Source: Yuukianura sp. NJ FZ-2021 (taxonomy: Eukaryota). Taken from it: a DNA stretch of 64,000 nt. Of the stretch, positions 1 through 64,000 are shown piece after piece (positions within the stretch are counted from its first letter, which is position 1; each line of letters opens with the position of its first letter). The position numbers and the translations under genes were made by a program. The notes beneath the pieces were generated by a model. It did not search any database, had not been told where the DNA came from, and worked only from the letters and a program-made list of their open reading frames with translations. Where the stretch lies: contig JAJCTO010000009.1 of NCBI GenBank assembly GCA_046563655.1, positions 558,001-622,000 on the forward strand. The letters are read 5' to 3'.

Positions 1-3000
1 CTCGTCAAAAAACCACTCTCTTATTTTCGGACATGTAAAGTGGTTTTTACCTTAAAATCCCCGATCTGAAATTACATAGCCTAAAAGTAAAGATTTAACT
101 AAAAAAACGTGGCAAGACAAAATCCTGTTGTAGAACAGGCAAACAGTAAAGATTTAACTAAAAAAACGTGGCAAGACAAAATCCTGTTGTAGAACAGGCA
201 AACAGTGGAACTCAACATTACCTCTAAGGGCTCAAAATTTAGGATTTAAGCCGTAAAACTCGTCAAAAAACCACTCTCTTATTTTCGGACATGTAAAGTG
301 GTTTTTACCTTAAAATCCCCGATCTGAAATTACATAGCCTAAAAGTAAAGATTTAACTAAAAAAACGTGGCAAGACAAAATCCTGTTGTAGAACAGGCAA
401 ACAGTGGAACTCAACATTGCCTCTAAGGCCTCAAAATTTAGGATTTAAGCCGTAAAACTCGTCAAAAAACCACTCTCTTATTTTCGGACATGTAAAGTGG
501 TTTTTACCTTAAAATCCCCGATCTGAAATTACATAGCCTAAAAGTAAAGATTTAACTAAAAAAACGTGGCAAGACAAAATCCTGTTGTAGAACAGGCAAA
601 CAGTAAAGATTTAACTAAAAAAACGTGGCAAGACAAAATCCTGTTGTAGAACAGGCAAACAGTGGAACTCAACATTACCTCTAAGGGCTCAAAATTTAGG
701 ATTTAAGCCGTAAAACTCGTCAAAAAACCACTCTCTTATTTTCGGACATGTAAAGTGGTTTTTACCTTAAAATCCCCGATCTGAAATTACATAGCCTAAA
801 AGTAAAGATTTAACTAAAAAAACGTGGCAAGACAAAATCCTGTTGTAGAACAGGCAAACAGTAAAGATTTAACTAAAAAAACGTGGCAAGACAAAATCCT
901 GTTGTAGAACAGGCAAACAGTAAAGATTTAACTAAAAAAACGTGGCAAGACAAAAGCCTGTTGTAGAACAGGCAAACAGTGGAACTCAACATTGCCTCTA
1001 AGGCCTCAAAATTTAGGATTTAAGCCGTAAAACTCGTCAAAAAACCACTCTCTTATTTTCGGACATGTAAAGTGGTTTTTACCTTAAAATCCCCGATCTG
1101 AAATTACATAGCCTAAAAGTAAAGATTTAACTAAAAAAACGTGGCAAGACAAAATCCTGTTGTAGAACAGGCAAACAGTAAAGATTTAACTAAAAAAACG
1201 TGGCAAGACAAAATCCTGTTGTAGAACAGGCAAACAGTGGAACTCAACATTACCTCTAAGGGCTCAAAATTTAGGATTTAAGCCGTAAAACTCGTCAAAA
1301 AACCACTCTCTTATTTTCGGACATGTAAAGTGGTTTTTACCTTAAAATCCCCGATCTGAAATTACATAGCCTAAAAGTAAAGATTTAACTAAAAAAACGT
1401 GGCAAGACAAAATCCTGTTGTAGAACAGGCAAACAGTAAAGATTTAACTAAAAAAACGTGGTAAGACAAAATCCTGTTGTAGAACAGGCAAACAGTAAAG
1501 ATTTAACTAAAAAAACGTGGCAAGACAAAATCCTGTTGTAGAACAGGCAAACAGTGGAACTCAACATTGCCTCTAAGGCCTCAAAATTTAGGATTTAAGC
1601 CGTAAAACTCGTCAAAAAACCACTCTCTTATTTTCGGACATGTAAAGTGGTTTTTACCTTAAAATCCCCGATCTGAAATTACATAGCCTAAAAGTAAAGA
1701 TTTAACTAAAAAAACGTGGCAAGACAAAATCCTGTTGTAGAACAGGCAAACAGTAAAGATTTAACTAAAAAAACGTGGCAAGACAAAATCCTGTTGTAGA
1801 ACAGGCAAACAGTGGAACTCAACATTACCTCTAAGGGCTCAAAATTTAGGATTTAAGCCGTAAAACTCGTCAAAAAACCACTCTCTTATTTTCGGACATG
1901 TAAAGTGGTTTTTACCTTAAAATCCCCGATCTGAAATTACATAGCCTAAAAGTAAAGATTTAACTAAAAAAACGTGGCAAGACAAAATCCTGTTGTAGAA
2001 CAGGCAAACAGTAAAGATTTAACTAAAAAAACGTGGCAAGACAAAATCCTGTTGTAGAACAGGCAAACAGTGGAACTCAACATTACCTCTAAGGGCTCAA
2101 AATTTAGGATTTAAGCCGTAAAACTCGTCAAAAAACCACTCTCTTATTTTCGGACATGTAAAGTGGTTTTTACCTTAAAATCCCCGATCTGAAATTACAT
2201 AGCCTAAAAGTAAAGATTTAACTAAAAAAACGTGGCAAGACAAAATCCTGTTGTAGAACAGGCAAACAGTGGAACTCAACATTGCCTCTAAGGCCTCAAA
2301 ATTTAGGATTTAAGCCGTAAAACTCGTCAAAAAACCACTCTCTTATTTTCGGACATGTAAAGTGGTTTTTACCTTAAAATCCCCGATCTGAAATTACATA
2401 GCCTAAAAGTAAAGATTTAACTAAAAAAACGTGGCAAGACAAAATCCTGTTGTAGAACAGGCAAACAGTAAAGATTTAACTAAAAAAACGTGGCAAGACA
2501 AAATCCTGTTGTAGAACAGGCAAACAGTGGAACTCAACATTGCCTCTAAGGCCTCAAAATTTAGGATTTAAGCCGTAAAACTCGTCAAAAAACCACTCTC
2601 TTATTTTCGGACATGTAAAGTGGTTTTTACCTTAAAATCCCCGATCTGAAATTACATAGCCTAAAAGTAAAGATTTAACTAAAAAAACGTGGCAAGACAA
2701 AATCCTGTTGTAGAACAGGCAAACAGTAAAGATTTAACTAAAAAAACGTGGCAAGACAAAATCCTGTTGTAGAACAGGCAAACAGTGGAACTCAACATTA
2801 CCTCTAAGGGCTCAAAATTTAGGATTTAAGCCGTAAAACTCGTCAAAAAACCACTCTCTTATTTTCGGACATGTAAAGTGGTTTTTACCTTAAAATCCCC
2901 GATCTGAAATTACATAGCCTAAAAGTAAAGATTTAACTAAAAAAACGTGGCAAGACAAAATCCTGTTGTAGAACAGGCAAACAGTAAAGATTTAACTAAA

Positions 3001-6000
3001 AAAACGTGGTAAGACAAAATCCTGTTGTAGAACAGGCAAACAGTAAAGATTTAACTAAAAAAACGTGGCAAGACAAAATCCTGTTGTAGAACAGGCAAAC
3101 AGTGGAACTCAACATTGCCTCTAAGGCCTCAAAATTTAGGATTTAAGCCGTAAAACTCGTCAAAAAACCACTCTCTTATTTTCGGACATGTAAAGTGGTT
3201 TTTACCTTAAAATCCCCGATCTGAAATTACATAGCCTAAAAGTAAAGATTTAACTAAAAAAACGTGGCAAGACAAAATCCTGTTGTAGAACAGGCAAACA
3301 GTGGAACTCAACATTGCCTCTAAGGCCTCAAAATTTAGGATTTAAGCCGTAAAACTCGTCAAAAAACCACTCTCTTATTTTCGGACATGTAAAGTGGTTT
3401 TTACCTTAAAATCCCCGATCTGAAATTACATATTCTAAAAGTAAAGATTTAACTAAAAAAAACGTGGCAAGACAAAATCCTGTTGTAGAACAGGCAAACA
3501 GTGGAACTCAACATTACCTCTAAGGGCTCAAAATTTAGGATTTAAGCCGTAAAACTCGTCAAAAAACCACTCTCTTATTTTCGGACATGTAAAGTGGTTT
3601 TTACCTTAAAATCCCCGATCTGAAATTACATAGCCTAAAAGTAAAGATTTAACTAAAAAAACGTGGCAAGACAAAATCCTGTTGTAGAACAGGCAAACAG
3701 TAAAGATTTAACTAAAAAAACGTGGCAAGACAAAATCCTGTTGTAGAACAGGCAAACAGTGGAACTCAACATTACCTCTAAGGGCTCAAAATTTAGGATT
3801 TAAGCCGTAAAACTCGTCAAAAAACCACTCTCTTATTTTCGGACATGTAAAGTGGTTTTTACCTTTAAATCCCCGATCTGAAATTACATAGCCTAAAAGT
3901 AAAGATTTAACTAAAAAAACGTGGCAAGACAAAATCCTGTTGTAGAACAGGCAAACAGTGGAACTCAACATTGCCTCTAAGGCCTCAAAATTTAGGATTT
4001 AAGCCGTAAAACTCGTCAAAAAACCACTCTCTTATTTTCGGACATGTAAAGTGGTTTTTACCTTAAAATCCCCGATCTGAAATTACATAGCCTAAAAGTA
4101 AAGATTTAACTAAAAAAACGTGGCAAGACAAAATCCTGTTGTAGAACAGGCAAACAGTAAAGATTTAACTAAAAAAACGTGGCAAGACAAAATCCTGTTG
4201 TAGAACAGGCAAACAGTGGAACTCAACATTGCCTCTAAGGCCTCAAAATTTAGGATTTAAGCCGTAAAACTCGTCAAAAAACCACTCTATTATTTTCGGA
4301 CATGTAAAGTGGTTTTTACCTTAAAATCCCCGATCTGAAATTACATAGCCTAAAAGTAAAGATTTAACTAAAAAAACGTGGCAAGACAAAATCCTGTTGT
4401 AGAACAGGCAAACAGTGGAACTCAACATTGCCTCTAAGGCCTCAAAATTTAGGATTTAAGCCGTAAAACTCGTCAAAAAACCACTCTCTTATTTTCGGAC
4501 ATGTAAAGTGGTTTTTACCTTAAAATCCCCGATCTGAAATTACATAGCCTAAAAGTAAAGATTTAACTAAAAAAACGTGGCAAGACAAAATCCTGTTGTA
4601 GAACAGGCAAACAGTAAAGATTTAACTAAAAAAACGTGGTAAGACAAAATCCTGTTGCAGAACAGGCAAACAGTGGAACTCAACATTGCCTCTAAGGGCT
4701 CAAAATTTAGGATTTAAGCCGTAAAACTCGTCAAAAAACCACTCTTTTATTTTCGGACATGTAAAGTGGTTTTTACCTTTAAATCCCCGATCTGAAATTA
4801 CATAGCCTAAAAGTAAAGATTTAACTAAAAAAACGTGGCAAGACAAAATCCTGTTGTAGAACAGGCAAACAGTGGAACTCAACATTGCCTCTAAGGCCTC
4901 AAAATTTAGGATTTAAGCCGTAAAACTCGTCAAAAAACCACTCTCTTATTTTCGGACATGTAAAGTGGTTTTTACCTTAAAATCCCCGATCTGAAATTAC
5001 ATAGCCTAAAAGTAAAGATTTAACTAAAAAAACGTGGCAAGACAAAATCCTGTTGTAGAACAGGCAAACAGTAAAGATTTAACTAAAAAAACGTGGCAAG
5101 ACAAAATCCTGTTGTAGAACAGGCAAACAGTGGAACTCAACATTACCTCTAAGGGCTCAAAATTTAGGATTTAAGCCGTAAAACTCGTCAAAAAACCACT
5201 CTCTTATTTTCGGACATGTAAAGTGGTTTTTACCTTAAAATCCCCGATCTGAAATTACATAGCCTAAAAGTAAAGATTTAACTAAAAAAACGTGGCAAGA
5301 CAAAATCCTGTTGTAGAACAGGCAAACAGTGGAACTCAACATTGCCTCTAAGGCCTCAAAATTTAGGATTTAAGCCGTAAAACTCGTCAAAAAACCACTC
5401 TCTTATTTTCGGACATGTAAAGTGGTTTTTACCTTAAAATCCCCGATCTGAAATTACATAGCCTAAAAGTAAAGATTTAACTAAAAAAACGTGGCAAGAC
5501 AAAATCCTGTTGTAGAACAGGCAAACAGTAAAGATTTAACTAAAAAAACGTGGCAAGACAAAATCCTGTTGTAGAACAGGCAAACAGTGGAACTCAACAT
5601 TGCCTCTAAGGCCTCAAAATTTAGGATTTAAGCCGTAAAACTCGTCAAAAAACCACTCTCTTATTTTCGGACATGTAAAGTGGTTTTTACCTTAAAATCC
5701 CCGATCTGAAATTACATAGCCTAAAAGTAAAGATTTAACTAAAAAAACGTGGCAAGACAAAATCCTGTTGTAGAACAGGCAAACAGTAAAGATTTAACTA
5801 AAAAAACGTGGTAAGACAAAATCCTGTTGTAGAACAGGCAAACAGTAAAGATTTAACTAAAAAAACGTGGCAAGACAAAATCCTGTTGTAGAACAGGCAA
5901 ACAGTGGAACTCAACATTGCCTCTAAGGCCTCAAAATTTAGGATTTAAGCCGTAAAACTCGTCAAAAAACCACTCTCTTATTTTCGGACATGTAAAGTGG

Positions 6001-9000
6001 TTTTTACCTTAAAATCCCCGATCTGAAATTACATAGCCTAAAAGTAAAGATTTAACTAAAAAAACGTGGCAAGACAAAATCCTGTTGTAGAACAGGCAAA
6101 CAGTAAAGATTTAACTAAAAAAACGTGGTAAGACAAAATCCTGTTGTAGAACAGGCAAACAGTAAAGATTTAACTAAAAAAACGTGGCAAGACAAAATCC
6201 TGTTGTAGAACAGGCAAACAGTGGAACTCAACATTGCCTCTAAGGCCTCAAAATTTAGGATTTAAGCCGTAAAACTCGTCAAAAAACCACTCTCTTATTT
6301 TCGGACATGTAAAGTGGTTTTTACCTTAAAATCCCCGATCTGAAATTACATAGCCTAAAAGTAAAGATTTAACTAAAAAAACGTGGCAAGACAAAATCCT
6401 GTTGTAGAACAGGCAAACAGTAAAGATTTAACTAAAAAAACGTGGCAAGACAAAATCCTGTTGTAGAACAGGCAAACAGTGGAACTCAACATTGCCTCTA
6501 AGGCCTCAAAATTTAGGATTTAAGCCGTAAAACTCGTCAAAAAACCACTCTCTTATTTTCGGACATGTAAAGTGGTTTTTACCTTAAAATCCCCGATCTG
6601 AAATTACATAGCCTAAAAGTAAAGATTTAACTAAAAAAACGTGGCAAGACAAAATCCTGTTGTAGAACAGGCAAACAGTGGAACTCAACATTGCCTCTAA
6701 GGCCTCAAAATTTAGGATTTAAGCCGTAAAACTCGTCAAAAAACCACTCTCTTATTTTCGGACATGTAAAGTGGTTTTTACCTTAAAATCCCCGATCTGA
6801 AATTACATAGCCTAAAAGTAAAGATTTAACTAAAAAAACGTGGCAAGACAAAATCCTGTTGTAGAACAGGCAAACAGTAAAGATTTAACTAAAAAAACGT
6901 GGCAAGACAAAATCCTGTTGTAGAACAGGCAAACAGTGGAACTCAACATTGCCTCTAAGGCCTCAAAATTTAGGATTTAAGCCGTAAAACTCGTCAAAAA
7001 ACCACTCTATTATTTTCGGACATGTAAAGTGGTTTTTACCTTAAAATCCCCGATCTGAAATTACATAGCCTAAAAGTAAAGATTTAACTAAAAAAACGTG
7101 GCAAGACAAAATCCTGTTGTAGAACAGGCAAACAGTGGAACTCAACATTGCCTCTAAGGCCTCAAAATTTAGGATTTAAGCCGTAAAACTCGTCAAAAAA
7201 CCACTCTCTTATTTTCGGACATGTAAAGTGGTTTTTACCTTAAAATCCCCGATCTGAAATTACATAGCCTAAAAGTAAAGATTTAACTAAAAAAACGTGG
7301 CAAGACAAAATCCTGTTGTAGAACAGGCAAACAGTAAAGATTTAACTAAAAAAACGTGGCAAGACAAAATCCTGTTGTAGAACAGGCAAACAGTGGAACT
7401 CAACATTGCCTCTAAGGCCTCAAAATTTAGGATTTAAGCCGTAAAACTCGTCAAAAAACCACTCTCTTATTTTCGGACATGTAAAGTGGTTTTTACCTTA
7501 AAATCCCCGATCTGAAATTACATAGCCTAAAAGTAAAGATTTAACTAAAAAAACGTGGCAAGACAAAATCCTGTTGTAGAACAGGCAAACAGTGGAACTC
7601 AACATTGCCTCTAAGGCCTCAAAATTTAGGATTTAAGCCGTAAAACTCGTCAAAAAACCACTCTCTTATTTTCGGACATGTAAAGTGGTTTTTACCTTAA
7701 AATCCCCGATCTGAAATTACATAGCCTAAAAGTAAAGATTTAACTAAAAAAACGTGGCAAGACAAAATCCTGTTGTAGAACAGGCAAACAGTAAAGATTT
7801 AACTAAAAAAACGTGGTAAGACAAAATCCTGTTGTAGAACAGGCAAACAGTAAAGATTTAACTAAAAAAACGTGGCAAGACAAAATCCTGTTGTAGAACA
7901 GGCAAACAGTGGAACTCAACATTGCCTCTAAGGCCTCAAAATTTAGGATTTAAGCCGTAAAACTCGTCAAAAAACCACTCTCTTATTTTCGGACATGTAA
8001 AGTGGTTTTTACTTAAAATCCCCGATCTGAAATTACATAGCCTAAAAGTAAAGATTTAACTAAAAAAACGTGGCAAGACAAAATCCTGTTGTAGAACAGG
8101 CAAACAGTAAAGATTTAACTAAAAAAACGTGGCAAGACAAAATCCTGTTGTAGAACAGGCAAACAGTGGAACTCAACATTACCTCTAAGGGCTCAAAATT
8201 TAGGATTTAAGCCGTAAAACTCGTCAAAAAACCACTCTCTTATTTTCGGACATGTAAAGTGGTTTTTACCTTAAAATCCCCGATCTGAAATTACATAGCC
8301 TAAAAGTAAAGATTTAACTAAAAAAACGTGGCAAGACAAAATCCTGTTGTAGAACAGGCAAACAGTGGAACTCAACATTGCCTCTAAGGCCTCAAAATTT
8401 AGGATTTAAGCCGTAAAACTCGTCAAAAAACCACTCTCTTATTTTCGGACATGTAAAGTGGTTTTTACCTTAAAATCCCCGATCTGAAATTACATAGCCT
8501 AAAAGTAAAGATTTAACTAAAAAAACGTGGCAAGACAAAATCCTGTTGTAGAACAGGCAAACAGTAAAGATTTAACTAAAAAAACGTGGCAAGACAAAAT
8601 CCTGTTGTAGAACAGGCAAACAGTAAAGATTTAACTAAAAAAACGTGGCAAGACAAAATCCTGTTGTAGAACAGGCAAACAGTGGAACTCAACATTACCT
8701 CTAAGGGCTCAAAATTTAGGATTTAAGCCGTAAAACTCGTCAAAAAACCACTCTCTTATTTTCGGACATGTAAAGTGGTTTTTACTTAAAATCCCCGATC
8801 TGAAATTACATAGCCTAAAAGTAAAGATTTAACTAAAAAAACGTGGCAAGACAAAATCCTGTTGTAGAACAGGCAAACAGTAAAGATTTAACTAAAAAAA
8901 CGTGGCAAGACAAAATCCTGTTGTAGAACAGGCAAACAGTGGAACTCAACATTACCTCTAAGGGCTCAAAATTTAGGATTTAAGCCGTAAAACTCGTCAA

Positions 9001-12000
9001 AAAACCACTCTCTTATTTTCGGACATGTAAAGTGGTTTTTACCTTTAAATCCCCGATCTGAAATTACATATTCTAAAAGTAAAGATTTAACTAAAAAAAC
9101 GTGGCAACACAAAATCCTGTTGTAGCACAGGCAAACAGTGGAACTCAACATTGCCTCCAAGGCCTCAAAATTTAGGATTTAAGCCGTAAAACTCGTCAAA
9201 AAACCACTCTATTATTTTCGGACATGTAAAGTGGTTTTTACCTTAAAATCCCCGATCTGAAATTACATATTCTAAAAGTAAAGATTTAACTAAAAAAACG
9301 TGGCAAGACAAAATCCTGTTGTAGAACAGGCAAACAGTAAAGATTTAACTAAAAAAACGTGGCAAGACAAAATCCTGTTGTAGAACAGGCAAACAGTGGA
9401 ACTCAACATTACCTCTAAGGGCTCAAAATTTAGGATTTAAGCCGTAAAACTCGTCAAAAAACCACTCTCTTATTTTCGGACATGTAAAGTGGTTTTTACC
9501 TTAAAATCCCCGATCTGAAATTACATAGCCTAAAAGTAAAGATTTAACTAAAAAAACGTGGCAAGACAAAATCCTGTTGTAGAACAGGCAAACAGTAAAG
9601 ATTTAACTAAAAAAACGTGGTAAGACAAAATGCTGTTGTAGAACAGGCAAACAGTAAAGATTTAACTAAAAAAACGTGGCAAGACAAAATCCTGTTGTAG
9701 AACAGGCAAACAGTGGAACTCAACATTGCCTCTAAGGCCTCAAAATTTAGGATTTAAGCCGTAAAACTCGTCAAAAAACCACTCTCTTATTTTCGGACAT
9801 GTAAAGTGGTTTTTACCTTAAAATCCCCGATCTGAAATTACATAGCCTAAAAGTAAAGATTTAACTAAAAAAACGTGGCAAGACAAAATCCTGTTGTAGA
9901 ACAGGCAAACAGTAAAGATTTAACTAAAAAAACGTGGCAAGACAAAATCCTGTTGTAGAACAGGCAAACAGTGGAACTCAACATTACCTCTAAGGGCTCA
10001 AAATTTAGGATTTAAGCCGTAAAACTCGTCAAAAAACCACTCTCTTATTTTCGGACATGTAAAGTGGTTTTTACCTTAAAATCCCCGATCTGAAATTACA
10101 TAGCCTAAAAGTAAAGATTTAACTAAAAAAACGTGGCAAGACAAAATCCTGTTGTAGAACAGGCAAACAGTAAAGATTTAACTAAAAAAACGTGGTAAGA
10201 CAAAATGCTGTTGTAGAACAGGCAAACAGTAAAGATTTAACTAAAAAAACGTGGCAAGACAAAATCCTGTTGTAGAACAGGCAAACAGTGGAACTCAACA
10301 TTGCCTCTAAGGCCTCAAAATTTAGGATTTAAGCCGTAAAACTCGTCAAAAAACCACTCTCTTATTTTCGGACATGTAAAGTGGTTTTTACCTTAAAATC
10401 CCCGATCTGAAATTACATAGCCTAAAAGTAAAGATTTAACTAAAAAAACGTGGCAAGACAAAATCCTGTTGTAGAACAGGCAAACAGTAAAGATTTAACT
10501 AAAAAAACGTGGCAAGACAAAATCCTGTTGTAGAACAGGCAAACAGTGGAACTCAACATTACCTCTAAGGGCTCAAAATTTAGGATTTAAGCCGTAAAAC
10601 TCGTCAAAAAACCACTCTCTTATTTTCGGACATGTAAAGTGGTTTTTACTTAAAATCCCCGATCTGAAATTACATAGCCTAAAAGTAAAGATTTAACTAA
10701 AAAAACGTGGCAAGACAAAATCCTGTTGTAGAACAGGCAAACAGTAAAGATTTAACTAAAAAAACGTGGCAAGACAAAATCCTGTTGTAGAACAGGCAAA
10801 CAGTGGAACTCAACATTACCTCTAAGGGCTCAAAATTTAGGATTTAAGCCGTAAAACTCGTCAAAAAACCACTCTCTTATTTTCGGACATGTAAAGTGGT
10901 TTTTACCTTTAAATCCCCGATCTGAAATTACATAGCCTAAAAGTAAAGATTTAACTAAAAAAACGTGGCAAGACAAAATCCTGTTGTAGAACAGGCAAAC
11001 AGTGGAACTCAACATTGCCTCTAAGGCCTCAAAATTTAGGATTTAAGCCGTAAAACTCGTCAAAAAACCACTCTCTTATTTTCGGACATGTAAAGTGGTT
11101 TTTACCTTAAAATCCCCGATCTGAAATTACATAGCCTAAAAGTAAAGATTTAACTAAAAAAACGTGGCAAGACAAAATCCTGTTGTAGAACAGGCAAACA
11201 GTAAAGATTTAACTAAAAAAACGTGGCAAGACAAAATCCTGTTGTAGAACAGGCAAACAGTGGAACTCAACATTGCCTCTAAGGCCTCAAAATTTAGGAT
11301 TTAAGCCGTAAAACTCGTCAAAAAACCACTCTCTTATTTTCGGACATGTAAAGTGGTTTTTACCTTAAAATCCCCGATCTGAAATTACATAGCCTAAAAG
11401 TAAAGATTTAACTAAAAAAACGTGGCAAGACAAAATCCTGTTGTAGAACAGGCAAACAGTAAAGATTTAACTAAAAAAACGTGGCAAGACAAAATCCTGT
11501 TGTAGAACAGGCAAACAGTGGAACTCAACATTACCTCTAAGGGCTCAAAATTTAGGATTTAAGCCGTAAAACTCGTCAAAAAACCACTCTCTTATTTTCG
11601 GACATGTAAAGTGGTTTTTACCTTAAAATCCCCGATCTGAAATTACAAAGCCTAAAAGTAAAGATTTAACTAAAAAAACGTGGCAAGACCAAATCCTGTT
11701 GTAGAACAGGCAAACAGTAAAGATTTAACTAAAAAAACGTGGTAAGACAAAATGCTGTTGTAGAACAGGCAAACAGTAAAGATTTAACTAAAAAAACGTG
11801 GCAAGACAAAATCCTGTTGTAGAACAGGCAAACAGTGGAACTCAACATTGCCTCTAAGGCCTCAAAATTTAGGATTTAAGCCGTAAAACTCGTCAAAAAA
11901 CCACTCTCTTATTTTCGGACATGTAAAGTGGTTTTTACCTTTAAATCCCCGATCTGAAATTACATAGCCTAAAAGTAAAGATTTAACTAAAAAAACGTGG

Positions 12001-15000
12001 CAAGACAAAATCCTGTTGTAGAACAGGCAAACAGTGGAACTCAACATTGCCTCTAAGGCCTCAAAATTTAGGATTTAAGCCGTAAAACTCGTCAAAAAAC
12101 CACTCTCTTATTTTCGGACATGTAAAGTGGTTTTTACCTTAAAATCCCCGATCTGAAATTACATAGCCTAAAAGTAAAGATTTAACTAAAAAAACGTGGC
12201 AAGACAAAATCCTGTTGTAGAACAGGCAAACAGTGGAACTCAACATTACCTCTAAGGGCTCAAAATTTAGGATTTAAGCCGTAAAACTCGTCAAAAAACC
12301 AGTCTCTTATTTTCGGACATGTAAAGTGGTTTTTACCTTAAAATCCCCGATCTGAAATTACATAGCCTAAAAGTAAAGATTTAACTAAAAAAACGTGGCA
12401 AGACAAAATCCTGTTGTAGAACAGGCAAACAGTAAAGATTTAACTAAAAAAACGTGGCAAGACAAAATCCTGTTGTAGAACAGGCAAACAGTGGAACTCA
12501 ACATTACCTCTAAGGGCTCAAAATTTAGGATTTAAGCCTTCAAACTCATCAAAAAACCAGCCTCTTATTTTTTGACATGTAAAGTGGTTTTTACCTTTAA
12601 ATCCCCGATCTGAAATTACATAGCCTAAAAGTAAAGATTTAACTAAAAAAACGTGGCAAGACAAAATCCTGTTGTAGAACAGGCAAACAGTGGAACTCAA
12701 CATTGCCTCTAAGGCCTCAAAATTTAGGATTTAAGCCGTAAAACTCGTCAAAAAACCACTCTCTTATTTTCGGACATGTAAAGTGGTTTTTACCTTAAAA
12801 TCCCCGATCTGAAATTACATAGCCTAAAAGTAAAGATTTAACTAAAAAAACGTGGCAAGACAAAATCCTGTTGTAGAACAGGCAAACAGTAAAGATTTAA
12901 CTAAAAAAACGTGGCAAGACAAAATCCTGTTGTAGAACAGGCAAACAGTGGAACTCAACATTGCCTCTAAGGCCTCAAAATTTAGGATTTAAGCCGTAAA
13001 ACTCGTCAAAAAACCACTCTATTATTTTCGGACATGTAAAGTGGTTTTTACCTTAAAATCCCCGATCTGAAATTACATAGCCTAAAAGTAAAGATTTAAC
13101 TAAAAAAACGTGGCAAGACAAAATCCTGTTGTAGAACAGGCAAACAGTGGAACTCAACATTGCCTCTAAGGCCTCAAAATTTAGGATTTAAGCCGTAAAA
13201 CTCGTCAAAAAACCACTCTCTTATTTTCGGACATGTAAAGTGGTTTTTACCTTAAAATCCCCGATCTGAAATTACATAGCCTAAAAGTAAAGATTTAACT
13301 AAAAAAACGTGGCAAGACAAAATCCTGTTGTAGAACAGGCAAACAGTAAAGATTTAACTAAAAAAACGTGGTAAGACAAAATCCTGTTGTAGAACAGGCA
13401 AACAGTAAAGATTTAACTAAAAAAACGTGGCAAGACAAAATCCTGTTGTAGAACAGGCAAACAGTGGAACTCAACATTGCCTCTAAGGCCTCAAAATTTA
13501 GGATTTAAGCCGTAAAACTCGTCAAAAAACCACTCTCTTATTTTCGGACATGTAAAGTGGTTTTTACCTTAAAATCCCCGATCTGAAATTACATAGCCTA
13601 AAAGTAAAGATTTAACTAAAAAAACGTGGCAAGACAAAATCCTGTTGTAGAACAGGCAAACAGTAAAGATTTAACTAAAAAAACGTGGCAAGACAAAATC
13701 CTGTTGTAGAACAGGCAAACAGTGGAACTCAACATTACCTCTAAGGGCTCAAAATTTAGGATTTAAGCCGTAAAACTCGTCAAAAAACCACTCTCTTATT
13801 TTCGGACATGTAAAGTGGTTTTTACCTTAAAATCCCCGATCTGAAATTACATAGCCTAAAAGTAAAGATTTAACTAAAAAAACGTGGCAAGACAAAATCC
13901 TGTTGTAGAACAGGCAAACAGTGGAACTCAACATTGCCTCTAAGGCCTCAAAATTTAGGATTTAAGCCGTAAAACTCGTCAAAAAACCACTCTCTTATTT
14001 TCGGACATGTAAAGTGGTTTTTACCTTAAAATCCCCGATCTGAAATTACATAGCCTAAAAGTAAAGATTTAACTAAAAAAACGTGGCAAGACAAAATCCT
14101 GTTGTAGAACAGGCAAACAGTAAAGATTTAACTAAAAAAACGTGGCAAGACAAAATCCTGTTGTAGAACAGGCAAACAGTGGAACTCAACATTACCTCTA
14201 AGGGCTCAAAATTTAGGATTTAAGCCGTAAAACTCGTCAAAAAACCACTCTCTTATTTTCGGACATGTAAAGTGGTTTTTACCTTTAAATCCCCGATCTG
14301 AAATTACATAGCCTAAAAGTAAAGATTTAACTAAAAAAACGTGGCAAGACAAAATCCTGTTGTAGAACAGGCAAACAGTAAAGATTTAACTAAAAAAACG
14401 TGGTAAGACAAAATCCTGTTGCAGAACAGGCAAACAGTGGAACTCAACATTGCCTCTAAGGGCTCAAAATTTAGGATTTAAGCCTTCAAACTTACCAAAA
14501 AACCAGCCTCTTATTTTTTGACATGTAAAGTGGTTTTTACCTTTAAATCCCCGATCTGAAATTACATAGCCTAAAAGTAAAGATTTAACTAAAAAAACGT
14601 GGCAAGACAAAATCCTGTTGTAGAACAGGCAAACAGTGGAACTCAACATTGCCTCTAAGGCCTCAAAATTTAGGATTTAAGCCGTAAAACTCGTCAAAAA
14701 ACCACTCTCTTATTTTCGGACATGTAAAGTGGTTTTTACCTTAAAATCCCCGATCTGAAATTACATAGCCTAAAAGTAAAGATTTAACTAAAAAAACGTG
14801 GCAAGACAAAATCCTGTTGTAGAACAGGCAAACAGTAAAGATTTAACTAAAAAAACGTGGCAAGACAAAATCCTGTTGTAGAACAAGCAAACAGTGGAAC
14901 TCAACATTACCTCTAAGGGCTCAAAATTTAGGATTTAAGCCGTAAAACTCGTCAAAAAACCACTCTCTTATTTTCGGACATGTAAAGTGGTTTTTACCTT

Positions 15001-18000
15001 AAAATCCCCGATCTGAAATTACATAGCCTAAAAGTAAAGATTTAACTAAAAAAACGTGGCAAGACAAAATCCTGTTGTAGAACAGGCAAACAGTGGAACT
15101 CAACATTACCTCTAAGGGCTCAAAATTTAGGATTTAAGCCTTCAAACTCACCAAAAAACCAGTCTCTTATTTTCGGACATGTAAAGTGGTTTTTACCTTT
15201 AAATCCCCGATCTGAAATTACATAGCCTAAAAGTAAAGATTTAACTAAAAAAACGTGGCAAGACAAAATCCTGTTGTAGAACAGGCAAACAGTAAAGATT
15301 TAACTAAAAAAACGTGGCAAGACAAAATCCTGTTGTAGAACAGGCAAACAGTGGAACTCAACATTACCTCTAAGGGCTCAAAATTTAGGATTTAAGCCGT
15401 AAAACTCGTCAAAAAACCACTCTCTTATTTTCGGACATGTAAAGTGGTTTTTACCTTAAAATCCCCGATCTGAAATTACATAGCCTAAAAGTAAAGATTT
15501 AACTAAAAAAACGTGGCAAGACAAAATCCTGTTGTAGAACAGGCAAACAGTGGAACTCAACATTGCCTCTAAGGCCTCAAAATTTAGGATTTAAGCCGTA
15601 AAACTCGTCAAAAAACCACTCTCTTATTTTCGGACATGTAAAGTGGTTTTTACCTTAAAATCCCCGATCTGAAATTACATAGCCTAAAAGTAAAGATTTA
15701 ACTAAAAAAACGTGGCAAGACAAAATCCTGTTGTAGAACAGGCAAACAGTAAAGATTTAACTAAAAAAACGTGGCAAGACAAAATCCTGTTGTAGAACAG
15801 GCAAACAGTGGAACTCAACATTACCTCTAAGGGCTCAAAATTTAGGATTTAAGCCGTAAAACTCGTCAAAAAACCACTCTCTTATTTTCGGACATGTAAA
15901 GTGGTTTTTACCTTAAAATCCCCGATCTGAAATTACATAGCCTAAAAGTAAAGATTTAACTAAAAAAACGTGGCAAGACAAAATCCTGTTGTAGAACAGG
16001 CAAACAGTAAAGATTTAACTAAAAAAACGTGGTAAGACAAAATGCTGTTGTAGAACAGGCAAACAGTAAAGATTTAACTAAAAAAACGTGGCAAGACAAA
16101 ATCCTGTTGTAGAACAGGCAAACAGTGGAACTCAACATTGCCTCTAAGGCCTCAAAATTTAGGATTTAAGCCGTAAAACTCGTCAAAAAACCACTCTCTT
16201 ATTTTCGGACATGTAAAGTGGTTTTTACCTTTAAATCCCCGATCTGAAATTACATAGCCTAAAAGTAAAGATTTAACTAAAAAAACGTGGCAAGACAAAA
16301 TCCTGTTGTAGAACAGGCAAACAGTAAAGATTTAACTAAAAAAACGTGGCAAGACAAAATCCTGTTGTAGAACAGGCAAACAGTGGAACTCAACATTACC
16401 TCTAAGGGCTCAAAATTTAGGATTTAAGCCGTAAAACTCGTCAAAAAACCACTCTCTTATTTTCGGACATGTAAAGTGGTTTTTACCTTAAAATCCCCGA
16501 TCTGAAATTACATAGCCTAAAAGTAAAGATTTAACTAAAAAAACGTGGCAAGACAAAATCCTGTTGTAGAACAGGCAAACAGTAAAGATTTAACTAAAAA
16601 AACGTGGTAAGACAAAATGCTGTTGTAGAACAGGCAAACAGTAAAGATTTAACTAAAAAAACGTGGCAAGACAAAATCCTGTTGTAGAACAGGCAAACAG
16701 TGGAACTCAACATTGCCTCTAAGGCCTCAAAATTTAGGATTTAAGCCGTAAAACTCGTCAAAAAACCACTCTCTTATTTTCGGACATGTAAAGTGGTTTT
16801 TACCTTTAAATCCCCGATCTGAAATTACATAGCCTAAAAGTAAAGATTTAACTAAAAAAACGTGGCAAGACAAAATCCTGTTGTAGAACAGGCAAACAGT
16901 GGAACTCAACATTGCCTCTAAGGCCTCAAAATTTAGGATTTAAGCCGTAAAACTCGTCAAAAAACCACTCTCTTATTTTCGGACATGTAAAGTGGTTTTT
17001 ACCTTAAAATCCCCGATCTGAAATTACATAGCCTAAAAGTAAAGATTTAACTAAAAAAACGTGGCAAGACAAAATCCTGTTGTAGAACAGGCAAACAGTA
17101 AAGATTTAACTAAAAAAACGTGGCAAGACAAAATCCTGTTGTAGAACAGGCAAACAGTGGAACTCAACATTACCTCTAAGGGCTCAAAATTTAGGATTTA
17201 AGCCGTAAAACTCGTCAAAAAACCACTCTCTTATTTTCGGACATGTAAAGTGGTTTTTACCTTTAAATCCCCGATCTGAAATTACATAGCCTAAAAGTAA
17301 AGATTTAACTAAAAAAACGTGGCAAGACAAAATCCTGTTGTAGAACAGGCAAACAGTAAAGATTTAACTAAAAAAACGTGGTAAGACAAAATCCTGTTGC
17401 AGAACAGGCAAACAGTGGAACTCAACATTGCCTCTAAGGGCTCAAAATTTAGGATTTAAGCCGTAAAACTCGTCAAAAAACCACTCTTTTATTTTCGGAC
17501 ATGTAAAGTGGTTTTTACCTTTAAATCCCCGATCTGAAATTACATAGCCTAAAAGTAAAGATTTAACTAAAAAAACGTGGCAAGACAAAATCCTGTTGTA
17601 GAACAGGCAAACAGTGGAACTCAACATTGCCTCTAAGGCCTCAAAATTTAGGATTTAAGCCGTAAAACTCGTCAAAAAACCACTCTCTTATTTTCGGACA
17701 TGTAAAGTGGTTTTTACCTTAAAATCCCCGATCTGAAATTACATAGCCTAAAAGTAAAGATTTAACTAAAAAAACGTGGCAAGACAAAATCCTGTTGTAG
17801 AACAGGCAAACAGTAAAGATTTAACTAAAAAAACGTGGCAAGACAAAATCCTGTTGTAGAACAGGCAAACAGTGGAACTCAACATTGCCTCTAAGGCCTC
17901 AAAATTTAGGATTTAAGCCGTAAAACTCGTCAAAAAACCACTCTCTTATTTTCGGACATGTAAAGTGGTTTTTACCTTTAAATCCCCGATCTGAAATTAC

Positions 18001-19439
18001 ATAGCCTAAAAGTAAAGATTTAACTAAAAAAACGTGGCAAGACAAAATCCTGTTGTAGAACAGGCAAACAGTAAAGATTTAACTAAAAAAACGTGGCAAG
18101 ACAAAATCCTGTTGTAGAACAGGCAAACAGTGGAACTCAACATTACCTCTAAGGGCTCAAAATTTAGGATTTAAGCCGTAAAACTCGTCAAAAAACCACT
18201 CTCTTATTTTCGGACATGTAAAGTGGTTTTTACCTTAAAATCCCCGATCTGAAATTACATAGCCTAAAAGTAAAGATTTAACTAAAAAAACGTGGCAAGA
18301 CAAAATCCTGTTGTAGAACAGGCAAACAGTAAAGATTTAACTAAAAAAACGTGGTAAGACAAAATGCTGTTGTAGAACAGGCAAACAGTAAAGATTTAAC
18401 TAAAAAAACGTGGCAAGACAAAATCCTGTTGTAGAACAGGCAAACAGTGGAACTCAACATTGCCTCTAAGGCCTCAAAATTTAGGATTTAAGCCGTAAAA
18501 CTCGTCAAAAAACCACTCTCTTATTTTCGGACATGTAAAGTGGTTTTTACCTTAAAATCCCCGATCTGAAATTACATAGCCTAAAAGTAAAGATTTAACT
18601 AAAAAAACGTGGCAAGACAAAATCCTGTTGTAGAACAGGCAAACAGTGGAACTCAACATTGCCTCTAAGGCCTCAAAATTTAGGATTTAAGCCGTAAAAC
18701 TCGTCAAAAAACCACTCTCTTATTTTCGGACATGTAAAGTGGTTTTTACCTTAAAATCCCCGATCTGAAATTACATAGCCTAAAAGTAAAGATTTAACTA
18801 AAAAAACGTGGCAAGACAAAATCCTGTTGTAGAACAGGCAAACAGTGGAACTCAACATTACCTCTAAGGGCTCAAAATTTAGGATTTAAGCCGTAAAACT
18901 CGTCAAAAAACCACTCTCTTATTTTCGGACATGTAAAGTGGTTTTTACCTTTAAATCCCCGATCTGAAATTACATAGCCTAAAAGTAAAGATTTAACTAA
19001 AAAAACGTGGCAAGACAAAATCCTGTTGTAGAACAGGCAAACAGTAAAGATTTAACTAAAAAAACGTGGCAAGACAAAATCCTGTTGTAGAACAGGCAAA
19101 CAGTGGAACTCAACATTGCCTCTAAGGGCTCAAAATTTAGGATTTAAGCCTTCAAACTTACCAAAAAACCACTCTCTTATTTTCGGACATGTAAAGTGGT
19201 TTTTACCTTTAAATCCCCGATCTGAAATTACATAGCCTAAAAGTAAAGATTTAACTAAAAAAACGTGGCAAGACAAAATCCTGTTGTAGAACAGGCAAAC
19301 AGTGGAACTCAACATTGCCTCTAAGGCCTCAAAATTTAGGATTTAAGCCGTAAAACTCGTCAAAAAACCACTCTCTTATTTTCGGACATGTAAAGTGGTT
19401 TTTACCTTAAAATCCCCGATCTGAAATTACATAGCCTAA
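1..19439. repeat. Satellite DNA array, left block; monomer = 140-bp core + n x 59-bp subrepeat (199/258/317 bp)
   Basis: CTCGTCAAAA recurs at 1, 259 and 458 (periods 258 and 199). The subrepeat AGTAAAGATTTAACTAAAAAAACGTGGCAAGACAAAATCCTGTTGTAGAACAGGCAAAC is 59 bp and occurs 1-3 times per monomer. Copies are nearly identical. Confidence 0.99.
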
Positions 19440-19451
19440 CAAGGTAGGGCA

Positions 19452-19470
19452 GTGCTCAAGGGTTGAGCAC
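19452..19470 (-). other. 3' terminal stem-loop of the HINE
   Basis: Perfect 8-bp stem GTGCTCAA/TTGAGCAC with a 3-nt loop, between the subTIR and the element end. Confidence 0.85.
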
Positions 19471-20110
19471 AGATCTTCTGGAGGGAGTTGACAATTGATA
19501 CGACATTGCGACCGGCCTACCGCAAAACTGTACGCACAAAATGCACAAAATTGAACGTTAAGAAGAAGGGGTCGAATATCGTTCTTGATTGATGTTCTTC
19601 ATTTCTTGAGGAAGATGCACATATGTATTGTCGATGTTGCCATGGCAATGCTCAAGGTAGTTCTCACAACTGCACAAACCTTCAATTGTGTGCATCATGC
19701 ACAAAATTGTACGTTGTGGGGTAGGGGTCCAATATCGTTTCTTTAAAATCAAAATCAAAGAAATTTATTGTGAATGCAAATTTGAACCCTCCCATTCGCT
19801 GCTTACATGTTACGAATTTAAACCGGAGTTTGAGCCCTCTCATCAGTCCCAAATTAACAACGTAAATAAACATACTGTCAGAAAATGACCAGGTCAAAAC
19901 TTCGTTGTTTATAAATATTTTGAGTGCAATCGAAACCAAAACAGTTTTGCGGAGCCACGATACTGCGGGTACGTAAAGTAGCCGCCAACTTTTACGTTGT
20001 TAATTTAACACTTTGAGTGCAATGTAGACCTACTGAAAACTCTTGAGCCATACATAACCCCCCGACTGCGATGGGGCTAATGTTTCAGTACAATGAGTCC
20101 TAAAAAACGT

Positions 20111-20133
20111 GACAGACGGACGGACAGACGGAC
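20111..20133 (-). repeat. GTCY tetranucleotide microsatellite in the HINE
   Basis: GACAGACGGACGGACAGACGGAC on plus, which reads (GTCC/GTCT)n on minus. Confidence 0.9.
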
Positions 20134-20147
20134 AAAGTCGTATCAAT

Positions 20148-20189
20148 AGTCTTCTTCAGCACGTCGTAGACGTGCGTCTCCAGAAGACT
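20148..20189 (-). other. 5' hairpin of the HINE
   Basis: AGTCTTCT (20148-20155) pairs with AGAAGACT (20182-20189). Inner stem GCACGTC-GTA-GACGTGC (20159-20175). Confidence 0.85.
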
Positions 20190-20302
20190 AAAAGTAAAGA
20201 TTTAACTAAAAAAACGTGGCAAGACAAAATCCTATTGTAGAACAGTCAAACAGTAAAGATTTAACTAAAAAAACGTGGCAAGACAAAATCCTGTTGTAGA
20301 AC
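20190..20302. repeat. Satellite remnant (two 59-bp subrepeats, the second cut by the P element) between the two insertions
   Basis: The satellite resumes in register after the HINE and continues in register at 25526. Confidence 0.97.
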
Positions 20303-20386
20303 CATAGAGTTACCAAGGCGACTCAATTTTTTTTTCTTTTAACTAGAGTGGACATAAGGCATTTTTTCAACAAAATTTTTGAAGCA
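20303..20386 (+). repeat. Left terminal inverted repeat (84 bp)
   Basis: CATAGAGTTACCAAGGCGACTCAATT...TTTTGAAGCA is the reverse complement of 25442-25525 apart from 2 positions. Confidence 0.97.
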
Positions 20387-20730
20387 TTTACAAAGCGGAA
20401 AAAAAACCGTTTTCATCTTAAATTTAAGCCAGGTACACACAAACTATGGATTGCAGGTTTCATTTTTGAAAATTTCGAAAATTTTTCGCGAATTCCTGAA
20501 AAAGTTAAATCTAGCATTTTGTTTTTCAGAGAAACTATCAACCCTATTCTGTAATTCTGGAAAATGCTACTAGTAGTGGTGTGGACGTAGATAGTAACTA
20601 TAGATTAGTTAATTTAACGTTTGAATTTACTTTAGCTGTCTTTAATTACTTGAAACTATTCGGAATTAAGAGAGATTTTATTTTACAGCAGAGTTTAAAT
20701 TGGAAAATTGGAAATACTCTGAATCTAACA

Positions 20731-23622
20731 CTACTGACCTCTGAAAATTACAGTTTTGTTACAAGTGTTACGAATAGTAGTTGGGTTTAGCTTAATGGTT
20801 TCCTGTCTGGCAATGTAATGAAACCTAATCTTACAGTATTGTCTAATGACCAAGCGAAGCAAAGTAAGCACGTGGGAAGACTCAAAAGTGTGTTCGTCCA
20901 TGCTGATCATCCTCAATTCTCCGAAGATATCCCCTTGCTGAAGGCTTTGGAGGGTGACGACGAGGACTTTTTCGACATTCAGCTTGTCAGCCCCTTGGGA
21001 TTGGTGAAGGCGAATCACTTGCTCCGTCTGCTTACAAGTTTCGATAAGATCCGGAGATGGAATGAAGAGCCCCTGGTCCGGAATTCCGAATTGGGAAGCT
21101 TGCTCCCGAGTACTTTGGCTTTGCTTCTCGGCCAGTAGAATAAAATCAGATCTGCAAAACAAATTGAGAATTATATTACTTTGTGACGTTAATTTAGTAA
21201 AATTGCATCAAATACCTTAAATACTGAAGTGAAGGTTCTAACACAGTTAAAGCATTACGACAAATTGGGCAATCTAGTAATTTTGAAATATTCCGACCAA
21301 CGAATCCAGCAATATACACGACGATGTTATTGACAAAAGTCGAAAGGTTCTCCATGGATGAGAATTCAGGCATATCTTCATCATCGTCATCGACTTCTGC
21401 CACATTCGCTTTAGCGACAGGAACAAGCGTTCCACAATCCATTTCCTCTTGAGGGATTCAATTTCCGGTGCTGCCAGGATCCATCTTAACGGAAAGTATT
21501 GACCGTAATGCGGCCATTAGTTGAAGAATGTTTGGATTATTATTGTTTCCGAGTCGCTTCCGAACAACGCCAAAAAAGAGTTCCAGTGGGTCCTGGCACA
21601 GTCGATAAGTCGGAAGATAACTGAAAAAAATATATATTCTTTAACATCGTTAACTCGGAACTAAATTCAATGCCGTAGATCATTACCTCAGTTGTCGGTT
21701 CAAAGGAATAACAAACTTCTCGAAAATCAGCTCTATACTGCAGATGAGAATATACCAGCCAGTAATACAAGTCTTCCTTCGAGTTTTAGCTAGTTCCACC
21801 CATTTCGAAGTTTCAATTCCTTCGTGTGACATAATGGTATCCTCGACCGAAAGAGATTTAAGGTATGACTTGGCGTACTTCATGAAGTCTCGCCAACGTG
21901 CCATGTTCTCAACCTTGAGCGGAGCCTTGTATCCAATTCCATTTGGACGAGAATTGCATAGGTCAAACAATCTGAAAGTTAAGATACATATTACAAATGT
22001 AAAAATGCAGAAACGTTAAATATGATAAACAGTTTACTTGTCGCTAATCCGAAGAAACTTGACAGTTGCCTCACACCCTTCAAACTCTTTGATACCCATT
22101 TTTCGGGATGCCTCGAGTGCTGCAGCCACCGACGAACTTAGCAACTGGGTCGAGAGTTTGACCTTCATCTTCTGTTGGTGAAATAGGACATGACGATACG
22201 ACAACTTGTTACCAGCGCGTAATCCTTCTTTAGACTGAATTTCTTGGAGCTGTTCCATGTAACGCCAGTTGATAATGTTACCTTCATCGTCCTTCAGCTC
22301 CTGGTAATGTTCTAGTGTGTTTCGCAACAGCTTTTGCAAGTAGACGACATCTGGAAGCACAAACACATCATCTCCAGTTGTTGGATGGGGAAATGAAGGC
22401 TTAAATCCAGCGTCGTCTAGGTCAAGATTCGCGTGGAGACGTTTGCAAGCGTTGAAATTTGCAGTTAAGCCGTCAAAAACTACACCAATCACATTTGAGT
22501 TTACTTCAGCCATTTTCTCCAAGGATGCTTTCAGAATAGTAGAAATCAGCATTGCACTGCTTCCATCGGTAAGGAAGTATGCGATCGGCAATTTGGTGTT
22601 TCCATTTATGCTCCTGGCGTAGACAAAAAGGGCATCGGTCGCAACTTTCCGTTTGGGAAGGACGTCGAGGTTTCCATAATTGACATAGCCAATCATCTTC
22701 TCGTTGTTGACGTGAAGTATTTGCTTCCTGATTGCGATCTCATCAATAATTAGTACATATAACAACCGGTTGTTCTTCATATTAGCTTCCTTCAACGACT
22801 TCAAACAATCTTCTAGGAATCCTGGCTGGACCCCAATCCAGTCATGCCATCTGGAAATTGTTCTCAAACAAGGAATATACTTGAATTCCGTTCTCAAAGC
22901 ATTATAAGCTGCCGCGGAGTAATAGGACACTTTAGTTGCCAACTGTCGGGTTTTTTTGTTGTACTGCTTGCCTTCCTTTGTCATTCTGGAGCTGATTGAT
23001 TGGGACCAGTTTCTGTTGTTTGTACCTTTGTTGACACAAGTTTCTTTGGGCGTTTCAGAGTTGGAGTGATCTTTGCAATTGTTGCCCGCCTACGTATCAT
23101 TTGATGGAGTGACTTGATTTGGGCATCTTTTGCACCGATGCGGCGTTCCAGGACGGATATTTTAGATTTCAAAATCGAGATCTCACGTTTTTGCGTTTCT
23201 ACTAGTTCAATTAGTTCCTCTGGTGTCTTTTCAGCCACGGCATGTAACCCTTCAGTTGAGCAAGCATGAAGTAGACTTGAGTTTTTTGAATCAATATTTT
23301 CACCTCCGGATGTTACTACTTGAGTGGGAAAATGTCCAGCCAGAATTCGCCGTCCTCTTCGAAACGGTTGGAAGCAGCAAGTTTTGAAATGACGGCTGCA
23401 AATTCTACTGGCGTTTGACAGGTTTGGCTCAGCTTGATTACAATCCCGGACGAAGCTCAACCAGGTTTTGCGTTCATCCGTGAGAGGAAATCTAAGTTTA
23501 ATAGAAAATATGAAATAAAACATTAAATTTGCTTATGATAAAATGAATCACACTTACTTATGCAAGCTAATACCACTTTGGCAAAGCTTGCTACAGTTCC
23601 GAATAAGGCAGCAGTTAACCAT
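20731..23622 (-). pseudogene. P-element/THAP9-like transposase, 5 exons, ~876 aa when repaired; disabled
   Basis: Exons: 23622-23558, 23491-22038, 21971-21687, 21620-21216, 21151-20731, with GT-AG introns. THAP zinc finger (MVNCCLIRNC...KFP...W...CSRHF) then a coiled coil. Family motifs: IIDEIAIRK, VVFDG, KMKVKLSTQLLSSSVA, LFDLCNS, TYRLCQDPLELFFGVVR..GNNNNP. Lesions: frame shift near 22981-22984, in-frame TGA at 21460-21458, and Tyr at the expected His of DxxH. AATAAA at 20682-20677. Confidence 0.92.
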
Positions 23623-24151
23623 CCTTGATATTCTGCAAAGTAATTCGAAAGCAAGAAATTAAAATAATAGTTTTTCGAAAAGTCGACATCAAACATTCCA
23701 GACGAAGGTACAGGTTTTAGCAAGCTATTATTATAATTATTATTGTTATTATTATATTATTCATTAATTTTTACTACTATTTATCAAGGAAAGGGCATCA
23801 ATTTTTGCGATCAAAATTTTGGTAAAAAGGAATTTGAATGTTTTAACGCTAAAGGGTCGCTCAGCTGGTCCAAAGTCTGGACTCCCGTCAAAAAAACCAT
23901 GGGGGGAGGACGGTCACTTTCAGTTATAGTATATAAATAACGCTAATCTTAAATTGTTAATACTAGTCATCGAATCCTACGTAAAAATAAACAATTAAAT
24001 TGATATATTTACAATAACTGATTGTAGTGAATTACCAACATCATGAAAATTTTAAATAATATTGTACACTATACCAAGAATCAAACTATACAGCTGAAAC
24101 AAATTTTTATTTGGAATGAATCATTATAAACAGAATATTATAATCATAGAA

Positions 24152-24910
24152 TTATTTTGGTTGTGGAATGGATGATATTTTCAGAGGGAAGCCTGCCTTT
24201 TTTCGATCTGCTTCACTCAAATTTTTGTGAAATAGTTTGACAAGTGGTTCAGATATTTCTAAAACTCTACGCAATTCTTGTTCCCGCTTTCTCTGTCTCA
24301 TGAGGAATTCGTAGTTGCGTTGGACGCGGTAATTGTCAGCATCTTCAAGTCTTTTTATCCTCTCAGCTTCAGTTTCTTTCGGCTTTTCAAGTTCTTTGGC
24401 CTCCTTTTCTTTCCGTTTCTTGATATCCTTCTTTGTTTTTTCGATTGCCTTTCCAAGAATTCTCTGCAATTCAGTTTCATTTTTTTTTCGTTCACGTTTT
24501 TCTTGCTCCCATTTTCTATTTCTTTCTCTTTTTTGTTCTCGTGTCAGTGTATTCTAAGAAGATATAAAAAAGAAAAATTTTAGTGAAATAAAAATCATTT
24601 GTTGTATAAGTTTCAATTTCAGAATTTTCGCAGTACTTTGCAACATATAAACTTTCGCAAAAATTTCCCCCCCATAGTTTTACGAAAATTTTTGGCATGA
24701 CCCGTTTAGTATTTACCACCAAAAAAAAATTAACTGGCAGATATGTGCACAGTCAATCTCTTAGTTAAAAATTAGTCAAAAAACGAAAGATTTCCACAAC
24801 AATTTCAAAATTTCATGTTTTTAACTTACGTTTTGTGACGATGCTCCTGCTGAAGATGTTGATGCTGTCGAAGTAGATGAAGTCGATGAAGCCGCAGGCT
24901 GTTCCTCCAT
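24152..24910 (-). CDS. Putative two-exon accessory gene inside the transposon; 160-aa protein with Ser/Thr/Ala-rich N-terminus and Lys/Glu/Arg-rich helical region, function unknown
   Basis: ATG at 24910. Exon 1 (24910-24830) encodes MEEQPAASSTSSTSTASTSSAGASSQN and ends at a GTAAGT donor. The 276-bp intron ends in a pyrimidine tract and TAG. Exon 2 (24553-24152) is in frame with the listed 105-aa ORF. AATAAA lies ~40 nt after the stop (24111-24106). Confidence 0.72.
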
Positions 24911-25441
24911 TCCTAGTCACCACTAGTCAGTATCGTGCCGATTTCTAGTCCTATTTCTAGTCATTAGTGTAACATAGTTAAGTCAATAATTTAGATAAAA
25001 ACCGTACTTTCGCCTGGAATTTTAATTTTATAAAAGCAAGAACAAGATAACACAAACTTACCTTTAGGCACCAATTGTAGTTGAAACGGATACGTAGGTA
25101 GTAGGTAGTAGCTTAGATGTAGTTAGGTTTAGATGTAATTAAGTTAAATATTAGTAATTAGAATTACTAAATAGTGACTTTAATTTAACTTTTTGCAAGA
25201 GCAATTTTAGCAGGAGGACGAATTGTTGGGTTGCTGTAACCTCTTCCGGGCATACTACTAGTCACCAGTTGTATCGTGACAGCTATGGGCAGATATTTTG
25301 TCTCAAAATCCCTGTTTTCCGCATTTTTATTCATAATTTTAGAAATTTTGAACACTGAAAATCAAAATTTCATTTTTTGTGTGAACATTGCTGAAACTTC
25401 GGATGAAAGCGGTTTTTTACCTCTTTTAACCTCTTTTAATT

Positions 25442-25525
25442 TGCTTCAAAAATTTTGTTGAAAAAATGCCTTATGTCCACTCTAGTTAAAAGAAAAAAAA
25501 ATCGAGTCGCTTTGGTAACTCTATG
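25442..25525 (-). repeat. Right terminal inverted repeat (84 bp)
   Basis: TGCTTCAAAAATTTTG...GAGTCGCTTTGGTAACTCTATG, followed by the TSD TGTAGAAC. Confidence 0.97.
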
Positions 25526-28500
25526 TGTAGAACAGGCAAACAGTGGAACTCAACATTGCCTCTAAGGCCTCAAAATTTAGGATTTAAGCCGTAAAACTCC
25601 TCAAAAAACCACTCTCTTATTTTCGGACATGTAAAGTGGTTTTTACCTTTAAATCCCCGATCTGAAATTACATAGCCTAAAAGTAAAGATTTAACTAAAA
25701 AAACGTGGCAAGACAAAATCCTGTTGTAGAACAGGCAAACAGTAAAGATTTAACTAAAAAAACGTGGCAAGACAAAATCCTGTTGTAGAACAGGCAAACA
25801 GTGGAACTCAACATTACCTCTAAGGGCTCAAAATTTAGGATTTAAGCCGTAAAACTCGTCAAAAAACCACTCCCTTATTTTCGGACATGTAAAGTGGTTT
25901 TTACCTTAAAATCCCCGATCTGAAATTACAAAGCCTAAAAGTAAAGATTTAACTAAAAAAACGTGGCAAGACCAAATCCTGTTGTAGAACAGGCAAACAG
26001 TAAAGATTTAACTAAAAAAACGTGGTAAGACAAAATGCTGTTGTAGAACAGGCAAACAGTAAAGATTTAACTAAAAAAACGTGGCAAGACAAAATCCTGT
26101 TGTAGAGCAGGCAAACAGTGGAACTCAACATTGCCTGTAAGGCCTCAAAATTTAGGATTTAAGCCGTAAAACTCGTCAAAAAACCACTCTCTTATTTCCG
26201 GACATGTAAAGTGGTTTTTACCTTTAAATCCCCGATCTGAAATTACATAGCCTAAAAGTAAAGATTTAACTAAAAAAACGTGGCAAGACAAAATCCTGTT
26301 GTAGAACAGGCAAACAATGGAACTCAACATTGCCTCTAAGGCCTTAAAATTTAGAATTTAAGCCGTAAAACTTGTCAAAAAACCACTCTCTTATTTTCGG
26401 ACATGTAAGTGGTTTTTACCTTAAAATCCCCGATCTGAAATTACATAGCCTAAAAGTAAAGATTTAACTAAAAAAAACGTGGCAAGACAAAATCCTGTTG
26501 TAGAACAGGCAAACAGTGGAACTCAACATTACCTCTAAGGGCTCAAAATTTAGGATTTAAGCCGTAAAACTCGTCAAAAAACCAGTCTCTTATTTTCTGA
26601 CATGTAAAGTGGTTTTTACCTTTAAATCCCCGATCTGAAATTACATAGCCTAAAAGTAAAGATTTAACTAAAAAAACGTGGCAAGACAAAATCCTGTTGT
26701 AGAACAGGCAAACAGTAAAGATTTAACTAAAAAAACGTGGCAAGACAAAATCCTGTTGTAGAACAGGCAAACAGTGGAACTCAACATTGCCTCTAAGGGC
26801 TCAAAATTTAGGATTTAAGCCTTCAAACTTACCAAAAAACCACTCTCTTATTTTCGGACATGTAAAGTGGTTTTTACCTTTAAATCCCCGATCTGAAATT
26901 ACATAGCCTAAAAGTAAAGATTTAACTAAAAAAACGTGGCAAGACAAAATCCTGTTGTAGAACAGGCAAACAGTGGAACTCAACATTGCCTCTAAGGCCT
27001 CAAAATTTAGGATTTAAGCCGTAAAACTCGTCAAAAAACCACTCTCTTATTTTCGGACATGTAAAGTGGTTTTTACCTTAAAATCCCCGATCTGAAATTA
27101 CATAGCCTAAAAGTAAAGATTTAACTAAAAAAACGTGGCAAGACAAAATCCTGTTGTAGAACAGGCAAACAGTAAAGATTTAACTAAAAAAACGTGGCAA
27201 GACAAAATCCTGTTGTAGAACAGGCAAACAGTGGAACTCAACATTACCTCTAAGGGCTCAAAATTTAGGATTTAAGCCGTAAAACTCGTCAAAAAACCAC
27301 TCTCTTATTTTCGGACATGTAAAGTGGTTTTTACCTTAAAATCCCCGATCTGAAATTACATAGCCTAAAAGTAAAGATTTAACTAAAAAAACGTGGCAAG
27401 ACAAAATCCTGTTGTAGAACAGGCAAACAGTAAAGATTTAACTAAAAAAACGTGGTAAGACAAAATGCTGTTGTAGAACAGGCAAACAGTAAAGATTTAA
27501 CTAAAAAAACGTGGCAAGACAAAATCCTGTTGTAGAACAGGCAAACAGTGGAACTCAACATTGCCTCTAAGGCCTCAAAATTTAGGATTTAAGCCGTAAA
27601 ACTCGTCAAAAAACCACTCTCTTATTTTCGGACATGTAAAGTGGTTTTTACTTAAAATCCCCGATCTGAAATTACATAGCCTAAAAGTAAAGATTTAACT
27701 AAAAAAACGTGGCAAGACAAAATCCTGTTGTAGAACAGGCAAACAGTAAAGATTTAACTAAAAAAACGTGGCAAGACAAAATCCTGTTGTAGAACAGGCA
27801 AACAGTGGAACTCAACATTACCTCTAAGGGCTCAAAATTTAGGATTTAAGCCGTAAAACTCGTCAAAAAACCACACCCTTATTTTCGGACATGTAAAGTT
27901 GTTTTTACCTTAAAATCCCCGATCTGAAATTACAAAGCCTAAAAGTAAAGATTTAACTAAAAAAACGTGGCAAGACCAAATCCTGTTGTAGAACAGGCAA
28001 ACAGTAAAGATTTAACTAAAAAAACGTGGTAAGACAAAATGCTGTTGTAGAACAGGCAAACAGTAAAGATTTAACTAAAAAAACGTGGCAAGACAAAATC
28101 CTGTTGTAGAACAGGCAAACAGTGGAACTCAACATTGCCTCTAAGGCCTCAAAATTTAGGATTTAAGCCGTAAAACTCGTCAAAAAACCACTCTTTTATT
28201 TTCGGACATGTAAAGTGGTTTTTACTTAAAATCCCCGATCTGAAATTACATAGCCTAAAAGTAAAGATTTAACTAAAAAAACGTGGCAAGACAAAATCCT
28301 GTTGTAGAACAGGCAAACAGTAAAGATTTAACTAAAAAAACGTGGCAAGACAAAATCCTGTTGTAGAACAGGCAAACAGTGGAACTCAACATTACCTCTA
28401 AGGGCTCAAAATTTAGGATTTAAGCCGTAAAACTCGTCAAAAAACCACTCTCTTATTTTCGGACATGTAAAGTGGTTTTTACCTTTAAATCCCCGATCTG

Positions 28501-31500
28501 AAATTACATAGCCTAAAAGTAAAGATTTAACTAAAAAAACGTGGCAAGACAAAATCCTGTTGTAGAACAGGCAAACAGTAAAGATTTAACTAAAAAAACG
28601 TGGCAAGACAAAATCCTGTTGTAGAACAGGCAAACAGTGGAACTCAACATTACCTCTAAGGGCTCAAAATTTAGGATTTAAGCCGTAAAACTCGTCAAAA
28701 AACCACTCTCTTATTTTCGGACATGTAAAGTGGTTTTTACCTTAAAATCCCCGATCTGAAATTACATAGCCTAAAAGTAAAGATTTAACTAAAAAAACGT
28801 GGCAAGACAAAATCCTGTTGTAGAACAGGCAAACAGTAAAGATTTAACTAAAAAAACGTGGTAAGACAAAATGCTGTTGTAGAACAGGCAAACAGTAAAG
28901 ATTTAACTAAAAAAACGTGGCAAGACAAAATCCTGTTGTAGAACAGGCAAACAGTGGAACTCAACATTGCCTCTAAGGCCTCAAAATTTAGGATTTAAGC
29001 CGTAAAACTCGTCAAAAAACCACTCTCTTATTTTCGGACATGTAAAGTGGTTTTTACCTTTAAATCCCCGATCTGAAATTACATAGCCTAAAAGTAAAGA
29101 TTTAACTAAAAAAACGTGGCAAGACAAAATCCTGTTGTAGAACAGGCAAACAGTAAAGATTTAACTAAAAAAACGTGGCAAGACAAAATCCTGTTGTAGA
29201 ACAGGCAAACAGTGGAACTCAACATTACCTCTAAGGGCTCAAAATTTAGGATTTAAGCCGTAAAACTCGTCAAAAAACCACTCTCTTATTTTCGGACATG
29301 TAAAGTGGTTTTTACCTTAAAATCCCCGATCTGAAATTACATAGCCTAAAAGTAAAGATTTAACTAAAAAAACGTGGCAAGACAAAATCCTGTTGTAGAA
29401 CAGGCAAACAGTAAAGATTTAACTAAAAAAACGTGGTAAGACAAAATGCTGTTGTAGAACAGGCAAACAGTAAAGATTTAACTAAAAAAACGTGGCAAGA
29501 CAAAATCCTGTTGTAGAGCAGGCAAACAGTGGAACTCAACATTGCCTGTAAGGCCTCAAAATTTAGGATTTAAGCCGTAAAACTCGTCAAAAAACCACTC
29601 TCTTATTTCCGGACATGTAAAGTGGTTTTTACCTTTAAATCCCGGATCTGAAATTACATAGCCTAAAAGTAAAGATTTAACTAAAAAAACGTGGCAAGAC
29701 AAAATCCTGTTGTAGAACAGTCAAACAGTAAAGATTTAACTAAAAAAACGTGGCAAGACAAAATCCTGTTGTAGAACAGGCAAACAGTGGAACTCAACAT
29801 TACCTCTAAGGGCTCAAAATTTAGGATTTAAGCCGTAAAACTCGTCAAAAAACCACTCTCTTATTTTCGGACATGTAAAGTGGTTTTTACCTTAAAATCC
29901 CCGATCTGAAATTACATAGCCTAAAAGTAAAGATTTAACTAAAAAAACGTGGCAAGACAAAATCCTGTTGTAGAACAGGCAAACAGTAAAGATTTAACTA
30001 AAAAAACGTGGCAAGACAAAATCCTGTTGTAGAACAGGCAAACAGTGGAACTCAACATTACCTCTAAGGGCTCAAAATTTAGGATTTAAGCCGTAAAACT
30101 CGTCAAAAAACCACTCTCTTATTTTCGGACATGTAAAGTGGTTTTTACCTTAAAATCCCCGATCTGAAATTACAAAGCCTAAAAGTAAAGATTTAACTAA
30201 AAAAACGTGGCAAGACCAAATCCTGTTGTAGAACAGGCAAACAGTAAAGATTTAACTAAAAAAACGTGGTAAGACAAAATGCTGTTGTAGAACAGGCAAA
30301 CAGTAAAGATTTAACTAAAAAAACGTGGCAAGACAAAATCCTGTTGTAGAACAGGCAAACAGTGGAACTCAACATTGCCTCTAAGGCCTCAAAATTTAGG
30401 ATTTAAGCCGTAAAACTCGTCAAAAAACCACTCTCTTATTTTCGGACATGTAAAGTGGTTTTTACCTTAAAATCCCCGATCTGAAATTACATAGCCTAAA
30501 AGTAAAGATTTAACTAAAAAAACGTGGCAAGACAAAATCCTGTTGTAGAACAGGCAAACAGTGGAACTCAACATTGCCTCTAAGGCCTCAAAATTTAGGA
30601 TTTAAGCCGTAAAACTCGTCAAAAAACCACTCTCTTATTTTCGGACATGTAAAGTGGTTTTTACCTTAAAATCCCCGATCTGAAATTACATAGCCTAAAA
30701 GTAAAGATTTAACTAAAAAAACGTGGCAAGACAAAATCCTGTTGTAGAACAGGCAAACAGTAAAGATTTAACTAAAAAAACGTGGCAAGACAAAATCCTG
30801 TTGTAGAACAGGCAAACAGTGGAACTCAACATTACCTCTAAGGGCTCAAAATTTAGGATTTAAGCCGTAAAACTCGTCAAAAAACCACTCTCTTATTTTC
30901 GGACATGTAAAGTGGTTTTTACCTTAAAATCCCCGATCTGAAATTACATAGCCTAAAAGTAAAGATTTAACTAAAAAAACGTGGCAAGACAAAATCCTGT
31001 TGTAGAACAGGCAAACAGTAAAGATTTAACTAAAAAAACGTGGCAAGACAAAATCCTGTTGTAGAACAGGCAAACAGTGGAACTCAACATTGCCTCTAAG
31101 GGCTCAAAATTTAGGATTTAAGCCTTCAAACTTACCAAAAAACCAGCCTCTTATTTTTTGACATGTAAAGTGGTTTTTACCTTTAAATCCCCGATCTGAA
31201 ATTACATAGCCTAAAAGTAAAGATTTAACTAAAAAAACGTGGCAAGACAAAATCCTGTTGTAGAACAGGCAAACAGTGGAACTCAACATTGCCTCTAAGG
31301 CCTCAAAATTTAGGATTTAAGCCGTAAAACTCGTCAAAAAACCACTCTCTTATTTTCGGACATGTAAAGTGGTTTTTACCTTAAAATCCCCGATCTGAAA
31401 TTACATAGCCTAAAAGTAAAGATTTAACTAAAAAAACGTGGCAAGACAAAATCCTGTTGTAGAACAGGCAAACAGTAAAGATTTAACTAAAAAAACGTGG

Positions 31501-34500
31501 CAAGACAAAATCCTGTTGTAGAACAGGCAAACAGTGGAACTCAACATTACCTCTAAGGGCTCAAAATTTAGGATTTAAGCCGTAAAACTCGTCAAAAAAC
31601 CACTCTCTTATTTTCGGACATGTAAAGTGGTTTTTACCTTAAAATCCCCGATCTGAAATTACATAGCCTAAAAGTAAAGATTTAACTAAAAAAACGTGGC
31701 AAGACAAAATCCTGTTGTAGAACAGGCAAACAGTAAAGATTTAACTAAAAAAACGTGGTAAGACAAAATCCTGTTGTAGAACAGGCAAACAGTAAAGATT
31801 TAACTAAAAAAACGTGGCAAGACAAAATCCTGTTGTAGAACAGGCAAACAGTGGAACTCAACATTGCCTCTAAGGCCTCAAAATTTAGGATTTAAGCCGT
31901 AAAACTCGTCAAAAAACCACTCTCTTATTTTCGGACATGTAAAGTGGTTTTTACCTTAAAATCCCCGATCTGAAATTACATAGCCTAAAAGTAAAGATTT
32001 AACTAAAAAAACGTGGCAAGACAAAATCCTGTTGTAGAACAGGCAAACAGTAAAGATTTAACTAAAAAAACGTGGTAAGACAAAATCCTGTTGTAGAACA
32101 GGCAAACAGTAAAGATTTAACTAAAAAAACGTGGCAAGACAAAATCCTGTTGTAGAACAGGCAAACAGTGGAACTCAACATTGCCTCTAAGGCCTCAAAA
32201 TTTAGGATTTAAGCCGTAAAACTCGTCAAAAAACCACTCTCTTATTTTCGGACATGTAAAGTGGTTTTTACCTTAAAATCCCCGATCTGAAATTACATAG
32301 CCTAAAAGTAAAGATTTAACTAAAAAAACGTGGCAAGACAAAATCCTGTTGTAGAACAGGCAAACAGTGGAACTCAACATTGCCTCTAAGGCCTCAAAAT
32401 TTAGGATTTAAGCCGTAAAACTCGTCAAAAAACCACTCTCTTATTTTCGGACATGTAAAGTGGTTTTTACCTTAAAATCCCCGATCTGAAATTACATAGC
32501 CTAAAAGTAAAGATTTAACTAAAAAAACGTGGCAAGACAAAATCCTGTTGTAGAACAGGCAAACAGTAAAGATTTAACTAAAAAAACGTGGTAAGACAAA
32601 ATCCTGTTGTAGAACAGGCAAACAGTAAAGATTTAACTAAAAAAACGTGGCAAGACAAAATCCTGTTGTAGAACAGGCAAACAGTGGAACTCAACATTGC
32701 CTCTAAGGCCTCAAAATTTAGGATTTAAGCCGTAAAACTCGTCAAAAAACCACTCTCTTATTTTCGGACATGTAAAGTGGTTTTTACCTTTAAATCCCCG
32801 ATCTGAAATTACATAGCCTAAAAGTAAAGATTTAACTAAAAAAACGTGGCAAGACAAAATCCTGTTGTAGAACAGGCAAACAGTGGAACTCAACATTGCC
32901 TCTAAGGCCTCAAAATTTAGGATTTAAGCCGTAAAACTCGTCAAAAAACCACTCTCTTATTTTCGGACATGTAAAGTGGTTTTTACCTTAAAATCCCCGA
33001 TCTGAAATTACATAGCCTAAAAGTAAAGATTTAACTAAAAAAACGTGGCAAGACAAAATCCTGTTGTAGAACAGGCAAACAGTAAAGATTTAACTAAAAA
33101 AACGTGGCAAGACAAAATCCTGTTGTAGAACAGGCAAACAGTGGAACTCAACATTACCTCTAAGGGCTCAAAATTTAGGATTTAAGCCGTAAAACTCGTC
33201 AAAAAACCACTCTCTTATTTTCGGACATGTAAAGTGGTTTTTACCTTTAAATCCCCGATCTGAAATTACATAGCCTAAAAGTAAAGATTTAACTAAAAAA
33301 ACGTGGCAAGACAAAATCCTGTTGTAGAACAGGCAAACAGTAAAGATTTAACTAAAAAAACGTGGCAAGACAAAATCCTGTTGTAGAACAGGCAAACAGT
33401 GGAACTCAACATTACCTCTAAGGGCTCAAAATTTAGGATTTAAGCCGTAAAACTCGTCAAAAAACCACTCTCTTATTTTCGGACATGTAAAGTGGTTTTT
33501 ACCTTAAAATCCCCGATCTGAAATTACATAGCCTAAAAGTAAAGATTTAACTAAAAAAACGTGGCAAGACAAAATCCTGTTGTAGAACAGGCAAACAGTA
33601 AAGATTTAACTAAAAAAACGTGGTAAGACAAAATGCTGTTGTAGAACAGGCAAACAGTAAAGATTTAACTAAAAAAACGTGGCAAGACAAAATCCTGTTG
33701 TAGAACAGGCAAACAGTGGAACTCAACATTGCCTCTAAGGCCTCAAAATTTAGGATTTAAGCCGTAAAACTCGTCAAAAAACCACTCTCTTATTTTCGGA
33801 CATGTAAAGTGGTTTTTACCTTTAAATCCCCGATCTGAAATTACATAGCCTAAAAGTAAAGATTTAACTAAAAAAACGTGGCAAGACAAAATCCTGTTGT
33901 AGAACAGGCAAACAGTAAAGATTTAACTAAAAAAACGTGGCAAGACAAAATCCTGTTGTAGAACAGGCAAACAGTGGAACTCAACATTACCTCTAAGGGC
34001 TCAAAATTTAGGATTTAAGCCGTAAAACTCGTCAAAAAACCACTCTCTTATTTTCGGACATGTAAAGTGGTTTTTACCTTAAAATCCCCGATCTGAAATT
34101 ACATAGCCTAAAAGTAAAGATTTAACTAAAAAAACGTGGCAAGACAAAATCCTGTTGTAGAACAGGCAAACAGTAAAGATTTAACTAAAAAAACGTGGTA
34201 AGACAAAATGCTGTTGTAGAACAGGCAAACAGTAAAGATTTAACTAAAAAAACGTGGCAAGACAAAATCCTGTTGTAGAACAGGCAAACAGTGGAACTCA
34301 ACATTGCCTCTAAGGCCTCAAAATTTAGGATTTAAGCCGTAAAACTCGTCAAAAAACCACTCTCTTATTTTCGGACATGTAAAGTGGTTTTTACCTTAAA
34401 ATCCCCGATCTGAAATTACATAGCCTAAAAGTAAAGATTTAACTAAAAAAACGTGGCAAGACAAAATCCTGTTGTAGAACAGGCAAACAGTAAAGATTTA

Positions 34501-37500
34501 ACTAAAAAAACGTGGCAAGACAAAATCCTGTTGTAGAACAGGCAAACAGTGGAACTCAACATTACCTCTAAGGGCTCAAAATTTAGGATTTAAGCCTTCA
34601 AACTCACCAAAAAACCAGTCTCTTATTTTCTGACATGTAAAGTGGTTTTTACCTTTAAATCCCCGATCTGAAATTACATAGCCTAAAAGTAAAGATTTAA
34701 CTAAAAAAAACGTGGCAAGACAAAATCCTGTTGTAGAACAGGCAAACAGTGGAACTCAACATTGCCTCTAAGGCCTCAAAATTTAGGATTTAAGCCGTAA
34801 AACTCGTCAAAAAACCACTCTCTTATTTTCGGACATGTAAAGTGGTTTTTACCTTAAAATCCCCGATCTGAAATTACATAGCCTAAAAGTAAAGATTTAA
34901 CTAAAAAAACGTGGCAAGACAAAATCCTGTTGTAGAACAGGCAAACAGTAAAGATTTAACTAAAAAAACGTGGCAAGACAAAATCCTGTTGTAGAACAGG
35001 CAAACAGTGGAACTCAACATTACCTCTAAGGGCTCAAAATTTAGGATTTAAGCCGTAAAACTCGTCAAAAAACCACTCTCTTATTTTCGGACATGTAAAG
35101 TGGTTTTTACCTTAAAATCCCCGATCTGAAATTACATAGCCTAAAAGTAAAGATTTAACTAAAAAAACGTGGCAAGACAAAATCCTGTTGTAGAACAGGC
35201 AAACAGTAAAGATTTAACTAAAAAAACGTGGTAAGACAAAATGCTGTTGTAGAACAGGCAAACAGTAAAGATTTAACTAAAAAAACGTGGCAAGACAAAA
35301 TCCTGTTGTAGAACAGGCAAACAGTGGAACTCAACATTGCCTCTAAGGCCTCAAAATTTAGGATTTAAGCCGTAAAACTCGTCAAAAAACCACTCTCTTA
35401 TTTCCGGACATGTAAAGTGGTTTTTACCTTTAAATCCCGGATCTGAAATTACATAGCCTAAAAGTAAAGATTTAACTAAAAAAACGTGGCAAGACAAAAT
35501 CCTGTTGTAGAACAGGCAAACAATGGAACTCAACATTGCCTCTAAGGCCTCAAAATTTAGGATTTAAGCCGTAAAACTCGTCAAAAAACCACTCTCTTAT
35601 TTTCGGACATGTAAAGTGGTTTTTACCTTAAAATCCCCGATCTGAAATTACATAGCCTAAAAGTAAAGATTTAACTAAAAAAACGTGGCAAGACAAAATC
35701 CTGTTGTAGAACAGGCAAACAGTAAAGATTTAACTAAAAAAACGTGGCAAGACAAAATCCTGTTGTAGAACAGGCAAACAGTGGAACTCAACATTACCTC
35801 TAAGGGCTCAAAATTTAGGATTTAAGCCGTAAAACTCGTCAAAAAACCAGTCTCTTATTTTCTGACATGTAAAGTGGTTTTTACCTTTAAATCCCCGATC
35901 TGAAATTACATAGCCTAAAAGTAAAGATTTAACTAAAAAAACGTGGCAAGACAAAATCCTGTTGTAGAACAGGCAAACAGTAAAGATTTAACTAAAAAAA
36001 CGTGGCAAGACAAAATCCTGTTGTAGAACAGGCAAACAGTGGAACTCAACATTGCCTCTAAGGCCTCAAAATTTAGGATTTAAGCCGTAAAACTCGTCAA
36101 AAAACCACTCTCTTATTTTCGGACATGTAAAGTGGTTTTTACCTTAAAATCCCCGATCTGAAATTACATAGCCTAAAAGTAAAGATTTAACTAAAAAAAC
36201 GTGGCAAGACAAAATCCTGTTGTAGAACAGGCAAACAGTAAAGATTTAACTAAAAAAACGTGGCAAGACAAAATCCTGTTGTAGAACAGGCAAACAGTGG
36301 AACTCAACATTACCTCTAAGGGCTCAAAATTTAGGATTTAAGCCGTAAAACTCGTCAAAAAACCACTCTCTTATTTTCGGACATGTAAAGTGGTTTTTAC
36401 CTTAAAATCCCCGATCTGAAATTACATAGCCTAAAAGTAAAGATTTAACTAAAAAAACGTGGCAAGACAAAATCCTATTGTAGAACAGTCAAACAGTAAA
36501 GATTTAACTAAAAAAACGTGGCAAGACAAAATCCTGTTGTAGAACAGGCAAACAGTGGAACTCAACATTGCCTCTAAGGGCTCAGAATTTAGGATTTAAG
36601 CCGTAAAACTCGTCAAAAAACCACTCTCTTATTTTCGGACATGTAAAGTGGTTTTTACCTTAAAATCCCCGATCTGAAATTACATAGCCTAAAAGTAAAG
36701 ATTTAACTAAAAAAACGTGGCAAGACAAAATCCTGTTGTAGAACAGGCAAACAGTAAAGATTTAACTAAAAAAACGTGGTAAGACAAAATGCTGTTGTAG
36801 AACAGGCAAACAGTAAAGATTTAACTAAAAAAACGTGGCAAGACAAAATCCTGTTGTAGAACAGGCAAACAGTGGAACTCAACATTGCCTCTAAGGCCTC
36901 AAAATTTAGGATTTAAGCCGTAAAACTCGTCAAAAAACCACTCTCTTATTTTCGGACATGTAAAGTGGTTTTTACCTTTAAATCCCCGATCTGAAATTAC
37001 ATAGTTTAAAGTAAAGATTTAACTAAAAAAACGTGGCAAGACAAAATCCTGTTGTAGAACAGGCAAACAGTGGAACTCAACATTGCCTCTAAGGCCTCAA
37101 AATTTAGGATTTAAGCCGTAAAACTCGTCAAAAAACCACTCTCTTATTTTCGGACATGTAAAGTGGTTTTTACCTTAAAATCCCCGATCTGAAATTACAT
37201 AGCCTAAAAGTAAAGATTTAACTAAAAAAACGTGGCAAGACAAAATCCTGTTGTAGAACAGGCAAACAGTAAAGATTTAACTAAAAAAACGTGGCAAGAC
37301 AAAATCCTGTTGTAGAACAGGCAAACAGTGGAACTCAACATTACCTCTAAGGGCTCAAAATTTAGGATTTAAGCCTTCAAACTCACCAAAAAACCAGTCT
37401 CTTATTTTCTGACATGTAAAGTGGTTTTTACCTTTAAATCCCCGATCTGAAATTACATAGCCTAAAAGTAAAGATTTAACTAAAAAAACGTGGCAAGACA

Positions 37501-40500
37501 AAATCCTGTTGTAGAACAGGCAAACAGTGGAACTCAACATTGCCTCTAAGGCCTTAAAATTTAGGATTTAAGCCGTAAAACTTGTCAAAAAACCACTCTA
37601 TTATTTTAGGACATGTAAAGTGGTTTTTACCTTAAAATCCCCGATCTGAAATTACATAGCCTAAAAGTAAAGATTTAACTAAAAAAACGTGGCAAGACAA
37701 AATCCTGTTGTAGAACAGTCAAACAGTAAAGATTTAACTAAAAAAACGTGGCAAGACAAAATCCTGTTGTAGAACAGGCAAACAGTGGAACTCAACATTG
37801 CCTCTAAGGGCTCAGAATTTAGGATTTAAGCCGTAAAACTCGTCAAAAAACCACACCCTTATTTTCGGACATGTAAAGTTGTTTTTACCTTAAAATCCCC
37901 GATCTGAAATTACAAAGCCTAAAAGTAAAGATTTAACTAAAAAAACGTGGCAAGACCAAATCCTGTTGTAGAAGAGGCAAACAGTAAAGATTTAACTATA
38001 AAAACGTGGTAAGACAAAATGCTGTTGTAGAACAGGCAAACAGTAAAGATTTAACTAAAAAAACGTGGCAAGACAAAATCCTGTTGTAGAGCAGGCAAAC
38101 AGTGGAACTCAACATTGCCTGTAAGGCCTCAAAATTTAGGATTTAAGCCGTAAAACTCGTCAAAAAACCACTCTCTTATTTCCGGACATGTAAAGTGGTT
38201 TTTACCTTTAAATCCCGGATCTGAAATTACATAGCCTAAAAGTAAAGATTTAACTAAAAAAACGTGGCAAGACAAAATCCTGTTGTAGAACAGTCAAACA
38301 GTAAAGATTTAACTAAAAAAACGTGGCAAGACAAAATCCTGTTGTAGAACAGGCAAACAGTGGAACTCAACATTACCTCTAAGGGCTCAAAATTTAGGAT
38401 TTAAGCCGTAAAACTCGTCAAAAAACCACTCTCTTATTTTCGGACATGTAAAGTGGTTTTTACCTTAAAATCCCCGATCTGAAATTACATAGCCTAAAAG
38501 TAAAGATTTAACTAAAAAAACGTGGCAAGACAAAATCCTGTTGTAGAACAGGCAAACAGTAAAGATTTAACTAAAAAAACGTGGCAAGACAAAATCCTGT
38601 TGTAGAACAGGCAAACAGTAAAGATTTAACTAAAAAAACGTGGCAAGACAAAATCCTGTTGTAGAACAGGCAAACAGTAAAGATTTAACTAAAAAAACGT
38701 GGCAAGACAAAATGCTGTTGTAGAACAGGCAAACAGTAAAGATTTAACTAAAAAAACGTGGCAAGACAAAATCCTGTTGTAGAACAGGCAAACAGTGGAA
38801 CTCAACATTGCCTCTAAGGGCTCAAAATTTAGGATTTAAGCCGTAAAACTCGTCAAAAAACCACTCTCTTATTTTCGGACATGTAAAGTGGTTTTTACTT
38901 AAAATCCCCGATCTGAAATTACATAGCCTAAAAGTAAAGATTTAACTAAAAAAACGTGGCAAGACAAAATCCTGTTGTAGAACAGGCAAACAGTAAAGAT
39001 TTAACTAAAAAAGTAAAGATTTAACTAAAAAAACTTGGCGAGACAAAATCCTGTTGTAGATCAGGCAAACAGTAAAGATTTAACTAAAAAACATGGCAAG
39101 ACAAAATCCTGTTGTAGAACAGGCAAACAGTGGAACTCAACATTACCTCTAAGGGCTCAAAATTTAGGATTTAAGCCGTAAAACTCGTCAAAAAACCACT
39201 CTCTTATTTTCGGACATGTAAAGTGGTTTTTACCTTAAAATCCCCGATCTGAAATTACATAGCCTAAAAGTAAAGATTTAACTAAAAAAACGTGGCAAGA
39301 CAAAATCCTGTTGTAGAACAGGCAAACAGTAAAGATTTAACTAAAAAAACGTGGCAAGACAAAATCCTGTTGTAGAACAGGCAAACAGTAAAGATTTAAC
39401 TAAAAAAACGTGGCAAGACAAAATCCTGTTGTAGAACAGGCAAACAGTAAAGATTTAACTAAAAAAACGTGGCAAGACAAAATCCTGTTGTAGAACAGGC
39501 AAACAGTAAAGATTTAACTAAAAAAACGTGGCAAGACAAAATCCTGTTGTAGAACAGGCAAACAGTGGAACTCAACATTACCTCTAAGGGCTCAAAATTT
39601 AGGATTTAAGCCGTAAAACTCGTCAAAAAACCACTCTCTTATTTTCGGACATGTAAAGTGGTTTTTACCTTAAAATCCCCGATCTGAAATTACATAGCCT
39701 AAAAGTAAAGATTTAACTAAAAAAACGTGGCAAGACAAAATCCTGTTGTAGAACAGGCAAACAGTAAAGATTTAACTAAAAAAACGTGGCAAGACAAAAT
39801 CCTGTTGTAGAACAGGCAAACAGTGGAACTCAACATTGCCTCTAAGGCCTCAAAATTTAGGATTTAAGCCGTAAAACTCGTCAAAAAACCACTCTCTTAT
39901 TTTCGGACATGTAAAGTGGTTTTTACCTTAAAATCCCCGATCTGAAATTACATAGCCTAAAAGTAAAGATTTAACTAAAAAAACGTGGCAAGACAAAATC
40001 CTGTTGTAGAACAGGCAAACAGTAAAGATTTAACTAAAAAAACGTGGCAAGACAAAATCCTGTTGTAGAACAGGCAAACAGTGGAACTCAACATTACCTC
40101 TAAGGGCTCAAAATTTAGGATTTAAGCCGTAAAACTCGTCAAAAAACCACTCTCTTATTTTCGGACATGTAAAGTGGTTTTTACCTTAAAATCCCCGATC
40201 TGAAATTACATAGCCTAAAAGTAAAGATTTAACTAAAAAAACGTGGCAAGACAAAATCCTGTTGTAGAACAGGCAAACAGTAAAGATTTAACTAAAAAAA
40301 CGTGGTAAGACAAAATCCTGTTGTAGAACAGGCAAACAGTAAAGATTTAACTAAAAAAACGTGGCAAGACAAAATCCTGTTGTAGAACAGGCAAACAGTA
40401 AAGATTTAACTAAAAAAACGTGGTAAGACAAAATCCTGTTGTAGAACAGGCAAACAGTAAAGATTTAACTAAAAAAACGTGGCAAGACAAAATCCTGTTG

Positions 40501-43500
40501 TAGAACAGGCAAACAGTGGAACTCAACATTACCTCTAAGGGCTCAAAATTTAGGATTTAAGCCGTAAAACTCGTCAAAAAACCACTCTCTTATTTTCGGA
40601 CATGTAAAGTGGTTTTTACCTTTAAATCCCCGATCTGAAATTACATAGCCTAAAAGTAAAGATTTAACTAAAAAAACGTGGCAAGACAAAATCCTGTTGT
40701 AGAACAGGCAAACAGTAAAGATTTAACTAAAAAAACGTGGTAAGACAAAATGCTGTTGTAGAACAGGCAAACAGTAAAGATTTAACTAAAAAAACGTGGC
40801 AAGACAAAATCCTGTTGTAGAACAGGCAAACAGTAAAGATTTAACTAAAAAAACGTGGCAAGACAAAATCCTGTTGTAGAACAGGCAAACAGTGGAACTC
40901 AACATTACCTCTAAGGGCTCAAAATTTAGGATTTAAGCCGTAAAACTCGTCAAAAAACCACTCTCTTATTTTCGGACATGTAAAGTGGTTTTTACCTTAA
41001 AATCCCCGATCTGAAATTACATAGCCTAAAAGTAAAGATTTAACTAAAAAAACGTGGCAAGACAAAATCCTGTTGTAGAACAGGCAAACAGTAAAGATTT
41101 AACTAAAAAAACGTGGCAAGACAAAATCCTGTTGTAGAACAGGCAAACAGTAAAGATTTAACTAAAAAAACGTGGCAAGACAAAATCCTGTTGTAGAACA
41201 GGCAAACAGTAAAGATTTAACTAAAAAAACGTGGTAAGACAAAATGCTGTTGTAGAACAGGCAAACAGTAAAGATTTAACTAAAAAAACGTGGCAAGACA
41301 AAATCCTGTTGTAGAACAGGCAAACAGTGGAACTCAACATTGCCTCTAAGGCCTCAAAATTTAGGATTTAAGCCGTAAAACTCGTCAAAAAACCACTCTC
41401 TTATTTTCGGACATGTAAAGTGGTTTTTACCTTAAAATCCCCGATCTGAAATTACATAGCCTAAAAGTAAAGATTTAACTAAAAAAACGTGGCAAGACAA
41501 AATCCTGTTGTAGAACAGGCAAACAGTAAAGATTTAACTAAAAAAACGTGGCAAGACAAAATCCTGTTGTAGAACAGGCAAACAGTAAAGATTTAACTAA
41601 AAAAACGTGGTAAGACAAAATGCTGTTGTAGAACAGGCAAACAGTAAAGATTTAACTAAAAAAACGTGGCAAGACAAAATCCTGTTGTAGAACAGGCAAA
41701 CAGTAAAGATTTAACTAAAAAAACGTGGCAAGACAAAATCCTGTTGTAGAACAGGCAAACAGTGGAACTCAACATTACCTCTAAGGGCTCAAAATTTAGG
41801 ATTTAAGCCGTAAAACTCGTCAAAAAACCACTCTCTTATTTTCGGACATGTAAAGTGGTTTTTACCTTAAAATCCCCGATCTGAAATTACATAGCCTAAA
41901 AGTAAAGATTTAACTAAAAAAACGTGGCAAGACAAAATCCTGTTGTAGAACAGGCAAACAGTAAAGATTTAACTAAAAAAACGTGGTAAGACAAAATCCT
42001 GTTGTAGAACAGGCAAACAGTAAAGATTTAACTAAAAAAACGTGGCAAGACAAAATCCTGTTGTAGAACAGGCAAACAGTGGAACTCAACATTACCTCTA
42101 AGGGCTCAAAATTTAGGATTTAAGCCGTAAAACTCGTCAAAAAACCACTCTCTTATTTTCGGACATGTAAAGTGGTTTTTACCTTAAAATCCCCGATCTG
42201 AAATTACATAGCCTAAAAGTAAAGATTTAACTAAAAAAACGTGGCAAGACAAAATCCTGTTGTAGAACAGGCAAACAGTAAAGATTTAACTAAAAAAACG
42301 TGGCAAGACAAAATCCTGTTGTAGAACAGGCAAACAGTAAAGATTTAACTAAAAAAACGTGGTAAGACAAAATGCTGTTGTAGAACAGGCAAACAGTAAA
42401 GATTTAACTAAAAAAACGTGGCAAGACAAAATCCTGTTGTAGAACAGGCAAACAGTGGAACTCAACATTGCCTCTAAGGGCTCAAAATTTAGGATTTAAG
42501 CCGTAAAACTCGTCAAAAAACCAGTCTCTTATTTTCTGACATGTAAAGTGGTTTTTACCTTTAAATCCCCGATCTGAAATTACATAGCCTAAAAGTAAAG
42601 ATTTAACTAAAAAAACGTGGCAAGACAAAATCCTGTTGTAGAACAGGCAAACAGTAAAGATTTAACTAAAAAAACGTGGTAAGACAAAATGCTGTTGTAG
42701 AACAGGCAAACAGTAAAGATTTAACTAAAAAAACGTGGTAAGACAAAATCCTGTTGTAGAACAAGCAAACAGTAAAGATTTAACTAAAAAAACGTGGCAA
42801 GACAAAATCCTGTTCTAGAACAGGCAAACAGTGGAACTCAACATTGCCTCTAAGGCCTCAAAATTTAGGATTTAAGCCGTAGAACTCGTCAAAAAACCAC
42901 TCTCTTATTTTCGGACATGTAAAGTGGTTTTTACCTTAAAATCCCCGATCTGAAATTACATAGCCTAAAAGTAAAGATTTAACTAAAAAAACGTGGCAAG
43001 ACAAAATCCTGTTGTAGAACAGGCAAACAGTAAAGATTTAACTAAAAAAACGTGGCAAGACAAAATCCTGTTGTAGAACAGGCAAACAGTAAAGATTTAA
43101 CTAAAAAAACGTGGTAAGACAAAATGCTGTTGTAGAACAGGCAAACAGTAAAGATTTAACTAAAAAAACGTGGCAAGACAAAATGTAAAGATTTAACTAA
43201 AAAAAACGTGGCAAGACAAAATCCTGTTGTAGAACAGGCAAACAGTAAAGATTTAACTAAAAAAACGTGGCAAGACAAAATCCTGTTGTAGAACAGGCAA
43301 ACAGTGGAACTCAACATTGCCTCTAAGGCCTCAAAATTTAGGATTTAAGCCGTAAAACTCGTCAAAAAACCACTCTCTTATTTTCGGACATGTAAAGTGG
43401 TTTTTACCTTAAAATCCCCGATCTGAAATTACATAGCCTAAAAGTAAAGATTTAACTAAAAAAACGTGGCAAGACAAAATCCTGTTGTAGAACAGGCAAA

Positions 43501-46500
43501 CAGTGGAACTCAACATTACCTCTAAGGGCTCAAAATTTAGGATTTAAGCCGTAAAACTCGTCAAAAAACCACTCTCTTATTTTCGGACATGTAAAGTGGT
43601 TTTTACCTTAAAATCCCCGATCTGAAATTACATAGCCTAAAAGTAAAGATTTAACTAAAAAAACGTGGCAAGACAAAATCCTGTTGTAGAACAGGCAAAC
43701 AGTAAAGATTTAACTAAAAAAACGTGGCAAGACAAAATGCTGTTGTAGAACAGGCAAACAGTAAAGATTTAACTAAAAAAACGTGGCAAGACAAAATCCT
43801 GTTGTAGAACAGGCAAACAGTAAAGATTTAACTAAAAAAACGTGGTAAGACAAAATCCTGTTGTAGAACAGGCAAACAGTAAAGATTTAACTAAAAAAAC
43901 GTGGCAAGACAAAATCCTGTTGTAGAACAGGCAAACAGTGGAACTCAACATTACCTCTAAGGGCTCAAAATTTAGGATTTAAGCCGTAAAACTCGTCAAA
44001 AAACCACTCTCTTATTTTCGGACATGTAAAGTGGTTTTTACCTTTAAATCCCCGATCTGAAATTACATAGCCTAAAAGTAAAGATTTAACTAAAAAAACG
44101 TGGCAAGACAAAATCCTGTTGTAGAACAGGCAAACAGTAAAGATTTAACTAAAAAAACGTGGTAAGACAAAATGCTGTTGTAGAACAGGCAAACAGTAAA
44201 GATTTAACTAAAAAAACGTGGCAAGACAAAATCCTGTTGTAGAACAGGCAAACAGTAAAGATTTAACTAAAAAAAACGTGGCAAGACAAAATCCTGTTGT
44301 AGAACAAGCAAACAGTGGAACTCAACATTACCTCTAAGGGCTCAAAATTTAGGATTTAAGCCGTAAAACTCGTCAAAAAACCACTCTCTTATTTTCGGAC
44401 ATGTAAAGTGGTTTTTACCTTAAAATCCCCGATCTGAAATTACATAGCCTAAAAGTAAAGATTTAACTAAAAAAACGTGGCAAGACAAAATCCTGTTGTA
44501 GAACAGGCAAACAGTAAAGATTTAACTAAAAAAACGTGGCAAGACAAAATCCTGTTGTAGAACAGGCAAACAGTAAAGATTTAACTAAAAAAACGTGGCA
44601 AGACAAAATCCTGTTGTAGAACAGGCAAACAGTAAAGATTTAACTAAAAAAACGTGGTAAGACAAAATGCTGTTGTAGAACAGGCAAACAGTAAAGATTT
44701 AACTAAAAAAACGTGGCAAGACAAAATCCTGTTGTAGAACAGGCAAACAGTGGAACTCAACATTGCCTCTAAGGCCTCAAAATTTAGGATTTAAGCCGTA
44801 AAACTCGTCAAAAAACCACTCTCTTATTTTCGGACATGTAAAGTGGTTTTTACCTTAAAATCCCCGATCTGAAATTACATAGCCTAAAAGTAAAGATTTA
44901 ACTAAAAAAACGTGGCAAGACAAAATCCTGTTGTAGAACAGGCAAACAGTAAAGATTTAACTAAAAAAACGTGGCAAGACAAAATCCTGTTGTAGAACAG
45001 GCAAACAGTAAAGATTTAACTAAAAAAACGTGGCAAGACAAAACCCTGTTGTACAACAAGCAAACAGTGGAACTGCCTCTAAGGCCTCAAAATTTAGGAT
45101 TTAAGCCGTAAAACTCGTCAAAAAACCACTCTCTTATTTTCGGACATGTAAAGTGGTTTTTACCTTTAAATCCCCGATCTGAAATTACATAGCCTAAAAG
45201 TAAAGATTTAACTAAAAAAACGTGGCAAGACAAAATCCTGTTGTAGAACAGGCAAACAGTAAAGATTTAACTAAAAAAACGTGGCAAGACAAAATCCTGT
45301 TGTAGAACAGGCAAACAGTGGAACTCAACATTACCTCTAAGGGCTCAAAATTTAGGATTTAAGCCGTAAAACTCGTCAAAAAACCACTCTCTTATTTTCG
45401 GACATGTAAAGTGGTTTTTACCTTAAAATCCCCGATCTGAAATTACATAGCCTAAAAGTAAAGATTTAACTAAAAAAACGTGGCAAGACAAAATCCTGTT
45501 GTAGAACAGGCAAACAGTAAAGATTTAACTAAAAAAACGTGGTAAGACAAAATGCTGTTGTAGAACAGGCAAACAGTAAAGATTTAACTAAAAAAACGTG
45601 GCAAGACAAAATCCTGTTGTAGAACAGGCAAACAGTGGAACTCAACATTACCTCTAAGGGCTCAAAATTTAGGATTTAAGCCGTAAAACTCGTCAAAAAA
45701 CCACTCTCTTATTTTCGGACATGTAAAGTGGTTTTTACCTTAAAATCCCCGATCTGAAATTACATAGCCTAAAAGTAAAGATTTAACTAAAAAAACGTGG
45801 CAAGACAAAATCCTGTTGTAGAACAGGCAAACAGTAAAGATTTAACTAAAAAAACGTGGCAAGACAAAATCCTGTTGTAGAACAGGCAAACAGTGGAACT
45901 CAACATACCTCTAAGGGCTCAAAATTTAGGATTTAAGCCGTAAAACTCGTCAAAAAACCACTCTCTTATTTTCGGACATGTAAAGTGGTTTTTACCTTAA
46001 AATCCCCGATCTGAAATTACATAGCCTAAAAGTAAAGATTTAACTAAAAAAACGTGGCAAGACAAAATCCTGTTGTAGAACAGGCAAACAGTAAAGATTT
46101 AACTAAAAAAACGTGGTAAGACAAAATGCTGTTGTAGAACAGGCAAACAGTAAAGATTTAACTAAAAAAACGTGGCAAGACAAAATCCTGTTGTAGAACA
46201 GGCAAACAGTGGAACTCAACATTGCCTCTAAGGCCTCAAAATTTAGGATTTAAGCCGTAAAACTCGTCAAAAAACCACTCTCTTATTTTCGGACATGTAA
46301 AGTGGTTTTTACCTTAAAATCCCCGATCTGAAATTACATAGCCTAAAAGTAAAGATTTAACTAAAAAAACGTGGCAAGACAAAATCCTGTTGTAGAACAG
46401 GCAAACAGTAAAGATTTAACTAAAAAAACGTGGCAAGACAAAATCCTGTTGTAGAACAGGCAAACAGTAAAGATTTAACTAAAAAAACGTGGCAAGACAA

Positions 46501-49500
46501 AATCCTGTTGTAGAACAGGCAAACAGTAAAGATTTAACTAAAAAAACGTGGCAAGACAAAATCCTGTTGTAGAACAGGCAAACAGTAAAGATTTAACTAA
46601 AAAAACGTGGCAAGACAAAATCCTGTTGTAGAACAGGCAAACAGTGGAACTCAACATTACCTCTAAGGGCTCAAAATTTAGGATTTAAGCCTTCAAACTT
46701 ACCAAAAAACCAGCCTCTTATTTTTTGACATGTAAAGTGGTTTTTACCTTTAAATCCCCGATCTGAAATTACATAGCCTAAAAGTAAAGATTTAACTAAA
46801 AAAACGTGGCAAGACAAAATCCTGTTGTAGAACAGGCAAACAGTAAAGATTTAACTAAAAAAACGTGGTAAGACAAAATCCTGTTGTAGAACAGGCAAAC
46901 AGTAAAGATTTAACTAAAAAAACGTGGCAAGACAAAATCCTGTTGTAGAACAGGCAAACAGTGGAACTCAACATTACCTCTAAGGGCTCAAAATTTAGGA
47001 TTTAAGCCGTAAAACTCGTCAAAAAACCACTCTCTTATTTTCGGACATGTAAAGTGGTTTTTACCTTAAAATCCCCGATCTGAAATTACATAGCCTAAAA
47101 GTAAAGATTTAACTAAAAAAACGTGGCAAGACAAAATCCTGTTGTAGAACAGGCAAACAGTAAAGATTTAACTAAAAAAACGTGGTAAGACAAAATCCTG
47201 TTGTAGAACAGGCAAACAGTAAAGATTTAACTAAAAAAACGTGGTAAGACAAAATCCTGTTGTAGAACAGGCAAACAGTAAAGATTTAACTAAAAAAACG
47301 TGGTAAGACAAAATCCTGTTGTAGAACAGGCAAACAGTAAAGATTTAACTAAAAAAACGTGGCAAGACAAAATCCTGTTGTAGAACAGGCAAACAGTGGA
47401 ACTCAACATTACCTCTAAGGGCTCAAAATTTAGGATTTAAGCCGTAAAACTCGTCAAAAAACCACTCTCTTATTTTCGGACATGTAAAGTGGTTTTTACC
47501 TTTAAATCCCCGATCTGAAATTACATAGCCTAAAAGTAAAGATTTAACTAAAAAAACGTGGCAAGACAAAATCCTGTTGTAGAACAGGCAAACAGTAAAG
47601 ATTTAACTAAAAAAACGTGGTAAGACAAAATGCTGTTGTAGAACAGGCAAACAGTAAAGATTTAACTAAAAAAACGTGGTAAGACAAAATCCTGTTGTAG
47701 AACAGTCAAACAGTAAAGATTTAACTAAAAAAACGTGGCAAGACAAAATCCTGTTGTAGAACAGGCAAACAGTAAAGATTTAACTAAAAAAACGTGGCAA
47801 GACAAAATCCTGTTGTAGAACAGGCAAACAGTAAAGATTTAACTAAAAAAACGTGGTAAGACAAAATGCTGTTGTAGAACAGGCAAACAGTAAAGATTTA
47901 ACTAAAAAAACGTGGCAAGACAAAATCCTGTTGTAGAACAGGCAAACAGTGGAACTCAACATTGCCTCTAAGGCCTCAAAATTTAGGATTTAAGCCGTAA
48001 AACTCGTCAAAAAACCACTCTCTTATTTTCGGACATGTAAAGTGGTTTTTACCTTAAAATCCCCGATCTGAAATTACATAGCCTAAAAGTAAAGATTTAA
48101 CTAAAAAACGTGGCAAGACAAAATCCTGTTGTAGAACAGTCAAACAGTAAAGATTTAACTAAAAAAACGTGGCAAGACAAAATCCTGTTGTAGAACAGGC
48201 AAACAGTAAAGATTTAACTAAAAAAACGTGGTAAGACAAAATGCTGTTGTAGAACAGGCAAACAGTAAAGATTTAACTAAAAAAACGTGGCAAGACAAAA
48301 TCCTGTTGTAGAACAGTCAAACAGTAAAGATTTAACTAAAAAAACGTGGCAAGACAAAATCCTGTTGCAGAACAGGCAAACAGTGGAACTCAACATTGCC
48401 TCTAAGGGCTCAAAATTTAGGATTTAAGCCTTCAAACTTACCAAAAAACCAGCCTCTTATTTTTTGACATGTAAAGTGGTTTTTACCTTTAAATCCCCGA
48501 TCTGAAATTACATAGCCTAAAAGTAAAGATTTAACTAAAAAAACGTGGCAAGACAAAATCCTGTTGTAGAACAGGCAAACAGTAAAGATTTAACTAAAAA
48601 AACGTGGTAAGACAAAATCCTGTTGTAGAACAGGCAAACAGTAAAGATTTAACTAAAAAAACGTGGCAAGACAAAATCCTGTTGTAGAACAGGCAAACAG
48701 TGGAACTCAACATTGCCTCTAAGGGCTCAGAATTTAGGATTTAAGCCGTAAAACTCGTCAAAAAACCACTCTTTTATTTTCGGACATGTAAAGTGGTTTT
48801 TACCTTAAAATCCCCGATCTGAAATTACATAGCCTAAAAGTAAAGATTTAACTAAAAAAACGTGGCAAGACAAAATCCTGTTGTAGAACAGGCAAACAGT
48901 AAAGATTTAACTAAAAAAACGTGGCAAGACAAAATCCTGTTGTAGAACAGGCAAACAGTAAAGATTTAACTAAAAAAACGTGGTAAGACAAAATGCTGTT
49001 GTAGAACAGGCAAACAGTAAAGATTTAACTAAAAAAACGTGGCAAGACAAAATCCTGTTGTAGAACAGGCAAACAGTGGAACTCAACATTGCCTCTAAGG
49101 GCTCAAAATTTAGGATTTAAGCCTTCAAACTCATCAAAAAACCAGTCTCTTATTTTCTGACATGTAAAGTGGTTTTTACCTTTAAATCCCCGATCTGAAA
49201 TTACATAGCCTAAAAGTAAAGATTTAACTAAAAAAACGTGGCAAGACAAAATCCTGTTGTAGAACAGGCAAACAGTAAAGATTTAACTAAAAAAACGTGG
49301 TAAGACAAAATGCTGTTGTAGAACAGGCAAACAGTAAAGATTTAACTAAAAAAACGTGGTAAGACAAAATGCTGTTGTAGAACAGGCAAACAGTAAAGAT
49401 TTAACTAAAAAAACGTGGTAAGACAAAATCCTGTTGTAGAACAGGCAAACAGTAAAGATTTAACTAAAAAAACGTGGCAAGACAAAATCCTGTTGTAGAA

Positions 49501-52500
49501 CAGGCAAACAGTGGAACTCAACATTACCTCTAAGGGCTCAAAAGTTAGGATTTAAGCCGCAAAACTCGTCAAAAAACCACTCTATTATTTTCGGACATGT
49601 AAAGTGGTTTTTACCTTAAAATCCCCGATCTGAAATTACATAGCCTAAAAGTAAAGATTTAACTAAAAAACGTGGCAAGACAAAATCCTGTTGTAGAACA
49701 GTCAAACAGTAAAGATTTAACTAAAAAAACGTGGCAAGACAAAATCCTGTTGTAGAACAGGCAAACAGTAAAGATTTAACTAAAAAAACGTGGCAAGACA
49801 AAATCCTGTTGTAGAACAGGCAAACAGTAAAGATTTAACTAAAAAAACGTGGTAAGACAAAATGCTGTTGTAGAACAGGCAAACAGTAAAGATTTAACTA
49901 AAAAACGTGGCAAGACAAAATCCTGTTGTGGAACAGGCAAACAGTGGTACTCAACATTGCCTCTCAGGCCTCAAAATTTAGGATTTAAGCCGTAAAACTC
50001 GTCAAAAAACCACTCTATTATTTTCGGACATGTAAAGTGGTTTTTACCTTAAAATCCCCGATCTGAAATTACATAGCCTAAAAGTAAAGATTTAACTAAA
50101 AAAAACGTGGCAAGACAAAATCCTGTTGTAGAACAGGCAAACAGTAAAGATTTAACTAAAAAAACGTGGCAAGACAAAATCCTGTTGTAGAACAGGCAAA
50201 CAGTAAAGATTTAACTAAAAAAACGTGGTAAGACAAAATGCTGTTGTAGAACAGGCAAACAGTAAAGATTTAACTAAAAAAACGTGGCAAGACAAAATCC
50301 TGTTGTAGAACAGGCAAACAGTAAAGATTTAACTAAAAAAACGTGGCAAGACAAAATCCTGTTGTAGAACAGGCAAACAGTGGAACTCAACATTACCTCT
50401 AAGGGCTCAAAATTTAGGATTTAAGCCGTAAAACTCGTCAAAAAACCACTCTCTTATTTTCGGACATGTAAAGTGGTTTTTACCTTTAAATCCCCGATCT
50501 GAAATTACATAGCCTAAAAGTAAAGATTTAACTAAAAAAACGTGGCAAGACAAAATCCTGTTGTAGAACAGGCAAACAGTAAAGATTTAACTAAAAAAAC
50601 GTGGTAAGACAAAATCCTGTTGTAGAACAGGCAAACAGTAAAGATTTAACTAAAAAAAACGTGGCAAGACAAAATGCTGTTGTAGAACAGGCAAACAGTG
50701 GAACTCAACATTGCCTCTAAGGGCTCAGAATTTAGGATTTAAGCCGTAAAACTCGTCAAAAAACCACTCTATTATTTTCGGACATGTAAAGTGGTTTTTA
50801 CCTTAAAATCCCCGATCTGAAATTACATAGCCTAAAAGTAAAGATTTAACTAAAAAAAACGTGGCAAGACAAAATCCTGTTGTAGAACAGGCAAACAGTA
50901 AAGATTTAACTAAAAAAACGTGGCAAGACAAAATCCTGTTGTAGAACAGGCAAACAGTAAAGATTTAACTAAAAAAACGTGGTAAGACAAAATGCTGTTG
51001 TAGAACAGGCAAACAGTAAAGATTTAACTAAAAAACGTGGCAAGACAAAATCCTGTTGTAGAACAGGCAAACAGTGGAACTCAACATTGCCTCTAAGGGC
51101 TCAAAATTTAGGATTTAAGCCTTCAAACTTACCAAAAAACCAGTCTCTTATTTTCTGACATGTAAAGTGGTTTTTACCTTTAAATCCCCGATCTGAAATT
51201 ACATAGCCTAAAAGTAAAGATTTAACTAAAAAAACGTGGCAAGACAAAATCCTGTTGTAGAACAGGCAAACAGTAAAGATTTAACTCAAAAAACGTGGTA
51301 AGACAAAATGCTGTTGTAGAACAGGCAAACAGTAAAGATTTCACTAAAAAAACGTGGTAAGACAAAATCCTGTTGTAGAACAAGCAAACAGTAAAGATTT
51401 AACTAAAAAAACGTGGCAAGACAAAATCGTGTTCTAGAACAGGCAAACAGTGGAACTCAACATTGCCTCTAAGGCCTCACAATTTAGGATTTAAGCCGTA
51501 AAACTCGTCAAAAAACCACTCTATTATTTTCGGACATGTAAAGTGGTTTTTACCTTAAAATCCCCGATCTGAAATTACATAGCCTAAAAGTAAAGATTTA
51601 ACTAAAAAACGTGGCAAGACAAAATCCTGTTGTAGAACAGTCAAACAGTAAAGATTTAACTAAAAAAACGTGGCAAGACAAAATCCTGTTGTAGAACAGG
51701 CAAACAGTAAAGATTTAACTAAAACAACGTGGTAAGACAAAATGCTGTTGTAGAACAGGCAAACAGTAAAGATTTAACTAAAAAAACGTGGCAAGACAAA
51801 ATCGTGTTCTAGAACAGGCAAACAGTGGAACTCAAACATTGCCTCTAAGGCCTCACAATTTAGGATTTAAGCCGTAAAACTCGTCAAAAAACCACTCTAT
51901 TATTTTCGGACATGTAAAGTGGTTTTTACCTTAAAATCCCCGATCTGAAATTACATAGCCTAAAAGTAAAGATTTAACTAAAAAAACGTGGCAAGACAAA
52001 ATCCTGTTGTAGAACAGGCAAACAGTAAAGATTTAACTAAAAAAACGTGGCAAGACAAAATCCTGTTGTAGAACAGGCAAACAGTAAAGATTTAACTAAA
52101 AAAACGTGGTAAGACAAAATGCTGTTGTAGAACAGGCAAACAGTAAAGATTTAACTAAAAAAACGTGGCAAGACAAAATCGTGTTCTAGAACAGGCAAAC
52201 AGTGGAACTCAACATTGCCTCTAAGTGCTCAAAATTTAGGATTTAAGCCTTCAAACTTACCAAAAAACCAGCCTCTTATTTTCTGACATGTAAAGTGGTT
52301 TTTACCTTTAAATCCCCGATCTGAAATTACATAGCCTAAAAGTAAAGATTTAACTAAAAAAACGTGGCAAGACAAAATCCTGTTGTAGAACAGGCAAACA
52401 GTAAAGATTTAACTAAAAAAACGTGGCAAGACAAAATCCTGTTGTAGAACAGGCAAACAGTAAAGATTTAACTAAAAAAAACGTGGCAAGACAAAATCCT

Positions 52501-55500
52501 GTTGTAGAACAGGCAAACAGTGGAACTCAACATTGCCTCTAAGGGCTCAGAATTTAGGATTTAAGCCGTAAAACTCGTCAAAAAACCACTCTATTATTTT
52601 CGGACATGTAAAGTGGTTTTTACCTTAAAATCCCCGATCTGAAATTACATAGCCTAAAAGTAAAGATTTAACTAAAAAACGTGGCAAGACAAAATCCTGT
52701 TGTAGAACAGTCAAACAGTAAAGATTTAACTAAAAAAACGTGGCAAGACAAAATCCTGTTGTAGAACAGGCAAACAGTAAAGATTTAACTAAAAAAACGT
52801 GGCAAGACAAAATCCTGTTGTAGAACAGGCAAACAGTAAAGATTTAACTAAAAAAACGTGGTAAGACAAAATGCTGTTGTAGAACAGGCAAACAGTAAAG
52901 ATTTAACTAAAAAAACGTGGCAAGACAAAAGCCTGTTGTAGAACAGGCAAACAGTGGAACTCAACATTGCCTCTAAGGCCTCAAAATTTAGGATTTAAGC
53001 CGTAAAACTCGTCAAAAAACCACTCTATTATTTTCGGACATGTAAAGTGGTTTTTACCTTAAAATCCCCGATCTGAAATTACATAGCCTAAAAGTAAAGA
53101 TTTAACTAAAAAACGTGGCAAGACAAAATCCTGTTGTAGAACAGTCAAACAGTAAAGATTTAACTAAAAAAACGTGGCAAGACAAAATCCTGTTGTAGAA
53201 CAGGCAAACAGTAAAGATTTAATTAAAAAAACGTGGTAAGACAAAATGCTGTTGTAGAACAGGCAAACAGTAAAGATTTAACTAAAAAAACGTGGCAAGA
53301 CAAAATCCTGTTGTAGAACAGGCAAACAGTAAAGATTTAACTAAAAAAACGTGGTAAGACAAAATCCTGTTGCAGAACAGGCAAACAGTGGAACTCAACA
53401 TTGCCTCTAAGGGCTCAAAATTTAGGATTTAAGCCTTCAAACTTACCAAAAAACCAGCCTCTTATTTTCTGACATGTAAAGTGGTTTTTACCTTTAAATC
53501 CCCGATCTGAAATTACATAGCCTAAAAGTAAAGATTTAACTAAAAAAACGTGGCAAGACAAAATCCTGTTGTAGAACAGGCAAACAGTAAAGATTTAACT
53601 AAAAAAACGTGGTAAGACAAAATCCTGTTGTAGAACAGGCAAACAGTAAAGATTTAACTAAAAAAACGTGGCAAGACAAAATGCTGTTGTAGAACAGGCA
53701 AACAGTGGAACTCAACATTGCCTCTAAGGGCTCAGAATTTAGGATTTAAGCCGTAAAACTCGTCAAAAAACCACTCTATTATTTTCGGACATGTAAAGTG
53801 GTTTTTACCTTAAAATCCCCGATCTGAAATTACATAGCCTAAAAGTAAAGATTTAACTAAAAAACGTGGCAAGACAAAATCCTGTTGTAGAACAGTCAAA
53901 CAGTAAAGATTTAACTAAAAAAACGTGGCAAGACAAAATCCTGTTGTAGAACAGGCAAACAGTAAAGATTTAACTAAAAAAACGTGGTAAGACAAAATGC
54001 TGTTGTAGAACAGGCAAACAGTAAAGATTTAACTAAAAAAACGTGGCAAGACAAAATCCTGTTCTAGAACAGGCAAACAGTGGAACTCAACATTGCCTCT
54101 AAGGCCTCAAAATTTAGGATTTAAGCCTTCAAACTTACCAAAAAACCAGTCTCTTATTTTCTGACATGTAAAGTGGTTTTTACCTTTAAATCCCCGATCT
54201 GAAATTACATAGCCTAAAAGTAAAGATTTAACTAAAAAACGTGGCAAGACAAAATCCTGTTGTAGAACAGGCAAACAGTAAAGATTTAACTCAAAAAACG
54301 TGGTAAGACAAAATGCTGTTGTAGAACAGGCAAACAGTAAAGATTTCACTAAAAAAACGTGGTAAGACAAAATCCTGTTGTAGAACAAGCAAACAGTAAA
54401 GATTTAACTAAAAAAACGTGGCAAGACAAAATCGTGTTCTAGAACAGGCAAACAGTGGAACTCAACATTGCCTCTAAGGCCTCACAATTTAGGATTTAAG
54501 CCGTAAAACTCGTCAAAAAACCACTCTATTATTTTCGGACATGTAAAGTGGTTTTTACCTTAAAATCCCCGATCTGAAATTACATAGCCTAAAAGTAAAG
54601 ATTTAACTAAAAAACGTGGCAAGACAAAATCCTGTTGTAGAACAGTCAAACAGTAAAGATTTAACTAAAAAAACGTGGCAAGACAAAATCCTGTTGTAGA
54701 ACAGGCAAACAGTAAAGATTTAACTAAAAAAACGTGGCAAGACAAAATCCTGTTGTAGAACAGGCAAACAGTAAAGATTTAACTAAAACAACGTGGTAAG
54801 ACAAAATGCTGTTGTAGAACAGGCAAACAGTAAAGATTTAACTAAAAAAACGTGGCAAGACAAAATCGTGTTCTAGAACAGGCAAACAGTGGAACTCAAA
54901 CATTGCCTCTAAGGCCTCACAATTTAGGATTTAAGCCGTAAAACTCGTCAAAAAACCACTCTATTATTTTCGGACATGTAAAGTGGTTTTTACCTTAAAA
55001 TCCCCGATCTGAAATTACATAGCCTAAAAGTAAAGATTTAACTAAAAAACGTGGCAAGACAAAATCCTGTTGTAGAACAGTCAAACAGTAAAGATTTAAC
55101 TAAAAAAACGTGGCAAGACAAAATCCTGTTGTAGAACAGGCAAACAGTAAAGATTTAACTAAAAAAACGTGGTAAGACAAAATGCTGTTGTAGAACAGGC
55201 AAACAGTAAAGATTTAACTAAAAAAACGTGGCAAGACAAAATCGTGTTCTAGAACAGGCAAACAGTGGAACTCAAACATTGCCTCTAAGGCCTCACAATT
55301 TAGGATTTAAGCCGTAAAACTCGTCAAAAAACCACTCTATTATTTTCGGACATGTAAAGTGGTTTTTACCTTAAAATCCCCGATCTGAAATTACATAGCC
55401 TAAAAGTAAAGATTTAACTAAAAAAACGTGGCAAGACAAAATCCTGTTGTAGAACAGGCAAACAGTGGAACTCAACATTGCCTCTAAGGGCTCAGAATTT

Positions 55501-55928
55501 AGGATTTAAGCCGTAAAACTCGTTAAAAAACCACTCTCTTATTTTCGGACATGTAAAGTGGTTTTTACCTTAAAATCCCCGATCTGAAATTACATAGCCT
55601 AAAAGTAAAGATTTAACTAAAAAACGTGGCAAGACAAAATCCTGTTGTAGAACAGGCAAACAGTAAAGATTTAACTAAAAAAACGTGGCAAGACAAAATC
55701 CTGTTGTAGAACAGGCAAACAGTAAAGATTTAACTAAAAAAACGTGGCAAGACAAAATCGTGTTCTAGAACAGGCAAACAGTGGAACTCAACATTGCCTC
55801 TAAGGCCTCACAATTTAGGATTTAAGCCGTAAAACTCGTCAAAAAACCACTCTATTATTTTCGGACATGTAAAGTGGTTTTTACCTTAAAATCCCCGATC
55901 TGAAATTACATAGCCTAAAAGTAAAGAT
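25526..55928. repeat. Satellite DNA array, central block (same family; n = 1-3 up to ~38.5 kb, then up to 7)
   Basis: Same core and subrepeat. Seven consecutive subrepeats at ~47535-47948. Variant density increases to the right. Confidence 0.99.
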
Positions 55929-56309
55929 TGTAACGCCCTACGACGCTAAACAACTGAAAAACACAACTGGAGCAATCACTGCCGCTCCGCACCAGACTAT
56001 CTCTCTGAGCCCACAGGCTCTCAGACCCAAATGACCCCAAACAATCACCACTGCTCACAACAACATCGACGGATAAATATATTTATATATTTATTCGTCG
56101 CAAATAAAATATACAACAAAAACCTCCGTCTCACGCAGAGACCAAAACCAGACTAACTACTAAAAGGCGACTGCAACTCCCGAACCTCTGCATCTCCGTG
56201 GCCATCATCCTCATCCATGGGCATCAGCGGAGTCTTCATCATGGTAATCGTCAACCGCAGCATCCGATTCCTCCCGAGCGCTCCATCCAAAGCGTCAGGC
56301 ACTTCAACA
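55929..56309 (-). repeat. Putative 3' LTR (~381 bp, TGTTG...TTACA on minus)
   Basis: Directly preceded by the purine tract GAGAAGAAGAA. Shares AGTCTGGTTTTGG and an AT-rich TAAATATA block with the 383-bp LTR at 62374, and ends similarly (CGTTACA vs CGCTACA). Confidence 0.65.
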
Positions 56310-57052
56310 TTCTTCTTCTCACTCACTACATCACTTTCAGTTTTTAAATTCATGTTCGGCAAAATTCTTGCTAAAAAACTGAGTCCACTGCATTTCCACA
56401 AGCGTTCAGCACCTCCTTCCTTCACTTTACGGGACAGTGAGACCCTCGGCTGAACTTGTAGACAATGAGCACAACTCAAACACAAATAAGCGGAGGCCAA
56501 TAAATTGACTCCCATTAAGTGCCACAGATTCTGAGTTCCACCTTCCTTCACTTTACGGGACAGTGAGACCCACGACTCAGAACTTGTGCACAGAAAACCA
56601 CCGCACTTCAACCAAACTATATCCAATAATTTCACATCATCACATTTGCACGAACTTTTCACTTTTTCAATTTTTAAATTTTGAGGGAATGAGACCCTGA
56701 ACGTCACAATGCATGTAGCACAAGAAACGCTGCGAGCCAGCAATGCCAGGACAACGATCTTCATTGCAATTTTAAACTCATTTTCAATTTCTTCTTTCTG
56801 ATCACTTAGTACCGCAGCACTGTAACTTTCAATTTTGACAACTTGAGTAACGCCGCACTTCAGCACTGCCGGGCTAACGTTCTCCATCATTTTAACTCTC
56901 ACAATTAACACTTTTTGTAGATACTCACTGTTTGAATCTTGAGTAACGCCGCACTTCAGCATCGCCGGGCGTACGTTCCCCTTCATTTTAACACTCAGAA
57001 CTAACACTGTTTGTAAAAGCCCACATTTTGGAGCTTGAGCAACGGTGGTCAT
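56153..57052 (-). CDS. Hypothetical 299-aa ORF with internal repeats (PAxLKCGVT x2, VSLSRKVKEGG x2)
   Basis: Open frame. Repeat spacings of 96 and 126 bp are multiples of 3, and the same peptides occur in ORF 63664-63975. No recognisable domain, and the ORF runs through the PPT into the LTR. Confidence 0.3.
   Translation of the reverse strand: MTTVAQAPKCGLLQTVLVLSVKMKGNVRPAMLKCGVTQDSNSEYLQKVLIVRVKMMENVSPAVLKCGVTQVVKIESYSAAVLSDQKEEIENEFKIAMKIVVLALLARSVSCATCIVTFRVSFPQNLKIEKVKSSCKCDDVKLLDIVWLKCGGFLCTSSESWVSLSRKVKEGGTQNLWHLMGVNLLASAYLCLSCAHCLQVQPRVSLSRKVKEGGAERLWKCSGLSFLARILPNMNLKTESDVVSEKKNVEVPDALDGALGRNRMLRLTITMMKTPLMPMDEDDGHGDAEVRELQSPFSS
56310..56320 (-). other. Putative polypurine tract
   Basis: GAGAAGAAGAA immediately 5' of the TG that starts the putative LTR. 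Confidence 0.6.
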
Positions 57053-57706
57053 ACTCTTCTTTTGTTAACACTTCTCACTACACACTTCACTTCTCTTCTC
57101 ACTTCCTGGATCCACACTATATACAAATGATGCCAGTTGCTAAAACGCAACTCATTAGGCACTAACACTAACACTATAACTAACTTCAACTGTACAAAAA
57201 TTTTTACAAAAATGAGTGACACACAGCACTCAATGACTACTTCAACCAAAACTTTTGACACAAAACTGGAAACACTCTTCACTTTTCCAAAACTGTTCAA
57301 AAACTCTTTAGTTTAAATTCTCTTGAACATTTTCATCTGCAGCACAATCACTTTCCTCTCCATATTCGCCATACCCCTCTGAAACACTTTCACAATAACT
57401 TCCATACAAACCTCCACTTTCAAAAATTTCCGTCGAGCGGAAGCCAACGCTGTTGGTTGCCATGGCCCAATCACCCGCAGGAGACGGCACTGTTTCACAA
57501 AACACGCACACTGAGGCGAACTACACAATGAATGAAATGCTCCTCCGCAGCAGGAACTAGATGTCTCTTCTGTACCAAAATGGTACTGATTAATCACTTC
57601 TTTATCTCGGAACATGAATCGCATGAATAAACACTTTTTTATGTACAGATTTTTACAAATTTCACTTACTTTATCTTCCTTGACCTTTGGTGACCTCTGA
57701 ATCACA

Positions 57707-60700
57707 AGATTTAACTAAAAAACGTGGCAAGACAAAATCCTGTTGTAGAACAGTCAAACAGTAAAGATTTAACTAAAAAAACGTGGCAAGACAAAATCCT
57801 GTTGTAGAACAGGCAAACAGTAAAGATTTAATTAAAAAAACGTGGTAAGACAAAATGCTGTTGTAGAACAGGCAAACAGTAAAGATTTAACTAAAAAAAC
57901 GTGGCAAGACAAAATCCTGTTGTAGAAAAGGCAAACAGTAAAGATTTAACTAAAAAAACGTGGTAAGACAAAATCCTGTTGTAGAACAAGCAAACAGTAA
58001 AGATTTAACTAAAAAAACGTGGCAAGACAAAATCGTGTTCTAGAACAGGCAAACAGTGGAACTCAACATTGCCTCTAAGGCCTCACAATTTAGGATTTAA
58101 GCCGTAAAACTCGTCAAAAAACCACTCTATTATTTTCGGACATGTAAAGTGGTTTTTACCTTAAAATCCCCGATCTGAAATTACATAGCCTAAAAGTAAA
58201 GATTTAACTAAAAAAACGTGGCAAGACAAAATCCTGTTGTAGAACAGGCAAACAGTGGAACTCAACATTGCCTCTAAGGGCTCAGAATTTAGGATTTAAG
58301 CCGTAAAACTCGTTAAAAAACCACTCTCTTATTTTCGGACATGTAAAGTGGTTTTTACCTTAAAATCCCCGATCTGAAATTACATAGCCTAAAAGTAAAG
58401 ATTTAACTAAAAAACGTGGCAAGACAAAATCCTGTTGTAGAACAGTCAAACAGTAAAGATTTAACTAAAAAAACGTGGCAAGACAAAATCCTGTTGTAGA
58501 ACAGGCAAACAGTAAAGATTTAACTAAAAAAACGTGGTAAGACAAAATGCTGTTGTAGAACAGGCAAACAGTAAAGATTTAACTAAAAAAACGTGGCAAG
58601 ACAAAATCGTGTTCTAGAACAGGCAAACAGTGGAACTCAAACATTGCCTCTAAGGCCTCACAATTTAGGATTTAAGCCGTAAAACTCGTCAAAAAACCAC
58701 TCTATTATTTTCGGACATGTAAAGTGGTTTTTACCTTAAAATCCCCGATCTGAAATTACATAGCCTAAAAGTAAAGATTTAACTAAAAAAACGTGGCAAG
58801 ACAAAATCCTGTTGTAGAACAGGCAAACAGTGGAACTCAACATTGCCTCTAAGGGCTCAGAATTTAGGATTTAAGCCGTAAAACTCGTTAAAAAACCACT
58901 CTCTTATTTTCGGACATGTAAAGTGGTTTTTACCTTAAAATCCCCGATCTGAAATTACATAGCCTAAAAGTAAAGATTTAACTAAAAAACGTGGCAAGAC
59001 AAAATCCTGTTGTAGAACAGTCAAACAGTAAAGATTTAACTAAAAAAACGTGGCAAGACAAAATCCTGTTGTAGAACAGGCAAACAGTAAAGATTTAACT
59101 AAAAAAACGTGGCAAGACAAAATCCTGTTGTAGAACAGGCAAACAGTAAAGATTTAACTAAAAAAACGTGGTAAGACAAAATCCTGTTGTAGAACAGGCA
59201 AACAGTAAAGATTTAACTAAAAAAACGTGGCAAGACAAAATCGTGTTCTAGAACAGGCAAACAGTGGAACTCAACATTGCCTCTAAGGCCTCACAATTTA
59301 GGATTTAAGCCGTAAAACTCGTCAAAAAACCACTCTATTATTTTCGGACATGTAAAGTGGTTTTTACCTTAAAATCCCCGATCTGAAATTACATAGCCTA
59401 AAAGTAAAGATTTAACTAAAAAACGTGGCAAGACAAAATCCTGTTGTAGAACAGTCAAACAGTAAAGATTTAACTAAAAAAACGTGGCAAGACAAAATCC
59501 TGTTGTAGAACAGGCAAACAGTAAAGATTTACTAAAAAAACGTGGTAAGACAAAATGCTGTTGTAGAACAGGCAAACAGTAAAGATTTAACTAAAAAAAC
59601 GTGGCAAGACAAAATCGTGTTCTAGAACAGGCAAACAGTGGAACTCAAACATTGCCTCTAAGGCCTCACAATTTAGGATTTAAGCCGTAAAACTCGTCAA
59701 AAAACCACTCTATTATTTTCGGACATGTAAAGTGGTTTTTACCTTAAAATCCCCGATCTGAAATTACATAGCCTAAAAGTAAAGATTTAACTAAAAAAAC
59801 GTGGCAAGACAAAATCCTGTTGTAGAACAGGCAAACAGTGGAACTCAACATTGCCTCTAAGGGCTCAGAATTTAGGATTTAAGCCGTAAAACTCGTTAAA
59901 AAACCACTCTCTTATTTTCGGACATGTAAAGTGGTTTTTACCTTAAAATCCCCGATCTGAAATTACATAGCCTAAAAGTAAAGATTTAACTAAAAAACGT
60001 GGCAAGACAAAATCCTGTTGTAGAACAGTCAAACAGTAAAGATTTAACTAAAAAAACGTGGCAAGACAAAATCCTGTTGTAGAACAGGCAAACAGTAAAG
60101 ATTTAACTAAAAAAACGTGGCAAGACAAAATCCTGTTGTAGAACAGGCAAACAGTAAAGATTTAACTAAAAAAACGTGGTAAGACAAAATCCTGTTGTAG
60201 AACAAGCAAACAGTAAAGATTTAACTAAAAAAACGTGGCAAGACAAAATCGTGTTCTAGAACAGGCAAACAGTGGAACTCAACATTGCCTCTAAGGCCTC
60301 ACAATTTAGGATTTAAGCCGTAAAACTCGTCAAAAAACCACTCTATTATTTTCGGACATGTAAAGTGGTTTTTACCTTAAAATCCCCGATCTGAAATTAC
60401 ATAGCCTAAAAGTAAAGATTTAACTAAAAAACGTGGCAAGACAAAATCCTGTTGTAGAACAGTCAAACAGTAAAGATTTAACTAAAAAAAACGTGGCAGG
60501 ACAAAATCCTGTTGTAGAACAGGCAAACAGTAAAGATTTACTAAAAAAACGTGGTAAGACAAAATGCTGTTGTAGAACAGGCAAACAGTAAAGATTTAAC
60601 TAAAAAACGTGGCAAGACAAAATCGTGTTCTAGAACAGGCAAACAGTGGAACTCAACATTGCCTCTAAGGCCTCACAATTTAGGATTTAAGCCGTAAAAC

Positions 60701-61361
60701 TCGTCAAAAAACCACTCTATTATTTTCGGACATGTAAAGTGGTTTTTACCTTAAAATCCCCGATCTGAAATTACATAGCCTAAAAGTAAAGATTTAACTA
60801 AAAAAACGTGGCAAGACAAAATCCTGTTGTAGAACAGGCAAACAGTGGAACTCAACATTGCCTCTAAGGGCTCAGAATTTAGGATTTAAGCCGTAAAACT
60901 CGTTAAAAAACCACTCTCTTATTTTCGGACATGTAAAGTGGTTTTTACCTTAAAATCCCCGATCTGATATTACATAGCCTAAAAGTAAAGATTTAACTAA
61001 AAAAACGTGGCAAGACAAAATCCTGTTGTAGAACAGGCAAACAGTGGAACTCAACATTGCTTCTAAGGGCTCAAAATTTAGGATTTAAGCCTTCAAACTT
61101 ACCAAAAAACCAGTCTCTTATTTTCTGACATGTAAAGTGGTTTTTACCTTTAAATCCCCGATCTGAAATTACATAGCCTAAAAGTAAAGATTTAACTAAA
61201 AAAACGTGGCAAGACAAAATCCTGTTGTAGAACAGGCAAACAGTGGAACTCAACATTGCCTGTAAGGCCTCAAAATTTAGGATTTAAGCCGTAAAACTCG
61301 TCAAAAAACCACTCTCTTATTTCCGGACATGTAAAGTGGTTTTTACCTTCAAATCCCGGAT
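57707..61361. repeat. Satellite DNA array, right terminal block with higher-order structure
   Basis: The variant CGTTAAAA recurs at 58886, 59894 and 60901 (1008 and 1007 bp apart). The array ends at ...AAATCCCGGAT. Confidence 0.97.
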
Positions 61362-62373
61362 AAACTAATGTGGGAACTATACAACGAAGTTTTAAACATA
61401 CTGAAAAGTAGAATTTATGCCTTGCTATCGCTTATAACCATCTTCATGGAACGCATCTAATACCGGTCCACTTTGTCGTAGTGCACCAACGACTATTACA
61501 CACGGTGAACCACTTGTTGTCAGCCTTCATCTTTGAGCACAAAGGAGAAGTGCCGGTGAAATGACAAGCTCGCCCTCACTACAAATACCAACCAGTACTC
61601 ATTTTGACACCATGAACTATTACATTTTCTAAATCAAAATCGAACATTCCGCAGTGTTTGTTATTTTGATTAAAATTGTTAGGAAAGACTCTTTTATGTC
61701 ATACTACCACCTTGCACTTTCAATAAAGCACACCTGAGTAACTGATGTTCAACAATAATCTGGAATTATATTTTAGCCCAACTCTACTATGCAACAAATG
61801 CATAAATCTAACTGTCATTTTGGTATAAACTAATGTAGGAACTATACAACGAAGTTTTAAACATACTGAAAAATGGAATTTATGCCTTGTTATCGCTTAT
61901 AACCATCTTCATGGAACGCATCTAATACCGGTCCACTTTGTCGTAGTGCATCAACGACTATTACACACGGTGAACCACTTGTTGTCAGCCTTCATCTTTG
62001 AGCTCAAAGGAGAAGTGCCGGTGAAATGACAAGCGCGACCTCACTACAAATACCAACCAGTACTCATTTTGACATCATGATACACAATGACTCAGACGGC
62101 AACTGAACTTCAGGGGAAATCCCATTATTACATTTTCTAAATCAAAATCGAACATTCAGCATTATTTGTTATTTTGATTAAAATTTTTAGAAAATACTTT
62201 TTTATGTCATACTACCACCTTGCACTTCCAATAAAGCACATCTGAAAAACTGGTGTTCAACACTAATCTGGAATTATATTTTAGCCCAACTCCACTATGC
62301 AACAAGTGCATAAATCTGACTGTCATTTTGGTATAAACTAATGTGGGAACTATACAACGAAGTTTTAAACATA
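61360..62373. repeat. Second, unrelated tandem repeat (465/508-bp unit), two full copies plus the start of a third
   Basis: ATAAACTAATGT(G/A)GGAACTATACAACGAAG starts at 61360, 61825 and 62333. Copy 2 has ~43 extra bp near 62081-62123. Confidence 0.95.
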
Positions 62374-62756
62374 TGAGACGCCTGCTCGTCCATAGCGTTA
62401 GTAGAGTGTTAGGATAGGGGCAAGGTGAGATGACGATGTGGCTCGCGGTAGATTTGAGTTGAGGCGAGGAGCGAGCGAGCAGAGGAGTTTTGTATAGAGT
62501 TAGTCAGTCTGGTTTTGGGATTGTGGGAGAGAGGAGATCAGAGTTAGATATTATTTAGTGATGATTGATTATTGTGTATATTGATTATTTTTCATCAGTT
62601 ATTAAATATATTTTATATATTTAACCACTGATGTGGTTTTGGTGTTTCGGTGAGTTTTGGTCTTTGGGCAGTTGTGGGATCTGCTGATCAGTGATGAGAG
62701 TCTGAGGGCGTGGCTGCGGCCATATTTCTGGAGGAGTAGCGGTGCGAGACGCTACA
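62374..62756 (+). repeat. 5' LTR (~383 bp, TGAGACG...CGCTACA)
   Basis: TG...CA ends, an adjacent PBS, and similarity to 55929-56309. The right end could instead be 62758. Confidence 0.72.
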
Positions 62757-62759
62757 CAG

Positions 62760-62769
62760 TGGCGACCGT
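62760..62769 (+). other. Primer binding site TGGCGACCGT (tRNA-Arg-type)
   Basis: Starts with TGG (complement of tRNA CCA) 3 nt after the LTR. Resembles the tRNA-Arg PBS of the 412/mdg1 group; this is recalled from memory and not verified. Confidence 0.72.
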
Positions 62770-64000
62770 TCGTGACACAACTACCAAAGGTCAGTGAGCT
62801 CATTAAAGGTCAAATGCGTTTGACCCGAAATTTTGGTAAAAATAGTGAAAAATCATGATCAGCTGCGGTTGTTCATCAAAAGTGGAAGTGCATGGAGTCA
62901 TTGCGATGGCTTTCATAGTGTCTAGGAGTCACGATTAGTGGCTCCAATCATGTCAAAGGTCACCGATGACCAAAAAGAAGATAATTAGTGAAGTGTACAG
63001 TGCATATGGATAAACCAAGTTAGAAGAAGCATGGTAATGTATTAATGTAGTGATATAGAAAAAAAAATTGTTGCTGCGGCAATGCATGTGGTAGTGGAAA
63101 GCATGCAGAAGGTAGTTCAAAAGTTAGCAGAGGGAGTCGCTGCGGTGGCTCCAATCAGTGGTGGAAGTGATCAGACAGGAGCTCATTTCGGCCCTGGGAA
63201 TGGTGAAATTCACTTCAGCACCATGCCAGTTGATAGTTCCAAAGTCTGCTACTATGAAGTAGGCGGCAGTAGTGTAGATATGTGATGTGAATAAGTTAGT
63301 GCAGTGATTGTGCGGTTGAAGTGATCCAAAAATGTCAAAGTTGTGACAAAGTGAATTCAAAATTTTAAAAAGTGAAAAGATGAAGAGTGATGAAAGTGAT
63401 AATTTAAAAAATCATAGAAATTGCTCAAATGGCAAAGGACTCAACCCAGTTGGCTCCAATTTAAGAATAATTTATGGAAGATGTGGTTTTTGCGGAAATT
63501 ATGGTGGAAGTGTGTGCCATTATGGAAGGAAGTGTTGTGCATCACTCGTTAAAAAACTTGTAAATAGTTAAAATTATTATTAGTGTGAGTGCCCAGGGAG
63601 TTGCGTTTTAGCAGCTCCAATCAAGTGTAAATAGTGTGTTCCGGGAAGATAATGCAGTGAGAAGTGGATTGTGAAGTGAGAAGTCTAGTGATGACTGTTG
63701 ATAGTGAGAATTTGTATGACCACGAAGGTGGCATACTGCAGAATGATGGACTCAAAGGAGGTCACATTAAAGAGAGCATTTGCCCGGCCACGTTGCTGAA
63801 GTGCGGTGTTACTCTAGCTCCAAACAGTGAGCTTTTACAAAAAATGCTACGGAGGGTCTCAATCCCTCAAAATCAAGAAGAGAGCGTTTGCCCGGCCACG
63901 TTGCTGAAGTGCGGCGTTACTCTAGCTCCTCATTGTGAGCTTAATAGTGCTGCGGTGCTAAAAAGTAAAATTTAAAAGTGAGTGCATGTGTAGTGAAGTG

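Follow-up and report, generated by a model that had tools for sequence, protein, structure and literature searches.

P elements are the textbook one-gene transposon of eukaryotes, and their regulation is understood via isoforms of the transposase. In the excerpt of PMC7776569 used here, the 2.9-kb P element of Drosophila melanogaster is described as having four ORFs, which give rise only to an 87-kDa transposase and a 66-kDa repressor, and the canonical element as making 8-bp duplications. The same excerpt describes the architecture of the transposase, which recurs in the element analyzed here: a THAP domain, a coiled-coil, an HTH and an RNase H domain that is split by a GTP-binding domain (PMC7776569). 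Galileo and 1360 also have P-type transposases and share with this element inverted ends that are much longer than 31 bp; they differ from it in that the parts of their descriptions considered here mention only a transposase.

Accessory proteins that bind the transposase are documented, in the excerpt of PMC12973397 on which we rely, for the MULE, PIF/Harbinger and CACTA superfamilies. PIF/Harbinger with a Myb-like protein, CACTA/En-Spm with TnpA and MuDR with MURB each combine a transposase and a smaller non-catalytic protein within the same inverted repeats, and in this arrangement they resemble the element described below. They belong to other superfamilies, however, and in the product of the candidate gene neither a Myb/SANT nor any other known domain was found, nor any relation in sequence or fold to their second proteins; furthermore, the second gene is in our case a candidate. 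Our search of the literature, in the portions that it covered, turned up no P-superfamily element described as having a second gene.

The element reported here resembles the Drosophila P element in its multi-exon gene, its 8-bp target duplication, its terminal inverted repeats and its many internally deleted derivatives. It differs in size (5.2 kb versus 2.9 kb), in the length of the inverted ends (~100-190 nt), in having five short introns of 50-66 nt, and in a 1.9-kb 5' region with an unrelated two-exon frame. Its membership in the P superfamily is clear; its second gene, if real, would be new for this superfamily.

The window, i.e. the whole stretch of 64,000 nucleotides that was analyzed, has a GC content of ~35% and consists mostly of a satellite array (1-19439 and 25526 to ~55000) with a core unit of 59 nt and higher-order periods of 199, 258, 317 and 457 nt. 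The array is broken by a 5223-bp element at 20303-25525; directly to the left of the element lies a non-satellite stretch (19440-20302). Copies of these sequences were judged from assembled contigs of three DNA runs of one sample, which is probably the window's own source. Many of these contigs break at 20111 and 20193 within the non-satellite stretch, which suggests the edge of another repeat family. In some contigs positions 20146-20154 are joined to runs of GGTTA, i.e. to the TTAGG-type telomere repeat that is typical of arthropods; no telomere-type repeat occurs within the window. Two further segments, 56153-57714 and 62000-64000, have a raised GC content (0.40) and long frames, among them a 303-aa frame with a repeated LKCGVTQ-like motif; a Pfam search gave no match for the frames in these segments.

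The ends of the element are composed of the following features.

20295-20302, no strand: left copy of the target-site duplication TGTAGAAC, part of the satellite unit
20303-20404, plus strand: 3' terminal inverted repeat of the element, beginning with CATAGAG; similarity continues more weakly to ~20483
25424-25525, minus strand: 5' terminal inverted repeat of the element; similarity continues more weakly to ~25335
25526-25533, no strand: right copy of the target-site duplication TGTAGAAC, identical to the left copy

The inverted repeat is 102 nt long and 91% complementary, with 84 of the first 86 nt identical; a weaker similarity between the two ends extends to ~190 nt. The 8-bp duplication, which is the length found in the P superfamily, is perfect on both flanks. 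Because it belongs to the satellite unit, removal of the element together with one copy of the duplication restores the satellite repeat. An "empty" form was indeed seen in the sample contigs as a joint that skips 5231 bases, although such a joint is expected in a tandem array anyway and proves little. The initial annotation had described the element as CATAGAG-ended. The 3' end does start with this motif, but the motif by itself is not significant (2 matches versus 2.4 expected); it is therefore the inverted repeat and the 8-bp duplication that delimit the element. The inverted-repeat end had 0 matches when contigs of bacterial and archaeal genomes were scanned.

The element has the following transposase gene.

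23558-23622, minus strand: exon 1, with the transposase ATG (23622) and the start of the THAP domain, which has two Cys
23026-23491, minus strand: exon 2, with the rest of the THAP domain followed by the coiled-coil region
22038-22975, minus strand: exon 3, with the P-element HTH, the N-terminal part of RNase H and the GTP-binding insertion domain
21687-21971, minus strand: exon 4
21216-21620, minus strand: exon 5, with the C-terminal part of RNase H and an in-frame TGA (21460-21458)
20731-21151, minus strand: exon 6, with the C-terminal domain including the stop codon

This six-exon model, which was guided by homologues and by the nearest relative found, the metagenome contig L075, comprises 859 codons and introns of 66, 50, 66, 66 and 64 nt. 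The best relatives of the transposase in databases are only 38% identical; the transposase of L075 is 45-51% identical. All five Pfam domains of P transposases were recovered: THAP (PF05485, E 3e-6, 28.3 bits versus a cut-off of 23.9, with the Cys-rich start in exon 1), P-element HTH (PF12017, E 3e-8), the N-terminal part of RNase H (PF21787, E 2.3e-30), the GTP-binding insertion domain (PF21788, E 1.7e-32) and the C-terminal part of RNase H (PF21789, E 2.9e-12). Together with the inverted ends and the 8-bp duplication, these domains bear out the earlier assignment to the P superfamily: the segment 20303-25525 is a cut-and-paste DNA transposon of this type.

The uninterrupted transposase frame of an autonomous copy is not found here. 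Codon 639 of the 859 is TGA (21460-21458), at a position where the homologues have a conserved Cys; past this codon the frame is open again and the matches to homologues continue. This copy of the transposase was probably disabled recently. The in-frame TGA looks like a recent knockout or, by analogy with the 66-kDa/KP products of Drosophila P, like the end of a truncated repressor-like product. A frameshift between 23089 and 22981 was also considered and rejected, because the segment contains a frame-compatible intron of 50 nt, to which a homologous and equally very short intron of 47 nt corresponds in L075.

The comparison with L075 is informative beyond this intron. Both loci have the same THAP start, with an acceptor ahead of the transposase ATG, and they share an alignable sub-terminal repeat motif (34 nt at 82%, E 2.5e-4; two weaker matches are collinear with it). 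A tandem motif of AAAGAGG, a spacer and AAAAGAGGTA is common to 25418-25450 at the 5' end of the element and to positions 41-74 of L075; judged from its sequence it is a candidate binding site for the transposase (THAP). The two loci differ in that the THAP domain of L075 is encoded in one exon, in that L075 has no frame resembling the candidate gene, and in the distance from the inverted repeat to the ATG, which is ~0.6 kb in L075 versus 1.9 kb in this element. Since the start of L075 aligns with the sub-terminal inverted repeat, the ~0.6 kb before its ATG leave no room for such a gene. The absence of the gene from L075 means that the segment is either a lineage-specific addition to the present element or was lost in L075.

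The 1.9 kb between the 5' end of the element and the transposase ATG contain the candidate gene, which lies between the 5' inverted repeat and the transposase and on the same (minus) strand as the latter.

25056-25064, minus strand: upstream consensus donor AAG/GTAAGT, cut between 25062 and 25061
24830-24910, minus strand: exon 1 of the candidate gene, 81 nt, ATG plus 26 codons, rich in Ser/Thr/Ala
24554-24829, minus strand: intron of the candidate gene, 276 nt, phase 0, GTAAGT...TCTTAG
24152-24553, minus strand: exon 2 of the candidate gene, 402 nt, 133 codons plus TAA (24154-24152)
23623-24151, minus strand: spacer between the two reading frames, 529 nt, without codon periodicity, holding AATAAA

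The initial annotation had proposed a two-exon gene with an ATG, a GTAAGT donor, a pyrimidine-rich acceptor, an in-frame join, a downstream AATAAA and a product of 160 aa, and each of these parts was found in place. The ATG (24910-24908) is preceded by an in-frame TGA three codons upstream. The donor reads AAC/GTAAGT, with the intron starting at 24829, and the acceptor reads ...TATATCTTCTTAG/AAT with a pyrimidine tract ahead of TCTTAG. This acceptor, at 24554, has 12 pyrimidines in 14 positions and is the higher of only two interior sites with at least 11 of 14. The AATAAA is located at 24111-24106, 41 nt past the TAA. The further donor AAG/GTAAGT, which had been reported near 25060, is present as well; the 70 nt ahead of it contain no ATG, and a non-coding leader exon may end here.

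The data also agree with the proposal that this gene is separate from the transposase. The transposase has an ATG of its own at 23622, which opens a typical Cys-rich THAP N-terminus that is completed after the 66-nt intron; the upstream ORF is therefore a unit of its own and not a set of transposase exons. Derivation of the gene from the transposase was considered and rejected, because the product has no similarity to the N-terminal and coiled-coil region of this element's transposase. The idea of a nested insertion, bounded by a 26-nt inverted repeat (23625-23650/24626-24651), was discarded because this repeat is no better than many chance pairs.

A separate unit could still be used by the transposase transcript. 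The transposase ATG is preceded at a distance of 10 nt by an acceptor (AG at 23634-23633), and its counterpart in L075 has the same position, which implies a spliced leader. A scan of the whole element on its coding strand found only three GTAAGT donors, at 25061, 24829 and 23557; the first two serve the region of the candidate gene and are the only strong upstream donors from which such a leader could be spliced. The two exons could accordingly be alternative 5' leader exons of the transposase transcript, with a frame that is at most a uORF throttling translation. We consider this explanation improbable. The scan detected no strong donor between exon 2 and the transposase ATG, so that exon 2, which is followed by AATAAA, reads as a terminal rather than an internal exon. 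Furthermore, regulatory uORFs are usually far shorter than 160 codons.

The more serious question is whether the frame codes for a protein at all. Exon 2 is A-rich (47% A, 16% T), the codons of the candidate gene are dominated by AAA, GAA and AGA in an A-rich, low-complexity sequence, and the region is partly open in other frames, with a second sense frame of 62 aa and antisense frames of 106 and 74 aa; the composition therefore has to be controlled for. The frame could be fortuitous or decaying, in a 5' region which grew by A-rich non-coding insertions and which makes no functional protein. The purine-rich, low-complexity composition, which leaves these other frames open, is what such an origin would produce.

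Shuffled sequences speak against it. When exon 2 alone was shuffled with its dinucleotides preserved, the frame stayed open in 2 of 2000 cases, and any frame of at least 130 codons occurred in 9 of 2000. Dinucleotide shuffles of the whole 1.75-kb 5' region produced an ORF of at least 133 codons in 11 of 2000 cases, and block shuffles of this region with blocks of 50, 100 and 200 nt did so in 4, 13 and 12 of 2000. A complete model with ATG, donor, acceptor and ORF, i.e. an ATG-started one- or two-exon model of at least 160 aa, appeared only once when the ~1.7-kb 5' region was dinucleotide-shuffled 1000 times. Furthermore, the start of the frame coincides with the interior acceptor of highest score, and an AATAAA comes after its end. 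All of these P values are optimistic, since the frame was picked after scanning the whole window, a fact that counts on the side of chance.

The codon statistics point both ways. The chi-square for codon position is 16.1 in exon 2, compared with 2-4 in intron, spacer and leader and 19-38 in 399-nt windows of the transposase. The periodicity of exon 2 is hence four-fold above that of the flanking non-coding parts, which argues against a chance frame, but it is marginal (P 0.045) against a Markov null that already forbids stops. The GC content at third positions of the candidate gene is 0.30 versus 0.45 in the transposase, and its third-position composition is close to background, as expected of a chance frame. 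The intact 480-nt ORF is in itself no sign of selection, because the transposase beside it carries a nonsense codon in this copy. Taken together, the shuffle and periodicity figures favor a real coding unit, optimistic as they are.

The predicted product consists of an acidic tail of 27 residues, rich in Ser/Thr/Ala, and of 133 other residues with a pI of 10.1 and a net charge of +16. These contain two clusters of Lys/Arg, KRERKK and KKRKEK, which in their sequence look like nuclear-localization signals. AlphaFold, run without an alignment, modeled helices at 5-55, 62-111 and 114-120 (mean pLDDT 85.9, pTM 0.38), so that the product is predicted to be almost wholly helical outside the acidic tail. 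The previous description of a basic, helical product is in line with the calculated charge and with the two long helices of this model. Hydrophobic residues occupy 0.29 of the a/d core positions in helix 1 and 0.57 in helix 2. Foldseek found no match for the model, and VIA-align returned only generic long helices in a flat list (Z at most 6.4). One bZIP chain occurs among these tied generic helices (Z 6.1), and an identity as bZIP was rejected: no bZIP family was found in Pfam at E up to 10, and helix 1 has few hydrophobic a/d positions.

Relatives of the candidate product were looked for in several kinds of data. A HMMER search of 1.84 billion cluster representatives with the exon-2 product found no homologue; the single match, to a 3161-aa Thr-rich repeat protein, covers only a short stretch that is repeated six times and is read as spurious. 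None of the 39 candidates from a word-index search reached E 0.01. The best Atlas value was 0.80, with a recognition of 1583 versus 2300 typical of known families; this value is within the range of shuffled sequences. Pfam contained no family at E up to 1, and also no Myb/SANT domain at E up to 10, where the only row was an unrelated one with E 2.4. There was no relative in PHROGs, among PDB sequences (best E 0.13), or in the metagenome and viral scans. These results speak for a chance frame: the product is an orphan in every search made, its Atlas recognition is that of a shuffled sequence, and the segment is missing from the nearest relative, L075.

The same picture emerged from related transposons. 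None of 80 related P loci encodes a relative of the candidate product (best E 2.5). Of the loci, 23 have 1.2 kb or more ahead of the transposase, and none of these 23 has a charged upstream ORF of at least 100 codons, the share of K+R+E being at most 0.22. Flanking inverted repeats were found in 2 of 14 related loci examined; one locus flanked in this way, L011, has a single intronless transposase and no second gene.

In the initial annotation the gene had been read as a possible sign of a two-gene P lineage or else as a captured host gene. What holds of the first proposal is the presence of a separate unit with consensus signals that is statistically unusual. A deep two-gene lineage is unlikely, because no homologue was found and the nearest relative has too short a 5' region to hold the gene. 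The data fit better with a gene that was acquired recently and in this lineage only, whether by capture or de novo.

If the segment was captured, it need not serve the element. It could be a passenger, i.e. all or part of a rapidly evolving host gene that was taken up by transduplication and that plays no role in transposition. The retained intron, a third-position GC far below that of the transposase and the fact that the segment is extra relative to L075 are in agreement with such an origin. On the other hand, the lack of a homologue among the proteins of other organisms in the HMMER representatives means that it is not a conserved host gene, and the unit, which is complete from ATG to polyadenylation signal and oriented like the transposase, exceeds a typical captured fragment. 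We therefore regard a passenger as unlikely, though less so than a mere leader.

The sample contigs bear on the same question. Those listed include contigs that are ~91% identical to the window over 24389-24758, one with 31 differences and 2 gaps and another with 28 differences and 14 gaps; these could be the host copy of a captured gene. One diverged contig aligns on both sides but not across 23960-24666, a stretch that includes exon 2. It is taken as a deleted or highly diverged copy, and no conclusion is drawn from it. Within the intron of the candidate gene, the part 24588-24774 has a contig depth of 348 versus ~90-195 in its neighbors (run X1), and a small dispersed repeat may be located there.

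For the element as a whole, the contig depth reaches thousands and more over both ends versus ~50-350 over the interior, and contig joints bypass 4.2-4.7 kb of internal sequence, as is to be expected if internally deleted derivatives, which lack both genes, are present. The sample also contains a second P subfamily (window positions 22160-22943), ~82% identical, whose transposase variant is 82% identical over 22160-22611. In the part of the transposase variant that corresponds to 22741-22876, 15 of the 25 differences listed affect third codon positions, and 11 of the 47 codons are altered; this excess of third positions indicates that members of the family diverged under some constraint on the transposase.

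Weighing these data, we find it plausible from the sequence that this P element has a lineage-specific second gene. Our tentative reading, which we do not call probable, is that this gene is real and that its product works for the element as a small helper or regulator in the nucleus. A fortuitous or decaying frame is a strong competitor, if somewhat doubtful in view of the shuffles.

The tentative reading of a second gene suggests the following scenario. One young P sub-lineage would have acquired, 5' of the transposase and on the same strand, a separate two-exon coding unit. The unit is not needed to complete the transposase. With its NLS-like Lys/Arg clusters the product would probably enter the nucleus and, by analogy with the second proteins of Harbinger, CACTA and MuDR, might act for the element as a small helper or regulator that binds nucleic acid, chromatin or the transposase. 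A role in targeting, anti-silencing or regulation, as had been suggested before, would be pure conjecture. Both genes may be served by one 5' promoter, with a non-coding leader that ends at the 25062 donor. This leader could be spliced towards the exon with the ATG (24910), giving a transcript that ends at the AATAAA, or else to the acceptor that precedes the transposase ATG by 10 nt. A more far-reaching version of this scenario, which we rate as rather unlikely, is that of a first P-superfamily lineage with a true accessory gene: a small, nuclear, highly basic and helical protein that is expressed beside the transposase from the 5' promoter of the element, through alternative splicing and polyadenylation, and that modulates transposition or silencing.

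If the frame is not functional, the locus is an ordinary case, namely a defective P copy that sits in satellite DNA and whose 5' region has expanded. If the second gene is real, it would represent a further independent origin of the two-protein design, beside those of Harbinger, CACTA and Mutator. The absence of the gene from the nearest relative would then mean that a second gene has been caught early, soon after it was captured or born de novo.
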